DNA from: Candidatus Bathyarchaeia archaeon
GTDB lineage: Bacteria; Patescibacteriota; Microgenomatia; PFEM01; JAFGMK01
Direction: 5' to 3'
NCBI GenBank assembly: GCA_035529595.1
Contig: DATKWK010000035.1
Location: 49,067-113,066 of the forward strand
DNA length: 64,000 nucleotides
In this document: piece by piece, positions 1 through 64,000 of the stretch
Position numbering within the stretch: the stretch's first letter is position 1
How the letters are laid out: every line of letters starts with the position of its first letter
The notes under the pieces: generated by a model
What the model was told of the DNA's origin: nothing
What the model saw: only the letters and a program-made list of their open reading frames with translations
Databases searched by the model: none
Made by a program: the position numbers and the translations under genes

Positions 1-399
1 AATGACCCAGTTTAATGAATTCAGAAAGGATGCCCATTCGGCTGCATCCTGGGTTGAAGGTTCGCGCCAATAGTTCTTCTGGAATGAAGTTGCCAAACGC
101 ACAATCGGAATTAAATGATGAAACCGTAATTTATCAAAAATACCCTGCCATTTATTTCTGTCCCTATCTTTTTCCTCAATCACTAAAGTTACATAACCCC
201 AATCCCCGCCTGAAGAATTGACCAAATCAGCGGCATTTTCTAAATCATCATCGCTGGCTGTAGTTAGATGAATACCGAATTTATTATTCGGTTGCTTGTC
301 TGATATTTCTTGAGCCAGAGCATTCCCTGTTAAAGAAAACAGGCCGATGGCAAAAAAGATAAAAAGACTGCTAATAAATTTTTTCTGTCTCGTCATTTT
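1..399 (-). CDS. 5'-complete, 3'-partial CDS for a secreted hypothetical protein. It has a signal peptide and runs off the window start.
   Basis: The reverse complement from 399 reads MTRQKKFISSLFIFFAIGLFSLTGNALAQEISDKQPNNKFGIHLTTASDDDLENAADLVNSSGGDWGYVTLVIEEKD... with no stop before position 1. There is a hydrophobic signal peptide with an AxA site. The plus-strand ORF 15..221 overlaps it and is treated as a shadow. Confidence 0.5.
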
Positions 400-499
400 A
401 ATTTACCTTAATTCTAACAGAGAGTTGCCAGTCCTTACTGTCAAATATGATATTTTCTTTTTTATTAAAAAAAAATATAATGAAAGAGGGTAAATTATT

Positions 500-1114
500 A
501 TGCCCGAACAGACACAATTAAGTTTTCCGACTGAAGCTTACCGTGAGGCAATAAATGCCATAAGAAATGCTGGTGAGAATAATCATGCCAGTGACAACGG
601 TAGTAATACTGTTATTCCCTTGTTAAAAATGATTCCTGGAGTTAAATTCGGTCAGTCTGCACCTCAAGCTGAACTTCATGATCTAGGTATAAATGGAGTC
701 CGTGCGACAGTGGTACTGGCAAGCAGGGACAGTGATAAGGCTATTGAAGCGATAGTTCATTTAATTCCGAAATCGCAGTTAAGTTGGATTACAATCACTA
801 GAAGAAACGGAGACGCCCAGTTAAGATTGATACTAATAATCGATGAAAAGGGTGTTCTTTCGTATGGTTTATTATTAAAACAATCTAGACAGGTAGACGA
901 AAAGAGAGACGGTCCGTTCGAAGGCAAAATCAGCGATCGATTGACATTTGATTCGGCCGGTAATATATCCCACGCCAGAGTAAGAAATCTTGCCCTTATG
1001 CCTGATCAACATGTAAACCTGGCTTATATGATTTCCCGTTTAACTGATCAAACCGATCTTTTAACTGAAATTAGAGATATTCCCCTTGAAAGTTTACTCG
1101 AAGAAAGCCAATAA
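500..1114 (+). CDS. Hypothetical protein.
   Basis: A 204-aa ORF with AGAGGG about 10 nt upstream. I recognise no motif. Confidence 0.45.
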   Translation: MPEQTQLSFPTEAYREAINAIRNAGENNHASDNGSNTVIPLLKMIPGVKFGQSAPQAELHDLGINGVRATVVLASRDSDKAIEAIVHLIPKSQLSWITITRRNGDAQLRLILIIDEKGVLSYGLLLKQSRQVDEKRDGPFEGKISDRLTFDSAGNISHARVRNLALMPDQHVNLAYMISRLTDQTDLLTEIRDIPLESLLEESQ

Positions 1115-1125
1115 GCTCTATAATT

Positions 1126-2478
1126 CTATTTTATCCTATTTCTTAACTGTCCGGGATAATCCATTTTAATAAATGGCTTTCCCTGAGCATTATCAATAAC
1201 TTTCTTAATTATCTGATCCAGTTCTTTTACCTTTATCATTTTGGCCTCTTTTTTACCGATCACTAATGAAAACGGCACCAGATCTTCTCGAGCCAGTCTG
1301 ATTTTTTTAGCCACGCTCTCCGCCCGGTCGTCAATTTCAAGTCGTACCGGAAATTGCCGATTTTTTTCTATCAGCGATTGGCAAAAAGAAACGTAATCTT
1401 TCCCCACCGGAATTAGTCTTATTTGAGCCGGATAAAGCCAAAGCGGAAAGCTTTCTTTAAAATTATCAAACATCAGATACATAAACCGTTCAATGCCTCC
1501 GGGCACGGCGGCATGAATTATAACCGGATTAACCTGCTCCCCTTTTTGATTGACATATTTAATTCCCAACCGGCTAGCGTTCCCCATGTCTACTTGAATG
1601 CAACCAATTTCTCTTGCCTGGCCTAATTTATCAATAATCTTGTAGTCGACATTAACAATCCAATACCTGTCCTTGCCGTCCATCAAGACGCCAACTAAAA
1701 TATCCTGATCCAGATTCCTGGCAATGGCTAAAAGCCGGTCTTGGTATTTTATCCAGTTATCCCAAGAAGATACTTCGGCAACCACCTGATAATGTCGGCC
1801 GACTTCTGCGGCTGCTTTAACCAGCTGTTTTTCAATCCTGGGATACCATTTAAAAGCTTCTTTTATATCCTTAAAGTAGGGATGCAAATCCGGCATAAAA
1901 AACCGCCTTTGGCGATGAAAAATCATGCACTCGCCGCTTTGTTCATGCCGATAGCAGTCGGCAATGGAGAAATGGGCAAAAGGCAAGTTCTTATAACTGA
2001 GTCGATATTTACCGGCTAAATTGAATTGCGGGTAACTGGCATCATAGCTCATGACTACTTTCCGCTTTCCTGATTTAAATCGGAACAGCCGGTCACCATA
2101 AAGATTAGCGTAAGCACGAACCACCGGATAAGATTCATCAAAAATATTGGCACCCCGAACTTCATAAATCGGGAAACCAATCTGGTTAACTAGTTGGCGG
2201 GCATAATCTTTTACCAACCGCATAATCAGCTCGGCTTTATAGTCATGACTTAAAAAACCGGCATCAGAATTTTCTTCCCAACTGAAACCCATCTTTTGGG
2301 CATAAAAAAGATATTCCGGCTTCTTTTTTATTGCCTCAGATCCGGAAATTAAGCCTTCCTTCAAAGCTTCCCTTTTGATTAAAGCTCTGAAGTCTTCCTC
2401 ACCCTTCCCGGCATTAAGATAGGCCTCAGGCTGGTAAACTTGGCTGTTTTTTTGGATGATGAAATATTTATTATCCAT
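1126..2478 (-). CDS. Class II aminoacyl-tRNA synthetase-like protein, ThrRS-like. It has the catalytic core plus a class-IIa anticodon-binding domain, with no N-terminal TGS or editing domains.
   Basis: Motif-2-like FSIADCYRHEQSGECMIFHRQRRFFMPDLHPYF compares with ThrRS FR-EQSG...RVRGFTQDDAHIF. The C-terminal IRLIPVGKDYVSFCQSLIEKN...VRLEIDDRAESVAKKIRLAREDLVPFSLVIGKKEAK is typical of the class IIa (Thr/Pro/Gly/His) anticodon-binding fold. At 450 aa it is too short for canonical bacterial ThrRS. Confidence 0.55.
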   Translation of the reverse strand: MDNKYFIIQKNSQVYQPEAYLNAGKGEEDFRALIKREALKEGLISGSEAIKKKPEYLFYAQKMGFSWEENSDAGFLSHDYKAELIMRLVKDYARQLVNQIGFPIYEVRGANIFDESYPVVRAYANLYGDRLFRFKSGKRKVVMSYDASYPQFNLAGKYRLSYKNLPFAHFSIADCYRHEQSGECMIFHRQRRFFMPDLHPYFKDIKEAFKWYPRIEKQLVKAAAEVGRHYQVVAEVSSWDNWIKYQDRLLAIARNLDQDILVGVLMDGKDRYWIVNVDYKIIDKLGQAREIGCIQVDMGNASRLGIKYVNQKGEQVNPVIIHAAVPGGIERFMYLMFDNFKESFPLWLYPAQIRLIPVGKDYVSFCQSLIEKNRQFPVRLEIDDRAESVAKKIRLAREDLVPFSLVIGKKEAKMIKVKELDQIIKKVIDNAQGKPFIKMDYPGQLRNRIK

Positions 2479-2557
2479 GTTTTACTCCTTTAAGAAATTG
2501 AAATTTCAATCTTCTCCTTTGGGGAAAGTCCTAAAATGAAGTTTTTTTCAAGGCAAT

Positions 2558-2580
2558 AAAAAAACTCCCGCCGCCGGGAG
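2558..2580 (-). terminator. Rho-independent terminator downstream of the 2739..3974 gene, sitting in the leader of the aaRS-like gene.
   Basis: The minus strand reads CTCCCGGCGGCGGGAG followed by TTTTTTT. That is a 6-bp GC stem with a 4-nt loop and a U7 tract. Confidence 0.45.
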
Positions 2581-2738
2581 TCGCAGTTGCGCTGATTTCA
2601 CGACAACCAACGGGCTAGGACTTAGCCGTGGTCGTGGTAGTGAAATTAGCAGAATGTATATTTGGAATCATTTGATGTATATATAACACATCTCCGGCAT
2701 AAAAACAAATTTTATTTATCGAGACTGTTGAATAACAT

Positions 2739-3974
2739 CTAGCCGATCCTTTTTTCCTCTAAAATCTTTATTTTTCTTTTCCGCAATTCGTTCATAAATT
2801 CATAATAGATTTCTCCCTGAAGACAATTTTCGGGTGTAACAATCCCCTTTTCTTTAATTTTACCGGCGGCAAGCATTCTGACGGCGATTGCCGCCGGAAA
2901 AGCGGTTACCCGACTCATCGCTGAAATTTTCTTCCGCGTATCTGCCTTCTCCCACATATAGTAATCGATTCTTACGCCTTTACCATTCTTCTTCCCCTTG
3001 ACCGTATTCCACATCACACAAACATCACCGTCTGTCTTATCCGCTCTTAAACGCGGCTCCAAGACCGAAACCAAAAATTCACGCGGTACCAACGGCTGGT
3101 GGTTAAATTCGACCGGTTTAAGGTCCAAGAGACCGCATTTTTTTAAAGTCTTGATTCCCTGCCAGTGACCGGGCCAACGAATAGTTTTTTCGGCAAATTC
3201 TTTTAATCCGGACCGGGTGTAAAGAAAACTGGGCATCCCCGGAGTAATAAAACATTCAAGCTCTTCTTTTTTACCCAACTTTTCAAACTTAAATGTTTCA
3301 TAGCCTTCCATTGCTTCAACTTCTGCCGGCTTACCGTTTTTTAAAATCTTTACTTTTACCATATATTCTCTTAACACATGGCCAAACGCCCAAGTGATCA
3401 TATATTTCAGAGGCCGGTTTTGGGCCGATTTCTTGGACGGGATACCGCCTACCCGGGCAACGGCTGAATCTGCCTCATCTAATTGATTGATACCTTCATT
3501 AACCGTTATATTGCTTAAACCCGGCGCAAAACCTATACCATCAATTATGGTAACGCCATTTTGGACTGCCTGTCGATGAAGCCAGTCTCCATATTGATTA
3601 AGACTTTGACCGGCAGGAAGATCTAAGCCTTCCGTCTCATAAGGATCGGGACGACGGTGGTATTCTTCTAAAACATCAACCCCGCTTTTACCCACCTCGA
3701 TCAATGCCTGAATTATCTGATAATCGGTTCTTCGATCAGGCAGGCAAATTACCGCCGCATCGTATTGTTTGATCAATTGCCGAACTTCCTGTTTCCGGTT
3801 AACGTCAAGGAGATGGCTCTTTACCTTGCTGCTTGCCAACCAATTTCCGGTTCTGTCAAGATTTTCCTGATTTCGGCCGACAATTCCTATTTGCTCAAGT
3901 TGGGGATCACCAACCAAATCCCAAGCGACTACCGACCCGATTTTCCCGGTTCCGCCAAAAATTAAGATTTTCAT
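2739..3974 (-). CDS. Saccharopine dehydrogenase family NAD(P)-binding protein.
   Basis: N-terminal Rossmann motif MKILIFGGTGKIGSVVAWDL. The length and overall pattern fit the Sacchrp_dh N+C domains. Confidence 0.7.
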   Translation of the reverse strand: MKILIFGGTGKIGSVVAWDLVGDPQLEQIGIVGRNQENLDRTGNWLASSKVKSHLLDVNRKQEVRQLIKQYDAAVICLPDRRTDYQIIQALIEVGKSGVDVLEEYHRRPDPYETEGLDLPAGQSLNQYGDWLHRQAVQNGVTIIDGIGFAPGLSNITVNEGINQLDEADSAVARVGGIPSKKSAQNRPLKYMITWAFGHVLREYMVKVKILKNGKPAEVEAMEGYETFKFEKLGKKEELECFITPGMPSFLYTRSGLKEFAEKTIRWPGHWQGIKTLKKCGLLDLKPVEFNHQPLVPREFLVSVLEPRLRADKTDGDVCVMWNTVKGKKNGKGVRIDYYMWEKADTRKKISAMSRVTAFPAAIAVRMLAAGKIKEKGIVTPENCLQGEIYYEFMNELRKRKIKILEEKRIG

Positions 3975-4072
3975 TTTGCTCCTTTCTTCTTAAATAAAAG
4001 GCTTTGTTTAGAAAAACTAAACTATTGTAATATAATATTCATTAAATAAAATCAGTCCAATTTTATTCTAAC

Positions 4073-5143
4073 ATGACCAAAGGCAATTTAATCAAGAAGC
4101 TTCGTCTCTATTTAGAGGAACAATCAAAAATTGATAACTTTTCAGGCACAGTTTTGGTGGCCAAGGATGGCCAGCCCGTCCTTGAATACACTTCAGGTTT
4201 TGCCAATAAAGAAAGTCATTTGGTCAACAAGATTAACACGAAATTTAGCTTAGGCTCTGTCAACAAGATATTTACTGGTGTAGCCATCGCCCAACTGGTC
4301 GAAAAAGGATTACTAAAGTTTGATGATATTGTTGGTAAATACCTGCCTGATTATCCAAACCCGACTGTTAAAAAACAAGTAACTATTCATCATCTTTTAA
4401 CTCATACCTCAGGCTTGGGTCATTACCCGAAAGACTGGGATAAGCTTAAAGCTTTTCGCGAATCTCTACGATCAATCAGCGATTTTGTCGGTCTATTTAA
4501 AGACAAACCATTATTATTCAGGCCAGGCGCAAAGTATCAATACAGCGCCGATGGCTACGAACTATTGGGAGCAATTATTGAAGCTACGGCACGGCAAAAC
4601 TATTACGATTATGTAGCAGATAATATTTTTCATAAAGCCGGTATGCCAAATACAGATTTTTACGAGATTGACCGGGTAAATCTTAACCCGAATGTTGCCA
4701 TCGGATACAAGAAAACTCGAGACAGCTTTTTTTCTCCCTCAAAAGCACCGCCGGAAAATAATCTGGCAGTAAATCTCATCAAAGGAAGCGCCGCGGGAGG
4801 AGGATATTCTACAGTCTACGATCTGTTTCATTTCTCCCAAGCTTTACTGGAGCATAGACTTCTTAGTCATGAAATGACTTGTCTGGTCACTACTCCTCAG
4901 GTAAAGATAGAGACAGTGGAGACGCAAACTTTATATTACGGTTATGGTTTTCAAATCGTGGATTTCGCTGGCCAATATACAAGGATAGGCCACGGAGGCG
5001 CGTTTGCAGGTGTTAATGCCAGATTAGATATATATAAAGAACCTGTATATACTGTTATTGTGCTATCCAACTATGACAGACCAACTGCCTTCAGGGTAGC
5101 CGGTAAGGCGGAAAAACTAATCACTATGAATAAAATGCTATAA
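4073..5143 (+). CDS. Serine hydrolase of the beta-lactamase/PBP-like family.
   Basis: SxxK active-site motif in FSLGSVNKIFTG. Also HHLLTHTSGL, and a size typical of the class C beta-lactamase-like family. Confidence 0.75.
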   Translation: MTKGNLIKKLRLYLEEQSKIDNFSGTVLVAKDGQPVLEYTSGFANKESHLVNKINTKFSLGSVNKIFTGVAIAQLVEKGLLKFDDIVGKYLPDYPNPTVKKQVTIHHLLTHTSGLGHYPKDWDKLKAFRESLRSISDFVGLFKDKPLLFRPGAKYQYSADGYELLGAIIEATARQNYYDYVADNIFHKAGMPNTDFYEIDRVNLNPNVAIGYKKTRDSFFSPSKAPPENNLAVNLIKGSAAGGGYSTVYDLFHFSQALLEHRLLSHEMTCLVTTPQVKIETVETQTLYYGYGFQIVDFAGQYTRIGHGGAFAGVNARLDIYKEPVYTVIVLSNYDRPTAFRVAGKAEKLITMNKML

Positions 5144-5150
5144 TCCACAT

Positions 5151-5498
5151 ATGGATGAGCTTGAGCCGAAAGAGCAAAATTTGTCTTCCAGTCCACCACC
5201 AAAGAAAGCAAATATAACCCTTCAACAAGCAATCGACTTTGGAGAATACGATCCTAAATATTTAGCGAATTTTGCCGAATGGCATAATCTAAGTATTCAT
5301 ATTCAATGGCAGTTAATAAGGAAAGCGCTCGAGATCCGCCAACGCCAGCTGATTACGCAATATGCTGAGCTAAACAATGCCCTTAATTTCAGTAAGAAGC
5401 CTCACATTCATAAAGCCTGCAGAAGCGTTGAAAGACAACTTAAAAAGCTGGCACAAGATAATGAAGAGCTTTACGTTGAATATTCAAATAAGATTTAA
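5151..5498 (+). CDS. Hypothetical protein.
   Basis: A 115-aa ORF starting 8 nt after the upstream stop. No motif recognised. Confidence 0.35.
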   Translation: MDELEPKEQNLSSSPPPKKANITLQQAIDFGEYDPKYLANFAEWHNLSIHIQWQLIRKALEIRQRQLITQYAELNNALNFSKKPHIHKACRSVERQLKKLAQDNEELYVEYSNKI

Positions 5499-5610
5499 TT
5501 TTCAATTTAATAATAATTAACGGCTGCCACCGGACCTGAACGAAGAAATCTTTTCACTAATCCCAGTTAGAATCTGGAATAAATAATACTTCAAAAGCCA
5601 GAATAATTTA

Positions 5611-6573
5611 TTATTTTATACCCGTAAACATGTCTTCATCGCTTTGATTTTCAATTATCGCCTTTATAAACTGAGTGTTTTGTACCTGCCCGATTTTCCA
5701 ATTTCCATAGTCCATAAAAGCATCAAGATTGCTGTCAACCAATATTGGTAAAACCTCTTTCCATCCGAGCTTCGAACCATAAGCAGCAAGCAAGGCTTCG
5801 TTTGGATACGACGCTTCTATCGCCCGCTTTCTGACTATTCTCAAACCGTCATCAAAAGATGTTCCTTTCTGAGCGGCGATAATATGAGCCTGAAGATGAA
5901 TATTCACCAGAGTTGAACGAGCCTCTTCCATAAATCGAGAAAAGGGCAGATCTGTAAGAACAAGGCTATTCTCTATTAGAAAAGATCTAAACCGGTTTCT
6001 TAAAATTCGGACATTTCTCTCCTGAAAATTAAGGCCGAGTTGTTTATTGACATATTGAAGTGCTTCCGCGCAACCAAAGGTTGAGTAAGAATCTTCATTA
6101 GCTATGTCGAAATCGACTACAGACCTATAGGCAGGGCATAAATATAAAACCATCCCTCCAATTAAATCGGCGATATTATCGATTCCGTAATTGCCAGCGG
6201 CATACGACTTCTTTACCATTATTAAGCCGCTGCTGGATAAAAAATGAGCATGGGCTACCTCAGTGGCAACCTGAAGTTGTTGTCTAAACCAATTCGAAGA
6301 CAAAACCGCCGGATGAAGCATTAGCTGATTCTCAGCTGCTATCTGTTCTCCAAAGACTAACTCATCAACAATTATTAAAGCTTGACGATAGTCTCCGATC
6401 CGATTCCGTAGCCACCCGGGATACTGCGGGTGACTAAGACCTTGATCAATAAGCTGGCATGCCTCTCCGGTATTCAACCGTGCTTGTTTATCTTCAACCG
6501 ACGATGCCAATACGGCTTCAATAATTTGACGTTCTAAATGTTCTGGAAATGGTAAAAACACATACACCTTCAA
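5611..6573 (-). CDS. Hypothetical protein.
   Basis: A 320-aa ORF. The annotated start is TTG inside repeat copy 1, so the true start may be a downstream Met. Confidence 0.4.
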   Translation of the reverse strand: MKVYVFLPFPEHLERQIIEAVLASSVEDKQARLNTGEACQLIDQGLSHPQYPGWLRNRIGDYRQALIIVDELVFGEQIAAENQLMLHPAVLSSNWFRQQLQVATEVAHAHFLSSSGLIMVKKSYAAGNYGIDNIADLIGGMVLYLCPAYRSVVDFDIANEDSYSTFGCAEALQYVNKQLGLNFQERNVRILRNRFRSFLIENSLVLTDLPFSRFMEEARSTLVNIHLQAHIIAAQKGTSFDDGLRIVRKRAIEASYPNEALLAAYGSKLGWKEVLPILVDSNLDAFMDYGNWKIGQVQNTQFIKAIIENQSDEDMFTGIK

Positions 6574-6678
6574 GGTGTCTTACCCTTGACACCTCGGTCA
6601 TCCGATGTAAACGGACAAATCCACGCTAGGCCCCCAAATAGCGTGATCATAAAAAACACAAATAATCGAGCTATTTCC
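6564..6678. repeat. Copy 1 of a ~115-nt hairpin-rich direct repeat.
   Basis: About 85-90% identical to 9020..9138. It contains the near-palindrome CACCTTCAAGGTG, a GGTGTC...GACACC stem and a CACGCTA...TAGCGTG stem. Confidence 0.6.
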
Positions 6679-6721
6679 ATAATTGAGCGTATATTAACAA
6701 AACCGAACTAGTTTAAAAGGC

Positions 6722-6945
6722 TCGCCGGAGGCTAGGTAAATGTGGCGGCTTGCTTAGTTTATGAACCAGCCGCCACTCGATTGGTAGCCCAGTCTCCGCT
6801 GCAGTCGGGGCGGGCCAACACGATCCCGATTGGAAAAAGGTTGGAATTTTTCTATAATAGGCCACAGAAAGATAATCTTGTTTGCCTGCCGGAAAATTCG
6901 CCAGCGCGATGGCGGGCGTGCGGATCGATAAAAAGAGCTTTGTAG
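6722..6945. ncRNA. Candidate structured RNA or regulatory element of unknown class.
   Basis: Local GC is far above the flanks. There is a 9-bp perfect stem GTGGCGGCT...AGCCGCCAC (6760-6794) plus further GC stems (CGCC...GGCG). The 67-aa ORF 6742..6945 is arbitrary and has no RBS. Confidence 0.25.
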
Positions 6946-7007
6946 ATTATTTATATTAATTACTTTCTTTCAAAAAGAAAACGCAAAAAATTTACATCTA
7001 TAGATAA

Positions 7008-7673
7008 ATGAATACAAATCCCAAGGCAAAACGAATTTTATGCTACGGCGACTCCTATACTTGGGGCTATGTTCCCGACACCAATCATCAAAGACTTCCT
7101 TCAGATAAAAGATGGACCGGTTTGTTACAGATAAACCTAGGTGATAATTTTGAAATTATTGAAGAAGGGCTAAACAGCAGAACCTTAAATAGCAAAGATG
7201 CTCGTCCAGGAAAAGAAGGCCGGAATGGAAAAGAATACTTGATTCCTTGCCTTGATTCTCACGATCCTGTTGATTTGGTTATTCTTGTATTGGGAACCAA
7301 TGAACTAAAAGACTCTTTCGACACAACAATAGAAGAAATAGGAAAAATTATCGAAGAGGATTATGTCCAAGTAATACTAAATCGTAAATCGCAATTTCGT
7401 GATACCACCCCCCAGCTTTTACTAATTTCACCACCCCTAATTGATAACACTAAAGAATATGCCAAGCAAAGATATTCGAATTCAAAAGTAAAGAATAAAG
7501 CCCTAGCTAGTCTTTATGAAAAAATATCTATCAAGAACAATTGCTATTTCCTGGATTCCTCACAACTTGTTAAAGTAGGCACAGACGGGGTTCATTTAGA
7601 CGCCGATAATCACAAGAAACTTGGTGAGGTAATAACCGAAAAGGCTTTAAATGTTTTTAGGGGGAGGAAATAA
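7008..7673 (+). CDS. SGNH/GDSL-family hydrolase (esterase/lipase).
   Basis: GDS(x) block CYGDSYTWG near the N-terminus. Also the GTNE block and the DGVHLD (DxxH) catalytic motif. Confidence 0.8.
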   Translation: MNTNPKAKRILCYGDSYTWGYVPDTNHQRLPSDKRWTGLLQINLGDNFEIIEEGLNSRTLNSKDARPGKEGRNGKEYLIPCLDSHDPVDLVILVLGTNELKDSFDTTIEEIGKIIEEDYVQVILNRKSQFRDTTPQLLLISPPLIDNTKEYAKQRYSNSKVKNKALASLYEKISIKNNCYFLDSSQLVKVGTDGVHLDADNHKKLGEVITEKALNVFRGRK

Positions 7674-7677
7674 GCTA

Positions 7678-8220
7678 ATGGATTCAAAATTTGAAATTCT
7701 AGATAGTGTTGATAGGCAAGGAAACGTTATTGGCCAAGCTACTAGGAAAGAGTTTCATCACAATCCAAAGCTAATTCATCAAGTCGCCCACTGCTGGATT
7801 TTTAACAAAAAAGGCCAAATTCTCTGGCAGCAAAGATCTCTAAAAAAAGATCTGTCCCCCGGCTATTGGGATATGTCTTGCGGCGACCATGTACCAACTG
7901 GTGAAACACCAGAAAGAACTCTCAAAAGAGAGCTTGAAGAAGAACTAGGCTTAACTGATGTAAATTTTAAGTTGGTTGATAAATATATTCAGGGTAATGA
8001 ACAACAAACAGAACTAATCTATTTATATTACGCCATAGTTGATAAACCAGCAGAAGAATTTAGTCTTCAGGAGGAAGAAGTTGAAAAAGTAATTTGGATA
8101 GATGTTCAAGAAGCCCAAATGAAATATGTCAAAAACGAACTTGAATCGACCGAATGGGTAGTTTCTCAAGTATCAAGAATCTTGCAAAAGGTTTTTAGCG
8201 AAAGAAAAAGTGAAGGATAA
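7678..8220 (+). CDS. Nudix hydrolase resembling type-1 isopentenyl-diphosphate isomerase (Idi).
   Basis: Nudix box GETPERTLKRELEEELGL. The stretch HQVAHCWIFNKKGQILWQQRSLKKDLSPGYWDMSCGDHV parallels E. coli Idi H-AFS-WLFN-KGQLL..RR...K..WPG.W.NS.CGHP. I place the start at ATG 7678 after GGGGGAGG; the track's longer ORF starts at 7651. Confidence 0.65.
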   Translation: MDSKFEILDSVDRQGNVIGQATRKEFHHNPKLIHQVAHCWIFNKKGQILWQQRSLKKDLSPGYWDMSCGDHVPTGETPERTLKRELEEELGLTDVNFKLVDKYIQGNEQQTELIYLYYAIVDKPAEEFSLQEEEVEKVIWIDVQEAQMKYVKNELESTEWVVSQVSRILQKVFSERKSEG

Positions 8221-8854
8221 AACTTACCAGTATTTACTTTTGGATTGGGATGGTTGCTTGGCGGATACTCTTTCCATTTGGATGGCCGCTTACAAAAATA
8301 TTTTTAAGGTATTTGGTCTTATTCCAGCTGAAAAAGAGATTGTTGGCATTTTTGGTGATTGGCAAGGAGCCAGCAAATTGGGAGTCAAAGATAATGATCT
8401 TTTTTTCAAAAAACTCCTGGTTGAGGTAAATGCCAATCTCCCTTTTGCCAAACTTCACCAGGGAGTAAAAAAGACCTTGGTCGAACTTACTAAAAGAAGT
8501 AAAAAATTAGCCCTAGTGACTTCTTCTAAATCAGCCTCAGTCCTTCCAGCTTTAAAAAATTTAAAAGTCCAAAAGATATTTCAAGCAATTCTGACTGAGG
8601 AAAGGGTTACCCATCACAAACCTCACCCGGAAATAGTAGATAAAGCGATTGCCGCTTTGGGTGGAAATAAAGACCAGGCTTTGATTATCGGTGATGGACA
8701 AAAAGATATTTTGGCAGGTCAAAACGCAGGGATTGATACTTTGATCTTTTATCCTCAAATCAATAGCCGCTTTTACAGTCTAGACAGCTTGAAGAAATTA
8801 AAACCTGACTATTTTATCCGAGATTTTAAGGCTGTTTTGGAGATTATAAACTAA
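8210..8854 (+). CDS. HAD-superfamily hydrolase, phosphatase or beta-phosphoglucomutase-like.
   Basis: Motif I LLDWDGCLADT (DxDG). Also the K...GDG motif. The GTG start overlaps the Nudix stop. Confidence 0.75.
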   Translation: MKDKTYQYLLLDWDGCLADTLSIWMAAYKNIFKVFGLIPAEKEIVGIFGDWQGASKLGVKDNDLFFKKLLVEVNANLPFAKLHQGVKKTLVELTKRSKKLALVTSSKSASVLPALKNLKVQKIFQAILTEERVTHHKPHPEIVDKAIAALGGNKDQALIIGDGQKDILAGQNAGIDTLIFYPQINSRFYSLDSLKKLKPDYFIRDFKAVLEIIN

Positions 8855-8855
8855 G

Positions 8856-9019
8856 ATGAAAGTCAAAATTAGGAAAGCCACCAGTACGGATTTTAAGATC
8901 TTTCAAAATCTTAATACCAAGCTCTTTTTTTATGATAAAAAATTTGACCCCGAACTTGATCTGAAATGGCCGAACAAGAAAGTAGGAGTTAGTTACTATC
9001 AGGATCTGCTTAAAGAAAA
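8856..9019 (+). pseudogene. N-terminal fragment of a GNAT acetyltransferase, truncated where repeat copy 2 begins.
   Basis: MKVKIRKATSTDFKIFQNL is a typical GNAT start. The reading frame then runs into the repeat sequence and ends after 73 aa. Confidence 0.35.
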
Positions 9020-9138
9020 TAATAGTTTAACACACCTTCAAGGTGTCTTATCCTTGACACCTCGGTCATCCAGATAAATCCAGGCTAGGCCCTTAAATAG
9101 CGTGAAATCATAAAAAACACGAATAATCAAGCTATTTC
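9020..9138. repeat. Copy 2 of the ~115-nt hairpin-rich direct repeat.
   Basis: Aligns with 6564..6678 (ACACCTTCAAGGTGTCTTA.CCTTGACACCTCGGTCATCC...AAATAGCGTG...CATAAAAAACAC.AATAATC.AGCTATTTC). Confidence 0.6.
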
Positions 9139-9142
9139 GTAG

Positions 9143-9160
9143 GTGACCCCACAGGGAAAT
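9143..9160 (-). repeat. Degenerate copy of the tRNA-Glu 3' end. It is a candidate far att site (attR-like) for the tRNA-Glu island.
   Basis: GTGACCCCACAGGGAAAT matches plus-strand 12261.. GTGACCCCACGGGGAATC at 16 of 18 positions in the same orientation. I estimate a chance match in 64 kb at about 0.003. Confidence 0.4.
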
Positions 9161-9320
9161 ACCTCAAACACCATCTCAGTCTATCTTTTAACCACCTATC
9201 AGAAATTCAATGGGTATTATCTCCCCCAGTCGATCCAATTTCCTTTATCAATTTAGGTAAATTTGCTAAAATCATTTCATGGGCAAGATAGTGAGTCTGA
9301 AAGATTTAAAATAAAAGAGA

Positions 9321-9842
9321 TTGCCAAAGCCTGTCGTCTTTACTGGTGGTACCTTTGATCTTTTTCATAATGGTCATGCAGAATTCTTGCGGCTATGTAA
9401 AAGTTTTGGTCAAACTTTGGTGGTTTTAGTTTCTAATGATCGGCGGGTAAAGGACAGAAAGGGTTCTTCTAGACCTGTTATTGGAGAAAAAGATAGGTTG
9501 AAATTAGTTAGTTACCTGAAATTTGTTGATTATGCTTTTTTAGGTGGCAGTCTTAGATGTGAAGATAAAAAATTGTGTGCGGCTGTTAAGGCGGACATTT
9601 TAGTTTTGTCTGACGAAAATAAGCAAGAGAAGATGGCTTATTTAAAAAAAAGCTTTAGCAAGGAAGGCCTGGCGAAAGAGATTAAGGTGAAGTTTGTGCC
9701 AGCCAAGTTTTATTCGGCAAGTCTGTCAACTACTAGGTTGATTGAATCAATTAAAAATGGGACGGTTTGGAGGTCGGATATTAAAGAAAAATTTATTAAA
9801 AGAGGTTCATCATCCCACATTGGTAATGAAAAAAGAGCCTAA
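9321..9842 (+). CDS. Cytidylyltransferase-like (HIGH-motif) nucleotidyltransferase.
   Basis: FTGGTFDLFHNGH is the (T/H)xGH nucleotidyltransferase signature near the N-terminus. The ORF has a TTG start. Confidence 0.65.
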   Translation: MPKPVVFTGGTFDLFHNGHAEFLRLCKSFGQTLVVLVSNDRRVKDRKGSSRPVIGEKDRLKLVSYLKFVDYAFLGGSLRCEDKKLCAAVKADILVLSDENKQEKMAYLKKSFSKEGLAKEIKVKFVPAKFYSASLSTTRLIESIKNGTVWRSDIKEKFIKRGSSSHIGNEKRA

Positions 9843-9990
9843 ATAAACTAGACTCTCTTATCATTGTCAGATACCAGTTCTGACTACGAACTACCAACAG
9901 CTTATATTATACCAAGAGAATACTACGATACCTACCACCTAGTTTTTTCGCATTATGATATGGATGTTAAACTTGGTAGAATAGGACTTA

Positions 9991-10236
9991 ATGCAAACCA
10001 AAGACGAAAACATCAATCAGATTCCAACCCTCAAGCAAGCCTTGGACAAACTTATGACTTCTGGTACAGTCGTGGGGCAAATATCGGCTCCGATCTCATT
10101 CGAGGACGATTCGATCATCTTCGATAATTCACCACTATCAGCCGTAAAGTCCCTCAAAGTCAATCTGTACTCAACTGAAACAGAGGAAATGGGAATTCTC
10201 CACAAACTTCATACTATGACCAGGAGTGTAGAATAA
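9991..10236 (+). CDS. Small hypothetical ORF. It overlaps out of frame with ORF 9864..10127 and may be a decayed gene.
   Basis: 81 aa with no motif. An antisense ORF of equal size is also present. Confidence 0.15.
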   Translation: MQTKDENINQIPTLKQALDKLMTSGTVVGQISAPISFEDDSIIFDNSPLSAVKSLKVNLYSTETEEMGILHKLHTMTRSVE

Positions 10237-10238
10237 GT

Positions 10239-10805
10239 TTATCGTTTACTTTGTCTTGCAGCTTCAATGGCGAATCTGGAGCGATAATCTCCAGGATACG
10301 GACTCCAGCCAAACCCCATTTCGATAATCCCACTGAAATACTGCTGTGTATCAGGCGATAGTGTCGTGAAGTTGTCTATTAACAACCCCAAACCAGGATC
10401 ACTTTTATTGCTCGCAAGCATAAGCTGAAAAGCAAATGGCGGGTATGCAATCTCCTCGACCCATCTCCATATTTTTAACTTGGTATCAATTCGCAGTTGT
10501 GGGCCTTGGATTCTGGCTCTTGGTCCGAAATACAAAAACATTCCTAGTTCCATGCCCGAAGGAATCGCTTCCGTGGATTTTTCCAAAATAATTCGTTTTA
10601 TAGCGGGATACCTACCAGCCAAATCCCATGAACCACTCAAACTGCACATGCACGATAATACCTGTCGCACAAAGGCTCCAGGCTTGACCGCTCCATCTTT
10701 CTTGCTACCGAATGTGACATTCTCCCCAAAAGGCCCGACTGTGTTGTTTAATTGGGGAATAACTCCAGAACCGAAACCATTGATAAACTTATTTGCCTTT
10801 GCCAC
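10239..10805 (-). CDS. Hypothetical protein, the fourth and last gene of the TIR-like cassette.
   Basis: 188 aa with a GTG start 35 nt after the HNH gene stop, on the same strand. No motif recognised. The reading frame is open upstream into the HNH gene's 3' end (...TGKLYGEEYKNW-VAKANKF). Confidence 0.45.
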   Translation of the reverse strand: MAKANKFINGFGSGVIPQLNNTVGPFGENVTFGSKKDGAVKPGAFVRQVLSCMCSLSGSWDLAGRYPAIKRIILEKSTEAIPSGMELGMFLYFGPRARIQGPQLRIDTKLKIWRWVEEIAYPPFAFQLMLASNKSDPGLGLLIDNFTTLSPDTQQYFSGIIEMGFGWSPYPGDYRSRFAIEAARQSKR

Positions 10806-10840
10806 CCAGTTTTTGTATTCTTCCCCATAAAGTTTTCCAG

Positions 10841-11212
10841 TCAGTGAGTTGCAATCCCTACAGAGGGTATAACCAAAAATGCCCCCTGTTCAATTAAATG
10901 TTTTGCGTTTGGATTTTCTTCAAGCCGATCTCTCAACCAGTCGTCAAATGAAAGATGAGTGAGTCGCTCTTTATTTCCACTCGCTCTTGGTGGAATATGC
11001 TCTTTTGTCAGATTGGTAACTTTCCCACACAAACGGCATTGTCCTTGTAAGGGTCGTCTGGGAAGCATGGCAACTGTATCTTCAGAAGAAATATCGCCAT
11101 TGACTGCGATCTTTACATAACTGGAAGGAGCTGCTTGTAAAGCTTCATCAAAAAGTCGTTTTACTTCAGGGTCAGTTGGATCAATGTCTTTGGCCACTAT
11201 TTTCCAGCTCAT
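10841..11212 (-). CDS. HNH-like endonuclease domain protein.
   Basis: The zinc-finger/His-Me pattern CRLCGKVTNLTKEHIPPRASGN matches C-x2-C...(D/E)H-x2-P...G.N. Confidence 0.5.
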   Translation of the reverse strand: MSWKIVAKDIDPTDPEVKRLFDEALQAAPSSYVKIAVNGDISSEDTVAMLPRRPLQGQCRLCGKVTNLTKEHIPPRASGNKERLTHLSFDDWLRDRLEENPNAKHLIEQGAFLVIPSVGIATH

Positions 11213-11233
11213 ATTAAAATTAAGTCTATCTCG

Positions 11234-11773
11234 TTAATGAGTTGGCAAACTACTTACTCCGCATAGCAAGGCCAGTCCGAGAATCACATATACAATGCCA
11301 AACGCCCAAGGGACAAAAAGCTCGACATGAGAGAATGGAAAATATTTGTTATTGTCTTTTCCTTTGCCCAAGATGTCCCACTCATGTTTGTATATTGCCA
11401 AAGGGAGCTGTTTTTCAATGTCATGCAGGACATTGAACTTGCCAGTATTGAGTTGTTTATAAGATCTGATCAAAAACCAAAATATAACACAGATTATGAT
11501 GCCTACAAAGGCCACCATGGCTTTAATCCAAGCGTAACCCTCAAGGATTCTATACTGAATCGAAAGACCAATCAGTGAGATTAAGGCGGTGTTAATGGTG
11601 ATGAAGTAGTTGTTTGCGTTCTGTCGGCGGTCACTGATTTTCTCAATGCTCTCAATATAAAGTTTATACTGCTCCAGGTAGTGATCCTTATACTTTGATC
11701 CGTACTGCTTCTCCGTTTTGACAAATAGGTCGCTCATAGTTTGTAAATCCGAAAGCCATAGGCAGAAAGTCAA
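11234..11773 (-). CDS. Small multi-TM membrane protein. It is a candidate membrane effector with SLATT-like topology; this is not confirmed.
   Basis: N-terminal ~45-aa soluble region (MSDLFVKTEKQYGSKYKDHYLEQYKLYIESIEKISDRRQ), then two adjacent TM helices (FITINTALISLIGLSIQY and WIKAMVAFVGIIICVIFWFLI) and a third C-terminal TM helix. The likely start is ATG 11737; the track's TTG at 11773 abuts the upstream stop. Confidence 0.5.
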   Translation of the reverse strand: MTFCLWLSDLQTMSDLFVKTEKQYGSKYKDHYLEQYKLYIESIEKISDRRQNANNYFITINTALISLIGLSIQYRILEGYAWIKAMVAFVGIIICVIFWFLIRSYKQLNTGKFNVLHDIEKQLPLAIYKHEWDILGKGKDNNKYFPFSHVELFVPWAFGIVYVILGLALLCGVSSLPTH

Positions 11774-12154
11774 TCAAAGGGAATTGATAAAATTGGCGAT
11801 GCCATCCCAGCTCCACTCAATAACTTTATAGCCATCCAATTCGGCAGGGACTGATCCTTTATCATCTTTGTGTATATGCACTCCCAACATCGGCACACCT
11901 TCTTCGTCTGCACACTGCATTTCCCACTTGGCCCCATCAGCGTTCCAGGTTTTCTTGCTGATCAAAGCAATTACAGCATCACAACTCTTAATCCGTTCCC
12001 TGCATTTGGTTTTCCATGAACTGTCCCAAGGTTCTTTAACGGACATATCAGTAAATTCAAAAGGACTCCGTTTATCTTTGCCCTGTTGAACCAAAAAATC
12101 TCTGGCGTATTCGTCCTCAATGGCGAAGCTGATAAAAACTCGTTTGTTGCTCAT
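11774..12154 (-). CDS. TIR-like domain protein of the DUF1863 / MTH538-type, ThsB-like.
   Basis: KRVFISFAIEDEYARDFLVQQ matches the canonical VFISF..(E/D).. TIR start. CDAVIALISKKTW...KWEMQCADEEGVPMLGVHIH parallels the DUF1863 core (V.VLIG......SKWV.WEI..A.E....I..V). Confidence 0.55.
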   Translation of the reverse strand: MSNKRVFISFAIEDEYARDFLVQQGKDKRSPFEFTDMSVKEPWDSSWKTKCRERIKSCDAVIALISKKTWNADGAKWEMQCADEEGVPMLGVHIHKDDKGSVPAELDGYKVIEWSWDGIANFINSL

Positions 12155-12169
12155 AGTATATAGCTGCTT

Positions 12170-12198
12170 TCGGGTTTAATTATACTCTTATACAAGCC
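12170..12198 (-). promoter_or_regulatory. Sigma70-like promoter for the cassette.
   Basis: On the minus strand TTGATC, a 17-nt spacer, then TATAAT lie about 15 nt upstream of the TIR-like gene's ATG. Confidence 0.4.
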
Positions 12199-12260
12199 AG
12201 GGATCAACGAAAAGGGGACGGTTCTCAAACAGCCTCATAATTCGTAAAAGTCGGGACTTG

Positions 12261-12333
12261 TGACCCCACGGGGAATCGAACCCCGATTTTCAGGATGAAA
12301 ACCTGATGTCCTAAGCCATTAGACGATGGGGCC
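12261..12333 (-). tRNA. tRNA-Glu (anticodon UUC).
   Basis: 73-nt cloverleaf GGCCCCA/TGGGGTC acceptor with a G-U pair. T-arm CGGGG-TTCGATT-CCCCG, anticodon loop TTTTCAT, D-arm TCGTCTAATGGCTTAGGACA typical of tRNA-Glu. CCA is not encoded. Confidence 0.9.
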
Positions 12334-12482
12334 TAATGTCTGAAAAAATCAAAAAAAGTTTTGCTTATTTTAGCAGAAAGGCCTTGATACAAGCAAGACA
12401 AAGATAATCTTTTCATTCAATCATACATAATTTTGGGTCCAGTATTTTCCGTTAATCGAGAATCTGTTAAAATCAAACCGTA

Positions 12483-13217
12483 GTGACAACAAAGACTTAC
12501 GATATCCAAATCAAAACAAAGATTAGAATACCCGTTAAGATAGCTCTCGCCAGCGATTTCCACTTGAAACAAAATTCAAGCTCTCTAATTAGAGATTTAG
12601 TACGGACCTTGAATAAAGAACCAGCGGATCTGATCTTTCTTGTCGGTGATTTTGTTCAAAACCATCGGAAACTGCACTTTCTTGACCCTCTTTCCGAGAT
12701 AAGGAATAAAAATATTTTTGCCGTCTTGGGAAACCATGACTTTAACATCAATCTACCTTGGCAAAAGCCAGATTACTTGATAGCGAAGCTAATAGAAAAC
12801 TACTTAAAAAATATGGGTATTAAAGTTTTACGCAACCAGAAGACAAGCGTAAAGATAAGTAACCAATCAATTTCTATAACCGGTATAGACGATCTCTGGA
12901 CCAGGCAACCCTTCCCTGCAGATTTTAGACAGACAGACATCCTTTTATCACATAACCCGGACATCATTCTTTATCCACCAGTGACATCATCACTGATTCT
13001 CTCAGGCCATACTCACGGCGGATCAGTCAGCTTTTACCCGATCAGGCGGCTTTTCTCTTTCTTAAATTGTCGCGTGGGCAGAAGAATTAGCAATGGTCTT
13101 TTTAGCTATGAAAAGCGCCAGGTTTTTATCACGCCCGGAATCGGCAAACTGATGGGCTTGATAAGAAAAGGGGTCAAACCAGAAATTAGCTATCTAACGC
13201 TAAATTGTAGGTATTAA
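12483..13217 (+). CDS. Calcineurin-like metallophosphoesterase.
   Basis: Motifs DFH (ASDFHL), GDFV, GNHD and GHTHGG. Confidence 0.75.
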   Translation: MTTKTYDIQIKTKIRIPVKIALASDFHLKQNSSSLIRDLVRTLNKEPADLIFLVGDFVQNHRKLHFLDPLSEIRNKNIFAVLGNHDFNINLPWQKPDYLIAKLIENYLKNMGIKVLRNQKTSVKISNQSISITGIDDLWTRQPFPADFRQTDILLSHNPDIILYPPVTSSLILSGHTHGGSVSFYPIRRLFSFLNCRVGRRISNGLFSYEKRQVFITPGIGKLMGLIRKGVKPEISYLTLNCRY

Positions 13218-13266
13218 ACTTCATATTTAAAGTGTATATCGAACTGAAGACAGATTCTTATTGGGA

Positions 13267-15582
13267 TCAGTCTGTTATCAGCTTGTCAAGAATTTCTACT
13301 TCTTTACTTAGGGTTTCATCGCCGATTACTTGTTGCTCAGCCAGCAGATAACGTTTAAAAGCAGCAATTAAGTCTTTATAGCATTGGGAAACTTTAAGCG
13401 GAACGGAAGTTCTCTCCCATTTACTCAACTGGATTTTTTCAGGAATCAGAATTCCGCTAATTGAGTTGATTGAAGGCTCTTCTACTTCCTCATTCATCTC
13501 CCTGCTCTCCCGTTCATCACTTATCCAGATTTTCATCAGATTCGCGTAGCGGCCCAGGAGTATTGCCTTACGAATTCCACTGTTTTGGTAAAAATCCGCC
13601 TCTGAATCTGCAATCAGCGCATTTTTATAATTGCTAAAATATTTACCTTCTCTGTCAGTATACCTGGCCGTTAGTTTGAGCGCCGGCGAGTTAGAATCAG
13701 TCAGTTTTTTTAACTTCAAAAGAACGATGCCGCCTTTCACTCCTTCATCACGCCTTTCCGACGGAAATAGCGTGTTAACTTTCATAATTTCACCTGTTGC
13801 CAGATCTGCTTCCGGTGAACCGTAGACCTTCTCAATGTCAAAGTCAGCTGACGTGACTTCAAGGGCCAAATCAAATACTAACGGCGTAACCATATATTCA
13901 AACCCTTCGTCCATTCTGTACTGGAAATCTTTAGCCGAATGAATAGCATAGTAATTCGATCCCTTGATTTTGGTTATGAATTCAACCAGCTCGGTATTAA
14001 AATCTACGCCAATTCCGATAAAGGTAGTATAGATGACCTCATCTGCATTAATCTTAGTTAATCCTAATAAGCCTTTTTCATCAAGCATCCCGGTATTGGG
14101 TTGGGCATCAGTTAAGAATATAATTCTATTTTCGTAATCTTTTTTACTCAGGTCTTTAAACGCCTGTAAAAGCTGGGTCGCTTCTTGATAACCCGACTCC
14201 ATGTTGGTACTGCCGCTATCGGTAATTTCCAGTACATGCTCCTTTAGTCTGGTAATATTGGTTGTCTCGACTAAGCGCATTGGTTTGGCGACATAACCAA
14301 TGTCGTTATAAAGAACCATTCCATACCTATCCCCCGGCTTAAGATGGTCAAGCAAGGCGACCACAGATTTGTTGGCAATCGCCATTTTGGTCTCATTTGA
14401 ATCTTCAGCCTCCTCAAGTTCTTGTCTATTTCCAAATTGGTCATAGTAATATTTATTAAACGGCGAACCCATTGACGCGGAGATATCAAGAACAATGGCT
14501 AAATTGAGTTTTTTTCTCTCAAATTCTGATTGCTTTATGCCTGAATTGAGACCAACGGCAAGATAATATTCTTTTCCTTGAGACAAAGGATCTTTACTTA
14601 TGGCATAACTGTATGATGGGCAAAACAGCTCAGAGCAAGGCTCAGCTTGGCCGGTTTCAAAATAATAATCATAGAAAAGGCCTTCATAGGTCACGTCAGT
14701 CACCAGCGGCAGGTAACCGTTTTGAATGTTAGCCCGGAAGTTATTGATGTCCTTGGCACCGCCGGTTGATAAACCGATATTTTCCGACATATCAGGCATC
14801 GATTTTAAGTTTGATAGAGGGGCAAATTGTCCCGCAGGAGATAAACCACCGCCGCCGCCGGCTTTAGGTAACGTATTATATTGAAACTGTAATAGATTGA
14901 CTCCAAAAAGCAGATCTCGCAACAGAAAAATTATAATAACCGTAAACAAAAAACCACTAGCAGCTAAATTAAAATTAATTGATATGCTTTTAAGCAATTT
15001 TCTCTTATAGCCCCTAGTGTCTTTCTTAAGTAATTTCCGACTTACCCAAATTAAAAACATTGAAGGTATATAAACAATGGTAATTAGCCAGGAAATCACC
15101 ATTCCTGTCGCTACTACTACCACTGCTCCGGTAATAGAAACCTCATACCAGTTGAAATTTAAGGCAAGATACAGGGAAAAAACTACCGATACCAGACCAA
15201 TAAAAAAGTAGCCCAGTTTCTTTCTTAATTGTTCCTTTGTTCCGAAAAATAAGTTCGGCCTGAATTTCCTGATAACAGAGCCGGCAAATCGATATAGAAG
15301 ATACCAGAGCGAAAGCGGTATCAGGGCAAATAAAACTGAAAAAGCCAATAACAACATTATTTTAACCGGTGTTAAGCCAGACCAGATTTCCTGAACAGAT
15401 AAAATCCTGTCAAGGTTAACACTAGGAACATATTGCCAATCATCTGTTTGTCCGGAGCCAAGAGGAATATTGATTTTAGAAAGAAACTGCTGTGAAATAA
15501 ATGATACTAAAACGATCAAAATTGCACCGATGACAATAAAGTTCCACTTATTTGCAAAGGGTTTATTATTTTTCGCTTCCAT
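13267..15582 (-). CDS. Multi-TM membrane protein with a von Willebrand factor A domain.
   Basis: Several N-terminal TM helices. MIDAS motif LAIVLDISASMGS (DxSxS), a later T/D pair and a Gly5 run. Confidence 0.65.
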   Translation of the reverse strand: MEAKNNKPFANKWNFIVIGAILIVLVSFISQQFLSKINIPLGSGQTDDWQYVPSVNLDRILSVQEIWSGLTPVKIMLLLAFSVLFALIPLSLWYLLYRFAGSVIRKFRPNLFFGTKEQLRKKLGYFFIGLVSVVFSLYLALNFNWYEVSITGAVVVVATGMVISWLITIVYIPSMFLIWVSRKLLKKDTRGYKRKLLKSISINFNLAASGFLFTVIIIFLLRDLLFGVNLLQFQYNTLPKAGGGGGLSPAGQFAPLSNLKSMPDMSENIGLSTGGAKDINNFRANIQNGYLPLVTDVTYEGLFYDYYFETGQAEPCSELFCPSYSYAISKDPLSQGKEYYLAVGLNSGIKQSEFERKKLNLAIVLDISASMGSPFNKYYYDQFGNRQELEEAEDSNETKMAIANKSVVALLDHLKPGDRYGMVLYNDIGYVAKPMRLVETTNITRLKEHVLEITDSGSTNMESGYQEATQLLQAFKDLSKKDYENRIIFLTDAQPNTGMLDEKGLLGLTKINADEVIYTTFIGIGVDFNTELVEFITKIKGSNYYAIHSAKDFQYRMDEGFEYMVTPLVFDLALEVTSADFDIEKVYGSPEADLATGEIMKVNTLFPSERRDEGVKGGIVLLKLKKLTDSNSPALKLTARYTDREGKYFSNYKNALIADSEADFYQNSGIRKAILLGRYANLMKIWISDERESREMNEEVEEPSINSISGILIPEKIQLSKWERTSVPLKVSQCYKDLIAAFKRYLLAEQQVIGDETLSKEVEILDKLITD

Positions 15583-15629
15583 CCAATCTGATTATTACAC
15601 TAATTGTCCCGTAAGTTCAAGAAACATTT

Positions 15630-16745
15630 TTATTCCCGTTCATAAAATGGTTTCTTAACTACTGCAGCTGTTCGTAGCTGATCATGTATTGTAACTTCTA
15701 CCTGGGTTCCTATTTTAGAATAGCCTCTTTCTACGTATGCGAGGGCAATAGCCCGATTGAGAGTCGGCGACAACATTCCGCTAGTTACCATACCTACCAT
15801 GCAATCACTAACACTAACGGGATAATTTGACCTGGCAATGCCTTTACCAACCATCTGCAAACCAACTAAAACAATGGGACAGCCTTCATGCTTGATTCGT
15901 ATTAAAGCATCCCTGCCTATGAAGTGATCTTTTTTAAACCCGACCGCCCAACCTAAGCCGGCCTGAATAGGATTAATGTCGGGCCCAAGCTCATGGCCAT
16001 AAAGCGGCATACCCGCTTCAAGTCGCAGAGAATCCCGGGCGCCAAGGCCGACCGGCACCGCGCCATTGGCAAGAATCTCATCCCATAACTTCCCCGCATC
16101 GCCTTCAAAAAAAATTTCAAGCCCTTTCTCGCCGGTATATCCGGTACGGGCAACCAAGGCCATTTGCCCGTCTATATCAATCTCAACTATATGATGTCGT
16201 TCCAAAGAAGCAAGGTTAAATCCCGTAAGCGGTTGCAGCACTGCTTCCGCATTTGGACCCTGCAAAGCTAGAGCGCTTCTTCCTCCCGAAATGTCTTCAA
16301 TTTTAACTTGCCGATAAGGACCGCGTTCTTTTTGGTCTTGAAGCCAATCTAAATCAGTCTGCCTGGTTCCGGCATTAACAACAACAAAATACTCTTCATC
16401 AGCTAACCGATAGACAAAAACATCATCAACTGTTCCGCCTTTGGCTTTACAGACTAAAGAATATTTTGCTTCTCCCACCTCTAAACCCGAAAGATCCCTC
16501 GTCATCACTCTCTGAAGGTAAGGCAACGCCTCCGGACCTTCGACGACAACTTGTCCCATGTGACAGATATCAAAAAGACCGGCCGCTGTCCGAACAGCCT
16601 GATGTTCCCTTAATATTGATGTATACCAAATTGGCATTTCCCAATCACCGAAAGTAGCCATATGTGCACCTAAAGCTAGATGGCGATCATGCAGGTTAGT
16701 TGTTTGAACCGGTGACTTAGACGCTAGTCTTTCAACTTTACTCAT
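15630..16745 (-). CDS. gcvT: Glycine cleavage system T protein (aminomethyltransferase).
   Basis: N-terminus MSKVERLASKSPVQTTNLHDRHLALGAHMATFGDWEMPIWY... and the folate-binding region are typical of GcvT. Length 371 aa. Confidence 0.85.
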   Translation of the reverse strand: MSKVERLASKSPVQTTNLHDRHLALGAHMATFGDWEMPIWYTSILREHQAVRTAAGLFDICHMGQVVVEGPEALPYLQRVMTRDLSGLEVGEAKYSLVCKAKGGTVDDVFVYRLADEEYFVVVNAGTRQTDLDWLQDQKERGPYRQVKIEDISGGRSALALQGPNAEAVLQPLTGFNLASLERHHIVEIDIDGQMALVARTGYTGEKGLEIFFEGDAGKLWDEILANGAVPVGLGARDSLRLEAGMPLYGHELGPDINPIQAGLGWAVGFKKDHFIGRDALIRIKHEGCPIVLVGLQMVGKGIARSNYPVSVSDCMVGMVTSGMLSPTLNRAIALAYVERGYSKIGTQVEVTIHDQLRTAAVVKKPFYERE

Positions 16746-16888
16746 TTAACCTCCCTTAACGGCAAAATTATTCTAATCAGTAAATTGTAAAAAATCATAT
16801 CATTTCTTATAGGTTTATGTCAAACAGAAAATTGACTCTATTTTTCCAATCTATCCGTATTATAATAATTATTTAACAATAAGTTTTT

Positions 16889-17518
16889 ATGTGCGCCCGT
16901 TACGTTTGCTTTGACAGCGAAGATTTTAAAAAAGTCTTTGGTACCATCAATACCTGCCCTTCTTTCCAGTCCTACAACATCGGCCCCGGGACGATAAATC
17001 CAACCATTCTCAGCCAAAGCCCGAGACAGATTGTAATGATGAAATGGGGTTTGATCCCTTTCTGGGCCAAAGATCCCAATATCGGTTACAAAACTATCAA
17101 TGCCCGGGCTGAGGGTATTGAAAACAAACCAGCGTTGTCTCATCCCGACTAACGGCTTTTATGAATGGAAAACCTTAAAATTGAAAGAACGGCCGGAAGA
17201 GATACCCTGGTTCATTGGCCTTAAGGATAGGGATATCTTCGCTTTGGCTGGAATTTTTGATATCTGAAAGATGCCGAGGAAAAAGAATTTTGGAGCTATT
17301 CAATTATCACTACTGAACCTAATAATCTTGTTTCGAATATTCATGACCGAATGCCGGCAATTCTTGATCAAAAGAACGAAGACTCTTGGCTTGAACAAAC
17401 AACTCCCTTACCAAAAATATTAGACCTATTAAAACCCTATCCGGCCGAAGAAATGGTCAGTTGGCCGGTTTCCAACCCACCTTGGGATCCAGATCAATTT
17501 GAAGAAGGTGTTAAGTGA
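16889..17518 (+). pseudogene. SOS-response-associated peptidase (SRAP/YedK, DUF159) disrupted by two compensating frameshifts.
   Basis: MCARYV... is the canonical MCGR(F/Y) start. Three frames continue the homology: phase 2 at 16889-17152, phase 0 at 17151-17267 (NGFYEWKTLK...IPWFIGLKDRDIFALAGI vs YedK DGWFEWKK...PFFIYRADGQPIFMAAIG), and phase 2 again at 17264-17518. The second shift sits at a T5 run. Confidence 0.65.
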
Positions 17519-17691
17519 TTAAACATCTTGCCTACTGCCTAAAATCAACTGACGAAAAAGACAAACAAGTCCTCTCAATTGATTCCCAACTTCAAGAATT
17601 AAAAGACTTTGCCAAAAAAGAAAATCTCCAGATAGTAGAAATAATTCATACACGCCGGGTGTGTAATTATATTGACACCTTGGGTATTTAA
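17515..17691 (+). pseudogene. N-terminal fragment (58 aa) of a serine recombinase/integrase.
   Basis: VIKHLAYCLKSTDEKDKQVLSIDSQLQELKDFAKKENLQIVEIIHT parallels large serine recombinase starts (K.AIY.RVST.EQ...SID.Q...L..YA...G..IV). The catalytic Ser is present. The ORF stops before the rest of the catalytic domain. Its GTG overlaps the SRAP stop (GTGA). Confidence 0.5.
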
Positions 17692-17717
17692 TGACTTTCG
17701 AGGAGTATTTTTCATCT

Positions 17718-17738
17718 GTGAGCCCGGGAGGGATCGAA
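17718..17738 (-). repeat. 21-nt duplication of the tRNA-Lys 3' end, an att-like direct repeat.
   Basis: GTGAGCCCGGGAGGGATCGAA is identical to 17887..17907, which covers the T-arm and 3' acceptor stem of tRNA-Lys. Confidence 0.6.
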
Positions 17739-17887
17739 GACGCCTCGTAAGGCTTTACATAAATGCTAGGCAGTAAACGTTATCCAAGATAATTTTCGAA
17801 GTCTCAATCGTTACCTTGCATTATCAGAGTTTCTCGCCCTCACCCGGCTCAACAAAAACCTCCCCAAAAAGGGGAATTTTTGTTGAG

Positions 17888-17959
17888 TGAGCCCGGGAGG
17901 GATCGAACCTCCGACACCTTGCTTAAAAGGCAAGTGCTCTACCACTGAGCTACGGGCCC
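17888..17959 (-). tRNA. tRNA-Lys (anticodon UUU).
   Basis: 72-nt cloverleaf GGGCCCG/CGGGCTC acceptor. D-arm GCTCAGTGGTAGAGC, anticodon stem-loop CTTGC-CTTTTAA-GCAAG, T-arm GGAGG-TTCGATC-CCTCC. Confidence 0.9.
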
Positions 17960-18171
17960 GAGTAAACATTCGCCTAGTAAACGAGTATTTAAACTTCCTG
18001 AATTATACTAAAAGCTTAAAAATCAATCAATCGGAAAGATATTTTTTAAGAGATAAAATTTAACGATCAAAAGGTAGTTACGTAAAATTATTATAACCTT
18101 GATGCTTTTACAATCCGGAGGTGAGATGGATAAGCCAATTCATACTCTTTCATTTGGTCTTGAAGTAAGTT

Positions 18172-19083
18172 TTAGTCAGTCTTAATAAAGTCGGCTTTTT
18201 CTTTGAAGAAACCCTCGGTAGTATAAGAAGAAATCTTAAAAAGCTCGTTATCCGGGTCTCTTTCGGCCAAATAATCATCCTCTCCCTTATAAAAGGTAAT
18301 TCCGATAGTCTTGTCATCAAGACCAATCGCCAGTAACAACTCTTTCTCTTTTTGATAGTTATTTCTTTCATCCTTATCTGCCAAAGAAGTAGCCGTAAGC
18401 GGTGAGAGGCCAGCGATAACTTCTTCAACTTTATCTTTATCTACCTCCGATACGTCATCTTTAAATTTCCAGCCTTCCTCCCTGTTTTCAAGCATAAACT
18501 CGCTACCGGAGTGGGCAAATTTTAACCAGTGAATATGTTGATTTTCCAACGAAACAATTGTCTTATCGTGCCAATAGTCTTCTTCTAATAAGCTGCCAGC
18601 GTCGGTCAACTTGGAAATCAGGTAAACAGGTAAATCATCTTGAAAACGGGTGTAGGTACCAGAAAAATTGCTTTTCCCGAGAAAGTATTTGAGCTCTTTC
18701 TTATCGGACTTCCTTAAGGCTAAACGAGTCGCCTGTTCTTCTTTTAATCCCATTTTCTCGTGCTGTTGATCGGTCTCAGCGATCAATTCCACTTGATCTC
18801 CAGCCATCAGACTATCAATCAAATCGTTTACTCTTTTATTGTCAGCCTTCCTTAACCCCAGCTGCCATTGATTATCTTTTTCCTCCAGTAGCAACTTTTG
18901 CTTTTCGTCACTACTGATTATTTCGATAAAACCTATCTCATCCTTGCTAAAACCGGTAATCTTTTGTTTGTATTTTTCAGATGACAAGGTTAGTTGCTGC
19001 TTCCCCCACGATCTTTGCAAGATTAAAGCAACAACCAGTACTACTAAGATTAGAAATATTTTTTTGAATGCCTTCTGACTCAT
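18172..19083 (-). CDS. Membrane-anchored hypothetical protein, DUF4340-like partner of the GldG-like ABC system.
   Basis: N-terminal TM helix (IFLILVVLVVALIL). The call rests on its position immediately downstream of the ABC-2/GldG-like gene. Confidence 0.4.
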   Translation of the reverse strand: MSQKAFKKIFLILVVLVVALILQRSWGKQQLTLSSEKYKQKITGFSKDEIGFIEIISSDEKQKLLLEEKDNQWQLGLRKADNKRVNDLIDSLMAGDQVELIAETDQQHEKMGLKEEQATRLALRKSDKKELKYFLGKSNFSGTYTRFQDDLPVYLISKLTDAGSLLEEDYWHDKTIVSLENQHIHWLKFAHSGSEFMLENREEGWKFKDDVSEVDKDKVEEVIAGLSPLTATSLADKDERNNYQKEKELLLAIGLDDKTIGITFYKGEDDYLAERDPDNELFKISSYTTEGFFKEKADFIKTD

Positions 19084-19090
19084 TTTAAAA

Positions 19091-21283
19091 TTATAAATCT
19101 TTTAATTTAAAAACCCGCTTGGCTAACCTTTTTCTTCTGCTAAGCCAGAAAAAGCCGAATAAACTGACACAAATTGGTGGCAGGAAAATACTAAGATATT
19201 GGATAAGCATCGGCTGGAGGGGATTGGTAAACTGAAAGACCGCCCGCCCGAATGATTTACTCGGAATCGAGGCCAGTAACGGATCAGCCATCGCCCAATC
19301 CACTAGATTGCTAACGAAGGAAAAGTTTTCAGGCGATTGCCTGATAAATTGATCGGAAACAAAATCGCTGTCTCCGATTATGACTATTCGATTACCCTTC
19401 TCTTTATGGTTTGCGGCTACCCCAAGAAGTATCGGTTCACCGGACGGGTCCGGCAAAAGATTTAACTGTTCCGGATTGATGGAAAAATTACTTTCCTGTC
19501 TCCCACCGGACGAACTGGTCTGCAATATTTTTATATATTCAATCGCCTCTTTTTCTTCCAACGCAATCGAACTTGGCCAAGCAAGCAGAACACTCTCAAG
19601 ATTAGCTAAAGGTGAGAATTGCTTATCGGCCGGTAAAGCCCTAAACCAGAACGGATATGAAGCCAAGTATTGGGTACTTCCTTGGCTGAGAGTAATAATT
19701 TCGCCCAGTCGGGAATCAAAGATTAAGTCGCTATTTAATTTTAGACCATATTTTTCTAAAATCGATTCAAGACCGGTGCTTACTTCATTGGCCGTTCCCA
19801 GTTGAACATTAACATTGACTTTATCAACCAAAAATACCGCCTTACCACCTTCGTCAAGGTAACGGGTAATATTGGCTGCGGCAGTTGCATCTTCACCAGG
19901 ACCGCCGATTGCCAGCAATAAATCAAATTGATCGTCTTCTTTATCTAAGGAAACATTTTTAATCTGATACTGAACCTTCAATTCATCCTGCAAAATCTGG
20001 CTGCTTGCTAATGGCTGCGGAGAGTAAAAACCGACAGCCTTTTCTTTCTCCGCCGTCAGCTTATTAATCCTCCGGCTGACCTGATACTCTAAGTCAGACG
20101 TATCTTCAATAAAAGGAATCGTCTCTGTTTTGTCGCCGAATCGTAAAACCAACCCTAAAAAACCATTTTGAACTTCGAACCGGCCGGAACTGATTCGGTT
20201 AAAAGCTACTTCCTCAATCCCTAAGGATAGGGCTTCATTTCTTGCTTCCTGATCTGTATCGGGATAGACTTTCTCTACCTTAATTTGTTTACCGTAACGC
20301 TGATAGTCTTTAAGCATATCCTCAAGATTTTTTAATATAGGCTGGACGGATCCCGGTAAATCCCGGGAAGCAAAAATTTTTATTTTTAGAATATCCGATA
20401 ACTGGCTAACCAACTTCTTGGTCCCCGGACTAAGGCTATACTGTTTACCTTGGGTCAAATCGATACGCAAAGGATAAACCAGCATTAACAGATTTAAAAG
20501 AATTCCAATGGCTACAATTAGGCTCATCCCGAAATATAGTTTTCTTTTTTCTGATTTCTTTTCTTCGGTTCTTCTTTCCGAAAGTTTCGCCACTGCTATA
20601 CTCAAGAAGAGAAAAGTACCAGTAAGAAAATATAAAAGATCGCGCAGATCCAAAAAACCGCGGGCAATATTTCCCATGTGAGGCAAAACGGCAATTTCGT
20701 TTGCTATTTGACTTAGAGGCGAAGGCAAAGAGATTGTAACTATTTCCAAACCCGATAAGATCATCAAAAAACTGAATGATGCGCCCAATAAGAAGCTTGC
20801 TGCCGCGCTTTCCACGAGTGATGATGCGGCAATACCGATACTTAGAAAAAGCGCACCGACTAGAAATGCACCTAGATATTGCGAAAAAATCATTCCGGGG
20901 TCGGGCGAAGAGAAAAGAAAAAGCGTACCCGGCAGAAGCAACGTCGTTAATAACACCCCGCCGAAAAACATTAGCGATCCTAAGAATTTACCGATAACTA
21001 ACTCGATTTCACTAATCGGGTGACTGATTAATAGCTCAAAGGTTTTCTCCTGTTTTTCCTTAGAAATTGTCCGCATCGCAATTGCCGGCGCCACCAAAAT
21101 CAAAAACCAGGGTAAGAGCTCAAAAAAGGGCCTTAAATTAGCGATTCCGCTAATAAACGCCGTCCGGATATACAAAAAAGACGACAACACCAAAAAAGGA
21201 ATAATAATCACGTAGGCAGCAACGCTGTTAAGATAATCGAAAAATTCTTTTCTTGCTAAAGTTAAAATTGTTTTTCTCTTCAT
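19091..21283 (-). CDS. ABC-2 type permease fused to a GldG-like auxiliary domain.
   Basis: N-terminal ~250 aa has six TM helices (ABC-2 permease). A large C-terminal extracytoplasmic domain ends in a TM helix. It follows the ABC ATPase directly. Confidence 0.55.
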   Translation of the reverse strand: MKRKTILTLARKEFFDYLNSVAAYVIIIPFLVLSSFLYIRTAFISGIANLRPFFELLPWFLILVAPAIAMRTISKEKQEKTFELLISHPISEIELVIGKFLGSLMFFGGVLLTTLLLPGTLFLFSSPDPGMIFSQYLGAFLVGALFLSIGIAASSLVESAAASFLLGASFSFLMILSGLEIVTISLPSPLSQIANEIAVLPHMGNIARGFLDLRDLLYFLTGTFLFLSIAVAKLSERRTEEKKSEKRKLYFGMSLIVAIGILLNLLMLVYPLRIDLTQGKQYSLSPGTKKLVSQLSDILKIKIFASRDLPGSVQPILKNLEDMLKDYQRYGKQIKVEKVYPDTDQEARNEALSLGIEEVAFNRISSGRFEVQNGFLGLVLRFGDKTETIPFIEDTSDLEYQVSRRINKLTAEKEKAVGFYSPQPLASSQILQDELKVQYQIKNVSLDKEDDQFDLLLAIGGPGEDATAAANITRYLDEGGKAVFLVDKVNVNVQLGTANEVSTGLESILEKYGLKLNSDLIFDSRLGEIITLSQGSTQYLASYPFWFRALPADKQFSPLANLESVLLAWPSSIALEEKEAIEYIKILQTSSSGGRQESNFSINPEQLNLLPDPSGEPILLGVAANHKEKGNRIVIIGDSDFVSDQFIRQSPENFSFVSNLVDWAMADPLLASIPSKSFGRAVFQFTNPLQPMLIQYLSIFLPPICVSLFGFFWLSRRKRLAKRVFKLKDL

Positions 21284-21286
21284 TGG

Positions 21287-22243
21287 TTAATCCTTCGTTA
21301 ATTGGGCAAAAATATCTTCAAGATCCAACTGTCTCCTAAAAAGCGTCCATAATTGCCAATCATATTTCTTTACCAGGGAGATAATCGCTGGCCGAATATC
21401 GCTCTCGGTACCGGTTTCAATAACAAAGTATTTTCCTTTTACGTCTTTCTTTTTTATTTCTTCGACACCGACAACATAAGATAACTCTTTAAATAGCTGG
21501 CGATTGATCTTGGGTCCTGACACCTCAACTTCAAAATATTGCTTACCTCCGCGCAGCCTGCCCAGATTTTCGGGCGTATCATCAGCAACAATTTTTCCCT
21601 GATGAATTACAATTACACGATTACACATCTTCACTACTTCAGGTAAGACATGAGAACAAATAATCACTGTCCGGTTTTTTCCAAGACCTTTAATTAACTG
21701 GTGAATTTCGCGTCTCTGATTGGGATCCAAGCCTTCAGTTGGTTCATCAAGAAGTAATATCTCTGGTTGGGCAAGAATCGCCTGGGCCAAACCCACCCGT
21801 TGCCTGAAACCTTTTGAGAGTTGGCTAATCGGCCGGTAATAAACTTCAGCCAAATTGGCATTGCGGACAACAAAACGCAAAGCTTCTTTTTCTTCAACGC
21901 TTTCAAGTGCTTTAACAGACAGCCAGAGCTTCAAATACTCTTCAACAGTAAGTTCTTCATAAAGAGGATTATTTTCAGGTAAATAACCGATCTTTTTTCT
22001 TATTTCACTACCACTATTTTCGTAATTGAGATTATCGATTAAAACCTGTCCCTGGCTGGGTGGCAAAATCCCGGCTATCAATTTGATAGTCGTAGTTTTA
22101 CCGGCTCCATTAGGACCGAGAAAACCAACTATCTCTCCTTCTTGAATCTTTAAGGATACTCTGTCTACTGCCAGAGTACTACCAAACCGCTTAGCTACTT
22201 TATCAAGATTTATCATAATTTTTAATACCCAAAATTGCCTCAA
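21287..22243 (-). CDS. ABC transporter ATP-binding protein.
   Basis: Walker A GPNGAGKTT, signature LSKGFRQRVGLAQAIL, Walker B LLLDEPTEGLD. The likely start is the internal Met of MINLDKV. Confidence 0.85.
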   Translation of the reverse strand: MRQFWVLKIMINLDKVAKRFGSTLAVDRVSLKIQEGEIVGFLGPNGAGKTTTIKLIAGILPPSQGQVLIDNLNYENSGSEIRKKIGYLPENNPLYEELTVEEYLKLWLSVKALESVEEKEALRFVVRNANLAEVYYRPISQLSKGFRQRVGLAQAILAQPEILLLDEPTEGLDPNQRREIHQLIKGLGKNRTVIICSHVLPEVVKMCNRVIVIHQGKIVADDTPENLGRLRGGKQYFEVEVSGPKINRQLFKELSYVVGVEEIKKKDVKGKYFVIETGTESDIRPAIISLVKKYDWQLWTLFRRQLDLEDIFAQLTKD

Positions 22244-23870
22244 TAAAACTTAAAAAAATTGGGTGTGGTTGTAAAGGACGCGATTGATATTCCGGATGGA
22301 ACTGGGTTCCGATAAAGAAGGGGTGATCAGAAATTTCGATTGCCTCAACCAGTTTATTATCGGGCGAAGTAGCGGCAACTTTCATCCCCGCTTTTTCAAA
22401 TTTTCCACGGTATACATTATTAAATTCATAGCGATGTCTATGCCTTTCGCTGACAATTAATGAGTCACCATTGATCCAACCTACCTTATTATACGCCTTG
22501 TAAAGTTTTGTTTCCTTCATTACATGGCAAGGCCAGCTTCCTAATCTTATTGTTCCCCCATATTGATGCTCTTTCAAATACTTTTCCTGATCAGGCATGA
22601 CATGGATTACTGGATACTTAGTTTTAGGATTAATTTCTGTTGAATTGGCTTTTTTTAATTCCAGGACATTACGGGCAAACTCAACTACGGCCATTTGCAT
22701 TCCGAAGCATAATCCCAAATATGGAATCTTCTGCTCACGCGCTACTCTGGCAGCTTTAATCTTCCCTTCAGTTCCCCGACTTCCCCACCCTTGTGGAACC
22801 ACAATTCCATCTGCTTTTACTAAACGAAAATCAACTTCTTTTGAATCTAACTGTTCTAAACTCTCGGAATCGATGGGAACTACCTTAAGTTTCACACGGC
22901 AGGCAGCCGCAGCATGATTAAGCGCTTCTAAGACAGAGATGTAGACGTCCTTATGCTTATTGGCTCCATGGATGACATATTTTCCTACGAGATAAATTTG
23001 AAGCTCCTTTTTTGCTTCTTCTAACCTACTTACAAACTCATGCCACCTAAGGAGATCTTTTTTTCTAGGATTCTTAATTCCAAACTTAGCTAAAATCTTT
23101 TCTGCCAATTTATTTTTAGCAAACGAAAGAGGTACCTTGTAGATCGAATCAATATCCGGGTCATCAATAATATTTTCCCGATCTACAAAGCATCTTTTTG
23201 CGATTACTTCAATCCGAGGCAGATCAATCGGAATTTCATTCCTGGTAATAATAAAATCGGGCATAATCCCGATCTCTCGTAAGCGAGCTACTGCGTGTTG
23301 GGTTGGTTTTGTTTTTAACTCACCGGTATTCTTTAAGAGTGGTAAGTAAGTTACCATAATATAAATGGCCGGATAATCCCGTCCGATCTCACGCGCTGCG
23401 TGCAAAAAAGGCATGTTTTCTAAATCCCCAGTCGTTCCTCCAATCTCAACAATCACAAAATCATAACCCTGGGCCGGCTTATAGATCATTCGTTTGATCT
23501 CGTTAATCACATCAGGAATTAATTCTGCATCCCGTCCCTTATAAAAAAAGTGTCTTTCTTTATTGATAACCTCTTGATAAACCTTTCCACTGGTAATGTT
23601 ATTATCGCCAGAAAGATCAATATCGAGAAATCTTTCATAGTGGCCGATATCTTGATCAATCTCCGATCCGTCTTTAGTAACAAAAATTTCTCCGTGTTCC
23701 GCCGGACGCATCGTACCAGCATCAATACTAATATAAGGATCAATTTTAATCGCTGTTACTTTAAAACCCTGTGATTTAAGAAGTAAGCCTATCGAGGCAC
23801 TGGCTATCCCCTTACCTAGACCAGAAAGCACTCCACCGGTAACGAAAATATATTTTGGTCGTACTCGCAT
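22203..23870 (-). CDS. pyrG: CTP synthase.
   Basis: N-terminus KYIFVTGGVLSGLGKGIASASIG. C-terminal glutamine amidotransferase block GLCFGMQ...H. Confidence 0.9.
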   Translation of the reverse strand: MRVRPKYIFVTGGVLSGLGKGIASASIGLLLKSQGFKVTAIKIDPYISIDAGTMRPAEHGEIFVTKDGSEIDQDIGHYERFLDIDLSGDNNITSGKVYQEVINKERHFFYKGRDAELIPDVINEIKRMIYKPAQGYDFVIVEIGGTTGDLENMPFLHAAREIGRDYPAIYIMVTYLPLLKNTGELKTKPTQHAVARLREIGIMPDFIITRNEIPIDLPRIEVIAKRCFVDRENIIDDPDIDSIYKVPLSFAKNKLAEKILAKFGIKNPRKKDLLRWHEFVSRLEEAKKELQIYLVGKYVIHGANKHKDVYISVLEALNHAAAACRVKLKVVPIDSESLEQLDSKEVDFRLVKADGIVVPQGWGSRGTEGKIKAARVAREQKIPYLGLCFGMQMAVVEFARNVLELKKANSTEINPKTKYPVIHVMPDQEKYLKEHQYGGTIRLGSWPCHVMKETKLYKAYNKVGWINGDSLIVSERHRHRYEFNNVYRGKFEKAGMKVAATSPDNKLVEAIEISDHPFFIGTQFHPEYQSRPLQPHPIFLSFIEAILGIKNYDKS

Positions 23871-23976
23871 ATATTAAGATAATAGAATAACCAAAGAGGA
23901 AAGACAAAAGCAAGATGCATTTTCAAATGGCTGTGTACCCCTAAAAGCCTCGACACGCAGGTTTAACTTTTTTTTA

Positions 23977-24333
23977 CTAAGAAACGTTTCTAAAGATCCT
24001 AACATTTTCAAGCCTTTCCTCAGGCGATAACTGCACTGACACAACATCAATTCGCAAACCTAATGACCTAGGAAAATGGGAATCCGTGTAAGAAAAAGCA
24101 GCTCTTTTAATATGACGGATCTTTCTCTGATCAACTGCCTCTTCGGGTAAACCGAAACTTTCTCCTCGGCGAGTTTTAACTTCAACAAAAACTAGATCTC
24201 CGTCCTCAAGAGCGATAATATCAATTTCACCATATTTTGAAGAATAATTACGTTCGATTATCTGGTAGCCTTTATTTCGAAGATACCTGACGGCGGCTAG
24301 TTCGCCGATTTTTCCTAACTGCTTCCCTCTCAA
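23977..24333 (-). CDS. yraN: YraN-family (UPF0102) endonuclease.
   Basis: GKIGELAAVRYLRNKGYQIIERNYSSKYGEIDIIAL...VFVEVKTR matches the family pattern. Confidence 0.7.
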   Translation of the reverse strand: MRGKQLGKIGELAAVRYLRNKGYQIIERNYSSKYGEIDIIALEDGDLVFVEVKTRRGESFGLPEEAVDQRKIRHIKRAAFSYTDSHFPRSLGLRIDVVSVQLSPEERLENVRIFRNVS

Positions 24334-24703
24334 TCCTTTCCTCCTTGATCTTCGGTTTTATTTTCATTACCATACGTTCATGCTTCGCTTTTACCTTGGA
24401 AGCCGCCTTCCCCTTTCTACCCCTAAGGTAGTAAAGTTTAGCTCTTCTGACGTTGCCTCTTTTCTTGACCTCGACTTTTTCAATCCAGGGTGAGTTAATC
24501 GGCCAGATTCGCTCGATTCCCACCGCTCCGGTGCCTATTTTGCGAACTACAAAGACTGTATTTTCGCCCCGGCCTTTAATCGCGATTACCAGTCCATCAA
24601 AACGGGAAAGACGCGTCTTCCCTACTTCAACCAAGCGGAACGAAACGGTAATTAAGTCACCAACATTAACCAGCTCACCTTTGATTCGCGATCGATTAGC
24701 CAT
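24272..24703 (-). CDS. rplS: Ribosomal protein L19 with a Lys/Arg-rich C-terminal extension.
   Basis: GDLITVSFRLVEVGKTRLSRFDGLVIAIKGRGENTVFVVRKIGTGAVGIERIWPINSPWIEKVEVKKRGNVRRAKLYYLR is canonical L19. At 143 aa it has a ~40-aa basic tail. Confidence 0.85.
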   Translation of the reverse strand: MANRSRIKGELVNVGDLITVSFRLVEVGKTRLSRFDGLVIAIKGRGENTVFVVRKIGTGAVGIERIWPINSPWIEKVEVKKRGNVRRAKLYYLRGRKGKAASKVKAKHERMVMKIKPKIKEERIEREAVRKNRRTSRRQVSSK

Positions 24704-24770
24704 ACCTTAAAACCTGTTTAAAAAAACTACTTAAATTATTCAGTCGTTTATTTTAACAACCCAATCCGAT

Positions 24771-27700
24771 TTAATCAACAACCTCTTTTATTTTAGCCTG
24801 AAGGTCCCGTGAAAAATTAACCCCATAAGGTAAAATCAAGCGCCTCGTTTTTCCTGTATTATCGACAAAAATCAAAGCGATGCGTTGATTTCCCTGACTT
24901 TGTTTAAAAAGCTTATTAAGTTCAACTAGTTTTCGGGGGGAAATTGACGAAGACAATCTGATTTCGAAATCATATTTTTTCCCTTCTTGAGTTTTCTCTT
25001 CTAGTGCGGACATAAGAGAGGCCGAATCGACAATTATAGAAGGCGATTGTTCTCTGGTTTCAACTTTTCCTTCGATCAGAACAATCCGGTCTTTGGCCCA
25101 ATAATCACGCGTGGCAGCAAAAACTTTAGGAAAAACGACCGCTTCCAAACTAGCCGTATCATCCTCAATTTTTACGAAAGCCATTTCTTGAGAGGTCCTT
25201 CGGGTTGTCACAATTCTTAGATCAACTATCATCCCGCCGACTTTTACCTTACCACTAATTTCCTCCTCCTGAAAAAATTCGAATAATTTATGAGTACAAT
25301 GCTGCTCTAGAAGCGACAAAGCAGGCGCTAAAGGATGCTCCGTTAAGTAGAACCCGAGTAAACTTTTTTCCAGTGTTAACAGTTCGTTTCGAGTAAATTC
25401 CTCCATCTCTGGTAATCTGTCCTCGATAGCAGTAAAGTTAGTCTCTCCGAAACCATGATTATCAAACAGACCGACTTGACCGTTATGCTGTTGCCGCTGA
25501 AATGAAGCCCCTTGAATTCTGATCTTTTCGAGCGCCGAAAGCATGGCTGCCCGTTTCCCAAAGATATCCATGGCTCCTACTCTTATCAGACTCTCAAGAA
25601 CCTTTTTATTTACTTTTTGAGGATCAACACGCTGGCAAAAATCAGAGAGGGACTTAAATTCACCAATCTCACGGGCAGCCAAGATTGCCGAAATTGCCGC
25701 TTCACCAACATTTTTAATGGCTGAAAGACCAAAACGAATTGCATTGTCTTCTAACGACCGCGAATCAGATTCAACGCTAAAACCAATTTTTGACCGGTTA
25801 ATGTCAGGGGGAAGCACCACAATCCCCAATCGGCGACATTCCTCAATCGCCAAAGTAAGTTTCTGGTCCTTACCTGAACTGGAAGAAGCTCCAGATTCAA
25901 CAGTAAGAAGAGCTGCCACAAATTCCACCGGGAAATGGGCTTTGAAATAGGCTGTTTGATAAGCGATCATGGCATAACTGGTCGAATGTGCCTTATTAAA
26001 ACCATAACCGGCAAATCTTTCAATCAAACCCCAGACATTTTCTGCCACCGAATTCTCATATTTTGCCTCCATCGCTCTCTTTATGAACCTATTTTTCTCT
26101 CGAGTCATGATCGCTTTTTTCTTTTTTCCGATTGCCCGGCGTAAAATATCTGCTTCTCCTAAACTATAACCACCCATAACGTTGGCAATCTGAAGTATCT
26201 GTTCCTGATAAACAGCAATTCCATACGTCTCTTCTAAAATTGGTTTTAAATCTGAATGCGGATATCTGATAACCTTCGGATTTTCCTTCCCGGCAATAAA
26301 TTCATCGATAAACTGCATCGGGCCGGGTCGGAACAAGGCAACCATGGCGGAAATATCGGAAAAACGATTAGGCCTTAGTTTTCTGGCCAGTCGTCTCATA
26401 CCGGCACTTTCTAACTGAAAAACCCCGGTTGTTTCACCTGAGGCAATCATCTCGAAAGTTTCCTTATCCTCCAAAGGAAGTTCAGAAACATCTATTTCTT
26501 GGCCACGAAGATGCCTGATGTATTCACGGGCTTTTTCCAATATCGTCAAGTTCCGCAGTCCCAAAAGATCCATCTTTAAAAGACCAATTGCTTTATCTGA
26601 AACGTTCAAGTCAAGAGAGTACATGTCGTACTGAGTAATAATTTTTTCGCCTTTTACTTCCCTCTGTAGCGGAGTGTATTCCGTTAGCTCTTTGTCGGCA
26701 ATTACCACCCCGGCGGCATGAACTGAAGCATGTCTTGATACTCCTTCAACTCTTTGAGCCAAATCAAGCAGTTTTTTATATTTTGGCTGGTGATAGTATC
26801 GCTCAAGTTCGGGAACTGTTTTCAGCGCTTCAGCGATCGTTGATTTAAAAGGAATCAGCTTAGCAATTTGGTCGGGCTCACTATAGGGCATTCCCAAAAC
26901 TCGACCGATATCTCTGATTGAACCTCGTGCTTCCATACTTCCGAAAGTGATGATCTGGGCAACTTTATCTTTACCGTACTGATTGGTTACATACTCAATT
27001 ACTTCATCTCTCCTATCATCGGCAAAATCAAGATCGATATCAGGTGGAGAAGGACGTTGAGGATTCATAAATCTTTCAAAAGGCAGATTATGCTTAAGAG
27101 GGTCAACGGAGGTAATCCGCAATATATACGAAACCAACGATCCGGCTGCCGATCCCCTACCTGGACCGACGCGAATATTTTCCTTCTTCGCCCAGTTGAC
27201 AAAGTCCTGGACTATTAAAAAATAAGTGGCAAAACCTTTCTTACAGATGATATCCAGTTCATAATCGATGCGCTTAATAATTTCTTCACTTGGATGAGGA
27301 AAGCGATCATCAAGTCTCTCGTACACAAGCTTTTTCAACTCTTCTTCAGCTGTTTTTCCTTCGGCTAATGGATAACGGGGCAAGATCCAGTTACCGATCG
27401 GGATTTCGACATTACAAACACGGGAAATCTTACGGGTGTTTTCAATTGCATCCGGAAAATCAGCAAAGATTTCTATCATCTCTTCTTGGCGCCGTAAATA
27501 AAAATCCGGACTATCAAGCATCGACAGTCGGTTTTTATCGGTTATCTTTTTCTGCGTCTGGATCGCCAGAAGCGCATCTTGGGCTTCGGCATCATCAGGT
27601 TCAATATAATGAACATCGTTGGTAGCTATCAGAGGAATACCTAATTTTCGCGACAACTGAACTATTTTTTTATTTGCTTCATCCTGTTCGGCTATTTTTG

Positions 27701-28253
27701 GATGGTATTGAAGCTCAAGATAAAAATCTTTGCCAAAAATCTCCAGCAATCGACTAGCTAAGATTTCCGCGTCTTTAGTTTTCCCTTTAACAAGAAATGC
27801 TGGAATTTGGCCACTCAAACAAGCACTGGTGACAATTAAACCGGCTGAATATTGTCGTAGTAAATCCAAATCGATCCGAGGTTTATAATAGAAGCCTTCC
27901 AAATGAGCCAAGGTAGTCAATTTCATTAAATTTTTATAACCGGTTTCATTTTTAGCCAGTAAAATCAGATGATATTGATCGGAATCTATATGGGCTTGTT
28001 TATCAAAGCGTGAACGGGCTGCCACATAGGCTTCAAGACCAAGAATTGGTTTAATGCCTGCTTCCTTAGCCGCCAGATAAAATTTGACCATTCCATACAT
28101 CACACCGTGATCGGTTAAAGCAATCGAATCCATGCCATATTCGACAACCTTATCAATCAGCGCATCAATTTTTGACAGACCGTCAAGAAGTGAATATTCA
28201 CTATGTACATGCAGATGAGTAAATTTAGCCATAAGCTGCTCAAAATACTTCAC
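24771..28253 (-). CDS. dnaE: DNA polymerase III alpha subunit.
   Basis: N-terminal PHP domain FTHLHVHSEYSLLDG. Length 1160 aa. Polymerase core and OB-fold regions are present. Confidence 0.9.
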   Translation of the reverse strand: MKYFEQLMAKFTHLHVHSEYSLLDGLSKIDALIDKVVEYGMDSIALTDHGVMYGMVKFYLAAKEAGIKPILGLEAYVAARSRFDKQAHIDSDQYHLILLAKNETGYKNLMKLTTLAHLEGFYYKPRIDLDLLRQYSAGLIVTSACLSGQIPAFLVKGKTKDAEILASRLLEIFGKDFYLELQYHPKIAEQDEANKKIVQLSRKLGIPLIATNDVHYIEPDDAEAQDALLAIQTQKKITDKNRLSMLDSPDFYLRRQEEMIEIFADFPDAIENTRKISRVCNVEIPIGNWILPRYPLAEGKTAEEELKKLVYERLDDRFPHPSEEIIKRIDYELDIICKKGFATYFLIVQDFVNWAKKENIRVGPGRGSAAGSLVSYILRITSVDPLKHNLPFERFMNPQRPSPPDIDLDFADDRRDEVIEYVTNQYGKDKVAQIITFGSMEARGSIRDIGRVLGMPYSEPDQIAKLIPFKSTIAEALKTVPELERYYHQPKYKKLLDLAQRVEGVSRHASVHAAGVVIADKELTEYTPLQREVKGEKIITQYDMYSLDLNVSDKAIGLLKMDLLGLRNLTILEKAREYIRHLRGQEIDVSELPLEDKETFEMIASGETTGVFQLESAGMRRLARKLRPNRFSDISAMVALFRPGPMQFIDEFIAGKENPKVIRYPHSDLKPILEETYGIAVYQEQILQIANVMGGYSLGEADILRRAIGKKKKAIMTREKNRFIKRAMEAKYENSVAENVWGLIERFAGYGFNKAHSTSYAMIAYQTAYFKAHFPVEFVAALLTVESGASSSSGKDQKLTLAIEECRRLGIVVLPPDINRSKIGFSVESDSRSLEDNAIRFGLSAIKNVGEAAISAILAAREIGEFKSLSDFCQRVDPQKVNKKVLESLIRVGAMDIFGKRAAMLSALEKIRIQGASFQRQQHNGQVGLFDNHGFGETNFTAIEDRLPEMEEFTRNELLTLEKSLLGFYLTEHPLAPALSLLEQHCTHKLFEFFQEEEISGKVKVGGMIVDLRIVTTRRTSQEMAFVKIEDDTASLEAVVFPKVFAATRDYWAKDRIVLIEGKVETREQSPSIIVDSASLMSALEEKTQEGKKYDFEIRLSSSISPRKLVELNKLFKQSQGNQRIALIFVDNTGKTRRLILPYGVNFSRDLQAKIKEVVD

Positions 28254-28309
28254 CGTTCGAAAAGTCCATCGAACACTCGAAGGTGTCTTTTACTTATTAA
28301 ACTTAAATA

Positions 28310-29680
28310 TCAACCAGATCTCTTCGTGGCCAAATTAGTATCTGCCACGCCGGATATATCAATATTATTCTGTAAAATCTCACGAGTCAAATTAGGATCC
28401 GCAGCACCGTGGGCTTTTGACATAACCTGGCCGACAAAAAATTGCATTAACCCGGTTTTTCCCTCCCGATAGCGTTTGACCTCATCCGGAAATTGTTTTA
28501 ATACCTCGTTGCATAAAGTAATTGTTCCTTTTCTGTCTAATTTTTGTTTTTGCTCTAGTATGTTATTTATTAATTTATCTGGACTAACATTTTCAAATTT
28601 TACTTTTCTGTTGATTATTACGTTAGCAATTTCTTCAGACGAAATTCCCTTTATCAAACCAATCTTAACCGCTTCTTCAAAATAATCAGCCTTTTTTATG
28701 CTTTTTGACAGGCTGGCTGCTTGAAAATCAGAAAGTCTGTAAGCTTTAATCAATCGCTTTCTCTTAACATCAGGTAATTCTGGCAATAGCTTTTTCAAGT
28801 CATCGATCTGCTGTTTTTCCCATCTAACCGGCGGGATGTCCGGCTCCGGGAAATAGCGATAATCGTGGGCTTCTTCTTTACGACGCTGACCGAAAGTAAT
28901 TTGTTTTTCTTCGTCAAAACCCCTAGTTTCTTGAACCGGCACTTCCCCACCCAGTAACATACCAGTCTGCCGCTTGATTTCATAAAGAGCCGCTGCCTTT
29001 AAGAATTTAAACGAATTGATATTTTTGACTTCAATACGGTACGGCGGCAAATCGGTGTGGCCATTTCTTCTTAACGATAGATTTAATTCAAATCGCATCT
29101 GTCCTTTTTCCATGTCCGCATTAGAAATTTTCAAATAACGGGCAATCTCTCTAATTTTACGGGCGTAGTTAAGCATTTCTTCAATCGAATGAATTTCGGG
29201 CTCGGAAACAATTTCGACTAGAGGAACTCCTGAACGGTTAAAATCAATCAAAGTACACTTGTTACCTTCAATCGTCCGATGGATTAGTCTACCGGTGTCT
29301 TCTTCTAAATGAACACGATTAATCCTGATGGTACGAATACCGGAATCTTGAGTTTGGAAAGTTATTTTACCATTTCGGCAAAAAGGCTGGTCATATTGTG
29401 AGATTTGATATCCTTTTGGCAAATCCGGATAAAAATAATTTTTACGATCAAATTTAGAGATTAAAGGAACTTGGCATTCCAAAGCCAATCCTAAAAGAAC
29501 CGTCCATTCGATTGCCTTCCGATTAGGATACGGCAAAGACCCCGGCAGCCCAAGACAAATTGGGCAGACTTGGGAGTTTGGTTTTTTTCCAAAATGATCA
29601 GCCGAACAGCGACAAAACATCTTGGATCTAGTTGCCAGTTCCAAATGGATTTCAAGTCCGATGACTGTTTCGTAAGACAT
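28310..29680 (-). CDS. gatB: Asp-tRNA(Asn)/Glu-tRNA(Gln) amidotransferase subunit B.
   Basis: MSYETVIGLEIHLELATRSKMFCRC is the canonical GatB start. Confidence 0.9.
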   Translation of the reverse strand: MSYETVIGLEIHLELATRSKMFCRCSADHFGKKPNSQVCPICLGLPGSLPYPNRKAIEWTVLLGLALECQVPLISKFDRKNYFYPDLPKGYQISQYDQPFCRNGKITFQTQDSGIRTIRINRVHLEEDTGRLIHRTIEGNKCTLIDFNRSGVPLVEIVSEPEIHSIEEMLNYARKIREIARYLKISNADMEKGQMRFELNLSLRRNGHTDLPPYRIEVKNINSFKFLKAAALYEIKRQTGMLLGGEVPVQETRGFDEEKQITFGQRRKEEAHDYRYFPEPDIPPVRWEKQQIDDLKKLLPELPDVKRKRLIKAYRLSDFQAASLSKSIKKADYFEEAVKIGLIKGISSEEIANVIINRKVKFENVSPDKLINNILEQKQKLDRKGTITLCNEVLKQFPDEVKRYREGKTGLMQFFVGQVMSKAHGAADPNLTREILQNNIDISGVADTNLATKRSG

Positions 29681-30905
29681 AATTTCTGTCTACCTTCAAA
29701 CTAATAATACCAGTTAAAAGGGCGACCATGCCGATTAAAAGAAGGGTAATCATCACACCGAAAAGATCGGTAATCGTCGCCAAAAAGAAGATAGGCAAGT
29801 AGGAACTGATTATCATCAAGGTACTTAAAGCACCAAAAACTCTACCTCTGATTTCTTCCGGTGTGTTCTCTTGAATCATCGTTAAAGAAGTGATAATCAC
29901 CAAAACCCCGCCAATCCCCAATAGTAAGAGTGTCAGAAATACAAATTGGGAAACAAAGCAAATCTTCGGTGCAATCAAGGCAATAGCTAAGAAACAAACT
30001 CCAATAATCAGCCAACCAAGAGATATTAACCTTTTTCTCCCCCAACTTTTAATTTTTTTTGTAATATAGATACTGCCTAAGATAGCACCAATGCCCACCG
30101 GAAGTAAAACAACTAATCCGGCATCTTTAATATCAATTAAGAGAACTTCTCTTGCTAAAGAGGGAAATAAGATGATACATACCCCAATTAACATTTGCGA
30201 AATAATATAAAACAGAAAAGGATAGAAAACTCTGGGCTTTTTCCGGATAAAGCGATAACTCTCAGCTACATCTTTAATTAAAAGTTGAAGCTGTTCTTCA
30301 AGAGTCTTACCATTATTTTGTTGACGAGGATGATCATGAGGCAAAAGGTAAGCCAGACAACTACCCGCCAGCAGAAATAAGAAGGCTAAAATAAAGGGGA
30401 ATCGGGGAGATAAATATTTAACCAAGGGTCCACCGAGCAATGATCCGGCCAGAATTGAACACTGATTGGTAAATAAAAAAAGGCTATTAGCAACCGGCAG
30501 AGTTTCGGCCTTAACTAAGGCCGGTAGGCTCGCCGCCTCAGCCGGAGCAAAAAATTCATCACAGAGCGAATAAAGAAAAACGATCGTATAAAGCGGCCAG
30601 ATTGTTTCTCCCGCCCCCAGATATAAAAGTACTACCAGAGACTGGGCTAAATTAGTAAAAAGCAATACTTTTCTCTTACTCCAATGATCAATAAAGGCGC
30701 CGGCGAAAAGCCCTAAGAATATCGAGGGAGCCGTATAGACCAGCAAGAAAAGGGAAAGAGCTGTCGTAGAACCAGTCGTTTCATAAATTTTCACCATCAA
30801 AACAAAATTTAACAGATAGGCACTGACTTGGGAAAAGATTTGTGAACCCCAAAGCTTTAAGAAATTTTTGTTTTTTAAAATCTTAAATAGAGATGCTTTT
30901 TTCAT
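29652..30905 (-). CDS. MFS transporter.
   Basis: About 12 predicted TM helices with MFS-like spacing. 417 aa. Confidence 0.65.
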   Translation of the reverse strand: MKKASLFKILKNKNFLKLWGSQIFSQVSAYLLNFVLMVKIYETTGSTTALSLFLLVYTAPSIFLGLFAGAFIDHWSKRKVLLFTNLAQSLVVLLYLGAGETIWPLYTIVFLYSLCDEFFAPAEAASLPALVKAETLPVANSLFLFTNQCSILAGSLLGGPLVKYLSPRFPFILAFLFLLAGSCLAYLLPHDHPRQQNNGKTLEEQLQLLIKDVAESYRFIRKKPRVFYPFLFYIISQMLIGVCIILFPSLAREVLLIDIKDAGLVVLLPVGIGAILGSIYITKKIKSWGRKRLISLGWLIIGVCFLAIALIAPKICFVSQFVFLTLLLLGIGGVLVIITSLTMIQENTPEEIRGRVFGALSTLMIISSYLPIFFLATITDLFGVMITLLLIGMVALLTGIISLKVDRNYVLRNSHRT

Positions 30906-30959
30906 AAATTTTCTAATTACATTTTCACCCGGAAGGTGAAATCAGAAAGACGGCAAATT

Positions 30960-32384
30960 TTAATCCAGTTTAGGCTTTCTCAAATGCCATGTTGTTGCTT
31001 GCTCATAGGCATAGGCCGCCCGCAAAACCAAACTTTCCGAGAATTGAGGGCCAATAATCTGCATCCCAATTGGTAAACCATCTTTTGAGAAACCACAAGG
31101 AACACTAATCCCCGGTAAACCAGCTAAGGTACTGGGTTCAACCAAAATATCTTGCATTTCACCAAACATCGGGCTATTTTTACTCGAACCGATCTTCAAC
31201 GCTGGACAGGGAGTAGTAGGAGCCACAATTAGATCGATCTCCCTGAATACGCTGGCGAAATCTTCACAAATTAATGTCCTAACTTTCTGTGCTTTTAAAT
31301 AATACTGGTCATAATAGCCATGTGATAAAGCATAAGTTCCGAGCATAATTCTTCTTTTTGCTTCTTCACCAAACTTATTTCTACCGTAACCATATCGAAC
31401 TCCGTCGTAACGGGCTAAATTCGACGACACCTCACTGCGCTGTAAAATTGTATAAACAGCAACGCTAAATTCAGGATCAAGAAGGGAAATCGGCTTTAAA
31501 GTGCAACCCAGTTTTTTTAAAACCATTATTGCCGATCTAATGCCTTTCAAGACTTCTTTATCTACTTTGAGGGAAAAGTACTGTTTGGGTACCCCAAATT
31601 TGATGCCTCTAATACCGGACTTAAGGGTTGATAAATAGTCTGGAACCAGCCGAGGGGATAGAGTAGCGTCTTTCTGGTCTTCTCCTGCCAAAACCTGTAA
31701 CACCAGCGCCGCATCTTCAACCGATTTAGTCATCGGGCCGGGACAATCCAGAGAAGAGCCCATGGCAATTAACCCATAACGACTCACTCTACCATAGGTA
31801 GGCTTTAACCCAACTATGCCGCACCATGAAGCCGGTTGCCTAATAGAACCGGCTGTTTCTGAACCGACTGCGGTAATTGTTTCATCAGCAATAACAGCGG
31901 CAGCACTACCACCTGAAGAACCTCCCGGCAGCTTATCTTGGTCCCAAGGATTCCGAGTAGTAAAGAAATCTGACGTTTCTGTCGAAGATCCATGCGCCCA
32001 GGCATCCATATTGGTTTTTCCTAATAGAATCGCCCCGGCGTTATTTAACCTCTCAATAACTGTTGCATCATAAACCGGTACGTAATTCGCCAAAACATTT
32101 GAAGCTGCAGTCGTTCGTAAATTTTTCGTGCAAAAATTATCCTTAATTGCTATAGGGATTCCCAGTAATAATTGGTTTAAATCCCACCCGGTTTTTGCTA
32201 TTAATCTATCAGTATCTCTAGCCTTATCTAAAGCCTGTTGCCGGCAGACGGTAATAAATGCCTTTATTTTCTTATCAATCTTACCAATTCGACTAAAACA
32301 AGCTTTCGTTAATTCGAAAGATGAAAACCTGCGTTTTCTCAAGCCTCTAAGAGCCTGAAAGAGAGTCATATCAAACAATTTCAT
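30960..32384 (-). CDS. gatA: Glutamyl-tRNA(Gln) amidotransferase subunit A.
   Basis: Amidase signature GGSSGGSAAAV with the Ser-cisSer-Lys context. 474 aa. Confidence 0.9.
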   Translation of the reverse strand: MKLFDMTLFQALRGLRKRRFSSFELTKACFSRIGKIDKKIKAFITVCRQQALDKARDTDRLIAKTGWDLNQLLLGIPIAIKDNFCTKNLRTTAASNVLANYVPVYDATVIERLNNAGAILLGKTNMDAWAHGSSTETSDFFTTRNPWDQDKLPGGSSGGSAAAVIADETITAVGSETAGSIRQPASWCGIVGLKPTYGRVSRYGLIAMGSSLDCPGPMTKSVEDAALVLQVLAGEDQKDATLSPRLVPDYLSTLKSGIRGIKFGVPKQYFSLKVDKEVLKGIRSAIMVLKKLGCTLKPISLLDPEFSVAVYTILQRSEVSSNLARYDGVRYGYGRNKFGEEAKRRIMLGTYALSHGYYDQYYLKAQKVRTLICEDFASVFREIDLIVAPTTPCPALKIGSSKNSPMFGEMQDILVEPSTLAGLPGISVPCGFSKDGLPIGMQIIGPQFSESLVLRAAYAYEQATTWHLRKPKLD

Positions 32385-32737
32385 TTTTCGATCACCCCTT
32401 TAACTTTATAGAAATGACGGTAAGATTCGGAAGTGCTATCTAAGGTTTGTTTGATTGAAATTGGCGTTTTCGCCACAACATCATCCCGAAATACATTTTC
32501 CAGTCCTGTTACCTGACTGGTTGGTTCACAATTGCCGGTATTTAATTTGTTAAGAATAGCGATATAATCAAGCGTATCCGAAAGTTGTTCTTGAAATTTC
32601 CTTATTTCTTCTTTGTCAAGAAATAACCTGGCTAAACCAGCCATATGCCTGACATCATTTTTGGTAATCTTTGTTTTGTAACCTCTAGCCATCATACGAA
32701 TTATAGTAACAAAACGACTTTCCTTCAAGAACAACAA
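32381..32737 (-). CDS. gatC: Glutamyl-tRNA(Gln) amidotransferase subunit C.
   Basis: ITKNDVRHMAGLARLFLDKEEI...ILNKLNT...NVFRDD fits GatC. The likely start is the internal MARGYK. There is a 4-nt overlap with gatA. Confidence 0.7.
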   Translation of the reverse strand: MLFLKESRFVTIIRMMARGYKTKITKNDVRHMAGLARLFLDKEEIRKFQEQLSDTLDYIAILNKLNTGNCEPTSQVTGLENVFRDDVVAKTPISIKQTLDSTSESYRHFYKVKGVIEK

Positions 32738-32764
32738 GAAGAAGACAACTCAAAAGGAGTCATT

Positions 32765-35344
32765 CTATTTCTTTTTGATAAGAATCTTGCCTTTCTCTGT
32801 GCTGACCAGCACTCTATCGCCCTCATTAACTTGTCCATTAACCATAAGCGATGCCAGTGGGTTAAGAATCGTCTCCTGAATTGCCCGTTTGAGAGGTCGG
32901 GCTCCAAAAACCGGATCGTAACCTTCTTTTGCCAAAATTTTTTTGGCTTCTTGGCTAAACTTAAGTCTTATTTTTTGTTTTTTTAACCTTATCTCGACTC
33001 GCTCAAGCTGAATCTCAACAATTTTTTCAAGCATCCCCAGCGTTAGACTTTCAAAAAGGACGATTTGATCCAGCCGATTGATAAATTCCGGCCGAAATGA
33101 TTTCCTAATAATCTCCCTCATTCTGTCCTCGATTTCTTCAGGCTCTTTTTTCTCTAGCCAAAGATCGCTTCCCAAATTCGATGTCATGATCAGAACTGCA
33201 TTTTTAAAATTTACGGTCCGGCCTCGGCCATCAGTCAATCTTCCTTCGTCCATAATTTGTAACAGTAGGTTAAACACTTCCGAATGGGCTTTTTCTATCT
33301 CATCAAGTAAAATTACGCTGAAGGGCTTTCTCCTAACAATTTCCGTCAATTGTCCGCCTTCTTCATAACCGACATATCCCGGAGGAGCACCAATTAAACG
33401 GGCAACGCTGTGTCGCTCCGAGTATTCACTCATATCAAGCCTAATCATGGTTTTTTCGTCACCGAATAAAAATTCAGCCAAGGTTTTAGCCAACTCGGTT
33501 TTACCGACACCGGTAGGCCCGATGAATAAGAAAACCCCAATCGGTTTGTTTTCTTCAGCGATGCCCGCCCTTGAACGGCGAATACTATTGGCTATTTCTT
33601 TAACGGCCTCCTCTTGCCCTACAATTCTTTTTTGCAATTCTTCTTCAAGGCGGGCCAATTTTTCCGCTTCGGAGGTAACCAGCCGGGCCACCGGTATTCC
33701 GGTCCAACGCGAAACAACCGCCGCAATATCATCAGCCTCAACCTCTTCCTTAATCAATCTCTGATCGACAGGGATTTCCTGCCATCTCTTTCTCAAATGG
33801 CCAAGTTCCCTCTCAAGTTTTGGAAGATGACCATATTTAATTTCTGCCGCTTTTTCTAATTCAACTTCTCGCTCAGCTTTTTCCAACTCTAGCTTTAATT
33901 TTTCAATTTCTGACCTCGCCGAATTGATTTCCTTAACAATCCCTTTTTGTCTTGTCCAAGATAGTTCTTGCTTTTTTGCCTCCTCACGCAAGTTGGCAAT
34001 TTTTTTATTCAAAAGGCGCTTCTTCTCCTCAACCTCACTCCCCTTCTCTTTCTTCAAAGCCGCCAGTTCAATTTCCAATTGGGTGATTTTTCTCTTCAAC
34101 TCATCAAGATCAGCCGGCAGAGTCTCAATCTCAATTTTTAAAGCAGAAGTTGCTTCATCAATTAAATCAATCGCCTTATCCGGCAAAAAACGATCAGAAA
34201 TGTATCGTGAAGAAAGAGTAACTGCGGCAATAATAGCCTCATCGGTGATTTTGACGCCATGATGAAGTTCGTATTTTTCCTTAAGCCCACGTAAAATAGA
34301 GACGCTGTCTTCAAATGTCGGTTCTTCAACTAAAATCGGCTGAAAACGTCGCTCCAGAGCAGCATCTTTTTCAATTTGCCTGCGATACTCATTTACGGTG
34401 GTAGCACCGATGGCATGTAAAGTACCGCGAGCCAGTGCCGGTTTAAGCATATTTGAAGCGTCAACTGCGCCTTCAGCAGCGCCAGCTCCAACAAGAGTAT
34501 GAAGTTCATCCATGAAAATTATATATTTACCGGAAGCTTTTTCGATTTGATTCAAAACCGTTTTCAGTCGTTCCTCGAATTCACCTCGATATTTAGAACC
34601 GGCTAGAAGAGAAGATAGATCAAGAGCTAAAACCTCCTTATTCTTCAAACTCTCCGGTACATCCCCGGTTATTATTCTTTGAGCCAATCCTTCAACGATA
34701 GCTGTCTTACCTACACCAGGATCTCCAATTAAAACCGGATTGTTTTTCGTGCGCCGGGAAAGAACCTGCATCACTCTCCGAATCTCTTTATCTCTGCCAA
34801 TAACAGGATCCAACTTACCTTTTTTGGCTAAATCTGTTAGGTTGGTAGTGTATTTTTCCAACACCTGATATTTTGACTCGGCAGTTTTGTCGGTTGGTTT
34901 CTGATCTCCTCTAATTACCATTAAATTCTCCCTGATCTTACTTTCATTGATATTATATTTCTGTAGTATAGTTCTTGATTGGCAGTCTGTCAATAAGAGT
35001 GCTAAAAAGAGGTGTTCTTGCGTTACAAAATCATCCTTCATCTTCTTTGTTTCAGTAAAGGCTTTTTCCAGTACTTTTACCATGACTGTAGATAAGACTG
35101 GTGACACCTTTTCATCTCCTACTCTAGGTAGAGAATCAACTGCTTCTTCCACTTCTTCGATCAGTTCAACCGATGAAGCAACCAATCCCTCCAATAAATG
35201 AGATATCAGACCGTCTTCTTCCAGCAATAACGCCAATAATAAGTGAAGATCCTCTACCTGAGAATTCTTATTTTCTGAAGTCAGTCGAATGGCATAAGAT
35301 AAAGATTCCTGTGATTTCTGAGTCAGCTTGCTTAGATCGGGCAT
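32765..35344 (-). CDS. clpB: Chaperone ClpB, an AAA+ disaggregase.
   Basis: Two NBDs ([10 protein letters not shown] and [12 protein letters not shown]) separated by a long coiled-coil middle domain. 859 aa. Confidence 0.9.
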
Positions 35345-35347
35345 AAC

Positions 35348-36244
35348 TTAAGCCATCTCTTTTAACTTCTTTATTCTTTCCCCAATCGGTGGATGGGTAT
35401 TAAAAAAAGAAGCAAACCAACCTATCTGGTCATGCCGGTTTTTTAAAGGGTTTGCAATATATAAATGGGCGGTTGCCTTATTAGCTGCCTCCAACGGTTC
35501 CTTGTCTGAAGAAATTTTTTCCAGAGCCCGAGCCAGTCCATCCGGAAATCGAGTCAGCATAACTCCTGAAGCGTCGGCTAAATATTCCCGACTTCGGGAA
35601 ATAGCAAGTTGAATTAGTTTGGCAATTAATGGGGACAAAAACGCTAAAAACAGACCAATCAGGAGAAGAAGACCCCCCTTGCTCTTTCTTCGTTCGCCAC
35701 CTTGCCAATGAGAACTGCGCAGCAGCCAGTCTGCCAAAAGAGTCACGAGTCCAACCAAGACAGTTACGATAGACATCAGTCGAATATCAAAATTTTTGAT
35801 ATGCGCAAGCTCATGTGCAATTACCCCTTCAAGTTCAGTTCTATCTAATCTCTTAATCAATCCCGAAGTAGCGCAGATTGAAGCATGCTGAGGATCACGG
35901 CCAGTGGCAAAGGCATTCATCGCCGTATCCTCAATTAGGTAAAGCTTCGGCATCGGTATTTGAGCTGCCATTGCCAAATTTTCTGTAACCGTGAAAAATT
36001 GGAAATTTTTTTCACGAGAAGCCGGCTGGGCCTGGGACAAAGCTAAAATAATTCTGTCGCCTTGATAATAACCAACCAAACTTGATAGACCAGTAAGCAA
36101 CAAAGCCCAGCCCACCACCGAAAGTCCGTATCCATAAGCACGAGAGAACACATAAATAGTTAGGGTTAAGAAACCAACAAATAGGGCAATAATTAAGGCA
36201 CTTTTCCTCTTGTTAGCATCAATCTGTTCGTAAACATTAAGCAT
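35348..36244 (-). CDS. htpX: Zinc metalloprotease HtpX (M48 family).
   Basis: HELAHIKNFD (HExxH) with flanking TM helices. Confidence 0.85.
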   Translation of the reverse strand: MLNVYEQIDANKRKSALIIALFVGFLTLTIYVFSRAYGYGLSVVGWALLLTGLSSLVGYYQGDRIILALSQAQPASREKNFQFFTVTENLAMAAQIPMPKLYLIEDTAMNAFATGRDPQHASICATSGLIKRLDRTELEGVIAHELAHIKNFDIRLMSIVTVLVGLVTLLADWLLRSSHWQGGERRKSKGGLLLLIGLFLAFLSPLIAKLIQLAISRSREYLADASGVMLTRFPDGLARALEKISSDKEPLEAANKATAHLYIANPLKNRHDQIGWFASFFNTHPPIGERIKKLKEMA

Positions 36245-36310
36245 AGAATTAAAACCCTGTCACTATTATCTAGTAACCAGAAAATAAATTCATAAAATCA
36301 ACCATTATGC

Positions 36311-36904
36311 CTAGTTTAATTTTACCTTCGGCGTTTCGACTTCAGCTTCCGATACTTCTACATGCTTTCCAGTCTCCGGTGTTTTTAGTCCTGCCTCTTT
36401 CTTAAAGCCAAACATTTGGGCTACAAACATACCTGGAAAAGTCGCTACTCTAACATTATAATCTGCTGTCAAGTCAATTAATGTTCGCCGCGAATACATG
36501 ATTTTATCGGCCGTATCACGAACTTCATCCATCAATTTCACCGTCGGTTGAGCAGCTTGGAGTTGTGGTGTACTTTCAAATACCGCTCTGATTGGCGCTA
36601 GAGCCTTTTCCAGCCGGCTACCGGCCTCTACAAGATTATCCGCTCCACCCTCTTTAATTGCTCCCAATACAGCTTTCCTTGCCTGGGTAATTTCGTCAAA
36701 AATCGATTTCTCGTGCTTCATATAACCCTTGACCGACTCGACCAAGTTGGGAATCAGATCTGCCTGCCGCTTTAGCTGATTACCGATTTCTTGGATAGAA
36801 GCACCAATTCTCGTTTTTGCTTTAACAAACCAATTATAGCTATTCCAAAGATACGCAATAACTATAATAACCAGTGATAAAGGAATCAGAAACATAATCT
36901 TCAC
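36311..36904 (-). CDS. LemA family protein.
   Basis: N-terminal TM helix. The IGASIQEIGNQLKRQADLIPNLVESVKGYMKHEKSIFDEITQARK pattern matches LemA. Confidence 0.75.
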   Translation of the reverse strand: MKIMFLIPLSLVIIVIAYLWNSYNWFVKAKTRIGASIQEIGNQLKRQADLIPNLVESVKGYMKHEKSIFDEITQARKAVLGAIKEGGADNLVEAGSRLEKALAPIRAVFESTPQLQAAQPTVKLMDEVRDTADKIMYSRRTLIDLTADYNVRVATFPGMFVAQMFGFKKEAGLKTPETGKHVEVSEAEVETPKVKLN

Positions 36905-36921
36905 CTCCTATCAAGTCAATG

Positions 36922-38715
36922 TCATTTTGTAATTAGCCACTGACTAATTCTATCACAATCATAAGAATTTAAAATATCCTTTTTTTCGACCCAGCCCCGA
37001 CGGGCCACCGAAACACCATATTCTATGTTATTCATTTCCCGAAGGCTGTGCGCATCTGAATTGATCGCTATTTTCACTCTTCTTTTCACTGCTTCCCGAA
37101 CTAAAGCATCAGGCAAATCCAGTCTTTCCGGAAAAGCATTAATTTCCAAGGCCTTGTCATGCTTTAAACAAAAATCAAAAATTTTATCCCAGTCTAATTC
37201 ATATTCTTCTCTTTTCCCCAGTTTTCTCCCTGTCGGATGAGCTAAAATCTTTACCTTTGGATGATTTAACCCGTATAAAATTCGTCGAGTCATCTTTTCA
37301 CGAGTGATTCTGAATCCACTATGAATAGCAACAATAGCAAAATCAAGCATTTCTAAACCTTCAGCAGGCAGAGCTAGTCTCCCATCAGGTTTAATATCAA
37401 CCTCTAGAGCATTAAATAATTTTAAGTTAAGGTTACTTTTATTACTCGAGTAATTTATTCTCTCTATAAGCTCTTTTTTAAGCCTTAATAAGTCAATAAT
37501 TTGCCTGGCGCTATGTTGACTCACGCTCGGATTATGTTCTGAAAAGGCCAAATAAGTATAGTGATGTCTAATTGCTTCGCTGATCATTTCCTTCATCGAA
37601 CTCTCACCTAGATCATGGCTCGGTTCAATTTGGAAGCTTGAGTGAAGATGCAAGTCTCCTTTGATGTCTGAGATTTCTACTAACACTGGTAGCTTCCGCT
37701 CTTGCGCGGCTTCAATTTCACCGGTATCTTCTCTTAATTCCGGAGGAATCCAAGATAAACCGATTGCTTGGTAAAAATTCTTTTCGTCGGCATATTCGTC
37801 CAATTTGCTTCCTCCTCCGATTAGTTTTCTCTTAACCCCGTATTCGGATAGACTTAGTCCTTTTTTCTGGGCGATTTTTCTGAGATGAATATTGTGTTGT
37901 TTTGATCCCGTGAAGTGTTGAAGCAAGGCTCCATAGGCCGAGGGCGGTTTTGTCATTAGATCAACGCTGTGTCCGGAACGGAGCATTACTGAAGCAGTTG
38001 TCTTACCGACCTCAATCAGCCTTTTAATATCCGGGTAGTCAACAAAACGGGCAATTACTTTTTTAGGTTCGTCTGTGGCAACTGCCAGATCAATATCACC
38101 AATAGTAGCGCATTTTCGTCTTAAAGAACCCAAAGGATCAACTCGCAATACAGTTTTTTCTTCTTTTATAAAAGCAATTAGTTTTCGCGCTAATTGCCAG
38201 GCAAAAGGTAATAAAATTCTTCTTTCTCGCCGCTTCAGTTCTCGAATTGCACGAAGAAGATTTTTTTCCGATTCTTTGCCAAATCCTTTGATTAGTCGTA
38301 TTTTTTTTAAACTAGCTGCTTTTTCTAGCTTCTTGATTGCACCTTCTGCTCTGTTTATGCCTAAATTTTGGTAAAGTTTCCAGGCACTTTTAACCCCAAT
38401 CCCGGGTATATCTAAAAATTCAAAAACAGCCGGAGGTAATCCCTTGAGAACCTCTTCAAAATGTTTTACGGTTCCTATTCTGAATAACTCACCCAGATGA
38501 GAAGCAATGCTGGTACCGATCCCGGGCAAAGATACCAATTGATTATCTTCCCATAAATCTTTTACTTCTGAAGTCGCCTGATCAACCGCCGTAGCGGCTC
38601 GCTCATACGCCAACACTCGGAAACGCGATTCTCCTTTAATCTCGTAAGCAGCCGCAATTACCCGTAAAAGCTTGGCAATTTCACTATTATTCATGTCTCT
38701 ATGCAATCTCATCAA
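36922..38715 (-). CDS. polX: Family X DNA polymerase with a C-terminal PHP 3'-5' exonuclease domain.
   Basis: HhH motifs (LPGIGTSIASHL, IPGIGVKSAWKL). Nucleotidyltransferase core with GDIDLAV. C-terminal PHP with DLHLHS. Confidence 0.8.
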   Translation of the reverse strand: MMRLHRDMNNSEIAKLLRVIAAAYEIKGESRFRVLAYERAATAVDQATSEVKDLWEDNQLVSLPGIGTSIASHLGELFRIGTVKHFEEVLKGLPPAVFEFLDIPGIGVKSAWKLYQNLGINRAEGAIKKLEKAASLKKIRLIKGFGKESEKNLLRAIRELKRRERRILLPFAWQLARKLIAFIKEEKTVLRVDPLGSLRRKCATIGDIDLAVATDEPKKVIARFVDYPDIKRLIEVGKTTASVMLRSGHSVDLMTKPPSAYGALLQHFTGSKQHNIHLRKIAQKKGLSLSEYGVKRKLIGGGSKLDEYADEKNFYQAIGLSWIPPELREDTGEIEAAQERKLPVLVEISDIKGDLHLHSSFQIEPSHDLGESSMKEMISEAIRHHYTYLAFSEHNPSVSQHSARQIIDLLRLKKELIERINYSSNKSNLNLKLFNALEVDIKPDGRLALPAEGLEMLDFAIVAIHSGFRITREKMTRRILYGLNHPKVKILAHPTGRKLGKREEYELDWDKIFDFCLKHDKALEINAFPERLDLPDALVREAVKRRVKIAINSDAHSLREMNNIEYGVSVARRGWVEKKDILNSYDCDRISQWLITK

Positions 38716-38859
38716 TTTTATACTAACACATAAAAATCGGATAGAAAATAAGCTATCTGTGAAACATGAATTTTCTGTATACCTTACACAAATTAAGAGG
38801 AATATTGGCGGCGAATTTATTGACTGAATAGGTAAAATTTGATACTATGCTCCATAATT

Positions 38860-38935
38860 GGGGTTGTAGCTCAGCTTGGTTTAGAGCGTTGCCCTGTCAA
38901 GGCAAAGGCCGCGGGTTCGAGTCCCGTCAACCCCG
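38860..38935 (+). tRNA. tRNA-Asp (anticodon GUC).
   Basis: 76-nt cloverleaf GGGGTTG/CAACCCC acceptor. Anticodon stem-loop TTGCC-CTGTCAA-GGCAA, T-arm GCGGG-TTCGAGT-CCCGT. The track ORF 38847..39047 overlapping it is spurious. Confidence 0.9.
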
Positions 38936-39058
38936 CTTTCTCCTGCCCCCGATATTAGGTATTAGCACCCGAAGCATGATTTATTTTGTTTATTTGCATA
39001 AAATTAATCAATTTTTCAGCTTATTGTCGAACCTGCCCCGAGAATAGAGAGAAAGGGG

Positions 39059-39682
39059 GTGAAAAAGAAAATCATGAGCAAAAACCGGCTCAAAAACACT
39101 CTCAAAAAAATTAGGTTGAATGAAAGATCAATTAGCCGTACACTGGGAGCCCTGGTTTTGCTGGTAATCGGTATCCTGCTCTTTAACTATTACCAGGGTA
39201 TCAGAGGAGATGTAATTGCACCGGAAACGCCAAATGAAGAAATTACTCAGGAAACAGGTCCGGTTAAATTAATTGAAGAGGAAGGTAAAATCGTTCCGGA
39301 AGGATTGCCAACGGAATACACTATTGAAAGCAAAGATAATCTTTGGAAAATTGCGGAAAAGTTTTACAGTTCCGGTTATAACTGGGTTGATATTGCCAAG
39401 AGTAATAATATTCGTAATCCAGATTTTATCGTCGCCGGGCAAAAAATAACCCTGCCAAAGGTTGAAGTAAAGAAAATAACAATCGATCCACTGGTGGCAG
39501 GAATTGAAGCAGAAAAATCAATATCGGGAGAAACTTACCGGGTCCAAAAAGATGACAGTTTGTGGAAAATCGCTCTCAGGGCTTATGGCGACGGTTATCA
39601 ATGGATAAAGTTAGCCCAAGCTAACAATCTAACCAATCCCAATATCATTTACCCTGGAAATGATTTAATCGTCCCACGCTAG
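39059..39682 (+). CDS. Membrane-anchored protein with two LysM peptidoglycan-binding repeats.
   Basis: N-terminal TM helix. Two LysM repeats: YTIESKDNLWKIAEKFY...GQKITLP and YRVQKDDSLWKIALRAYG...GNDLIVP. Confidence 0.8.
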   Translation: MKKKIMSKNRLKNTLKKIRLNERSISRTLGALVLLVIGILLFNYYQGIRGDVIAPETPNEEITQETGPVKLIEEEGKIVPEGLPTEYTIESKDNLWKIAEKFYSSGYNWVDIAKSNNIRNPDFIVAGQKITLPKVEVKKITIDPLVAGIEAEKSISGETYRVQKDDSLWKIALRAYGDGYQWIKLAQANNLTNPNIIYPGNDLIVPR

Positions 39683-39861
39683 AAATAAGTAAGTCTCCCT
39701 GCCTATCCGATATGATATTCTCTTATCTGTCAAGTTCGAGATTCCGCTAAAGCCGGGAATATGTTTGAATTTCATAAGAGACTATTTTGGTAAGAAAATA
39801 ATCTTGGACATAACAGACTGCACCTTGAAGCGAGATTTGCCTTATTATAAACTTGACTGAA

Positions 39862-39932
39862 GCGGGATTAGTTGAGCGGCCCAACGTCACCTTCCCAAGG
39901 TGAAAAGACGGGTTCAACTCCCGTATCCCGCT
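39862..39932 (+). tRNA. tRNA-Gly (anticodon CCC).
   Basis: 71-nt cloverleaf GCGGGAT/ATCCCGC acceptor. Anticodon stem-loop TCACC-TTCCCAA-GGTGA, T-arm ACGGG-TTCAACT-CCCGT, discriminator U. Confidence 0.85.
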
Positions 39933-40154
39933 CAGGTAGCAATTTTTGTTTAGTTTAACCTGCCTTTCAGGAACCTGAGGAACTCATCTTCACTCTTAGT
40001 AAAAAAGTCAAAACAGCACCTTTGTAAAGAAAGAAAAAAATCCTTGCGTATGTGTATTTATTCATCTTCTTAAAGTAATTATCTGGTAGTAATAACCAGG
40101 CTGGCAATTTAGGTAAACATTTGATATAAAGAGTCTAACTTATTTGGGCGAAAT

Positions 40155-42896
40155 ATGATTAGTGATGATTTCCATACCTATTCAATTGGTAAACTCCTAA
40201 AAAGTTCCCAAAGCAGCAAAGCCGGACTGACCCAGACAGAAGCGGAGCAAAGACTGATAAATTATGGTCCCAATTCCTACGAAGAAGGAAAAAAGATTTC
40301 GGCTTGGCAAATCTTATTGGCTCAATTTAAAGACTTTCTTATTCTGATACTGATTGTAGCAACCGTCCTTTCTTTTTTTATCGGCGAGACACTTGATGCA
40401 ATCGTCATCTTGTCGATAGTTTTAGCCTGTACAATTCTCGGATTTATCCAAGAATATCAATCGGAGAAAAGCCTTGAGGCTCTAAAAAAATTAGCCACCC
40501 CACAGGCTAATGCTCTCCGTAATAAAGAAGAAGTAGAAATCAAGTCGGAAGATATCGTTCCCGGCGACATCCTTATTCTCAGAGCCGGTGATAAAATTGC
40601 TGCTGATGCGCGATTAATTGAAGAACTCAATCTCAAAGTCGACGAATCACTTTTAACCGGCGAATCGGTTCCGCTTGATAAGTCTTCAGGAATTATTTGT
40701 CGACCTGGAACGGCTTTGGCAGATAGAAAAAATATGATTTATGCCGGCACAGTTATTACCTATGGACACGGGAAAGCTCTTGTCGTGGCCACCGGTGGCA
40801 AAACGGAGTTTGGTAAAATTGCTTCAGGTTTGGCCGAAATCGTTCCCCCTAAAACGAATTTCGAAAATAAACTTGAAAAAATAGGTAAGACCTTAGGTAT
40901 CTCATCTCTAATCGTCTGTGCTGCTGCCGCCTTCCTGGGTTTCTTAAGAGGGTATCAACCCCTAGAGATGATTATTTGGGGCGTTAGTCTGGCTGTGGCG
41001 GCTGTACCGGAAGCTTTGCCGGCAGTAGTGACCAGTAGTTTGGCAATCGGTGTCAAAAGAATGGCAAAAAGAAATGTCATCATCCGAAAGCTTAAAGCGG
41101 TTGAAACTTTAGGATCGGTAACCACCATTTGTTGTGATAAAACAGGAACATTAACAAAAAATGAGATGACGACTAAAGAGATCTGGTGGCAAAATAAATT
41201 AATTTTTGTTAAAGGGGAAGGTTACTTGCCAAAAGGTGAATTTTATCTGAGAAAAAAACTACTCAAAATCAGCAGAGGCTTCCAATTTTTTCTGAAAATC
41301 GGTGCTCTATGCAACGATGCAATCTTGAAAGAAAAGAACGATGTCTGGCGTATAATAGGTGATCCAACTGAAGGCGCTCTGGTAGTAGCCGCAGAAAAAG
41401 CCGGGATTAAAGTTGAAGGTCTCAGAAAAAAATTTGCCAGAATCGGCGAAATTCAATTTGATGAACTACGAAAAAGAATGAGTACACTTCATTCTGGCAC
41501 AAAACAGGTCCTAATTTGCCTAAAGGGCGCACCGGAAAGCGTGATTGACTGCTGTAGTTATTACGAAACAGGCAAGGGCATCAAAAAAATCACCGCTTCG
41601 GTTAAACGGAGTATTGTCGCTAAAACGGCAGAAATGGGAAGAAGAGGACGCCGGGTTCTGGCTTATGCCCATCGGTATATTCCCTACTCAAGCTTTCTGG
41701 ATAAGAAGGAAGATCTTCAACCAGAACAAATAGAAACAAAGCTTATTTTTGCTGGCTTAGTTGGTTTAATTGATCCTCCGAGACCAGAAGTCGAATCGGC
41801 AGTTAGGCTCGCTAAAGCCGCCGGTGTCCGGACTGTAATTGTAACCGGTGATCACGCTTTGACAGCACTGGCGATTGCCCAAGAGATCGGCCTGGTCGGC
41901 CCGAATGAGAAAATCGAAGATGTCCTGCTTACTGGCCAGGAATTAGAGAAAATAAGCGACAAACGATTTGCACAGATTATTGATAAAATCAAGATATTTG
42001 CCCGTACTACCCCGCATCACAAATTAAAAATTATCGAAGCCTATAAAAAGAATGATGAAATTGTCGCCATGACCGGTGATGGTATCAATGACGCTCAAGC
42101 GGTAAAAAAAGCCGATATCGGACTTTCAATGGGAATAAGCGGCACTGACGTTACCCGGGAAGCTTCAGATGCTATTTTGACAGATGATAATTTTGCGACC
42201 ATCGTCGACGCAATCAAAGAAGGTCGCTTAATATTCGAAAATATCAGAAAATATTTATTTTGCCTTCTCAGCTGTAACTTAGCTGAGGTCATGATCCTTT
42301 TCTCCGGCTATCTGCTCGGCCTACCGACAATACTTGTTCCGGTCCAAATTCTGTGGGTCAATTTAATTACTGACGGTTTACCAGCCATCAGTTTAGGAGT
42401 AGATCCACCTGAAGGAGACTTAATGGCCAGAAAGCCGGAAGGAATAAACCGACAAATTTTTTCCAAGACTACTTTCCGTTTCTTAATTTTTCTCTCCGTT
42501 TTTACGACTCTTTCTCTACTCCTCATTTTTGTCCGGTTTTTATCTACCACAAACCTGGCTAAGGCACAAACGATGACTTTCGTTTCCATGATTATCGCTG
42601 AACTGATTATCGCTTATGTCAGCCGGTCTTCAAAAGAAAGTTTACTTAATAAAGAAGCCTTTAAGAATCGTTGGCTTAATCTTTCGGTCTTGGGATCAAT
42701 TCTAGCTACCTATTTAGTGATCCAAACGACTACCCTTCAGAATTTATTTCGGACAATCTCATTAACAGCAAGCGACTGGACATTAGCCCTTGGCATCGGC
42801 TTGGCAATCGCCTTAGTCGCTGAAATTTGGAAATATTTTATCCGCCATTCTCGGGATACCCGATCAATTCCCGGTAATACAACTCTTTCCTTATAG
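40155..42896 (+). CDS. P-type cation-transporting ATPase (type II, Ca2+/Mg2+-like).
   Basis: Phosphorylation site CCDKTGTLT. Hinge MTGDGINDAQAVKKADIGLSMG. Ten TM helices. 913 aa. Confidence 0.9.
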   Translation: MISDDFHTYSIGKLLKSSQSSKAGLTQTEAEQRLINYGPNSYEEGKKISAWQILLAQFKDFLILILIVATVLSFFIGETLDAIVILSIVLACTILGFIQEYQSEKSLEALKKLATPQANALRNKEEVEIKSEDIVPGDILILRAGDKIAADARLIEELNLKVDESLLTGESVPLDKSSGIICRPGTALADRKNMIYAGTVITYGHGKALVVATGGKTEFGKIASGLAEIVPPKTNFENKLEKIGKTLGISSLIVCAAAAFLGFLRGYQPLEMIIWGVSLAVAAVPEALPAVVTSSLAIGVKRMAKRNVIIRKLKAVETLGSVTTICCDKTGTLTKNEMTTKEIWWQNKLIFVKGEGYLPKGEFYLRKKLLKISRGFQFFLKIGALCNDAILKEKNDVWRIIGDPTEGALVVAAEKAGIKVEGLRKKFARIGEIQFDELRKRMSTLHSGTKQVLICLKGAPESVIDCCSYYETGKGIKKITASVKRSIVAKTAEMGRRGRRVLAYAHRYIPYSSFLDKKEDLQPEQIETKLIFAGLVGLIDPPRPEVESAVRLAKAAGVRTVIVTGDHALTALAIAQEIGLVGPNEKIEDVLLTGQELEKISDKRFAQIIDKIKIFARTTPHHKLKIIEAYKKNDEIVAMTGDGINDAQAVKKADIGLSMGISGTDVTREASDAILTDDNFATIVDAIKEGRLIFENIRKYLFCLLSCNLAEVMILFSGYLLGLPTILVPVQILWVNLITDGLPAISLGVDPPEGDLMARKPEGINRQIFSKTTFRFLIFLSVFTTLSLLLIFVRFLSTTNLAKAQTMTFVSMIIAELIIAYVSRSSKESLLNKEAFKNRWLNLSVLGSILATYLVIQTTTLQNLFRTISLTASDWTLALGIGLAIALVAEIWKYFIRHSRDTRSIPGNTTLSL

Positions 42897-42899
42897 TCT

Positions 42900-43928
42900 A
42901 TGCCCGAAAAACCCTATGAAAATCTCCATCATCATACAAATGTCTCTGACGGAGAGTTGTCTTATCTTGAGACATTAGTTTTTTGCCAAAAATACAATAT
43001 CAGCACGGTTGCTTTTACCGACCACGACAGCTTACCCTCTAAATATCAAGTCAATAAACTGCGAAAAGTTTACCCGGTAAAGACTGATTGGATTATAGGA
43101 ATCGAAATATCTTCCGGTCTCCCAGAAGAATTAGGCGGTTTACCATCAGCCAGTTTCCATATTGTAGGTTTATTTGTAAACCCATTTGATAAAAGACTGA
43201 CAAACTATTGCCAAAAAAAACAGGAAGCCCGACAAGAAAGAATGAAAAGAATGGTAAAAAACTTAAACCAACTTGGTTTCCGAATTACCGCGGACGATTG
43301 TCTTCGTGAATCACAAGGAGAGAGTATGGGTCGTACCCACATTGTGTCGGCTTTAAAAAAACGACCCGAATACGGAAAAATCATAGAAATTTTAAAGAAA
43401 AAGATGAAAGAAGACAGTCTCAGGAACAAAAAGATTAAGATTAAGTACCAAGAATTAATTGATAGGGGACCAGAGCAATATCCCTTCGCTCTATTTTTAA
43501 CCGATAATGCCTATTTACCGGGAATCTACGTTAACCATCTTTACAGCCTTCCCCTTAACATGACTGTTAGCCTTATTCGAGAAGCCGGAGGGATAGCAAT
43601 TCTTGCTCACTGGTCATTTATTAAAAAAAAGATAGACCTAATACTAGTAGAAAAATTACTGAGAGAAAAACGCCTTGACGGTCTGGAAATCGTTTATAGT
43701 CATTCTTCTACCGCAATTCGCAAAAAAATCTATCAAGATATAAAAGAACTTAAAAGAGTAGCCGAACTGAATAACTGCCTCCGAAGCGGAGGCATCGACT
43801 CTCATACAAAACAAAATATTCGCAGCTTTCTCCGGAACAAAAGACTGGCACCGCTAACCAGAGGACTTACTAGAGGAATAATAAGGCATGGTAAAATTGA
43901 TACCAGTTGGTCTTCTTTTCAAAATTGA
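42900..43928 (+). CDS. PHP-domain (polymerase/histidinol-phosphatase-like) phosphoesterase.
   Basis: N-terminal LHHHTNVSDG...AFTDHDS fits the PHP metal-binding pattern. Confidence 0.6.
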   Translation: MPEKPYENLHHHTNVSDGELSYLETLVFCQKYNISTVAFTDHDSLPSKYQVNKLRKVYPVKTDWIIGIEISSGLPEELGGLPSASFHIVGLFVNPFDKRLTNYCQKKQEARQERMKRMVKNLNQLGFRITADDCLRESQGESMGRTHIVSALKKRPEYGKIIEILKKKMKEDSLRNKKIKIKYQELIDRGPEQYPFALFLTDNAYLPGIYVNHLYSLPLNMTVSLIREAGGIAILAHWSFIKKKIDLILVEKLLREKRLDGLEIVYSHSSTAIRKKIYQDIKELKRVAELNNCLRSGGIDSHTKQNIRSFLRNKRLAPLTRGLTRGIIRHGKIDTSWSSFQN

Positions 43929-44011
43929 CCGGACCTGATAAATCTTTGCCAATTCTTAAGTATCTTGCTAAAATACAGACAATCTAATCCTTATAAAATC
44001 AATAACAAGTT

Positions 44012-44084
44012 GCTGACGTAGCTCAGTTGGTAGAGCAATCCTCTCGTAAGGGATAGGTCGTCGGTTCGAATCCGACCGTCAGCT
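44012..44084 (+). tRNA. tRNA-Thr (anticodon CGU).
   Basis: 73-nt cloverleaf GCTGACG/CGTCAGC acceptor. D-arm GCTCAGTTGGTAGAGC, anticodon stem-loop ATCCT-CTCGTAA-GGGAT, T-arm GTCGG-TTCGAAT-CCGAC. Confidence 0.9.
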
Positions 44085-44091
44085 CTCATAT

Positions 44092-44814
44092 ATGGCGCCC
44101 TACCGACAAAAATCAAGATTAATTAGAAAGGAAAGACAAAAAAGTCTGCAACGAACCTATCTTTTTACTGTCTTAACACTTCTACTGGTAATTGCAATCT
44201 TATTTCTCGGCATTCCCCTTTTGATCAAGCTAGCCGCTTTCTTAGGAGAAATAAGAAGCTCTTCAATCGTTATTGAGAAAAATGACACTATTCCCCCACC
44301 GACACCGCAGACTTATGCTTTACCAAAAGCCGTTAAAGAGCCGGAGATTAAGCTGGAGGGCTCAAGCGAGTCGAATTCTAAGGTTTCCATTTATGTCAAC
44401 GGTCAATTAGTTAAGGAAGTGATAACGGATAAAGAAGGAGTTTTCACAGCCCAACTTCCACTTCCAAGCAAAAGAAATGAAATCATCTTGCAAGCAGAAG
44501 ACCAGGCGGGAAATAAGAGCCAAGAATCGGAAAGGAAAGTGGTTATTTATGATAATGAACCACCTTTGCTGGAAATCATTATGCCGGAAGGCACCGAAGT
44601 TACCTGGGACAAAAATCAAATAGAAATCGCAGGCAGAACCGAACCGGAAGCTTCTTTATATTTAAACGACCGCCTGGTCATTCTCAATCAGGACGGTAAT
44701 TTCAAGTATCTTTTGACTCTCGCTGAAGGAGAAAATTTAGTTAAAATCAGCGCTAAAGATGAGGCGGAAAACCTGACAGAAAAAGAGATAACTATTATCT
44801 ATACCCCCTTTTAA
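44092..44814 (+). CDS. Membrane-anchored extracytoplasmic protein, probably with a beta-sandwich/Ig-like fold.
   Basis: Basic N-terminus plus a TM helix (LFTVLTLLLVIAILFLGIPLLI), then a beta-rich 170-aa domain. It starts 8 nt after tRNA-Thr. Confidence 0.4.
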   Translation: MAPYRQKSRLIRKERQKSLQRTYLFTVLTLLLVIAILFLGIPLLIKLAAFLGEIRSSSIVIEKNDTIPPPTPQTYALPKAVKEPEIKLEGSSESNSKVSIYVNGQLVKEVITDKEGVFTAQLPLPSKRNEIILQAEDQAGNKSQESERKVVIYDNEPPLLEIIMPEGTEVTWDKNQIEIAGRTEPEASLYLNDRLVILNQDGNFKYLLTLAEGENLVKISAKDEAENLTEKEITIIYTPF

Positions 44815-44821
44815 ACGACCT

Positions 44822-46054
44822 CTATTCAATTTCTAAAATTACGATCATCATCCAATACCAAGCCATAATCCAAGCATAAAAAAGGCTATTTAAAAAAAAG
44901 CTATGAACGCCCAAGGCAGCTAACGTCGCAAGAATAAATAAGCCAAATTGACCTGGCTTATTTTTTTCTTTCCTGCGGATTAAATTAAAAATCCCCAGCC
45001 ACAACCAAAGATAGGTAACCAAACCCGGCAGACCTGTAGTAGCCAGAACTAGCAACAGACTTGAATCGGAACCGGCACCGGCATGATTCTCTTGCCAATC
45101 GTGGCCCAAAAAACCATAGTCCCGCGCCGCATAACGATAAGCATTAAAGCCAACTCCCAGCAGAGGATGATCAAGAAAAATCTCAGTTGCCTGTTGCCAA
45201 TTTTTGATACGAGCTTCAATTGAAGCCCATCTTTCCAGCCGAACTCCCTCTCCTCCCGGCCTAGGCAAAATCACTATAGTCAGTAATAAAATAATAAAAG
45301 CCAGCCCAAAAAACCTAAATGATCTTTTTTTCCAAGCAATTATACCGGCAGCCACCAGATAAGCCAGATAACTGGTTCGGGAATACGTCAAAGCGAAAGA
45401 TAAATAAATAATGACTGCGGCAAATATCAAAATCTTCTTCTTATTTACGAAAGATGCTTGCGCAAAAAAACTTATTATCAAAATCAGTCCGAAAACCAAG
45501 ATTAAACCGGTAAATCCGGGATCCAAAAAGGTTGATACAACCCGATAATAATGAGGATCCCAATTGGCAGCTTCAAAAGTCCGTAAATCAGGCCACAGAA
45601 GATATTGAACCAAGCCAAAAAAAGCAACCGTAACGCTTAACACCATTAAATACAGTTTCAAACGATGGGTCAAAAAAGATTTCATCTTAACTTGATGATT
45701 TAAATCAAAGATACTTAAATAGAGGCCCGCGTATACTAGCCAGCGAATTAGATAAAGTGAAGAAACCAATGTTTCTTTGATGGATAGCCGTGAGATGTTT
45801 GCCAAAAGGGATAAAAATCCAACGGCAAAAAAGGCAAGAATTGGTCCAATTAAAGAAGAAAATCGAATTCTTATCTTCGCCGAAAGATGCCAAAGTAGCC
45901 AACTAACAAGCAATAGAATAAGAGACACGTCTGTCAGGTAAACTCTTACTTCTACAGGCAGCAAGGGAAGTCGAATTCTTGTCAATTGACCAAACGGAAA
46001 AGCTACCAAGAAAATATATAGAAAAAATTGACTAAGTTTTAAAAACAGATTCAT
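44822..46054 (-). CDS. O-antigen ligase / Wzy-like polytopic membrane protein.
   Basis: About 10-12 TM helices with a periplasmic loop containing ...HDWQENHAGAGSD.... It overlaps the upstream GT2 gene by 4 nt. Confidence 0.55.
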   Translation of the reverse strand: MNLFLKLSQFFLYIFLVAFPFGQLTRIRLPLLPVEVRVYLTDVSLILLLVSWLLWHLSAKIRIRFSSLIGPILAFFAVGFLSLLANISRLSIKETLVSSLYLIRWLVYAGLYLSIFDLNHQVKMKSFLTHRLKLYLMVLSVTVAFFGLVQYLLWPDLRTFEAANWDPHYYRVVSTFLDPGFTGLILVFGLILIISFFAQASFVNKKKILIFAAVIIYLSFALTYSRTSYLAYLVAAGIIAWKKRSFRFFGLAFIILLLTIVILPRPGGEGVRLERWASIEARIKNWQQATEIFLDHPLLGVGFNAYRYAARDYGFLGHDWQENHAGAGSDSSLLLVLATTGLPGLVTYLWLWLGIFNLIRRKEKNKPGQFGLFILATLAALGVHSFFLNSLFYAWIMAWYWMMIVILEIE

Positions 46055-46809
46055 CGCTGATATTCAAGCGGTCCCTTTTTCCAAAGTAAAAATAACTTGG
46101 CCCAAGATAAAAACGAGTGAAGGCTCATCATTAAAGCAACAATCAGGCCCGGCATTCTATCGAGAAAGCCGAACCGAATTAAATAATTGTATATGAACTT
46201 CCCCAAAGGATAACAAATTATTTTGAAAGTCCCGCTTTTTTTGCGCTCCTCAAACAAAGCCCAGGCATGAAGCGTACTGTAGAAATTAATGGCGTTTAGA
46301 AATTCGCTAATCGCCTGGTGAGGGTAATGGACCAGTGGAGCAGCTAGTTCGCCCACCTTTCCTTCTACTTGCCAGACTTCGTGGACTCTCCTTTCCCATT
46401 TACCCGATCCCCGGCGGGCGAGACGAAGCAGTTCTACGTTTGCTGTTTCTCCAAACTCCAGTTTTTTTCCAAAAAGAACATCCTGGCGTTTCAGATAATA
46501 GCCGATAAATTTGGGGTTCTTAATCACACTCTGAATCTCTTCTTTCAACTTAGGAGTAACCCTTTCATCGGCATCAATAAACAAAATCCAGTCTCCTTTG
46601 GCTTTATCGAGGGCAAAATTACGCTGAGCAGCAAAATCTTGATTAAGACCTCTTTGACTAACTTTTACTCCCATTTCTTGGGCAATTTGAATCGTTTTGT
46701 CCTGAGAATAATCGTCGACAACAATCACCTCATTACAAAAGACAAGGGTCTTTAAACACTCCCCGATATTTTTTTCTTCGTTTTTCGTCAGTACAATCCC
46801 AGTGAGCAT
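46051..46809 (-). CDS. Family 2 glycosyltransferase.
   Basis: GIVLTKNEEKNIGECL...VVDDYSQDKT and the later DADE block fit the GT-A DxD pattern. Confidence 0.7.
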   Translation of the reverse strand: MLTGIVLTKNEEKNIGECLKTLVFCNEVIVVDDYSQDKTIQIAQEMGVKVSQRGLNQDFAAQRNFALDKAKGDWILFIDADERVTPKLKEEIQSVIKNPKFIGYYLKRQDVLFGKKLEFGETANVELLRLARRGSGKWERRVHEVWQVEGKVGELAAPLVHYPHQAISEFLNAINFYSTLHAWALFEERKKSGTFKIICYPLGKFIYNYLIRFGFLDRMPGLIVALMMSLHSFLSWAKLFLLWKKGPLEYQR

Positions 46810-47600
46810 AGCAGTTTATTATAAGTTATCTTAAATAATAGAAATAATAAATATGAATACGCAAATATTCTATTTTTCCAAACAATATATTTATTGATAA
46901 ATCTTAAGTTCCCTTTTAAGAGATAATAAACGCTGTTCCATGGTTTATCCACTATGTATTTGAGTTTATGAAATATCACAACTCCTAATTCAATATCTAT
47001 CGTTAAGTTTGCTCTTCTTGCCCTGATACAAAAATCAACATCCTCCCAATATAAAAAGAACTTCTCGTCTAAAAAACCAATTTTAAAAAAAACTTTAGAT
47101 TTAATTTTCATACAACAACCAGATACATAATCAATTACTTGAGGCTTAAAAATTGAACGAAAACGTTTGTGTTTGGTCCTTCCCAAGATATAATTAACTC
47201 TTCCCCCTAAATCATAAACAGCTTTACCATTAAAAATATATTTTATTACCGGCGATACTATATCTGCTGGATTTTGTATTAATCTTTTAGAAAAACCTTC
47301 CTTAAAATTAGTATCTGGATTAAGAAGAATGATATTTTTGAAATGCAATCTTAAAGCTCGACGTATACCAATATTTGCTGCAACTGCAAAACCCTTATTA
47401 ACAGAATTTTTTAAAACTATAACAGAAGAACTAAATCTTTCTATAATTCTTTCTAACGATCCGTCTGTAGATGCATTATCGATTACAATTATTTTCACTT
47501 CCTCCTTAATTAGTAAACCTAAGCATGATAATATTTGATTCCCACAATTAAAATTTACCAAAATTATACAAGTATTTTTCATTTGACCAAACCAAAGCAT
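46788..47600 (-). CDS. Family 2 glycosyltransferase.
   Basis: Motifs IIVIDNASTDGS, NKGFAVAANIGI and ILLNPDT. Confidence 0.65.
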   Translation of the reverse strand: MLWFGQMKNTCIILVNFNCGNQILSCLGLLIKEEVKIIVIDNASTDGSLERIIERFSSSVIVLKNSVNKGFAVAANIGIRRALRLHFKNIILLNPDTNFKEGFSKRLIQNPADIVSPVIKYIFNGKAVYDLGGRVNYILGRTKHKRFRSIFKPQVIDYVSGCCMKIKSKVFFKIGFLDEKFFLYWEDVDFCIRARRANLTIDIELGVVIFHKLKYIVDKPWNSVYYLLKGNLRFINKYIVWKNRIFAYSYLLFLLFKITYNKLLCSLGLY

Positions 47601-48568
47601 CGTATTTTTTTATATACCATATGCTGATTAAAACTATCTATACTCGTTTTTCTTTGTCCAAGAATAGTTATTCGTTTTGCAATAATCTTCTTAGCATTTT
47701 TCAACAACCAAATATCCGCCATAAAAGCTTCTTTCCAAAATCCTCTCATACTCATATAAAGTAATGTATTCAAATGAACCATCGGAATTGTGATGAATCT
47801 CCAACGTTTTAATAATAAACCAATAGGAAAATTTTTAATTATACTAAATGTCATATTTCTAAACTGTAAGTATTCTACTGATCTGCTAATCCTTTTTGAG
47901 GTTGCTTTATTATGATGAAATACTATGGCTTTAGGTTCGAACCAGAACTCACATCCAATTAATTGAGCCCGTAGGCACCAATCAACGTCTTCCCCATATG
48001 CAAAAAAATCTTCATCAAACAATCCTATTTTCTTAAAACAGTTAGCTTTATAAATGCTAGCACATGCCGTAATCAAGAATACTTTTTCTCGAATATTCCA
48101 TTTAGAAGTATCATCCCCATTTCCTCTATGAAAAGCTTGGCCTACACTATTTATAACATCCCCTGCTGAATCTATTATATTAGGATTATTATAATTTAAT
48201 ATTTTCGCCGCTACTGCACATATTTTGTTACTCCTCCGAATCGATTCAACTAATGTCTGTATAAAATTCTTTTCTACTACCGTATCATTATTTAGAAGAA
48301 TTATGTATTTAGATCGAGACACAGATATTCCCTGATTTACAGCCTTGGCAAATCCTAGATTATTACGATTAACAATAGTTCTGACAGTTGGATAACGAGA
48401 ATTAATTAAACGAAGTGATCCATCGATCGAGCCATTATCAACTACTATGATGTTAAAATCTTGAAACCATTGATCCATTAAGGATTTTAGACAATTATCT
48501 AATAACTGTTCTCCGTTCCAATTAGGAATTATTACAGTAACTAATTTTGTTTTCGCTTTATTAATCAT
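47579..48568 (-). CDS. Family 2 glycosyltransferase.
   Basis: Motifs VTVIIPNWNGEQLLDNCLKSL, VVDNGSIDGS and LLNNDT. Confidence 0.75.
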   Translation of the reverse strand: MINKAKTKLVTVIIPNWNGEQLLDNCLKSLMDQWFQDFNIIVVDNGSIDGSLRLINSRYPTVRTIVNRNNLGFAKAVNQGISVSRSKYIILLNNDTVVEKNFIQTLVESIRRSNKICAVAAKILNYNNPNIIDSAGDVINSVGQAFHRGNGDDTSKWNIREKVFLITACASIYKANCFKKIGLFDEDFFAYGEDVDWCLRAQLIGCEFWFEPKAIVFHHNKATSKRISRSVEYLQFRNMTFSIIKNFPIGLLLKRWRFITIPMVHLNTLLYMSMRGFWKEAFMADIWLLKNAKKIIAKRITILGQRKTSIDSFNQHMVYKKIRCFGLVK

Positions 48569-48683
48569 AAAGAAATCGCCTTCTACAGATAATGGTTTCC
48601 TTGAGTAATATTATCATTAGATTATTAAACTAAAGATGATCATGTTGACAAAATTATAAAATTTTTGTTCAATAAAAGGTATA

Positions 48684-51242
48684 GTGAAGAAGTGTATATC
48701 GATAGTTCTAGGGATATTTATCTTATATCTTGCTGATATTTTAATATTATCTTCTAAAGCTCTAGCTAATACGACTATTCTTTCTGAAGATTTTAACGAC
48801 GGGATTGCAGATAATTGGATAGAATCAGGGGATTGGGGAACTTGGAGTGCTCAAAACGGTGAGTATATTGGCACTGTTAAACTTAAAGATTATCCTGAAA
48901 AATCAATGATTTCTTATTTTAATGATCTAAGTGAAAAAAATTACATAATTCAGTTAGATGTAAAAAACACTGAAGGCGTAGATAAGGCCGTAAGGATTCG
49001 CTATGATCCTAGTTCAGAAACATACTATGGTATTAATCTACGGAGTAAATATACAGCTGGAGGTGGTGGAGGTAACGATATTAATTTAGGTAAATCAGTT
49101 AATGGTAATTCGACATTATTAACCAGAGTCCCTTTTGAAAATCTATTAAACAAGTGGTACGAGATTGAAGTGTCCATAGTAGACAATTCAATAAAGATAT
49201 ATATTGACGATATTCTTAAAATAGATTTTATTGACGAAAACAATCCTATTGATTCCGGAACAGTAGCTTTACAAGTATGGCCTGGCGGACATACTAATCC
49301 TGTAATGGGTAATAATACTACAACTCATTACGATAATATAATCATTACGTCGTCTTCTCAATCCAAGCTTATTTTCCTTCCTGGTATGACGGCGTGTTGG
49401 AATAAGGCGCTTTTAACAGACACTAATGCTGATGATTGGATTTTACCGTTTCCTGCTTATTTCTTTGTCTATAAAAACCTGATTGATTCTTTCAATAATG
49501 CCGGTTTGGTTGAAAACAAAGATTGGTACCTGTTCTGTTACGATTGGCGGAAACCATTACAGTATAATTCAGGAAAATTGAATAATTTTGTTCAAGATAA
49601 TATTAGTCCGGGTGAAAAAATAAATTTGGTTGGTCATTCGATGGGAGGATTAGTTGGCCGCACTTTTACCCAGGCATACCCAGATAAGGCCAACAAAGCT
49701 ATCACTCTTGGCAGCCCCCACCAAGGTGCGGTACGTGCTTATCCAGCCTGGGAAGCTGGTCAGCTTTGGGAATACGATGGACTTTCAAAACTCCTTTTTG
49801 AGATTCTTCTTTGGACCAACAGACAAGATGCCGAGCATCCAATGCGCACAATTCGGCGGATAGCTCCCTCAATTCAAGACCTGCTGCCTACTTTTGATTT
49901 CCTAATAGATGATCACACAAGTGTATACAAAAATATCAATACCCACATTTACCAGAACCTGACATTAAATCAACTAAACAATACTCTCGGCGGTGAATTA
50001 AAAACAAAACTTTTTACTATCGCCGGCAAGAATCAACAGACTCTTGATACACTAAAAGTAACTTCCATCTATTCTCCTCCGGCAAATTGGGTCCATCAGC
50101 ACCTGGGTCTTTGGGAAGATGGCGAACCCGTTCATAATTGCTCTTCAGTTCTCTGCGAATATACCGACAGTAGAAAGGACTATTCGCCGTCCATGGTCTA
50201 CTCTTCAGCAGGCGACAAGACTGTTTTAGTGAAAAGCGCCACCATTAATGGTGTAGAAACTTACGAAATTGACGGAGATCATAATCAGATAGTTCAGGAT
50301 CAGCAATCCATCGGGCGTATTTTTGACCTCTTGGATATTCCCACCCCTTCGTTAACATCTCCCCTTCAGCAACTTCAAAAAGCGATTGCCTTTCTAATCA
50401 GGTCACCAGCAAAAATCACAATAATTGATCCTACAGGAAAAGAAGCTGGGTACCAATCGACAGGACCGGAAATAGAAGGAAGTTTTTATGACGATCAGGC
50501 AAATGTTGTGATTATTCCGAATTACCTAGAGGGAATTTATAAACTCGAAACTAAGGGCACCGCTAGCGGCAACTACCAACTCCTCGTTGCCGATCTTAAT
50601 GACGACAATAACGTAAATCTAAGAGAATATCAATTCGCCACTCAGGCAGATCAAGTTGACTATTTCTACCTGGATTTAGGCCAGGAAGAACTGATCCTTG
50701 AAAATACCGACTATTCTGTCGTCCTACGAAGCGCAACTAGTAAAATTGAGAACATCAGGCAAAAAATCGATAAGCCCTGTGGCTTGAACAAGTATTCAGT
50801 CTTCTTAAACAAAATTGATCCTTTAGCCCAGAGGGGAAAATATCGAGAAGCTGCTCAAATTATCAAAATCGTCCTTACCCTTTTAAACCAATGTGTTCTT
50901 AGTGCCAAAGGAAATTTGATTTCAACAATTTTCCCCTCATATGAATCAATTATTAATGATTTAACCGGTGAATATATTAACTTTGCCGATAAAGGCAACT
51001 TAAAATTTAATGCAAATAAACTCAATAAAACTCTTTTCCTGACAGATCAGTTACTGGTAAGGAAAAATCAAGAATACAAACGAATCTCTGTCAAGAATCA
51101 AATATCTCTAAATAAAGTAATTCTATTCGAAAAAGCGGCGGAAATAGCTCAGGAAGCAAAGGAAGCTCTCAAAAGCAATCAACTCGCCAAAACTTCGATA
51201 TTATTATTCCAGGTAGATTTTTTACTCCTAAAGCTGAATTAA
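48684..51242 (+). CDS. Secreted multidomain protein with a lectin/ConA-like N-terminal module and an alpha/beta-hydrolase (lipase/esterase) domain.
   Basis: Signal peptide. DFNDGIADNWIESGDWGTW resembles a DUF1080/LamG-like start. Nucleophile elbow VGHSMGGLVG (GxSxG). Gly5 run. 852 aa. Confidence 0.55.
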   Translation: MKKCISIVLGIFILYLADILILSSKALANTTILSEDFNDGIADNWIESGDWGTWSAQNGEYIGTVKLKDYPEKSMISYFNDLSEKNYIIQLDVKNTEGVDKAVRIRYDPSSETYYGINLRSKYTAGGGGGNDINLGKSVNGNSTLLTRVPFENLLNKWYEIEVSIVDNSIKIYIDDILKIDFIDENNPIDSGTVALQVWPGGHTNPVMGNNTTTHYDNIIITSSSQSKLIFLPGMTACWNKALLTDTNADDWILPFPAYFFVYKNLIDSFNNAGLVENKDWYLFCYDWRKPLQYNSGKLNNFVQDNISPGEKINLVGHSMGGLVGRTFTQAYPDKANKAITLGSPHQGAVRAYPAWEAGQLWEYDGLSKLLFEILLWTNRQDAEHPMRTIRRIAPSIQDLLPTFDFLIDDHTSVYKNINTHIYQNLTLNQLNNTLGGELKTKLFTIAGKNQQTLDTLKVTSIYSPPANWVHQHLGLWEDGEPVHNCSSVLCEYTDSRKDYSPSMVYSSAGDKTVLVKSATINGVETYEIDGDHNQIVQDQQSIGRIFDLLDIPTPSLTSPLQQLQKAIAFLIRSPAKITIIDPTGKEAGYQSTGPEIEGSFYDDQANVVIIPNYLEGIYKLETKGTASGNYQLLVADLNDDNNVNLREYQFATQADQVDYFYLDLGQEELILENTDYSVVLRSATSKIENIRQKIDKPCGLNKYSVFLNKIDPLAQRGKYREAAQIIKIVLTLLNQCVLSAKGNLISTIFPSYESIINDLTGEYINFADKGNLKFNANKLNKTLFLTDQLLVRKNQEYKRISVKNQISLNKVILFEKAAEIAQEAKEALKSNQLAKTSILLFQVDFLLLKLN

Positions 51243-51298
51243 TGGACAATTTAATTAAATATGGAGAGAAGATAAGTAAGCCTTTAACCTCTTGGTGC

Positions 51299-52225
51299 TT
51301 ACTGCCAAAAATCCCAAACCGGATCTTTATCCATTATCACCAATTGCAAATCTCCCCGTGCTTTGCCTAGGCAATCATGAAACGCTAAAACCAGAAAACC
51401 TACGACTTTAAAATTCGGGTCAATTAACGTTTGGTCCTCTTCAGCGATTCTCTTAATTAAATAAAAATCATTGAGAATAAGCCGCTTGTCTTCTTCATCA
51501 ACTACCTCCTCAATTGTCGGATATTTCAAACCTACACGAACAGAATCTGCTTCCGGATTTACCTCAACTACCGGATCAAAAATGACTTCAGTATATGGTT
51601 CGCCAAATATCTGACCCTGTTGACGCAGTGTCTCTATTTTCTCAAAGAATTGCACACCCTCAGGGGTCAAAGCTTTAATAACCGCATCTGGATTAATGGG
51701 GCCAGCACCGGCTTGAATATCAGTCATGGAAACCGGAGTTAATACTGGTTCAGCCGCTGGGGTTACTGTTGGCAAGTGGACTGAATTAACTGACGATTCT
51801 ACTACTTGTGACGGAGTAATCATATAAGGAGTTTTAGCTACTTTGCTACCAGAGGATTCTACTCTCACCCCAGCTACAACCCCTTCATTCATCAGCCTTT
51901 GGTCCTTGATTAATTGAGTAACCAACTCTTTTTTTAACTGACGGTTCATTTTTTTGTCCTTTACGGACAACAAGAGCTCTACCGCTTTTACATATTTACC
52001 GGAAGCACTTAAGACCTTCGCTTGTTTTATAGCAGTTCCTACATGAGAAATCCGGTTGGACCGTCCCGTCAAGAGAATAACTCCCGGAATAACTAAAGTT
52101 ACGACCAGAATCGATACGATAGCCTTTAGACTTAACTTAGAGGCAAAATATTCAAGAAACGCGTCTAAAATTTCAAATGTCTCTTCTATCTTATATTGAT
52201 AATCTCTGCTGCTCATATTCTCCAA
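51299..52225 (-). CDS. Membrane-anchored hypothetical protein.
   Basis: One TM helix (IVSILVVTLVIPGVILLT) followed by a soluble Val/Pro-rich region. 308 aa. Confidence 0.35.
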   Translation of the reverse strand: MENMSSRDYQYKIEETFEILDAFLEYFASKLSLKAIVSILVVTLVIPGVILLTGRSNRISHVGTAIKQAKVLSASGKYVKAVELLLSVKDKKMNRQLKKELVTQLIKDQRLMNEGVVAGVRVESSGSKVAKTPYMITPSQVVESSVNSVHLPTVTPAAEPVLTPVSMTDIQAGAGPINPDAVIKALTPEGVQFFEKIETLRQQGQIFGEPYTEVIFDPVVEVNPEADSVRVGLKYPTIEEVVDEEDKRLILNDFYLIKRIAEEDQTLIDPNFKVVGFLVLAFHDCLGKARGDLQLVIMDKDPVWDFWQ

Positions 52226-52386
52226 ACCAGGTAAAGTTTTAATCGGTCTTCAGTCCATGATAAAATGGTTTTCAACAAAAATCAATCACGAAGCGAGAAA
52301 ACAGTGGAATAATAGTCTCGATACTGTGTTTATTCAAGAATTAATCGTTAGAAATAGGCAATATCAATAAAAATTAAATTAAGCTT

Positions 52387-53088
52387 ATGCTTGATGTAGT
52401 TGCTCGCTATGCACCGGTAGTTAACAAAATAAAAAAGTATCCTCCTAAGGATAAAAAAATTGTCGAAATCGGCGGCACCGGAGAAGGCCTCGGTTTTTAT
52501 TTACCAAATTATCAAATTTATGATTGCGACATCCGGTTTGTTGAAAACTTATTACCTAATACCAACCCGGTCAAGGGCCGTGGAGAAAAAATCCCTTTAC
52601 CGGATAATTTCGCGGAAATTATCGTCTCTGTAGATACACTCGAACATCTTCCTACCTTTAGGAAGAGAACTCAGATGATAAAAGAAATGATCAGGGTGGC
52701 CGCAAGACTGGTAATTTTAGCTGTCCCTACAGGAACAAAAAGCAAACAAGCGATTGAAAAATTCGGTCAATTATTTAAGGCAAAATATCCGAATATCGAT
52801 TATCAATATCTTAACGAGCATCTTAAATATCAACCTCCGGAGAATGGTGAGATTATCAAAACGATCAAAGAAGCGGGTATCCCCGTAAGAGTCTCGATCA
52901 AGAAAAATACCAATATCAAGGTTTGGTTATTATTCCAAAGGTTTTATTTAAGATTTCCAAAACTTTATCTCATCTTTCGCTACCGCCGTTTTTGGTATCA
53001 CCTTTTAAAGCCGGTTTTTCCTCTCTTAAATCAGGGAGAAACTTTGCGGACAATTTTTTTTGTTCAGCTGGAAAAAACAGGCAGGTAG
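52387..53088 (+). CDS. Possible class I SAM-dependent methyltransferase.
   Basis: KIVEIGGTGEGLG resembles glycine-rich motif I. The rest is not diagnostic. Confidence 0.35.
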   Translation: MLDVVARYAPVVNKIKKYPPKDKKIVEIGGTGEGLGFYLPNYQIYDCDIRFVENLLPNTNPVKGRGEKIPLPDNFAEIIVSVDTLEHLPTFRKRTQMIKEMIRVAARLVILAVPTGTKSKQAIEKFGQLFKAKYPNIDYQYLNEHLKYQPPENGEIIKTIKEAGIPVRVSIKKNTNIKVWLLFQRFYLRFPKLYLIFRYRRFWYHLLKPVFPLLNQGETLRTIFFVQLEKTGR

Positions 53089-53160
53089 AATACCTGCCGG
53101 ACCAGATAGTTTGATCATGGCGCAATCAAAAAATTCAGAACCACTTCTCCGCCTAATCGG

Positions 53161-53232
53161 TGGACCCGAGAGGATTCGAACCTCTGACCTTCCCGATGTG
53201 AACGGGACGCTCCCCCACTGAGCTACGGGTCC
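53161..53232 (-). tRNA. tRNA-Val (anticodon CAC).
   Basis: 72-nt cloverleaf GGACCCG/CGGGTCC acceptor. Anticodon stem-loop TCCCG-TTCACAT-CGGGA, T-arm AGAGG-TTCGAAT-CCTCT. Confidence 0.85.
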
Positions 53233-53317
53233 GAGCCTACCGACTCAGAACATAATCAGCTTTGATAATTTTAACACTTTTCTTCTTGCCAAACCAAACC
53301 AGGCAACCTATAATGAC

Positions 53318-53935
53318 TTGATCGTTATTAATAAATTAACGTTCATTATGTTTGTTCAAATAGCAAGAATCATTAAAAAGGTCGGGGCCTTTTTTCTGGA
53401 TATTATCGAAACGGGAGTGATTGCCCTCTCGATTTTCATCGTCGTTTATCTATTCGTGATGCAGCCCCATGAGGTAAAGGGCAACTCAATGTTTCCTAGT
53501 TTCGAACATGGTGAATTTCTTTTGACTGATAAAATATCGTACCGCTTGAATCAACCCCAAAGAGGCGACGTAATCGTTTTTCGAGCACCCCTTAATACGC
53601 AATTTGATTATATTAAAAGGATTATTGGTTTGCCGAGGGAAACAGTGATGGTAAAAGACGGGTACATTTATATTCAAAACCAAAAGGTTGACGAAATTTA
53701 CCTTCCTGAGGATACTGTTATCCGTGCCGGCAATGCCTTTAGCGAAGGCAAACCGGTTACTATTCCTGAAGGTCAGTACTTTGTCATGGGTGATAACCGC
53801 GCCCACAGTTCAGATTCACGTGATTGGGGAACGGTGCCGCGAGACAATATTGTCGGCCGGGTTTGGTTTCGCTACTGGCCCTTTGACAGATTCGGGAAGA
53901 TTGACAGAGCAGTCTACACCTTGAATCACGATTAA
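53318..53935 (+). CDS. lepB: Signal peptidase I.
   Basis: Catalytic Ser box GNSMFPSF. Lys box YIKRIIGLPRETV. GDNRAHSSDSRDWG. Confidence 0.85.
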   Translation: MIVINKLTFIMFVQIARIIKKVGAFFLDIIETGVIALSIFIVVYLFVMQPHEVKGNSMFPSFEHGEFLLTDKISYRLNQPQRGDVIVFRAPLNTQFDYIKRIIGLPRETVMVKDGYIYIQNQKVDEIYLPEDTVIRAGNAFSEGKPVTIPEGQYFVMGDNRAHSSDSRDWGTVPRDNIVGRVWFRYWPFDRFGKIDRAVYTLNHD

Positions 53936-54765
53936 CTACAAACCCCTTTAACGATTTTCTGAAGTTTTTCTTCCGTTTGTTCTAAATTGCCTTTTAAGAC
54001 AAGCATCACTTTTGTTTCTGCCCGAGAACGGGTCAATTTAACTTTTACATTCTTCCCCCCACCGAGTGATTGATGAAGTTTTTCAATTAGATTATCAATC
54101 GATTCGTCAACGATAAAAGGCTTATGCCCATGTTTACCTAAAGGAGAATTACCTTCAACCTTTCTCATTCTTCTTGCCAAATCTTCTGTTTTTCTTACCG
54201 AGCTTGACTGCCTCAATACCATTTTATAAGCCTCAACCATCAATCGCGTATCCATAATTGCCGCCAAGGCCCGAGCATGTCCCTCGGTAATCAACCCCTG
54301 AAGCAGACCATCCTTTAGGGCATCAGGAAGCGTCAAAAGTCTTAAAGAATTCGATATATAAGCTTGGCTTTTACTGATTCTCTTGGCAATTTCCTTATTA
54401 GACAGGCCAAACTCATTCATTAATCTTGAAAAAGCTTGGGCTCGTTCTAACGGATTTAAATCTGTTCGTTGAACGTTTTCCACAATTGCCATCTCCAGCA
54501 TTCCCTGAGGAGTCGTTTCCTTAATTATTGTTGGAAGAGTTTTCAGCCCCGCAATTCTGGACGCCCGCCACCGACGTTCACCGGCAATAATCTGATAGCC
54601 GGCCGGCGTTTTAGCGATCACTAACGGTTCTAATACGCCATGTTCTTTAATAGAGTCAACCAAGTCGACCAGCGATTCAGGAGTAATTTGACCACGCGGT
54701 TGAAGCGGATTTGGTTGAAGTTCGTCTAATCCGATTTGGACAATCTTTTGTTCTTCGCCTGCCAT
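53932..54765 (-). CDS. parB: Chromosome partitioning protein ParB/Spo0J.
   Basis: ParB box LQPNPLQPRG, IAGERRWRASRIAG and a HTH region. There is a 4-nt overlap with lepB. Confidence 0.85.
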   Translation of the reverse strand: MAGEEQKIVQIGLDELQPNPLQPRGQITPESLVDLVDSIKEHGVLEPLVIAKTPAGYQIIAGERRWRASRIAGLKTLPTIIKETTPQGMLEMAIVENVQRTDLNPLERAQAFSRLMNEFGLSNKEIAKRISKSQAYISNSLRLLTLPDALKDGLLQGLITEGHARALAAIMDTRLMVEAYKMVLRQSSSVRKTEDLARRMRKVEGNSPLGKHGHKPFIVDESIDNLIEKLHQSLGGGKNVKVKLTRSRAETKVMLVLKGNLEQTEEKLQKIVKGVCS

Positions 54766-54771
54766 TTTTTA

Positions 54772-55020
54772 TTATCGACTAACAGTTACTTCCGTTTTTC
54801 CGTGGCGGGTTTGAAATTTAATAAACCCGTCCTTAAGCGCAAAAAGAGTATGATCTCGTCCGATACCAACCCCGGTCCCCGGATGGTACTTTGTCCCTCT
54901 TTGCCTAACCACGATATTTCCTTTCTCTATCTGCTGACCACCAGAAATCTTAATCCCCAACCTTTTGCCTGGCCGGGGAGTTTTTTGCCTGGTCTTTCCG
55001 CCGGTTTTTGTTTTCGCCAT
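54772..55020 (-). CDS. rpmA: Ribosomal protein L27.
   Basis: [47 protein letters not shown] is canonical L27. Confidence 0.9.
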
Positions 55021-55090
55021 AATTCTTCCTTTTTGAGAGTATAAGTAAATTTTTCACGAATGTCAACAACATATCAAGGGAAAAGATCAC

Positions 55091-55507
55091 TTAATCTTTA
55101 GAAGACTGCTTATTTTGCTTATATTCAGAGGGCTTTCTAATCTTTTGTGTTTTGTTCGCCAATTCTTCTTGCCCACTAATGGCAATCTTTTCAATTTTTA
55201 CGCGGCTCACTCGAGGACGGAAACCTTTGACGCGACGATATCGGGATTTAGCCTTATAGGTGGCAATCCTTATCTTCTTACCCAGATAGTGATGAATAAC
55301 TGATCCTTGTACAACCGCCCCTTCTACAGAGGGACGGCCAATTTTAATATCTTCACCGTCGACTAAGAGCAGTACTTGCTCAAAATTAATTTTTTCTTTT
55401 TCTTTACGATCAATTTTGGGCAAGTCAATTTCCTCTCCTTCTGTGATTTGAAATTGCTTGCTACCGTATTTAATTACGGCGTACTTATTCATTTTTTCAG
55501 ATTCCAC
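55091..55507 (-). CDS. rplU: Ribosomal protein L21 with N- and C-terminal extensions.
   Basis: The L21 core is MNKYAVIKYGSKQFQITEGEEIDL...; the called ORF starts upstream at MESEKMNKY.... Basic C-terminal tail. It lies immediately upstream of rpmA, the usual rplU-rpmA order. Confidence 0.8.
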   Translation of the reverse strand: MESEKMNKYAVIKYGSKQFQITEGEEIDLPKIDRKEKEKINFEQVLLLVDGEDIKIGRPSVEGAVVQGSVIHHYLGKKIRIATYKAKSRYRRVKGFRPRVSRVKIEKIAISGQEELANKTQKIRKPSEYKQNKQSSKD

Positions 55508-55586
55508 TAATGTAAAAAGGATCGCGGAAACGCCCCACCGTTGGTATTATATAAAAATACTCTGCAAATAACAACTAAGAAGATTT

Positions 55587-56651
55587 TTATTTAATTTCGA
55601 TCAATCTTCTTTTTTTTGCTCTCCTGGCCACACTTTCAACTAAACCCAGGCTCGTCATAAGAGCAACGATTGAACTTCCTCCGGAAGAGACAAAAGGAAG
55701 AGTAATGCCGGTGATTGGCATTAACCCTAAATTCATCCCGACATTAATAACAATTTGGCTAAAAATTAATCCAAAAACACCGACGCAGATTAAAGTGCCA
55801 AACTCATCTTGGGCATTATCGGCAATCTTTAAGATCTGCATCAGCACGTAATAATAAACTGCCAGAAGAATAAAGCAGCCGAGAAATCCCAATTCTTCAG
55901 CCAAGGAAGCAAAAATGAAGTCACTGGTTCTTTCAGGTAAAAATTTCAGGTACGACTGGGTACCGTGGAAAAGACCCCTACCTGAAAATTTACCGGAACC
56001 AGCGGTAATTTTAGCCTGAATTAAATGGTAACCTTTACCCAAAGGATCATCAAGCGGTTTAAAAAACGTCTGAATTCTTACCTTCTGATAGTCCCTTAAA
56101 ATATTCCAGGTTAAAAATAATCCGGACAGAAAGAATATCAACAGAAACAATGTTTGTTTCCGATCAACTTTAAAGGACACAATTAAAAGCCATACTAAGA
56201 CAATCACTAGTGAGCTTCCCAAATCCGGTTGCTGAAAAACCAGATAAGCAGGTAGAAAGAGGAATATTAGAGTTAACAAGAGACGCCGAAATCGCCATGT
56301 ACCCTGGGATACAAAAGAGGCAAAAGCGAGAATCAAAAACGGTTTCACTAACTCGGAAGGCTGAATAGTAAAGGAACCGATTCTGATCCAGCGCAGAGTT
56401 TCTCGAGTTCTACTCCCAAAAATAAAACCTGAGATCAAAAAGAGGCTAATCAGAATGAATAAGGGTAAATAAAGACGGCTGAATATCTGGTAGTCTAAAA
56501 GACTAAAAATGATAAATACCATCAGTCCTATAACCATGAATAATACCTGAAGAGGTAAGATTTGGGGTTCTAAACTTGAAAGTACAGCAATACTTAAAAC
56601 AAAGACGATAAAAATTGAGACAATAATCATCCAATTAAATCCGTGAGCCAT
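55587..56651 (-). CDS. SEDS-family cell-cycle protein (FtsW/RodA).
   Basis: Ten TM helices and a C-terminal FVSSGGSSIVALMTSLGL block typical of FtsW/RodA/SpoVE. Confidence 0.8.
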   Translation of the reverse strand: MAHGFNWMIIVSIFIVFVLSIAVLSSLEPQILPLQVLFMVIGLMVFIIFSLLDYQIFSRLYLPLFILISLFLISGFIFGSRTRETLRWIRIGSFTIQPSELVKPFLILAFASFVSQGTWRFRRLLLTLIFLFLPAYLVFQQPDLGSSLVIVLVWLLIVSFKVDRKQTLFLLIFFLSGLFLTWNILRDYQKVRIQTFFKPLDDPLGKGYHLIQAKITAGSGKFSGRGLFHGTQSYLKFLPERTSDFIFASLAEELGFLGCFILLAVYYYVLMQILKIADNAQDEFGTLICVGVFGLIFSQIVINVGMNLGLMPITGITLPFVSSGGSSIVALMTSLGLVESVARRAKKRRLIEIK

Positions 56652-56655
56652 AAGA

Positions 56656-59523
56656 TTAGATGCTTCTTTTTATAGCTAGTTTTTTTCCCAAAAGAAGTTT
56701 CTGAGCAAGGGTTTTTTTCTTGATAATGAATCTTAAATTCTGGCTCTTAGGAAATTGAGGTAGATATACTAATATCCATTCATCCCGCAAACAACCGGCC
56801 TGTTTTCGCATCTGCTGGATTTGATGGATCCATTCTCTTGCCTGTCCCTCAGCCAGAAGTTCCTTGTTTAAACGTAAATTCAATTTGACCTGGGGATCAG
56901 TAATTTTCTTTATTTGACAGATTACTTCCTGTACGTTAACTTCCGCCTCAATCAATTTTTCAAAAGCTGCCGGTAACCTCACAGGCCAATAGTAGGTCAA
57001 GCAAGAAAGGGGTTGGCGAACTTTAATTTTTTTTTCTTTTCTGATTGCGTGACCTAAAGAACAGATTTTTCTGACCAGATCCGTTTTTTCAAACAGACTA
57101 CACTCCCTCAGGCCAATTTTTCTGGCCGGTGGAAAATTACATAAATGAACAGATTCGACACTTCCCTGTGTTATCTGACGAACCAAGTTTTGATAAATTT
57201 CATCGGTAATAAAGGGAATAATCGGAGCTGTACCTTTTATAAACAAAACCAGTACCTGATATAAAGTCTGTAAAAATTCCCGATCTCCTCGATTGAAAAA
57301 CTCCCGACTGCGACGGATGTACCAAGTTGACAAATCTTCCATAAAAGGACGGAGAAGACGAACGGCCCCAGGAATGTTATAAGAACTCAAACACTTATCG
57401 ATTTCGTTTATCAACTGCTGATTTCGGCTCTTTATCCACTTATTAAGAATATGTTTCGGATTATCAACTCGTTTTTCTGCCGGTTCAAAATTATGTAAAT
57501 TGGCATAGGTAATGAAGAATTGATATGAATTCCAAAGAGGTAAAAGGACTGTCTTTACTTGTTCTAACAACTCCTCTCCTTTAGTAATATTAATATCAGC
57601 CCCAGCCATCAGTCTTGTCCCCATTAAATAGAGTCGAAGAGCGTCGCCCCCATATTGCTCCAATACTTTTTTCGGATCAGGGTAATTTCCGTAACTCTTA
57701 CTCATTTTACGACCGTCAGTTCCGGCCATTACTCCGGTGACAATGACATTCTTAAAGCAGTGGGAATGAAATAAACCGGTCGATAAGGCGTGCAGATAAT
57801 AAAACCAGGCGCGGATTTGACCGACGTACTCTACAATATAATCTGCCGGAAAGGCCTTCTCAAAAGCAATCTTATTTTCAAAGGGATAGTGTCTCTCTCC
57901 ATAAGGCATTGAACCTGATTCAAACCATACATCCAATACCTCAGGAATACGTTTCATTTCTCCCTGGCATTTACCGCATTTAAACTTAATCATATCAACG
58001 CTCGTCCGGTGTAAATCTGTTATTTTTATCCTCTCAACGGAATTTTTCTCAATTTCCTCAACCGAACCGACTACCTTAAATTCACCGCATTGCCGGCACT
58101 CCCAAATTGGCATAATTGTTGCCCAATACCTGGTTCGGGAGACACACCAATCAGGAGCATCCTTAAGAGTATTCTTAACCCGTCCACGTTTAAAGAAATT
58201 TGGCACCCAATTGACATTTTCATTTAATTGGAGCATTTCCTCTTTTATTTTTTGAATATCGACAAACCAAGCTTTAACGGCGCGGTAAATGAGAGGCGTT
58301 TGGCAACGATAACAATAGGGATAACGGTGAGTAATTATTTCTTCTTTGAACAAAATCTCCCTCTTTTTTAGATCATCAATAATCAACTTATCGGCATCCT
58401 TAACATAGACACCTTTAAAATCGGTAATCTTATCAGTGAATTTACCTTCATCGTCAACATTAAACATTAAAGTCAATCCGTAATGCCGGCCCATCTCGGT
58501 ATCAATTTCTCCAAATCCGGGAGCAGAATGAACGATACCGGTACCTTCATCCATATTAACCATGCCTTTAAACTTGTAGATTCGAAAATCTTTTTTATTG
58601 GGAGAAATGTAACTGTAAGGTGGCTGGTAAGCTAAACCAACTAGTTTCGCTCCTTTGAACTTTTTTATTTGAGAATAGTTTTTACCTTGAATCAGGTCTT
58701 TAATTCTTTTTTGAGCAGCAATGTATCGCCTACCTCTAGACTTGTCCTCAAATTCCACATAACTTTCATTGGGATCAACTACTAAAGCCCGGTTGGAGGG
58801 AAGGGTCCAGGGCGTAGTCGTCCAAGCTAAAAGTCTTACCTGCTGGAACGGGCCGGCAGTAGTAATGACAAACTCTACTGTCACCGCAGGATCTTGCATG
58901 CTAGCATAACTATTATCCATAGCAATTTCGAATTTGGAGATCGGGGTACCGCAGCGGGTACAGTAAAGAAGAGTTTTAAGCCCGCGATAAATTAAACCCC
59001 GGTCATAAAGCTTTTTGAAGGCCCAAATCACTGACTCCATAAACTCAAGATCCATGGTCCGGTAAGCTCGATCCATGTCAACCCAACGAGCAATGTGATC
59101 GATATACCATTTCCACTCGGCCGAGGTTTCAGAGACATAAATTCGGCATTCTTTTATAAATTTCTCTATCCCGATTTTTTCGATTTCTCTTCGATTTTTA
59201 AGACCTAATTTCCGCTCTGTCTTTTCCTCAACCGGCAATCCATGACAGTCCCATCCCCAAACTCGCCTTATTTTTTTTCCTTTCATTGTTTGAAATCTGG
59301 GAATAAGATCCTTAGCAATCGAACCTAAAAGATGTCCGTAGTGTGGTAGTCCGGTGATAAAGGGAGGCCCGTCATAAAAAGTGTAAGGATTTTTATCAGA
59401 TCTCTGCTTGATGGATTTTTCAAATATTCGATTCTTGTTCCAGAAAAGCAAAATCTTATTTTCAATATCAGGAAATCTGACCTGATGAGAGACTGGTTGG
59501 AAAAAAGACTTTTTCTTTACCAT
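56656..59523 (-). CDS. ileS: Isoleucyl-tRNA synthetase, type 2 (eukaryote/archaea-like).
   Basis: FYDGPPFITGLPHYGHLLGS is the HYGH form of the HIGH motif characteristic of type-2 IleS. KMSKS motif in GRKMSKSYGN. 955 aa. Confidence 0.8.
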   Translation of the reverse strand: MVKKKSFFQPVSHQVRFPDIENKILLFWNKNRIFEKSIKQRSDKNPYTFYDGPPFITGLPHYGHLLGSIAKDLIPRFQTMKGKKIRRVWGWDCHGLPVEEKTERKLGLKNRREIEKIGIEKFIKECRIYVSETSAEWKWYIDHIARWVDMDRAYRTMDLEFMESVIWAFKKLYDRGLIYRGLKTLLYCTRCGTPISKFEIAMDNSYASMQDPAVTVEFVITTAGPFQQVRLLAWTTTPWTLPSNRALVVDPNESYVEFEDKSRGRRYIAAQKRIKDLIQGKNYSQIKKFKGAKLVGLAYQPPYSYISPNKKDFRIYKFKGMVNMDEGTGIVHSAPGFGEIDTEMGRHYGLTLMFNVDDEGKFTDKITDFKGVYVKDADKLIIDDLKKREILFKEEIITHRYPYCYRCQTPLIYRAVKAWFVDIQKIKEEMLQLNENVNWVPNFFKRGRVKNTLKDAPDWCVSRTRYWATIMPIWECRQCGEFKVVGSVEEIEKNSVERIKITDLHRTSVDMIKFKCGKCQGEMKRIPEVLDVWFESGSMPYGERHYPFENKIAFEKAFPADYIVEYVGQIRAWFYYLHALSTGLFHSHCFKNVIVTGVMAGTDGRKMSKSYGNYPDPKKVLEQYGGDALRLYLMGTRLMAGADINITKGEELLEQVKTVLLPLWNSYQFFITYANLHNFEPAEKRVDNPKHILNKWIKSRNQQLINEIDKCLSSYNIPGAVRLLRPFMEDLSTWYIRRSREFFNRGDREFLQTLYQVLVLFIKGTAPIIPFITDEIYQNLVRQITQGSVESVHLCNFPPARKIGLRECSLFEKTDLVRKICSLGHAIRKEKKIKVRQPLSCLTYYWPVRLPAAFEKLIEAEVNVQEVICQIKKITDPQVKLNLRLNKELLAEGQAREWIHQIQQMRKQAGCLRDEWILVYLPQFPKSQNLRFIIKKKTLAQKLLLGKKLAIKRSI

Positions 59524-59569
59524 ACTTAATTATTATAACAGAGGAGGCGCTGTCTTAAAATATTTTCTA

Positions 59570-60709
59570 CTAGCGAGAACGGCGCAAGAAAGCTGGAATA
59601 TCCAGTTCTTCCTGAAACTCTTCAGGTGGGATACCATCTGGAGGTTGAAATTTTTCTTCTTCGTCATCCTTCTTTTCCTGGGGGTGCTCGCTGACAATCC
59701 CTTTTGCTTCATCTTCGGGCTCTTTATTTACAAAAGAAGCCAATTTTACTTGTGTCTCATCAAATCCGGTAGCTATAACAGTAATCTTTAACTGATCTGC
59801 AAGCTCTTCATCGATTGCCGCTCCGAAGATGATATTAGCGTCAGCATCAGCTGCCTTAGAAATGATTTTAGCGGCTTCGTCAACTTCACTCATCGTCAAG
59901 TCCTTACCGCCGACGATATTAAATAGGACTCCTTTGGCTCCCTCAATTGAAATATCAAGCAGCGGTGATGAGATAGCCGCCCGAGCTGCCTCTTGAGCTC
60001 GATTTTCACCAACTCCGGTTCCAATACCCAAAAGCGCTGAACCAGCGTTACTCATAATTGTCCTGACGTCGGCAAAATCAAGGTTAATTAGACCGGGAAC
60101 AGTAATTAAATCGGAAATTCCTTTAACTCCCTGACTAAGAATAGAATCAGCCAATCTGAAAGCTTCAAGCAGCGTCATCTTACGGTCGACAATATTCAAA
60201 AGCCGTTGATTGGGAATAACTATTAGAGTATCCACCTTGGTTTTCAGTTTCTCGATACCATCCTCCGCCACAACCATTCTCCGCGTGCCTTCAAAACCAA
60301 AAGGTTTGGTAACCACCGCTACCGTTAATGCTCCATTTTCTTTCGCAATTTCAGCAACTATAGGCGAAGCCCCGGTGCCCGTACCTCCCCCCATACCGCA
60401 GGTGAGAAAAACCATATCGGCGTCGAAAATTGCTTCTTTGATTTTTTCTCTTGATTCTTCGGCTGCCTGAAGACCAACTTCTGGATTAGAACCGGACCCT
60501 AAACCATGAGTCAAATTTTCGCCAATCTGAATTTTTGCCGGGGATTTATTGGCAAGAAGCGCTTGCGAATCAGTGTTGACAGCAATAAAATCCACTCCTC
60601 GAATGAGCTCATCTTTCATCATTGAATCGATAGCGTTCCCTCCACCACCGCCAATGCCTAATACTTTTATTTTGGCCAATTGAGCGGTATCTGGTTTAAC
60701 TAGAGCCAT
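59570..60709 (-). CDS. ftsZ: Cell division GTPase FtsZ.
   Basis: GIGGGGGNA, tubulin signature [20 protein letters not shown] and an acidic C-terminal tail. Confidence 0.95.
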
Positions 60710-60766
60710 AAAATGTTGACTGATATAAACAGGATTCCCTCATAAAATTCGGGCAGGAGAAAAAAC

Positions 60767-62077
60767 TCAAGGTAATAATGATTTTATCAGATTCAGTGTT
60801 CTGTTGGCAAGTCCGTGAACGGGGATCTTCCTCAATACACCACTAATCCGACCTAATGATAGTCTGTTACTCGGCTCGACCCTTCTCTTTAACGCATATT
60901 TAATTAAACCAACCAAGGTAGCAAATTCTGGCGAGAGAATATCGTCAACTAAGCCCACCACTCCTTTAGGTGTTCCGACACGGACAGGTAGCGATAAAGT
61001 TCTTCTGGCTGAATCGACTATGCCGGCAGTCATGGCGCCACCACCGCACAAAACAATACCTGATGGTGTCATTCCGCCGAAGCCGCTCTTTTTTATTTCC
61101 ACTCCTACCAAACTAAAAATCTCATTTAATCTCGGCCTAATAATCCCTTCAATGAGCGTTTTCTTGGAAACTTTTTTGGCTTCATCGATACCTTCAATTA
61201 CGGTTAAGTCCAACTCATCATCGTCATTATGGCTTTTCTTTAATTCTTTCTCATTCTTGCTCTTTGATACTTTCGTTTCTCCGCCTATAAATACCTTTAC
61301 TTTTTCCGCTACCTCAAGTGGCAACCGTAGGCCGATTGCCAAATCATTAGTTATATTTCTTGCTCCGACTGGAATTACCGAAGTAAAAACGGGTGAACCT
61401 TCAATAAATATAACAGAGCTGGTTGTACCCCCACCCAAATCAACCAAGATTACACCTAATTCTTTTTCGGTTTCGCTTAGGACCGCTTCCGCTGACGCAC
61501 TTGCCGTCGCTATCCGACCGGTGATGTTAGCCCCAACCTCTGAAATACACTTAGTCAAATTTTTTATAGCCGTTGTCGAACCGGTAACAATATGTGTTTC
61601 AACTTCGAGCCGAATTCCCGACATTCCCACCGGATCGGCAATACCTTCCTGGCCATCAACATTAAAATTTCTTGTTACCACATCAATAATTTCCCTTGAG
61701 GAAGGCAAGGATATCGCCTTAGCAGCCTCAATTACCCGTCGGACATCCTCCTCACTGATTTCTTCTTCAGGTTCAGCGATTGCCACGACCCCTTTGGAAT
61801 TCTGTGAAGCAATATGCTGTCCGCCAACCGATACATAAACATCGGCAATATTATAGCCAGCCATTCTCTCTGCGGCTTCAACGGAATCAATAATGGCTCC
61901 GGTAGCTTCATCAATATTTACTACCTGACCCTTTCGAACTCCCCGAGAATTAATTGAAGAAGAGCCTAAAACGCGAATATTTTCTTCCCCATCGTCGAGC
62001 GAGGCGATGATTGTTGCAATCTTTGAGGAACCGATGTCCACACCGGAAATCAGTTTTGTTCTGGCCATATGAATCAA
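60767..62077 (-). CDS. ftsA: Cell division protein FtsA.
   Basis: Actin-fold N-terminus ISGVDIGSSKIATIIAS. The ftsA-ftsZ order is conserved. Confidence 0.9.
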   Translation of the reverse strand: MIHMARTKLISGVDIGSSKIATIIASLDDGEENIRVLGSSSINSRGVRKGQVVNIDEATGAIIDSVEAAERMAGYNIADVYVSVGGQHIASQNSKGVVAIAEPEEEISEEDVRRVIEAAKAISLPSSREIIDVVTRNFNVDGQEGIADPVGMSGIRLEVETHIVTGSTTAIKNLTKCISEVGANITGRIATASASAEAVLSETEKELGVILVDLGGGTTSSVIFIEGSPVFTSVIPVGARNITNDLAIGLRLPLEVAEKVKVFIGGETKVSKSKNEKELKKSHNDDDELDLTVIEGIDEAKKVSKKTLIEGIIRPRLNEIFSLVGVEIKKSGFGGMTPSGIVLCGGGAMTAGIVDSARRTLSLPVRVGTPKGVVGLVDDILSPEFATLVGLIKYALKRRVEPSNRLSLGRISGVLRKIPVHGLANRTLNLIKSLLP

Positions 62078-62907
62078 TCTTTGTACTTAACTATCGGTTT
62101 TTCAAATCTTAAGTCAATTAACTGTGGAACCTTGCCCTCTATTTTAGCCCGGCTCAAAATTAATTGTAAAGAGTCAACCTGAAAATCAGTATTATTAAAT
62201 GAAAAAATAGCTCGCCAATCAGGCGAGAATACCATCATCTGGCCGGATTGGGTCTCTATATAACCATACTTTAACGGTAAATTTACGTCTGATAGCACTT
62301 GAATTATCTCCCAAAAAGGCGGAAAAGATAAATCAGCAAGACTAGATCCGGAAGAAAGACTAATCGGTTCCTTAATTTTAATTAGCATCCTAGGTAGACT
62401 ATTATTTTCCTCTGCCTCACTATAAACAACTCCTCTTTCATCAACTAACCAACGAACATTAGAAATCGATTTAGCCTGATAAAAACTAGTCTCTATTTGT
62501 TTGAGATTTATCTCTCTGTTAAAGGTAAGATTACCCGAGAAATCAAAAACAGCGATCGCGACAGGCAATCCTTCTGAAAGATTGACCACTAATCTATCCG
62601 GAAACTTAACTTCAACCTTTTCATTTTTGTACTGAGGAAAAATCTTTTGAATTTTGGCCCCAAGCCAATCTCCGGATAAGGCAAGACTCAGTCTACCGGA
62701 TACCAAATTATAAATTCCGGCCCAAATTTCTTGGGAACACCTTCGGTTATCGAGATAACAGTCAAGTTTCTTGATCCTCAATATATCCGTATTAGTAAAT
62801 AAATACACGATCAGGAAGGTAAAAGAAGTAATAATTAAAATTAAGAAAAGATCAAGAAATTTCCGTTGATTTCTTATTTTTCTTAAAGAAAAAAATTTAA
62901 ACCTCAT
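62074..62907 (-). CDS. ftsQ: FtsQ/DivIB-like cell division protein.
   Basis: N-terminal TM helix and a POTRA-like periplasmic region. Its position between murG and ftsA supports the call. 4-nt overlaps on both sides. Confidence 0.55.
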   Translation of the reverse strand: MRFKFFSLRKIRNQRKFLDLFLILIITSFTFLIVYLFTNTDILRIKKLDCYLDNRRCSQEIWAGIYNLVSGRLSLALSGDWLGAKIQKIFPQYKNEKVEVKFPDRLVVNLSEGLPVAIAVFDFSGNLTFNREINLKQIETSFYQAKSISNVRWLVDERGVVYSEAEENNSLPRMLIKIKEPISLSSGSSLADLSFPPFWEIIQVLSDVNLPLKYGYIETQSGQMMVFSPDWRAIFSFNNTDFQVDSLQLILSRAKIEGKVPQLIDLRFEKPIVKYKD

Positions 62908-64000
62908 ACGTATTTTTGGATTAAGTCAATAATTTGGTCAGCTGCATTTAGTTTAACCAATTGGCGTGCTTTAGGGCTATTTTTTCGATAAATATAAAGA
63001 TCTCTGATCATTTGACCCACAACCCGACTTAGCTCCTCCGAAGTTAATTTCCCTTGAGGTAAGACACGAGCCGTACCAACCTTGACTAATATCTGAGCAT
63101 TCAGATTTTGCTCAGAGGCATGACTCCAGGGGTAAGGAATAAAAAGTACCGGCTTTCCTAGAGCGGCTAATTCGTAAACTATGTGGGCGCCGGCTCGACT
63201 GACAATTAAGTCAGCTGAGGCAAAGATTGACCCAATTTCCGATCTAAAAAAATAGTCCTTAACAAGATATCGTTCTTGAAGTTCTGGGCATAATTTTTTT
63301 TTAAATATTTTCAGATGAGAATAATCATAATGAAGAGTACTGCTGCCACACTGATGAATAATGTTATATTTCTCAAGCATCAAAGGTAAGTTTTTTTTGA
63401 CCACTCTGTTTATGATATGGGATCCTTGTTTACCGCCGGTAATATAAATTATCGGTAAATGATTAGGGAAAAATCTTGTTTTCTTAGCAGACAATATTTC
63501 ATCCCTCAAAGGCAATCCGGTGAAAACGATTTTTCGACTAGGAAAATGACAAGAAGAGACTTTCCATGAAACACAAACTTTTTGGGCAAAGTAGCTGATA
63601 ATTCGGTTGGCAAAGCCATACACAACAGTTTGTTCATGGGTTATGGAAGGAATTCTTAATAAAAAAGCAGAGATCACAACCGGAAAAGCCAAATAACCAC
63701 CGAAGGAAAAAACAAGATCAGGCCGATACACCAAAAGATAATAAAACGATTGTAAGAAACCTCGCGGGAAACCAATCAGCTCTTTACCGAGGAAACGGCG
63801 TCCGATTTTACCCGCCTTAATTTCGACAAATTTAAAACCAGCCTGGGTTACTTCCCGGTATTCGGCTCCTGGTTGGCAGTCTCCGAGCATCGTATATTTG
63901 TGACCAAACCAGATTACTCTGTACCCTCTTAAACGGAGCTTTTCCGCAATTACCAAAGCACAGTTATGGTGTCCACCCGTAATGACAATCGTTTTCCTCA
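62904..64000 (-). CDS. murG: Undecaprenyldiphospho-muramoylpentapeptide beta-N-acetylglucosaminyltransferase (MurG). The N-terminus probably extends beyond the track ORF and may run off the window end.
   Basis: The GT28 C-terminal block IITGGKQGSHIINRVV and overall MurG pattern. The reverse complement of 63957-64000 continues in frame with ...RKTIVITGGHHNCALV, which is the MurG G-loop. Confidence 0.85.
   Translation of the reverse strand, partial: RKTIVITGGHHNCALVIAEKLRLRGYRVIWFGHKYTMLGDCQPGAEYREVTQAGFKFVEIKAGKIGRRFLGKELIGFPRGFLQSFYYLLVYRPDLVFSFGGYLAFPVVISAFLLRIPSITHEQTVVYGFANRIISYFAQKVCVSWKVSSCHFPSRKIVFTGLPLRDEILSAKKTRFFPNHLPIIYITGGKQGSHIINRVVKKNLPLMLEKYNIIHQCGSSTLHYDYSHLKIFKKKLCPELQERYLVKDYFFRSEIGSIFASADLIVSRAGAHIVYELAALGKPVLFIPYPWSHASEQNLNAQILVKVGTARVLPQGKLTSEELSRVVGQMIRDLYIYRKNSPKARQLVKLNAADQIIDLIQKYV

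What the first reader, a model, noticed from the sequence alone, without database searches (positions are those of the whole stretch)
9143..12333. tRNA-Glu-anchored ~3.1 kb genomic islet with a degenerate copy of the tRNA 3' end at its far boundary
An 18-nt sequence at 9143-9160 matches the plus-strand image of the tRNA-Glu 3' end (12261-12278) at 16 of 18 positions in direct orientation. That is the signature of site-specific integration into a tRNA 3' end. Between the two copies lie only non-core genes: a HIGH-motif nucleotidyltransferase, overlapping out-of-frame small ORFs that look like a decayed gene, and the four-gene TIR-like cassette. No integrase remains, so this would be a stranded, integrase-less island.
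Basis: seen in the sequence. Interest (0 to 1): 0.6.

Follow-up and report, generated by a model that had tools for sequence, protein, structure and literature searches.

The report
Decayed gene islet beside tRNA-Glu
A 3.1 kb block of defence-type genes sits directly after a tRNA-Glu gene and ends in a worn copy of the tRNA's last 16 bases, which is the usual scar of a mobile element that inserted there and later lost its integrase; it is an ordinary kind of feature, in a poorly sampled small-genome bacterium.

Summary
Bases 9143-9160 match 12260-12277 at 15 of 18 positions, with a 15/16 core that starts exactly at the tRNA-Glu 3' end, in direct orientation. Chance expectation is about 0.02 per window. 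A second tRNA in the window (Lys) has an exact 21-nt copy of the same tRNA part 169 nt downstream.

Between the Glu copies lie:
- a cytidylyltransferase-like gene;
- two unassignable small ORFs;
- a TIR + 8xMP membrane-protein pair that also occurs as a pair on plasmids of distant phyla.

There is no integrase. The far boundary is more complex than reported. A 116-nt duplicated spacer abuts the tRNA fragment and truncates a GNAT gene at 9031.

No empty site could be found. The closest relatives share at most 55% protein identity and no synteny. Composition is not distinctive. Other genomes with a near-identical tRNA-Glu 3' half often carry a large serine recombinase that ends inside that tRNA, so the site is an integration hotspot.

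Verdict: most likely a decayed, integrase-less remnant of a tRNA-integrated element carrying defence cargo (confidence 0.55). It is a new member of a known kind, of modest interest.

The parts
12260..12333 (-). tRNA-Glu (anticodon UUC), intact. Its 3' terminal 16 nt (12260-12275) form the proximal repeat (attL-like).
   Evidence: ARAGORN. Rfam tRNA, 62.7 bits. It is 74/74 identical to the tRNA-Glu of a Paceibacterota MAG, L017.
9143..9160 (-). Degenerate displaced copy of the tRNA-Glu 3' end (attR-like). The core is 9143-9158 at 15/16. With G9142 it matches CCA-encoding tRNA-Glu genes of other genomes at 16/17.
9161..12259 (.). Islet body, 3,099 bp, between the two tRNA-end copies.
   Evidence: GC is 0.407 against 0.400 for the window. 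Its tetranucleotide distance is at the 93rd percentile of same-size windows.
9321..9842 (+). Cytidylyl/adenylyltransferase-like gene (173 aa), apparently intact. Its best model is rfaE domain II-like, but far below the family cut-off.
   Evidence: Pfam PF01467, E 2e-14. TIGR02199 scores 76.8 bits against a cut-off of 181.5. Reading through the upstream in-frame TAA adds nothing.
9864..10236 (+). Two overlapping small ORFs (87 and 81 aa) of unknown nature. Either a decayed gene or an 81-aa orphan gene.
   Evidence: No Pfam, PADLOC or PHROG match. No similarity to serine recombinases.
10239..11212 (-). HNH_5-like gene, frameshifted at a C5 run (10882-10886 on the + strand). Adding one base restores a 324-aa ORF.
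   Evidence: The two halves match one continuous frame on the Iamia plasmid NZ_CP050949 (42-44% identity). HNH_5 scores E 2.5e-5, below the cut-off. The same two ORFs appear in the Logan and JGI assemblies.
11234..11773 (-). 8xMP-family membrane protein. It is 167 aa from ATG 11737, or 179 aa from TTG 11773.
   Evidence: Pfam PF24838, E 2.9e-41. Homologues occur on 35 plasmids at 24-44% identity.
11774..12154 (-). ThsB-type TIR-domain protein (126 aa), immediately upstream of the 8xMP gene on the same strand.
   Evidence: Pfam PF08937, E 9e-11. PADLOC ThsB, E 4e-9. Homologues occur on 65 plasmids at up to 53% identity.
12179..12207 (-). Sigma-70-like promoter match (TTGATC, 17-nt spacer, TATAAT) between the tRNA and the TIR gene.
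   Evidence: This is a consensus match only.
9032..9138 (.). Copy B of a 116-nt duplicated spacer 'U'. It ends 4 nt from the tRNA fragment. Its left end is the point where the GNAT reading frame loses homology.
   Evidence: blastn against 6564-6677: 83.6% over 116 columns, E 6e-29. Alignment.
6564..6677 (.). Copy A of spacer U. It contains the start codon region of the orphan 318-aa gene (5611-6567, minus strand).
   Evidence: The 318-aa protein has no homologue other than itself.
8856..9077 (+). Truncated GNAT acetyltransferase. Only residues 1-~59 of a ~157-aa protein remain, and homology ends at about 9031-9038.
   Evidence: phmmer hits are 155-160-aa proteins matched over their first 50-60 residues. 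Those hits are Acetyltransf_1. Alignment. The C-terminal part is absent from the whole window.
17717..17737 (-). Comparison case: an exact 21-nt copy of the T-loop-to-3'-end of tRNA-Lys (gene at 17887-17959), 169 nt downstream of it.
17515..17691 (+). 58-aa ORF, possibly the N-terminal fragment of a serine integrase. It ends 25 nt from the tRNA-Lys fragment.
   Evidence: Pfam Resolvase, E 0.023. phrog_95 'integrase', E 0.0018. Both matches are weak, and BLASTP against the L019 recombinase is not significant.

Best explanation
The interval 9143-12333 is the remnant of a mobile element that integrated site-specifically into the 3' end of tRNA-Glu.

**Proposed steps.**
1. The element carried its own copy of the tRNA's T-loop-to-3'-end segment.
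2. Recombination in that segment left an intact tRNA (12260-12333), whose last ~16 nt and downstream sequence come from the element.
3. It pushed the original 3' end to 9143-9158, where it is no longer under selection and has begun to mutate.
4. The element has since lost its integrase and most of its body by deletion.

**What remains.** A TIR + 8xMP two-gene module remains. It is inferred to be a Thoeris-like abortive-infection pair, with the TIR making a nucleotide signal and the membrane protein acting as effector. A frameshifted HNH-like gene, a nucleotidyltransferase-like gene and unassignable debris also remain.

**Left of the fragment.** That side shows a further rearrangement, a duplicated 116-nt spacer fused to a truncated GNAT gene. 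The locus has therefore probably been hit more than once, by tandem accretion or by re-integration of an aberrantly excised piece.

**Shown:** the repeat, its register and orientation, the gene content, the pseudogenes and the duplication.
**Inferred:** the integration event, the loss of the integrase and the defence function.
For: 1. **The repeat.** A 15/16 direct repeat starts exactly at the tRNA 3' terminal base and lies on the 3' side. Shuffles predict 0.02 such matches, and only 0.55% of 16-mers in the window have such a partner.
2. **A common crossover class.** The repeated segment is the T-stem/T-loop-to-3'-end part of the tRNA. This is one of the two common crossover classes for tDNA islands: 1,836 of 3,919 Islander islands (PMC4383910).
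3. **A second case in the window.** tRNA-Lys has an exact 21-nt copy of the same tRNA part 169 nt downstream. Next to it are a weak serine-integrase N-terminal fragment and an SRAP pseudogene.
4. **Sequence past the tRNA end.** The two copies diverge immediately after the tRNA end. The displaced copy reads CACC, like the CCA-encoding tRNA-Glu genes of 10 of 14 other genomes, whereas the resident gene reads CACA. This is what is expected if the resident 3' end was supplied by the element.
5. **Mobilome-type cargo.**
   - TIR and 8xMP are adjacent in the same order on plasmids of Haematospirillum, Polaromonas, Novosphingobium and Synechococcus.
   - The HNH-like gene has a single plasmid relative, in an Iamia defence-type neighbourhood with a tyrosine recombinase.
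6. **Decay.** The HNH-like gene is frameshifted, a GNAT gene is truncated exactly at the junction, and a 116-nt spacer is duplicated.
7. **An integration hotspot.**
   - In 3 of 14 genomes sharing this tRNA-Glu 3' half, a large serine recombinase gene ends inside the tRNA.
   - The same is true of 34 of 42 metagenome loci of that recombinase family, at Glu, Lys, Gln, His and other tRNAs.
   - Two further loci show attP-like forms with only a tRNA fragment.
Against: - No integrase, excisionase or recombinase remnant lies inside 9161-12259.
- No empty site or polymorphism could be observed.
  - Relatives of the flanking genes share at most 55% identity and are not syntenic.
  - The orphan 318-aa flank gene has no homologue.
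  - A junction 25-mer found nothing in metagenome contigs.
  - The other assemblies of this genome are 100% identical.
- GC content and tetranucleotide usage are not distinctive.
- The repeat is short and was found post hoc.
- The serine-recombinase elements in other genomes carry 39-51-nt tRNA fragments, longer than the 16 and 21 nt seen here. The link to that family is therefore loose.
- The cytidylyltransferase-like gene could be an ordinary chromosomal gene.
- The duplicated spacer next to the fragment shows that non-integrative rearrangements also happened here.
Confidence: 0.55

Rival explanations
1. The scar is real, but the unit is larger and composite. The whole stretch from about 5.6 kb to 12.3 kb would be an accretion of at least two remnants at tRNA-Glu. 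It comprises the orphan 318-aa gene, spacer U, GDSL-NUDIX-HAD-truncated GNAT, spacer U, the tRNA fragment and the TIR islet. On this reading the 9143 fragment is an internal junction rather than the far boundary. One possible route is that a piece excised aberrantly, taking the flank U and the first codons of the 318-aa gene fused to a broken GNAT, and then re-integrated by homology. This would resemble a lambda-dgal type event.
For: - U(B) carries the same TTGAAGGTGT start region as the 318-aa gene and then stops. It is fused directly to the GNAT break.
- The U copies flank the GDSL-NUDIX-HAD block in direct orientation.
- The 318-aa gene is an orphan, as is typical of mobile cargo.
- The tRNA-Lys locus also fits a two-remnant layout.
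Against: - No tRNA-like core is detectable next to U(A).
- HAD and NUDIX are neighbours in distant relatives too, although in the opposite order, which suggests that block is native.
- The exact order of events cannot be reconstructed from one genome.
Confidence: 0.25
2. No mobile element was involved. The 130-nt block (first codons of the 318-aa gene + U + 16 nt of tRNA end) would be a leftover of local duplication, deletion or illegitimate recombination in a rearrangement-prone region. The genes between it and the tRNA would be ordinary chromosomal genes that happen to include defence genes.
For: - The U duplication and the GNAT truncation show that ordinary rearrangements occurred here.
- Composition is host-like.
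- There is no integrase.
Against: - A duplication junction inside a tRNA T-loop that still leaves an intact tRNA needs a donor that supplies the tRNA 3' end. That is what integrative elements do (PMC4383910).
- A tandem duplication would also duplicate the 3.1 kb body, and no such duplicate exists (self-BLAST).
- The same precise T-loop-to-end copy recurs at tRNA-Lys.
Confidence: 0.12
3. The 15/16 match is a coincidence and the interval has no defined boundary.
For: The match is short, has mismatches and was found by eye after reading the whole window. No other tRNA-like sequence surrounds it.
Against: - Shuffles predict 0.02 matches.
- The empirical rate is 0.55% per 16-mer. Two of six tRNAs in the window show a downstream copy, both in the right orientation, on the right side and in the right register.
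- The copy sits at a demonstrable rearrangement junction.
Confidence: 0.05

Closest known systems
tRNA-gene (tDNA) genomic islands as catalogued by Islander (Hudson, Lau & Williams 2015, PMC4383910; Williams 2002)
   Same: An intact tRNA is followed by foreign cargo and then by a displaced 3' tRNA fragment in the same orientation. The crossover falls in the T-stem/T-loop region. Tandem arrays at one tRNA are known.
   Different: There is no integrase gene, so Islander's own filter would reject it. The interval is only 3.1 kb. The fragment is 16 nt with one mismatch. Composition is host-like. No empty site is available.
Integrase-less att-flanked remnants such as CIMEs (cis-mobilizable elements derived from ICESt1/ICESt3 of Streptococcus thermophilus). 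This comparison is from my own knowledge and was not checked in a paper here.
   Same: A short cargo block is bounded by att-type direct repeats and has no recombination genes. It is thought to arise by deletion of a larger integrative element and to take part in accretion.
   Different: Mobilisation in trans is untested and unlikely, given the mutated core. No related active element is known in this genome.
Thoeris-type TIR defence systems with membrane effectors: type II (Macro-TM effector), type V (DUF2270/ThsF) and type VII (SLATT/ThsH). Source: bioRxiv 10.64898/2025.12.03.692087.
   Same: A small ThsB-like TIR protein is encoded immediately next to a small multi-helix membrane protein. 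The pair is carried on mobile DNA.
   Different: The partner here is Pfam 8xMP (PF24838). It is not among the effectors named in that study, is not recognised by PADLOC and is not a SIR2, Macro, DUF2270 or SLATT Pfam match. Defence activity is untested.
Large-serine-recombinase integrative elements and prophages
   Same: Other genomes with a near-identical tRNA-Glu 3' half carry such a recombinase ending inside the tRNA. A weak serine-integrase fragment sits beside the tRNA-Lys scar in this window.
   Different: No recombinase sequence is left in the Glu islet. Those elements carry 39-51-nt tRNA fragments, against 16-21 nt here.

Membership tests
tDNA-integrated genomic island (Islander definition) | Lies directly on the 3' side of an intact tRNA gene | tested here: met
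   tRNA-Glu is at 12260-12333 on the minus strand, and the islet runs from 12259 downward.
tDNA-integrated genomic island (Islander definition) | A displaced fragment of the same tRNA lies at the far end, in the same orientation and on the correct side | tested here: met
   9143-9158 matches 12260-12275 at 15/16 in direct orientation; 0.02 matches are expected by chance.
tDNA-integrated genomic island (Islander definition) | An integrase gene lies inside the island | tested here: not met
   No recombinase domain was found in any ORF of 9161-12259. There is no tblastn similarity to serine recombinases. Only a weak phmmer test was run with one tyrosine integrase.
tDNA-integrated genomic island (Islander definition) | Presence/absence polymorphism (an empty site in related genomes) | not testable with these tools
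   The nearest relatives of the flank genes share at most 55% identity and are not syntenic. The junction 25-mer is absent from metagenome contigs. The other assemblies are identical.
tDNA-integrated genomic island (Islander definition) | Atypical base composition | tested here: not met
   GC is 0.407 against 0.400 for the window. The tetranucleotide distance is at the 93rd percentile.
Integrase-less att-flanked element (CIME-like) | Bounded by att repeats, without recombination genes, and mobilisable by a related element | tested here: inconclusive
   The first two features are met. Mobilisation cannot be tested, the core carries a mismatch, and no active partner element is seen in the 64 kb window.
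Thoeris defence system | ThsB-type TIR protein | tested here: met
   PF08937, E 9e-11. PADLOC ThsB models, E 4e-9.
Thoeris defence system | A recognised effector (SIR2-SLOG, Macro-TM, or the later ThsC-L types) encoded next to the TIR | tested here: not met
   The neighbour is 8xMP (PF24838). It has no PADLOC hit and no SIR2, Macro, SLATT or DUF2270 Pfam hit. It is not named in the type V-XI survey or its supplements.
Thoeris defence system | Protection against phage, with signal production by the TIR | not testable with these tools
   This needs an experiment.
MITE / IS-type repeat (considered for spacer U) | Terminal inverted repeats, a target-site duplication and many copies | tested here: not met
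   There are only two copies in 64 kb, both at this locus. The ends are not inverted repeats.

The most novel reading that the evidence does not exclude
The tRNA-Glu and tRNA-Lys scars in this window could be the decayed remains of serial integrations by tRNA-targeting large serine integrases. I found that recombinase family ending inside tRNA-Glu, Lys, Gln, His, Ile, Thr and Met genes in 34 of 42 metagenome loci, with attP-like forms that carry only a tRNA 3' fragment. The Islander authors wrote in 2015 that serine integrases were not known to target tRNA genes. On this reading the surviving TIR + 8xMP pair would also be an uncharacterised Thoeris-like system, delivered in this way into a small-genome (Patescibacteria-like) bacterium.
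Probability: 0.2. Interest if true: 0.6.

Novelty: new member of a known kind. Interest (0 to 1): 0.35.

Why it matters
If the reading is right, even a roughly 0.4-0.85 Mb streamlined genome from a barely sampled lineage takes up defence genes through tRNA-targeted integration and then erodes them. It also gives a dated-by-decay example of how an integrase-less 'defence islet' forms.

The practical value lies more in the by-products:
- a TIR + 8xMP gene pair that recurs on plasmids and is not in current defence catalogues;
- a large-serine-recombinase family that appears to use tRNA genes as attachment sites.

The islet itself is an ordinary kind of feature.

Tried and rejected
1. **Empty site via the right flank.** Metallophosphoesterase homologues share at most 55% identity, sit on 1-3 kb contigs and are not next to a tRNA.
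2. **Empty site via the left flank.** HAD homologues share at most 54% identity. HAD-NUDIX linkage is kept, but there is no tRNA-Glu, GNAT or cytidylyltransferase synteny.
3. **Empty site via the 318-aa gene.** It has no homologue at all.
4. **Junction 25-mer in metagenome contigs.** No hits, not even the source genome.
5. **A 'second strain'.** The JGI cluster members suggested one, but the locus is 100% identical. The protein differences are only in how the start codon is translated.
6. **A premature stop in the cytidylyltransferase-like gene.** The idea was that an in-frame TAA at 9313 interrupts it. Read-through adds 1.6 bits, so the idea is rejected.
7. **A third, older tRNA-end core next to spacer copy U(A).** No significant similarity.
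8. **Serine-recombinase remnants next to tRNA-Glu or in the small ORFs.** None found.
9. **A distal displaced fragment for the recombinase elements in other genomes.** None within the 10 kb held.
10. **Phage links.** Viral-contig searches with 8xMP, the restored HNH protein and the recombinase gave essentially nothing. The tRNA 23-mer found two phage att-like tRNA-Glu(CUC) fragments from unrelated GC-rich hosts.
11. **Structure of 8xMP.** The single-sequence model is poor (pLDDT 72, pTM 0.31), so no fold search was run. There is no PDB sequence match either.
12. **Rfam.** Nothing but tRNAs.
13. **Literature on '8xMP' / PF24838.** Nothing relevant found.

Full report
**1. The observation**

ARAGORN places tRNA-Glu(UUC) at 12260-12333 on the minus strand; Rfam agrees.

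The plus-strand string GTGACCCCACGGGGAATC at 12260-12277 is the reverse complement of the tRNA's last 18 bases. Its only other occurrence in the window with up to three mismatches is GTGACCCCACAGGGAAAT at 9143-9160.

The informative part is 15/16 (9143-9158 against 12260-12275). It covers tRNA positions about 59-74, from the T-loop to the terminal base. It starts exactly at the 3' terminal base, and both copies point the same way.

Evidence against chance:
- Shuffles predict 0.02 matches per window.
- Only 0.55% of the window's 16-mers have a same-strand partner with at most one mismatch.
- Two of the six tRNAs in the window have such a copy just downstream. tRNA-Lys (17887-17959) has an exact 21-nt copy of TTCGATCCCTCCCGGGCTCAC 169 nt downstream, again running from the T-loop to the same last base.

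I therefore treat the match as real, derived from the tRNA end, and not as chance.

**2. What lies between the copies**

| Coordinates | Strand | Feature | Evidence |
|---|---|---|---|
| 9321-9842 | + | Cytidylyl/adenylyltransferase-like protein | PF01467; nearest NCBIfam model is rfaE domain II, far below cut-off |
| 9864-10236 | + | Two overlapping small ORFs | No match in Pfam, PADLOC or PHROGs |
| 10239-11212 | - | Two ORFs of 188 and 123 aa, halves of one HNH_5-like gene | See below |
| 11234-11737/11773 | - | 8xMP membrane protein | PF24838, E 3e-41 |
| 11774-12154 | - | ThsB-type TIR protein | PF08937; PADLOC ThsB |

The two HNH halves align in a single frame to one gene on an Iamia plasmid. 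Adding one base to a C5 run at 10882-10886 restores a 324-aa ORF. The Logan and JGI assemblies carry the same break.

No recombinase domain is present anywhere in the interval. The large serine recombinases found later have no tblastn trace here apart from the tRNA itself.

**3. The far boundary is more complex than reported**

A self-comparison showed that 9032-9138 duplicates 6564-6677, at 83.6% over 116 columns with E 6e-29. The 9032-9138 copy ends four bases from the tRNA fragment.

- Copy A contains the start of an orphan 318-aa gene on the minus strand (5611-6567). That gene has no homologue other than itself among 5.8 billion clusters.
- Copy B keeps the same TTGAAGGTGT start and then hits a stop.
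- Exactly where copy B begins, the 73-aa ORF at 8856-9077 stops making sense.

That ORF is the first ~59 residues of a ~157-aa GNAT acetyltransferase. The phmmer hits are 155-160-aa Acetyltransf_1 proteins matched only over their N-termini. The missing two-thirds is nowhere in the window.

The order along the plus strand is therefore:
1. orphan gene
2. U(A)
3. a 330-nt GC-rich non-coding stretch
4. GDSL, NUDIX, HAD, truncated GNAT
5. U(B)
6. tRNA fragment
7. islet
8. tRNA-Glu

I looked for a third, older tRNA-end copy beside U(A) and found none.

The simplest reading is that U was once the sequence immediately downstream of tRNA-Glu, and that at least two events separated them. The order and mechanism of those events cannot be fixed from one genome. 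Tandem accretion, or re-integration of an aberrantly excised piece through homology in U, are both possible.

**4. Is the cargo foreign?**

Composition does not say. GC is 0.407 against 0.400, and the tetranucleotide distance is at the 93rd percentile.

Distribution does say something:
- 8xMP homologues occur on 35 plasmids from cyanobacteria, proteobacteria, actinomycetes, clostridia and haloarchaea.
- TIR homologues occur on 65 plasmids, many of them conjugative, at up to 53% identity.
- On at least four plasmids the two genes are adjacent in the same order as here, among toxin-antitoxin genes, transposases and recombinases: Haematospirillum CP014526, Polaromonas MG869622, Novosphingobium CP063449 and Synechococcus CP143872.
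- The HNH-like gene has one plasmid relative. It sits beside a methyltransferase, a TIGR02391 protein, an XRE/DUF4411 pair and a tyrosine recombinase.

By contrast, HAD on the left flank keeps its NUDIX neighbour in distant relatives, though in the opposite order. This suggests that block is native.

**5. The empty-site test**

- Homologues of both flank proteins share at most 55% identity, sit mostly on short contigs and show no tRNA-Glu synteny.
- A pattern for the tRNA-Glu 3' half found 14 genomes. One is a Paceibacterota MAG with a 74/74 identical tRNA, but its contig ends 70 nt downstream, and none shares flank genes.
- A 25-mer spanning the left junction found nothing in metagenome contigs.
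- The other assemblies of this organism are base-for-base identical over 18.9 kb.

NCBI labels the proteins 'Candidatus Bathyarchaeia archaeon'. The tRNA identity points to a Patescibacteria-type bacterium instead, so the label is probably a binning error.

**6. Indirect support from other genomes**

In three of the 14 genomes (L014, L016, L019), a large serine recombinase lies on the opposite strand immediately downstream of tRNA-Glu. It has Resolvase, Recombinase and Zn-ribbon domains. Its last ~17 codons (GDPTGNRTP.FRMKT*) run into the tRNA's 3' half.

A metagenome scan with this protein gave 77 loci. Of 42 loci with a complete C-terminus and room beyond it, 34 have an opposite-strand tRNA at the recombinase's 3' end:

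| tRNA at the recombinase 3' end | Loci |
|---|---|
| Glu | 17 |
| Gln | 6 |
| Lys | 5 |
| His | 3 |
| Ile | 1 |
| Thr | 1 |
| Met | 1 |

Two loci (L056, L061) have only a 3' tRNA fragment of about 48 and 39 nt after the recombinase. That is the attP-like form.

The 3' ends of tRNA-Glu and tRNA-Lys are therefore real integration targets in this kind of organism. In the window itself, a 58-aa ORF 25 nt from the tRNA-Lys fragment has weak matches to the Resolvase N-terminus (E 0.023) and to PHROG 95 'integrase' (E 0.0018). It is followed by an SRAP pseudogene in three frames.

Caveats:
- Those elements carry longer tRNA fragments than the 16 and 21 nt seen here.
- I found no distal fragment within the 10 kb available.
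- The 58-aa match is weak.

The integrase type responsible for the Glu islet remains unknown.

**7. Comparison with known systems**

The layout is the tDNA-island signature as defined by Hudson, Lau and Williams: a regenerated tRNA and a displaced fragment that mark the island ends. T-stem-region crossovers account for about half of their islands (PMC4383910). The interval fails their integrase criterion, so it is best called an integrase-less remnant. From my own knowledge, it is comparable to CIME-type leftovers of integrative elements.

The TIR-8xMP pair works like a Thoeris system with a membrane effector (types II, V and VII; bioRxiv 10.64898/2025.12.03.692087). It is not a member of any named type. 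8xMP is not in PADLOC and has no SIR2, Macro, SLATT or DUF2270 match. It is not mentioned in that survey. A single-sequence structure model was too poor to use.

**8. Verdict**

The interval is most likely (0.55) a decayed, integrase-less remnant of a tRNA-Glu-integrated element carrying defence cargo.

The neighbourhood has been rearranged more than once. A composite, multi-remnant reading has probability 0.25, element-free rearrangement 0.12, and chance 0.05.

This is a new member of a known kind and of modest interest (0.35). The more interesting leads are side products: the tRNA-overlapping serine recombinase family, given the 2015 statement that serine integrases were not known to target tRNA genes, and the recurring TIR-8xMP pair.

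Noticed in passing
window 17717-17737 and 17887-17959 (also 17515-17691 and 16889-17518): tRNA-Lys has an exact 21-nt direct copy of its T-loop-to-3'-end segment 169 nt downstream. A 58-aa ORF lies 25 nt beyond that copy, with weak serine-integrase N-terminal matches (Pfam E 0.023; phrog_95 E 0.0018). Next comes an SRAP/YedK gene broken into three frames. It looks like a second, more eroded integration scar.
   Followed up: partly
window 6564-6677 and 9032-9138: A 116-nt direct repeat (84% identity, with two small indels) that includes the start of the orphan 318-aa gene. The second copy is fused to a GNAT gene truncated after ~59 codons, and it ends 4 nt from the tRNA-Glu fragment. How it arose is unresolved.
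   Followed up: partly
L014, L016, L019; L034-L110 (e.g. L035, L057, L063, L075; attP-like forms in L056 and L061): A family of large serine recombinases whose genes end inside an opposite-strand tRNA gene (Glu, Gln, Lys, His, Ile, Thr, Met) in 34 of 42 informative loci. Two loci carry only a 39-48-nt tRNA 3' fragment. This suggests serine integrases that use tRNA genes as attachment sites, which the 2015 Islander paper said was not known. Distal att copies were not found within 10 kb.
   Followed up: partly
window 11234-12154; plasmids CP014526, MG869622, CP063449, CP143872 (L025, L026): The TIR + 8xMP (PF24838) gene pair recurs as an adjacent pair on plasmids of distant phyla. It is not recognised as a system by PADLOC or named in the recent Thoeris type V-XI survey, so it is a candidate uncharacterised TIR defence pair.
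   Followed up: partly
window 6700-6945 (+ strand): A GC-rich ~230-nt non-coding stretch lies between spacer U(A) and the GDSL gene. It folds at -89 kcal/mol (z -2.7; the minus strand is not special) and matches no Rfam family. It is possibly an unannotated small RNA.
   Followed up: partly
window 10882-10886: The HNH-like gene is interrupted by a 1-base frameshift in a C5/G5 homopolymer. The same sequence is present in three assemblies. It may be a fixed pseudogene or a slippage-prone tract.
   Followed up: partly
window about 45500-48000: This region has the lowest GC and the most deviant tetranucleotide profile in the window, much more atypical than the islet. It was not examined.
   Followed up: no
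whole window (proteins HUW21930-HUW21939): NCBI names these proteins 'Candidatus Bathyarchaeia archaeon'. However, the tRNA-Glu is 74/74 identical to that of a Paceibacterota MAG, and homologues carry Patescibacteria-type labels. The archaeal label is probably a binning or taxonomy error.
   Followed up: partly
L007 10010-10052 and L008 3440-3490: Two viral contigs carry only the 3' two-thirds of a tRNA-Glu(CUC). In L008 it lies next to the C-terminus of a tyrosine-integrase-like ORF, which is an ordinary phage attP at tRNA-Glu. The hosts are unrelated and GC-rich.
   Followed up: no

Follow-up and report, generated by a model that had tools for sequence, protein, structure and literature searches.

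Conserved TIR and 8xMP Membrane Protein Genes, Predicted to Form a Thoeris-Type Module, Followed by a Frameshifted HNH-Like Gene

Organization of the Locus

The locus lies in a 64,000-nucleotide stretch of contig DATKWK010000035.1, referred to here as the window. It consists of a conserved pair of genes, coding for a TIR protein and a small membrane protein (Pfam family 8xMP), and, after it, of a single unrelated HNH-like gene that a frameshift has disrupted. Four co-directional open reading frames (ORFs) are found on the minus strand, between positions 10239 and 12154, separated by spacers of 36, 21, and 35 nt. A preliminary description of this DNA had counted them as four tightly packed genes, 0–36 nt apart. 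The ORFs and their packing are confirmed, but ORF3 and ORF4 constitute a single frameshifted gene, and the number of genes is, therefore, three. Searches against NCBIfam returned no match for any of the three proteins.

A tRNA-Glu gene (UUC, positions 12260..12333, minus strand), detected by ARAGORN and matching the Rfam tRNA model with 62.7 bits, is located immediately upstream, which bears out the tRNA anchoring proposed earlier. Its 3′ end abuts the islet carrying the TIR and 8xMP genes. A 16-nt direct repeat of this 3′ end (12260-12275), identical at 15 of 16 positions, is present at 9143..9158 on the minus strand. It is the only other match in the 64 kb, where 0.02 would be expected by chance, and is likely an att remnant closing an islet of about 3.1 kb, which sits at the 3′ end of the tRNA gene and carries no recombinase of its own.

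A sigma-70-like promoter candidate, TTGATC-N17-TATAAT, precedes the TIR gene on the same strand, 24 nt upstream of its start codon. The motif had been placed at 12170-12198 in the preliminary description; it does exist, but at 12179..12207. With 10 of 12 consensus matches, it is the best site between positions 9800 and 12600. The number of promoter-like sites is at chance level (7, versus 6.0 ± 2.5 expected from shuffles), and a promoter function is attributed to this site from its consensus match only.

The TIR Protein

ORF1 (11774..12154, minus strand) encodes a protein of 126 amino acids, which matches the ThsB_TIR family PF08937 with an E-value of 9.3e-11 and 42.5 bits (cut-off 21.2). Among the PADLOC models, it is recognized by several ThsB profiles, the best of them at 4e-9, so that the TIR-like character first ascribed to this gene is well founded. 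It shares 45% identity with PsTIR, the type IV Thoeris TIR from Pseudomonas sp. 1-7. The identity rises to 59% with IMG 2595605415, another TIR of the same cluster (2635319349), which is the one that the window TIR resembles.

When aligned with PsTIR, residue E78 of the window protein corresponds to the glutamate of the PsTIR KWEI motif. By counting, this glutamate is placed at E79, the residue replaced in the E79Q mutant tested in the type IV Thoeris paper. The catalytic glutamate is invariant in all 32 aligned sequences, namely 30 TIRs linked to 8xMP genes, the window TIR, and PsTIR. ORF1 is a ThsB-type TIR, predicted to act as an NAD+-consuming sensor and signal producer.

The Membrane Protein

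ORF2 (11234..11737, minus strand) encodes a membrane protein of 167 amino acids, the predicted effector, which matches the Pfam family 8xMP (PF24838) over the whole profile, with an E-value of 2.3e-41 and 141.3 bits (cut-off 30). Its start codon, the ATG at 11737, was fixed by comparison with protein P0001, which slightly shortens the length of about 170 amino acids given previously; the description as a small three-TM protein stands. The helices were placed by helix and hydropathy prediction at about residues 43-63, 69-90, and 139-160. A SLATT-like nature, as suggested in the preliminary description, is not supported by the sequence, the SLATT profiles (PF18181-PF18186) giving no match for ORF2. 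Across 20 family members, only SLATT_4 was hit, in a single protein and at E=0.086, which is noise. Membership of DUF2270 was rejected as well, as none of the 20 members matched PF10028 in a Pfam scan at E<=10.

The predicted topology is N-in and C-out, with eight lysine and arginine residues in each predicted cytoplasmic segment and almost no extracytoplasmic sequence. In two other loci (L033 and L034), 8xMP carries a C-terminal fusion to a periplasmic NMT1 binding protein, which fits the outward orientation of the C terminus.

The family is large, with 3231 clusters at 50% identity among 1.84 billion representative proteins, and its homologues are about 70% identical across phyla. Ten longer members were inspected, and none has a TIR or other informative Pfam domain fused to it. 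The AlphaFold2 monomer, computed from a 20-sequence alignment, is poor (pLDDT 57.7), and neither sequence nor profile searches found relatives of solved structure. An octameric state is predicted from the Pfam family name only (‘octameric membrane protein’). A literature search on 8xMP and PF24838 found nothing relevant.

The HNH-Like Gene

The third gene (10239..11212, minus strand) would encode a protein of about 324 amino acids if repaired. It is split into ORF3 (10841-11212, previously described as 123 amino acids) and ORF4 (10239-10805, 188 amino acids). It had been noticed earlier that the ORF4 frame stays open back into ORF3, and ORF4 had been suggested to be a frameshift-fused C-terminal domain. 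The open frame is confirmed, and the two ORFs are parts of one gene, interrupted by a 1-nt deletion in a run of five G (10882..10886, minus strand; C5 on the plus strand). One more G at this point would restore the intact sequence ...EQGGIFGYTLC.... The intact homologue P0121 reads straight through this point.

The gene could still be functional, if ribosomes change frame at the G run in a programmed manner (+1/-1), or if a sequencing error has produced the break. The break does sit in a homopolymer, and the two halves, otherwise free of stop codons, are 79% identical to an intact homologue. However, about 100 of the 120 homologues listed are full-length single ORFs (about 300-390 amino acids, many of 310-330), and in the three compared at the DNA level, the frameshift site lacks a G run. 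The same split ORFs are also on record in NCBI, JGI, ENA, and Logan, although these entries may come from the same reads. A functional product from the window copy is, therefore, very unlikely.

The nuclease assignment proposed for ORF3 holds in part. Its CxxC...EH...N half-motif is present, but ORF3 alone scores a weak 19.8 bits against HNH_5 (PF14279), for which the cut-off is 27.5. The complete gene carries CxxC...EH...N...CxxCN, that is, a ββα-Me motif with two CxxC pairs, the catalytic His, and the Asn, and residues C59, C62, H72, C118, C121, and N122 are invariant among the full-length homologues. The score of the repaired protein (24.5 bits) stays under the cut-off; some homologues carry a precomputed PF14279 match. 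About 200 C-terminal residues of the structural model are confident (pLDDT 90.7), and a fold search with the whole model returned no PDB neighbor. This family of proteins of about 320 amino acids, whose confident model matches known folds in the HNH core only, may represent an undescribed, stand-alone defense nuclease.

Conservation and Genomic Context

In 35 of the 42 loci fetched, the gene immediately preceding 8xMP codes for a homologue of the window TIR; the two genes share the same orientation, and overlap or are separated by no more than about 30 nt. The hosts are mostly Patescibacteria, and the contigs bearing the pair also include some labelled Gammaproteobacteria, Bacteroidota, Bdellovibrionota, and Persephonella. 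On RefSeq plasmids of Synechococcus elongatus and Haematospirillum jordaniae, a gene annotated as ‘TIR domain-containing protein’ is likewise followed by an 8xMP gene. The partner TIRs are 27-88% identical to that of the window, and their 8xMP proteins 58-82%. Three further loci (L036, L033, and L034) combine 8xMP with TIRs of other clades, and a TIR neighbor is absent from some distant 8xMP genes (L038-L041, 35-43% identity). The TIR is of the CAP12/Pycsar-effector type in L033 and L034; its location beside an 8xMP fused to a periplasmic binding domain is a possible counter-sign, raising the question of a sensor or anchor role for the membrane protein.

Serine recombinases, an integrase, restriction-modification genes, N6_N4 methylases, Mrr/nSTAND, and toxin-antitoxin genes are found around the TIR-8xMP loci, and tRNA genes stand just upstream in L017 and L020. 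The comparison of these loci, plasmid pairs included, supports the two genes as a conserved, operon-like pair found in mobile or defense-island contexts, and agrees with the partnership of a TIR and a small membrane protein put forward at the outset.

The same synteny does not extend to the third gene. According to the preliminary description, the TIR, the membrane protein, an HNH nuclease, and an ‘unknown’ protein together form one defense cassette, and their shared orientation, their tight packing behind one promoter-like site, and their common islet are compatible with this. Nevertheless, the last two genes are one, frameshifted here, and no homologue of the HNH-like gene was detected in the 42 TIR-8xMP loci (phmmer, E<1e-3). 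Conversely, when four loci representing three intact HNH-like homologues were inspected, neither TIR nor 8xMP genes were seen in them. A DUF5677 gene is the neighbor of the HNH-like gene in L045. The 361-aa gene that follows 8xMP in L047 is unrelated to the HNH-like gene. The 325-aa gene that precedes the TIR in L006 is not a homologue either. Lack of conserved co-localization, and genes proving to be fragments of a larger one, are what the preliminary description itself had named as evidence against its proposal, and both were found for genes 3 and 4. As synteny with the HNH-like gene is absent, a single four-gene system can be regarded as refuted, and its probability as close to nil. For want of such co-occurrence, the HNH-like gene is placed outside the conserved module, as a separate gene of the type found in defense islands, and the annotation is corrected from four genes to a module of two genes and an adjoining pseudogene.

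Proposed Mechanism

The direct observations are the family assignments, the topology, the conserved glutamate, the frameshift, and the conserved pairing of the two genes. The logic of a TIR sensor and a membrane effector offers the best reading of the pair. On balance, it probably constitutes a two-gene Thoeris-type module, in which a TIR-made signal would gate 8xMP and thereby abort infection. Both genes would be co-transcribed from the site at 12207-12179, as its likeness to a promoter and the spacing of 36 nt between the genes suggest. By analogy with characterized Thoeris ThsB proteins, the TIR protein would sense phage infection and, through E78, use NAD+ to make a signal derived from ADP-ribose, a cyclic ADPR isomer being the likeliest. 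The closest characterized relatives of the TIR belong to type IV Thoeris, in which N7-cADPR was identified as the signal. Since the TIR resembles those of type IV, and none of the tested effectors is related to 8xMP, the ADPR-derived signal is possibly N7-cADPR or a new isomer.

This signal would then bind the conserved basic cytoplasmic face of 8xMP, formed by the N-terminal helix with its S-x-RR motif and by the TM2-TM3 loop with the motif YK..N..K....H..E...P...Y..EW. A ring-forming 8xMP oligomer might, as a result, open or disrupt the membrane, aborting infection. As the TIR is fast-evolving and 8xMP is conserved, the pair would follow the sensor/effector pattern of Thoeris.

The polarity could also be the reverse, with 8xMP acting as a membrane sensor or anchor, responsive to envelope perturbation or phage DNA entry, and with the TIR as an NAD+-depleting effector that it activates or releases. 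Standalone or effector TIRs that deplete NAD+ are indeed common, and known in CBASS, Pycsar, and pAgo contexts; the NMT1-type fusions beside CAP12/Pycsar-effector-type TIRs in L033 and L034, as well as the outward-facing C terminus of 8xMP, would fit such an arrangement. It is, nevertheless, unlikely for the window pair, whose TIR falls in the ThsB signaling clade, with signal producers as its closest characterized relatives, and whose 8xMP has hardly any extracytoplasmic sequence for sensing. The rates of evolution speak against it too, the TIR being the fast-changing partner and 8xMP the conserved one.

A role other than immunity, either as an addiction-like toxin-antitoxin module or in membrane or NAD housekeeping in Patescibacteria, would account for the high frequency of the pair in this group, for its proximity, in one plasmid, to genes for toxin-antitoxin and partition functions, and for the 8xMP genes that occur without a TIR. 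This, too, is quite improbable in view of the patchy spread of the pair over many phyla at about 70% identity and of its neighbors, among which restriction-modification genes, methylases, Mrr/nSTAND, and recombinases are found. The ThsB type of the TIR points in the same direction, as does the fact that the TIR clusters with a ‘3TM’ partner in Table S1 of Yirmiya et al. (bioRxiv 10.64898/2025.12.03.692087) were retained for their enrichment beside known defense genes.

Beyond this locus, the favored TIR-to-8xMP signaling may be generalized further. At about even chances, the TIR-8xMP pair is a widespread Thoeris type and the main TIR-signaling module of Patescibacteria/CPR, in which 8xMP would form a ring-shaped pore under the control of a variable ThsB sensor. 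If the pair does defend against phages, it would add a whole effector family to Thoeris, and extend TIR signaling immunity to the ultra-small Patescibacteria, from which many of the fetched examples originate. With its type-IV-like TIR and its membrane effector, the pair also offers a direct test of whether the signal of one TIR clade can be read by unrelated effectors.

Comparison with Known Systems

Several Thoeris types share features with the pair. For types I and II, no SIR2, SLOG, or Macro match was found in ORF2-4 or in the flanking genes. For type II (Macro-TM ThsA/ThsC) and type VII (SLATT effector), the proposal is that the TIR signal switches on an effector which disrupts the membrane, as would be the case here; the window 8xMP, however, has no Macro domain, and the lone SLATT_4 hit among the 20 members, being noise, does not connect it to type VII. 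Type IV is the closest on the sensor side, given the identity to PsTIR and the aligned catalytic glutamate, but its effector is a caspase-like protease, whereas the present one is a membrane protein and the region contains no caspase gene.

Type V also associates a TIR with a small three-TM effector, DUF2270/ThsF, whose toxicity is triggered by 3′cADPR (Yirmiya et al. 2025). The model of ThsF is a ring-shaped homo-oligomer, in which basic pockets lie between the protomers. The architecture is the same, and the same logic would be expected of 8xMP. The two effectors are, nevertheless, unrelated in sequence, as the PF10028 scan indicates, and ThsF is modelled as a heptamer, while 8xMP is ‘octameric’ by its Pfam name.

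The nearest precedent is the ‘TIR + 3TM’ combination, listed in the same preprint as a putative, untested Thoeris type (Table S1, Fig. 1C), with about 100 TIRs having a ‘3TM’ partner. It has the same make-up, a two-gene operon with a ThsB-type TIR ahead of a small three-TM protein. Literature searches yielded no account of a TIR-8xMP system that had been tested. The system called undescribed in the preliminary description is, thus, only half so. The TIRs differ: the ‘3TM’ rows use clusters 2734565194 and 2556961318 (‘YNLFISHSW’), to which the window TIR is only 22-25% identical, and none of these rows uses a cluster resembling it. Among the rows listed, the window-like cluster 2635319349 appears with caspase (type IV) effectors only. 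Related TIR clusters are reported to swap effectors (Yirmiya et al. 2025). On the effector side, the ‘3TM’ partner of the Table S1 entry Ga0172380_10000146131 (TIR P0397), to which the second TIR of locus L032 is 87% identical, is a PF24838 gene, and the same applies to P0471. The ‘3TM’ label of the preprint is now tied to a defined Pfam family, PF24838, the one to which the window membrane protein belongs.

Gene Organization

Four ORFs lie on the minus strand, downstream of a tRNA-Glu gene (12260-12333, minus strand): ORF1 (11774-12154, 126 aa), ORF2 (listed at 11234-11773, with its real start at ATG 11737, giving a 167-aa protein identical to the database protein P0001), ORF3 (10841-11212, 123 aa), and ORF4 (10239-10805, 188 aa), separated by gaps of 36, 21, and 35 nt. 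The preliminary description considered them a TIR-like, multi-TM, HNH, and unknown cassette, possibly an undescribed defense module. The observation was partly confirmed and its interpretation partly supported: a TIR-plus-membrane-effector module is present, but it comprises two genes rather than four, its membrane protein falls outside SLATT, and the module is not entirely undescribed. The near-consensus promoter-like site assigned to the cassette exists, although about 9 nt away from its reported position: TTGATC-N17-TATAAT is located at 12207-12179 (minus strand) and, with 10/12 matches, is the top site in 9800-12600. This interval holds seven promoter-like sites, compared with 6.0 ± 2.5 in shuffled sequence; the element is, therefore, a plausible promoter, to which the site count lends no statistical support.

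The Conserved TIR-8xMP Pair

ORF1 matches ThsB_TIR (PF08937, 9.3e-11) and the PADLOC ThsB models. ORF2 matches PF24838, the "Octameric membrane protein family (8xMP)" (2.3e-41), and no PADLOC or NCBIfam model. Homologues of this protein, about 70% identical, are found across many Patescibacteria and in other phyla, and the family totals 3231 clusters at 50% identity. Among 42 loci carrying 8xMP, collected from three homologues and a one-genome-per-species scan (35 loci), 35 have a homologue of the window TIR immediately upstream of 8xMP. Other partners also occur, such as a different ThsB clade (locus L036) or a CAP12-type TIR (L033, L034), while in L032 (5161-6783) the only 8xMP gene comes after two TIR genes, one window-like and one of the 'YNIFISHSW' clade, the same ThsB clade as in L036. 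An identical order, with a "TIR domain-containing protein" and then 8xMP, annotated as "hypothetical protein", is found on RefSeq plasmids of Synechococcus elongatus and Haematospirillum jordaniae. At L038-L041, which hold four distantly related 8xMP genes, no TIR neighbour was found. What is conserved is the combination of TIR and 8xMP.

Some variants were also observed. The 8xMP protein of L032 is longer at its C terminus by about 100 aa. The Leptolyngbya boryana plasmid pLBX (L053, 1604-3480) encodes a homologue of 8xMP with about 40% identity, preceded by a 449-aa hypothetical protein standing where the small TIR gene is otherwise found. The closest relatives of the window pair are from Patescibacteria (e.g., Roizmanbacteria UBA1450, 77-82% identity), and the NCBI MAG with identical proteins (HUW21933-HUW21936) is labelled 'Candidatus Bathyarchaeia archaeon'; judging from these sequences, this label may be wrong.

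The HNH-Like Gene

ORF3 and ORF4 are one frameshifted gene. In an all-frame translation, the ORF4 frame runs on upstream through ...GGIFGYTLCRDCNSLTGKLYGEEYKNW..., the second CxxC-N half of the HNH motif, and a 324-aa protein is restored once the G5 run at 10882-10886 is lengthened by one G. ORF4, which had been proposed as a possible frameshift-fused C-terminal domain, is indeed open into the HNH gene, and is not a separate fourth gene. The repaired protein has more than 100 homologues, each encoded by a single ORF and 310-330 aa long; P0121 (323 aa, 79% identical), the nearest of them, spans the break point uninterrupted (...EQGGIFGYTLC...), and C59, C62, H72, C118, C121, and N122 are invariant across 56 homologues. 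The frame break is reproducible, since the identical split ORF pair is recorded in the NCBI, JGI, ENA, and Logan collections, though these records may share reads. A DNA-level check of three homologues showed no G run at this site in any of them, an observation that speaks against programmed frameshifting.

The HNH and unknown genes do not belong to the module, as phmmer found no homologue of the repaired protein in any of the 42 8xMP loci, and no TIR or 8xMP gene is present in the four loci (L043-L046) fetched for three intact HNH-like homologues. Their neighbours there are a type III restriction-modification pair, DUF4238, SNase, a serine recombinase, and a lambda Ea47-like gene, and a DUF5677 gene overlaps the HNH-like gene by 4 nt in L045/L046. 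The HNH-like gene is most plausibly a variable defense-island gene in its own right, inactivated in the window.

In the family at large (P0121-P0240, about 320 aa), an N-terminal zinc-ribbon HNH core is combined with about 200 C-terminal residues. The whole model is confident (pLDDT 90.7), with weak HNH-core matches as the sole PDB neighbours, and the genes sit in variable, defense-island-like surroundings. This family may constitute an undescribed nuclease system, either stand-alone or two-gene.

Genomic Surroundings

A 16-nt copy of the tRNA-Glu 3' end (12260-12275) is found at 9143-9158, in direct orientation and with 15/16 matches, as the sole other match in 64 kb (0.02 expected). This repeat bounds an islet of about 3.1 kb (9159-12259), of slightly higher G+C content (0.43-0.46 versus about 0.36-0.38) and without any recombinase or integrase. 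Along with the TIR-8xMP pair, it carries a cytidylyltransferase-like gene (9321-9842), a 396-nt stretch with no convincing ORF (9843-10238), and the broken HNH-like gene (10239-11212). The islet flanks are housekeeping-like (NUDIX, HAD, cytidylyltransferase, metallophosphoesterase, VWA, and GcvT).

In other genomes, the pair is often directly downstream of a tRNA gene, and its neighbours include serine recombinases, an integrase, HaeII restriction-modification with Vsr, Mrr/nSTAND, toxin-antitoxin genes, and N6_N4 methylases, some fused to LexA-like domains. Such fusions, made of a LexA-like HTH and S24 peptidase joined to an N6/N4 DNA methyltransferase, adjoin TIR-8xMP in Patescibacteria (L037, 2613-5303; L048, 1472-2815; L010, L015, and L016); the L048 fusion has a BsaWI-type restriction enzyme gene beside it.

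Proposed Mechanism

The TIR-8xMP pair is probably, though far from certainly, a Thoeris-like abortive infection module, of which we infer every biochemical step. The ThsB-type TIR would act as sensor and signal producer, and its signal would gate the 8xMP protein, a putative oligomeric membrane effector. The window TIR shares 45% identity with PsTIR, from the type IV Thoeris system of Pseudomonas sp. 1-7, and 59% with a second member of that cluster in Table S1 of Yirmiya et al. The Glu in the KWEI motif of PsTIR, numbered E79 by counting, is aligned to E78 of the window TIR, and this residue is invariant in 32/32 aligned sequences; a PsTIR E79Q mutant was assayed in the type IV Thoeris study. 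The main rival explanation reverses the polarity, with 8xMP as the sensor and TIR as an NADase effector. Identity to the window proteins ranges from 27 to 88% for the TIR partners and from 58 to 82% for their 8xMP partners, which corresponds, as in Thoeris, to a conserved effector combined with a variable sensor.

The 8xMP protein has three hydrophobic helices (about 43-63, 69-90, and 139-160). The two segments predicted to face the cytoplasm are basic, and the motifs shared across the family, QYK...E.....S.RR...N..F..INTALI and YK..N..K....H..E...P...Y..EW, lie within them. Modelling of the monomer gave a poor result (pLDDT 57.7).

In L033 (593-3274) and L034 (5947-7695), labelled Methylococcaceae and Methylumidiphilus, 8xMP is C-terminally fused to a periplasmic NMT1/THI5-type substrate-binding domain and the next gene encodes a 412-aa protein whose TIR domain is of the CAP12/Pycsar-effector type. 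The fusion fits an N-in, C-out topology, and the arrangement is a hint that extracellular sensing may be a role of some 8xMP proteins.

Comparison with Known Thoeris Types

A catalogue of 29 putative Thoeris types was compiled by Yirmiya et al. (bioRxiv 10.64898/2025.12.03.692087), who also verified types V-XI. Type V combines a TIR with ThsF, a three-TM DUF2270 protein that is triggered by 3'cADPR and whose model is a heptameric ring with basic pockets; the effector is a SLATT in type VII and an ion channel in type X. Sequence rules out both SLATT and DUF2270 for 8xMP, including the SLATT-like identity first attributed to it. Table S1 of the same study also lists about 100 TIRs with a putative "3TM" partner. 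One of these, Ga0172380_10000146131 (identical to P0397), immediately precedes a PF24838 gene on contig Ga0172380_10000146. A related "molecular chaperone Tir" protein likewise has a PF24838 gene directly after it, and the second TIR of L032 is 87% identical to the Table S1 entry. This links the "3TM" label to 8xMP; TIR plus 8xMP is, therefore, already catalogued, as a putative candidate system only, and its composition can no longer be called wholly undescribed. All "3TM" rows belong to TIR clusters 2734565194 and 2556961318, whereas the window TIR is of a different clade and resembles cluster 2635319349, which, among the rows listed, is paired only with caspase effectors.

What the first reader, a model, noticed from the sequence alone, without database searches (positions are those of the whole stretch)
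16889..17959. Decayed integrative element at tRNA-Lys: frameshifted YedK-like SRAP gene, truncated serine recombinase and a 21-nt tRNA 3'-end duplication
tRNA-Lys (17888-17959, minus) is followed 150 nt away by an exact 21-nt copy of its own T-arm/acceptor 3' half (17718-17738). Beside it is a 58-codon N-terminal stub of a serine recombinase, with the catalytic Ser region KST present and the rest missing. Its GTG overlaps (GTGA) the stop of a DUF159/SRAP gene. The SRAP homology continues through three reading frames (+1 shift near 17150, then -1 back at a T5 run near 17258). SRAP proteins (MC[GA]R start, abasic-site crosslinking) are frequently carried on mobile elements. Compensating frameshifts could be real pseudogenisation, assembly errors at homopolymers, or programmed frameshifting.
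Basis: seen in the sequence. Interest (0 to 1): 0.6.

Follow-up and report, generated by a model that had tools for sequence, protein, structure and literature searches.

The report
Dead serine-integrase element beside tRNA-Lys
Next to an intact tRNA-Lys gene lie the deletion-riddled remains of one or two small mobile elements, which are ordinary genomic debris except that their integrase is a serine recombinase of a clade that targets tRNA genes, a job usually credited to tyrosine integrases.

Summary
tRNA-Lys(UUU) at 17887-17959 (minus strand) is intact. An exact 21-nt copy of its 3' end lies at 17718-17738, and no shuffle of the window produced such a pair. The SRAP gene is a young pseudogene with a ~26-nt deletion at ~17130, a 1-nt deletion in a TGG codon at 17266 (not the T5 run), and probably a 12-nt in-frame deletion. 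It keeps 46 of 49 invariant residues. Only 44 recombinase codons are homologous, two invariant residues are mutated (Y4H, R9L), and about 1.35 kb is missing. The ORF fragments recur in public JGI, NCBI, ENA and Logan assemblies. One Logan contig is 100% identical across both lesions, so assembly error is unlikely.

The stub belongs to a clade of 500-590-aa large serine recombinases. Their 3' end runs antisense into a complete tRNA gene in all six genomic lineages I could inspect, and three viral contigs carry a tRNA 3' mimic there instead. Read this way, 17645-17776 is a recombinase tail, the 21-nt core and an element arm with its stop codon. A second possible tail remnant (17793-17886) runs into the real tRNA.

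Best model: two related elements inserted in succession at tRNA-Lys and both decayed by deletion. Nothing here still functions except the tRNA. I found no intact relative at tRNA-Lys and no far end of the element.

The parts
16889..17518 (+). SRAP (YedK/HMCES-family, PF02586) pseudogene. It has three segments in two frames: 16889-~17131 (frame 0), ~17130-17264 (frame +1) and 17267-17518 (frame 0). The Cys2 codon is present.
   Evidence: Pfam E = 2e-57 on the reconstruction. PDB 2f20 E = 5e-30 and YedK/HMCES hits. tblastn against homologues. 46 of 49 invariant columns are kept. phrog_1599 E = 3e-47.
17126..17138 (+). SRAP lesion 1: junction of a ~26-nt deletion (AAA C|CAG CGT TGT). It removes about eight conserved residues, including an invariant Pro, and shifts the frame by +1. 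The frame-0 stop follows at 17150-17152.
   Evidence: Seven-residue gap in the HMMER alignment to 2f20. Alignment to 12 homologues. Read from the sequence.
17262..17269 (+). SRAP lesion 2: loss of one G from the invariant Trp codon (ATC TG- AAA). It creates a TGA in the +1 frame and returns the homology to frame 0.
   Evidence: Homologues read AGI(F/Y)D(I/V)WKDAEGKE here. Read from the sequence.
17468..17480 (+). Probable 12-nt in-frame deletion in the SRAP C-terminus (PVS|NPP). The nearly invariant xRVN is missing.
   Evidence: Alignment to A3. Inference: divergence rather than deletion is not excluded.
17515..17646 (+). N-terminal 44 codons of a large serine recombinase (LSR1). The GTG start overlaps the SRAP stop (GTGA). 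The catalytic Ser is present, but invariant Arg9 is Leu and Tyr4 is His. The ORF runs on out of homology to a stop at 17689-17691.
   Evidence: PF00239 E = 0.023. 73-80% identity to P0122-P0125. A profile search returned 2522 relatives, and three of the full-length ones scanned all have Resolvase+Recombinase+Zn_ribbon domains. tblastn homology ends at 17646, and there is no other recombinase remnant in the 64 kb. Invariant positions checked.
17645..17717 (+). Probable C-terminal tail remnant of LSR1 (...FIHAGCVIILTPWVFNDFRGVFFIC), in a different frame from the stub. This implies an internal deletion of about 1.35 kb. A 7-bp hairpin at 17649-17665 sits at the junction.
   Evidence: Frame translation. 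The last 17 nt resemble the flank of the real tRNA in the same frame, GVFFIC vs GEFLLS. Hairpin. The assignment as a tail is an inference by analogy with relatives.
17718..17738 (+). Exact 21-nt copy of the tRNA-Lys 3' end (T-loop, T-stem 3' strand, acceptor 3' strand, discriminator plus one base): the att core, copy A.
   Evidence: In 185,579 species-representative genomes the 21-mer occurs only 12 times, always as the 3' end of a complete tRNA-Lys. It has no match in IMG/VR.
17739..17776 (+). Element-type arm that follows core copy A. It keeps a degenerate T-stem complement (CCTC after a ~4-nt insertion) and closes the tail ORF (...EPGRDRRRLVRLYINARQ*, stop at 17774-17776). Together with 17645-17738 it looks like an attP-type or hybrid attL junction.
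   Evidence: ORF 17672-17776 and translations. Analogy with the P' arms of relatives, which encode the native (I/V)RT(Y/H)F C-terminus from a degenerate T-loop. Inference.
17793..17886 (+). Possible tail remnant of a second recombinase gene (LSR2). The frame FSKSQSLPCIIRVSRPHPAQQKPPQKGEFLLS is open and continues antisense through the real tRNA (EPGRDRTSDTLLKRQVLYH*) to a stop at 17946-17948.
   Evidence: Translation. In all six genomic lineages of relatives the recombinase ORF likewise runs into the tRNA. Weak on its own: 31 open codons are not significant.
17850..17885 (-). 15-bp hairpin plus U-run starting 3 nt after the tRNA 3' end: the tRNA terminator, lying inside the 148-nt spacer.
   Evidence: Terminator scan. 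RNA fold -48.1 kcal/mol, z = -4.25.
17887..17959 (-). Intact tRNA-Lys(UUU). Its 3'-terminal 21 nt (17887-17907) are att core copy B. CCA is not encoded.
   Evidence: ARAGORN. Rfam RF00005 73.1 bits. Cloverleaf fold.
18002..18030 (-). Promoter-like site (TTGATT-17-TATAAT) upstream of tRNA-Lys.
   Evidence: Consensus scan only.

Best explanation
The region 16889-17886 is non-functional debris of site-specific integrative element(s). These elements used a large serine recombinase (LSR) to insert into the 3' end of tRNA-Lys(UUU). Only the tRNA gene, with its own promoter-like site and terminator, still works.

How such elements work (inferred from intact relatives). The LSR gene sits at the end of the element and points at the tRNA. 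Its last codons are encoded by the antisense of a tRNA 3'-end mimic, and that mimic is the attP site. Recombination with the tRNA gene fuses the LSR tail to the real tRNA and rebuilds the tRNA 3' end from element DNA. The other att arm is carried to the far end of the element.

History proposed for this window (inferred).
1. Element E1 carried SRAP as the gene immediately upstream of, and overlapping, its integrase LSR1. It sat against tRNA-Lys.
2. A second, related element E2 inserted into the regenerated tRNA. It crossed over at the T-loop edge of the 21-nt identity block. This pushed E1, together with its copy of the 21-nt core (17718-17738), 169 nt away from the tRNA.
3. Deletions then removed almost all of E2, leaving 148 nt: its far arm with a stop codon, and about 94 nt of its LSR tail that includes the tRNA terminator.
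4. Deletions also removed about 1.35 kb from the inside of LSR1, and 26 nt, 1 nt and probably 12 nt from SRAP. Point substitutions hit invariant LSR residues (Y4H, R9L).

Shown: the parts, the lesions, their recurrence in several public assemblies, the stub's clade membership, and that clade's constant association with tRNA genes. Inferred: the order of events, the two-element history, and that SRAP was cargo.
For: 1. Parts and lesions are as listed above.

2. Recurrence in public assemblies.
- A Logan contig is 100% identical over window 5630-17916.
- The antisense 101-aa ORF that spans lesion 1 is recorded from JGI, Logan and ENA on 3 contigs, and the stub on 5 contigs.
- The 87-aa SRAP N-terminal fragment is in NCBI as HUW21940.1.

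3. The stub belongs to a clade of 500-590-aa LSRs with Resolvase, Recombinase and Zn-ribbon domains.

4. Every genomic lineage of that clade with usable context has the LSR 3' end convergent with, and overlapping, a complete tRNA.
- tRNA-Phe (L044-L049), tRNA-Gln-UUG (L050), tRNA-Val (L081/L082), tRNA-Ser (L083-L086), tRNA-Gln-CUG (L087).
- The IMG/VR contig L039 has a complete tRNA-Trp in the same position.
- The IMG/VR contigs L036/L037 (and L033, read by eye) carry only a tRNA 3' mimic there, which is the attP state.

5. Direct repeats of 17-18 nt of the tRNA 3' end delimit islands of 5.3 kb and 8.1 kb in L081 and L050. That is the same scale as the 21-nt repeat here.

6. Within one 90%-identity LSR cluster, the C-terminus after a fixed point switches between a native ...RTYF... 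end and several different tRNA-antisense ends. This places the crossover at the tRNA 3' end.

7. In the window both core copies are preceded, in the same frame, by similar tail ends (GVFFIC|EPGRDR and GEFLLS|EPGRDR). Copy A is followed by a short arm with a stop codon.

8. SRAP as cargo.
- It has a 4-nt overlap with the LSR start.
- SRAP matches a phage protein family.
- 30 IMG/VR loci encode homologues.
- The closest homologue sits in an insert between rpsJ and rplC.

9. Successive insertions at one tRNA, leaving fragmented integrases and partial tRNAs, are described for tRNA-proximal islands (bioRxiv 10.1101/2020.12.28.424599).
Against: - I found no relative with an intact element at tRNA-Lys and no empty site. 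The flanking-gene searches found only distant homologues (<=43% identity) or the gene itself.
- No third copy of the core marks a far end of E1 anywhere in the window.
- The LSR-relative loci I checked for SRAP (L006, L019, L020, L033-L050) have none, and the gene tables of L081-L087 list none. The three LSRs found near SRAP genes in viral loci are distant and not adjacent.
- The tail assignments (17645-17717 and 17793-17886) rest on short, lineage-specific sequences. The 11-of-17-nt flank similarity and the 31 open codons are individually weak.
- GC content shows no island signal.
- Copy A could equally be an intact attP of E1 rather than a hybrid attL, so the two-element history is not the only layout consistent with the data.
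Confidence: 0.72

Rival explanations
1. There was one LSR element, not two. LSR1 keeps its own intact attP-type 3' end (17645-17776). The neighbouring tail-like flank plus tRNA reflects a second att copy of the same element or a local rearrangement. This would be analogous to relatives that hold both an attR and an extra attP-like copy.
For: Four lineages of relatives carry two copies of the LSR tail in one locus, one fused to the tRNA and one joined to the native C-terminal arm. An LSR with a native C-terminus occurs on a 303-kb chromosomal contig (P0281).
Against: In those relatives the two copies are inverted and (near-)identical over 101-155 nt. Here they are direct and alike over only 38 nt. 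No far-end att copy is found within 17.7 kb to the left.
Confidence: 0.18
2. The 21-nt repeat is the scar of a classical tyrosine-integrase island that has since been almost wholly deleted. On this view the serine recombinase stub next to it is an unrelated relic that merely happens to be adjacent.
For: A tRNA 3'-end duplication running from the T-loop to the 3' end is the textbook signature of tyrosine-integrase islands. Serine integrases were stated not to be known to target tRNA genes (PMC4383910). A 2026 provirus survey reports that they prefer protein-coding targets (PMC13626063).
Against: The stub's own clade is tRNA-linked in all six genomic lineages inspected, with repeats of the same length class. 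The sequences in front of both core copies are similar in one reading frame that runs from the recombinase side. There is no tyrosine-recombinase remnant in the spacer.
Confidence: 0.07
3. The frameshifts are sequencing or assembly errors, or are bypassed by programmed frameshifting, and SRAP is functional.
For: The two shifts compensate (26 + 1 = 27 nt), so the N- and C-terminal parts share a frame. The gene keeps 46 of 49 invariant residues.
Against: - Lesion 1 deletes eight conserved residues including an invariant Pro, and it is not in a repeat or homopolymer.
- Lesion 2 destroys an invariant Trp codon.
- A Logan contig is 100% identical across both lesions, and the ORF fragments made by lesion 1 are on record from JGI, NCBI and ENA assemblies as well.
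- There is no slippery heptamer at either site.
- Compensation is expected by chance one time in three.
Confidence: 0.03

Closest known systems
Genomic islands integrated in tRNA genes (Islander/TIGER-type islands, P4/lambdoid-type tyrosine integrases)
   Same: The element targets the 3' part of a tRNA gene and carries a copy of the tRNA 3' end that regenerates the gene. A displaced direct repeat of 14-32 nt is left behind, and the integrase gene sits at the tRNA-proximal end. Tandem and degenerate arrays build up at one tRNA.
   Different: The integrase here is a large serine recombinase, not a tyrosine recombinase. In intact relatives the integrase ORF itself runs antisense through the att site and the tRNA. 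In this window the integrase remnant lies outside the repeat pair, and nothing is functional.
Large serine integrases of phages and ICEs (Bxb1, phiC31, A118, TP901-1, TnpX/TndX, CcrAB)
   Same: The full-length relatives scanned (P0143, P0157, P0183) have the same three-domain architecture: Resolvase catalytic domain, Recombinase domain and zinc ribbon. The N-terminal YxRxS(T) motif region is present in the stub. The gene sits at the element terminus.
   Different: Characterised serine integrases have short cores (about 2 bp) and mostly target protein-coding genes. This clade shares 14-32 nt with tRNA 3' ends. The best match among 50,697 deposited phage genomes is only 25-27% identical. The window copy is a 44-codon fragment with two invariant residues mutated.
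YedK / HMCES / YoaM SRAP proteins (PF02586)
   Same: There is clear full-length homology. The N-terminal Met-Cys is present, and most invariant positions of the close homologues are kept, including the FYEW and HxRMP stretches. Homologues occur in phage genomes and viral contigs.
   Different: This copy is interrupted by two frame-breaking deletions and lacks an invariant Pro and Trp. It cannot make a full-length protein.
tRNA-proximal islands built by stacked, degenerating elements (tycheposons of Prochlorococcus)
   Same: New elements insert at the tRNA and push older ones inward. Fragmented integrases and partial tRNAs remain beside the tRNA. A minority of those elements (27 of 937) carry a large serine recombinase.
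   Different: The host is a different lineage, apparently a Patescibacteria/CPR-like bacterium. The scale is far smaller (about 1 kb of debris). There is no evidence of replication modules or of recurrent cargo.

Membership tests
SRAP / YedK-HMCES family (PF02586) | Significant full-length match to the family profile | tested here: met
   E = 2.2e-57, residues 1-198 against profile positions 1-209 of 214, on the three-segment reconstruction. PDB relatives 2f20, HMCES and YedK.
SRAP / YedK-HMCES family (PF02586) | N-terminal catalytic Cys2 | tested here: met
   MCARY is present, and 46 of 49 columns invariant among 12 close homologues are kept. I did not map the family's other catalytic residues individually.
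SRAP / YedK-HMCES family (PF02586) | One uninterrupted ORF able to give a full-length protein | tested here: not met
   There are stops at 17150-17152 (frame 0) and 17265-17267 (frame +1). A 26-nt and a 1-nt deletion interrupt the gene. It is a pseudogene of the family, not a working member.
Large serine recombinase (serine integrase) | Resolvase catalytic domain with the invariant Tyr, Arg and Ser of the N-terminal motif | tested here: not met
   Only profile positions 3-36 of 145 are matched, at E = 0.023, below the Pfam cut-off. Ser is present, but invariant Arg9 is Leu and Tyr4 is His.
Large serine recombinase (serine integrase) | Recombinase domain (PF07508) and zinc ribbon (PF13408) C-terminal to the catalytic domain | tested here: not met
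   Homology ends at 17646, and tblastn with nine full-length relatives finds nothing else in the 64 kb. Relatives have all three domains. This is a fragment of a member.
tRNA-integrated genomic island (Islander signature) | An intact tRNA gene plus a displaced fragment of the same tRNA in direct orientation on its 3' side | tested here: met
   The 21 nt at 17887-17907 within the tRNA match 17718-17738. The two copies are direct and unique in the window.
tRNA-integrated genomic island (Islander signature) | An integrase gene and cargo lying between the tRNA and the fragment | tested here: not met
   Only 148 nt lie between the copies, with no ORF of note. The recombinase remnant and SRAP lie beyond the fragment.
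tRNA-integrated genomic island (Islander signature) | Empty site or intact element in related genomes | tested here: inconclusive
   No close relatives were retrievable. The gcvT scan gave <=43% identity, and the DUF4340 search found only itself. The 21-mer is found only in complete tRNA-Lys genes of other phyla.
tRNA-targeting LSR clade (defined here from relatives) | LSR 3' end convergent with a tRNA gene or tRNA 3' mimic, with the ORF reading antisense into it | tested here: met
   Relatives. Window: the stub points at tRNA-Lys, and a tail-like ORF (17645-17776) reads through the 21-nt tRNA copy.
tRNA-targeting LSR clade (defined here from relatives) | Recombination activity on a tRNA attB | not testable with these tools
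   This needs an in vivo or in vitro attP x attB assay with an intact relative.
tRNA (RF00005) | Cloverleaf with anticodon, scoring above the family threshold | tested here: met
   73.1 bits against a gathering score of 29. ARAGORN finds anticodon UUU. MFE cloverleaf.

The most novel reading that the evidence does not exclude
The stub may be a fossil of a so far uncharacterised clade of large serine integrases that specifically target the 3' ends of tRNA genes. At least seven different tRNA genes are involved: Phe, Gln-UUG, Gln-CUG, Val, Ser and Trp in relatives, and Lys here. The attP site lies inside the integrase's own last codons, as an antisense tRNA mimic. Integration therefore swaps the enzyme's C-terminus from a conserved ...(I/V)RT(Y/H)F... 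end to a tRNA-encoded end. In four lineages the gene is also bracketed by 101-155-nt, near-perfect inverted repeats. Flipping the segment between them would switch the gene between the two C-termini. Both predicted protein forms exist in public data for one lineage. That could be a self-contained inversion switch controlling integrase activity or directionality.
Probability: 0.4. Interest if true: 0.65.

Novelty: new variant of a known kind. Interest (0 to 1): 0.4.

Why it matters
The window feature itself is ordinary. It shows how deletion grinds down mobile DNA next to a tRNA in a small, streamlined genome, and it flags two ORF fragments that are deposited as genes (HUW21940.1, HUW21942.1) but are really pseudogene pieces.

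The wider point is the enzyme family. The reference view in the papers I could read is that tRNA-gene targeting belongs to tyrosine integrases, and that serine integrases use short cores and prefer coding targets (PMC4383910, PMC13626063). A clade of serine integrases with 14-32-nt tRNA-matching att sites embedded in their own coding sequence would extend that view. It would explain some integrase-less or mis-delimited islands at tRNAs in uncultured lineages. It would also offer unidirectional integrases with predictable, conserved landing sites (tRNA genes) for engineering hard-to-transform bacteria.

I could not show that this has never been described. The tycheposon work reports 27 of 937 tRNA-associated elements with a large serine recombinase.

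Tried and rejected
- Synteny in relatives. A gcvT scan of JGI metagenome contigs gave 10 loci, all <=43% identical and none syntenic. A search with the DUF4340 neighbour found only the gene itself. The tRNA-Lys site could therefore not be compared with an empty or an occupied state.
- The 21-mer elsewhere. It has no match in IMG/VR. It has 12 matches in 185,579 species-representative genomes, all at the 3' ends of complete tRNA-Lys genes in Kryptonia and other lineages, and none as a fragment. It is not a dispersed repeat, but it did not lead to an intact element either.
- A third att copy in the window. Relaxed searches with 12-16-mers allowing 0-2 mismatches found nothing relevant.
- A recurrent SRAP-recombinase module. 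There is no SRAP in the LSR-relative loci I searched. Among 30 viral SRAP loci, only three have an LSR within 6 kb, and these are distant (21-24% identity) and not adjacent.
- A 381-aa 'cluster mate' of the SRAP C-fragment (P0129/P0130) turned out to be an unrelated CorA of an actinobacterium, which is a clustering artefact.
- The spacer 17500-17990 against deposited phages matched only tRNAs. Rfam found only the tRNA.
- P0157 against deposited phages gave a best match of 25-27% identity.
- Junction patterns for the 'native-end' state of two relatives were not found in IMG/VR.
- Composition shows no island signal.
- Programmed frameshifting and homopolymer error were considered and rejected (see rivals).
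- I first read 'TPWVFNDFRGVFF' as the recombinase's PVFNEM region and then as the RTYF motif. Neither reading is secure, so I call it only a tail remnant.
Full report
**Where the window comes from.** The window is part of a 394,681-bp JGI metagenome contig (3300031566, Ga0307378_10000010). The same population genome has been assembled independently several times. A Logan contig (SRR8554643_27128) is 100% identical to window 5630-17916. The ORF fragments of the region are also on record from JGI, Logan, ENA and NCBI assemblies, on contigs up to 846,852 bp. The NCBI copy is labelled 'Candidatus Bathyarchaeia archaeon'. However, the window encodes bacterial DnaE, ribosomal protein L19 and PyrG, and the SRAP gene's best hits are Patescibacteria/CPR.

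**Check of the observation: tRNA and repeat.** tRNA-Lys(UUU) lies at 17887-17959 on the minus strand. It folds as a cloverleaf and is followed after 3 nt by a 15-bp terminator hairpin. A promoter-like site lies upstream. The 21-mer GTGAGCCCGGGAGGGATCGAA covers the T-loop, T-stem, acceptor strand, discriminator and one more base. It occurs exactly twice, at 17718-17738 and inside the tRNA at 17887-17907. None of 100 shuffles gave a match even with three mismatches allowed. The similarity continues for 17 nt past the tRNA end, giving 38 nt at 84% identity.

**Check of the observation: SRAP.** The SRAP gene is real: PF02586 at E = 2e-57, with PDB relatives 2f20, HMCES and YedK.
- The first lesion is at about 17129/17130. 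It is a deletion of about 26 nt that removes roughly AFRKPIRS, including an invariant Pro.
- The second lesion is the loss of one G from the invariant Trp codon at 17266/17267.
- The T5 run encodes the conserved GIFDI in frame and is innocent.
- A four-residue gap near 17473 is probably a third, in-frame deletion.
- Otherwise 46 of 49 invariant positions are intact, so the inactivation is recent.

**Check of the observation: recombinase stub.** The stub's GTG does overlap the SRAP stop. Only its first 44 codons are homologous to recombinases. Invariant Arg9 is Leu and invariant Tyr4 is His.

**Are the frameshifts artefacts?** Probably not.
- A 26-nt deletion is not a homopolymer error.
- The Logan contig is 100% identical across both lesions.
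- The antisense ORF that spans lesion 1, and the 87-aa N-terminal fragment that ends at the resulting stop, are recorded from JGI, Logan, ENA and NCBI assemblies.
- Programmed frameshifting would have to skip conserved residues at sites with no slippery sequence.
- The fact that 26 + 1 = 27 restores the frame has a one-in-three chance expectation.
I could not inspect reads.

**What the recombinase is.** A profile built from the stub and its nearest fragments found 2522 relatives. The full-length ones are 500-590 aa. The three full-length relatives I scanned (P0143, P0157, P0183) carry the Resolvase, Recombinase and zinc-ribbon domains, so they are large serine recombinases (LSRs). No other piece of such a gene exists in the 64 kb. 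About 1.35 kb of the gene is therefore missing.

**The key result from relatives.** I looked at every lineage of this clade for which enough flanking DNA could be fetched.
- In all six genomic lineages the LSR gene is convergent with a tRNA gene, and its last codons read antisense into or through that tRNA. These are tRNA-Phe (L044-L049), tRNA-Gln-UUG (L050), tRNA-Val (L081/L082), tRNA-Ser (L083-L086) and tRNA-Gln-CUG (L087).
- An IMG/VR contig (L039) has tRNA-Trp in the same position.
- Three other viral contigs (L036 and L037, and L033 read by eye) have no complete tRNA there. They carry a roughly 30-nt mimic of a tRNA 3' end inside the LSR 3' end, which is what an un-integrated attP should look like.
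- Direct repeats of 17-18 nt of the tRNA 3' end lie 5.3 kb and 8.1 kb away in L081 and L050. They delimit small islands with defence or miscellaneous cargo.
- Within one 90%-identity cluster, the protein's C-terminus after a fixed point (...ELISFMA) is either a conserved native end (PLYTEIRTYFVQNG, HFYNEARTNFQQNA) or one of several tRNA-antisense ends. This places the crossover at the tRNA 3' end.
- The native end (I/V)RT(Y/H)F is itself encoded by a degenerate antisense T-loop, TTCGAAC.
- One member (P0143) abuts a NUDIX gene instead, so the rule is not absolute.
- No deposited phage genome has a close relative; the best match is 25-27% identical.

**Re-reading the window.**
- In the frame that begins at 17645, the sequence reads FIHAGCVIILTPWVFNDFRGVFFIC | EPGRDR | RRLVRLYINARQ*. 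That is a tail, the 21-nt tRNA core, and a short arm that keeps a degenerate T-stem complement and ends in a stop at 17774-17776. It has the anatomy of this family's attP-type junction.
- Upstream of the real tRNA, a frame is open from 17793. It reads ...PPQKGEFLLS | EPGRDRTSDTLLKRQVLYH* and ends inside the tRNA. This is the anatomy of the integrated junction.
- The 17-nt flank similarity noted above is the in-frame pair GVFFIC and GEFLLS.
- The terminator hairpin of the tRNA lies within this second tail. L050 shows the same feature, where the hairpin encodes AQKGD.

**Most likely history.** An element E1, with SRAP directly upstream of its integrase, sat against tRNA-Lys. A related element E2 later inserted into the regenerated tRNA, crossing over at the T-loop edge of the 21-nt block. 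This displaced E1 together with its copy of the core. Deletions then reduced E2 to 148 nt, removed the middle of LSR1 with a change of frame, and made three cuts in SRAP.

This is the known pattern of stacked, degenerating elements at a tRNA (bioRxiv 10.1101/2020.12.28.424599). I give about 0.7 to 'relic of LSR-type tRNA-integrating element(s)' and about 0.5 to the specific two-insertion order.

The main alternative is a single element that keeps its own attP-type end next to a second att copy. I cannot exclude it, because relatives do hold two tail copies in one locus.

A classical tyrosine-integrase scar with a coincidental LSR stub is unlikely, given the clade's constant tRNA linkage.

**Is SRAP cargo?** Evidence in favour:
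- The 4-nt overlap with the LSR start.
- A strong match to a phage protein family (phrog_1599).
- Thirty viral contigs with homologues.
- The closest homologue lies in a small insert between rpsJ and rplC.

Evidence against:
- No relative's LSR that I inspected has an SRAP neighbour.
- No far-end att copy was found.
- Composition is flat.

I rate cargo at roughly two to one over host gene.

**Comparison with what is known.** The layout works like a tRNA-integrating genomic island, but the enzyme is of the other recombinase family.
- The Islander paper states that serine integrases are not known to target tRNA genes (PMC4383910).
- A 2017 review describes serine-recombinase elements as having very short repeats and disrupting coding genes (PMC5704250).
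- A 2026 survey of 430,134 proviruses reports that serine integrases prefer coding sequences and have shorter cores (PMC13626063).
- The tycheposon study counts 27 of 937 tRNA-associated elements with a large serine recombinase, without detail in the text I read.

The clade is therefore at least poorly described. I cannot claim it is unknown, because the TIGER paper itself was not readable here.

**Unexplained, in relatives only.** In L044, L050, L081 and L084 the LSR gene is bracketed by inverted repeats of 108, 155, 125 and 101 nt, at 100%, 100%, 100% and 97% identity. The right arm is the LSR tail, up to 4-7 nt inside the tRNA. The left arm lies upstream of the start codon. Read on the other strand, the left arm continues into the conserved native C-terminus. 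Inverting the segment would give the enzyme its native end.

The predicted inverted-state protein of L081 exists exactly in public data (P0289, also P0290), but only on contigs of about 2 kb. The tRNA-fused form is on contigs up to 33 kb. This could be a real switch, or it could be assembly-graph ambiguity. I could not resolve it.

**Verdict.** The thing itself is ordinary genomic debris. Its interest lies in pointing to a tRNA-targeting serine-integrase clade.

Noticed in passing
L044 7844-7951 / 9387-9494; L050 7686-7840 / 9415-9569; L081 9742-9866 / 11400-11524; L084 5923-6023 / 7676-7776: Full-length recombinase genes of the stub's clade are bracketed by 101-155-nt, 97-100% identical inverted repeats. 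One arm is the gene's own tail abutting the tRNA. The other arm lies upstream and continues on the opposite strand into the conserved native C-terminus. Both predicted protein forms exist in public data for one lineage (P0287 vs P0289/P0290). This is either a possible inversion switch or an assembly ambiguity.
   Followed up: partly
window 9143-9158 and 12260-12333: A 15-of-16-nt direct copy of the tRNA-Glu 3' end lies 3.1 kb downstream of tRNA-Glu. The interval holds a ThsB-like TIR protein (11774-12154), an 8xMP protein (11234-11773), small ORFs and a cytidylyltransferase-like gene. It may be a small defence island at a second tRNA. The repeat is weak (E = 0.32).
   Followed up: no
whole window (NCBI HUW21940.1, HUW21942.1): The same contig is deposited in NCBI as a MAG named 'Candidatus Bathyarchaeia archaeon', although it encodes bacterial DnaE, L19 and PyrG and its SRAP is closest to CPR bacteria. 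It is probably mis-binned or mislabelled. Two pseudogene fragments are annotated there as proteins.
   Followed up: partly
L003 5954-8569 and L004 3265-5997: The closest SRAP homologue (P0002, 60% identity) sits with four small hypothetical ORFs in an insert of about 2.6 kb between rpsJ and rplC, genes that normally sit side by side in the ribosomal-protein operon (from my own knowledge, not tested here).
   Followed up: no
L044 9642-9983; L047 4505-5085: GIY-YIG ORFs of 88 aa lie between tRNA-Val and tRNA-Leu, in one copy in L044 and two tandem copies in L047. In L044 a 28-nt duplicate of the tRNA-Val 5' part accompanies the ORF. This looks like a miniature mobile cassette at a tRNA 5' end.
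   Followed up: no
L050 9611-9642 and 9738-9769: A 32-nt copy of the 5' part of tRNA-Gln lies 127 nt upstream of the intact gene. It is a short-period partial tRNA duplication, like the one in the window but on the 5' side.
   Followed up: no
L006 926-1150 and 1423-2473: Another N-terminal stub (59-74 codons) of the same recombinase sub-clade, abutting the stop of a YobF_C-domain gene and followed by an IS3-family transposase. It shows that truncated copies of this gene recur.
   Followed up: partly
L081 6163-6330: An older att-like site lies inside the tRNA-Val island. It consists of a 17-nt copy of the tRNA 3' end, followed about 100 nt later by a plus-strand arm encoding LLV|RFYAQVRTHFQRSCE*, a diverged native recombinase C-terminus.
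   Followed up: partly
protein cluster of window 17351-17518: The 55-aa SRAP C-terminal fragment is filed in one 90%-identity cluster with an unrelated 381-aa CorA transporter (P0129/P0130). This is a clustering artefact that cost one look-up.
   Followed up: yes
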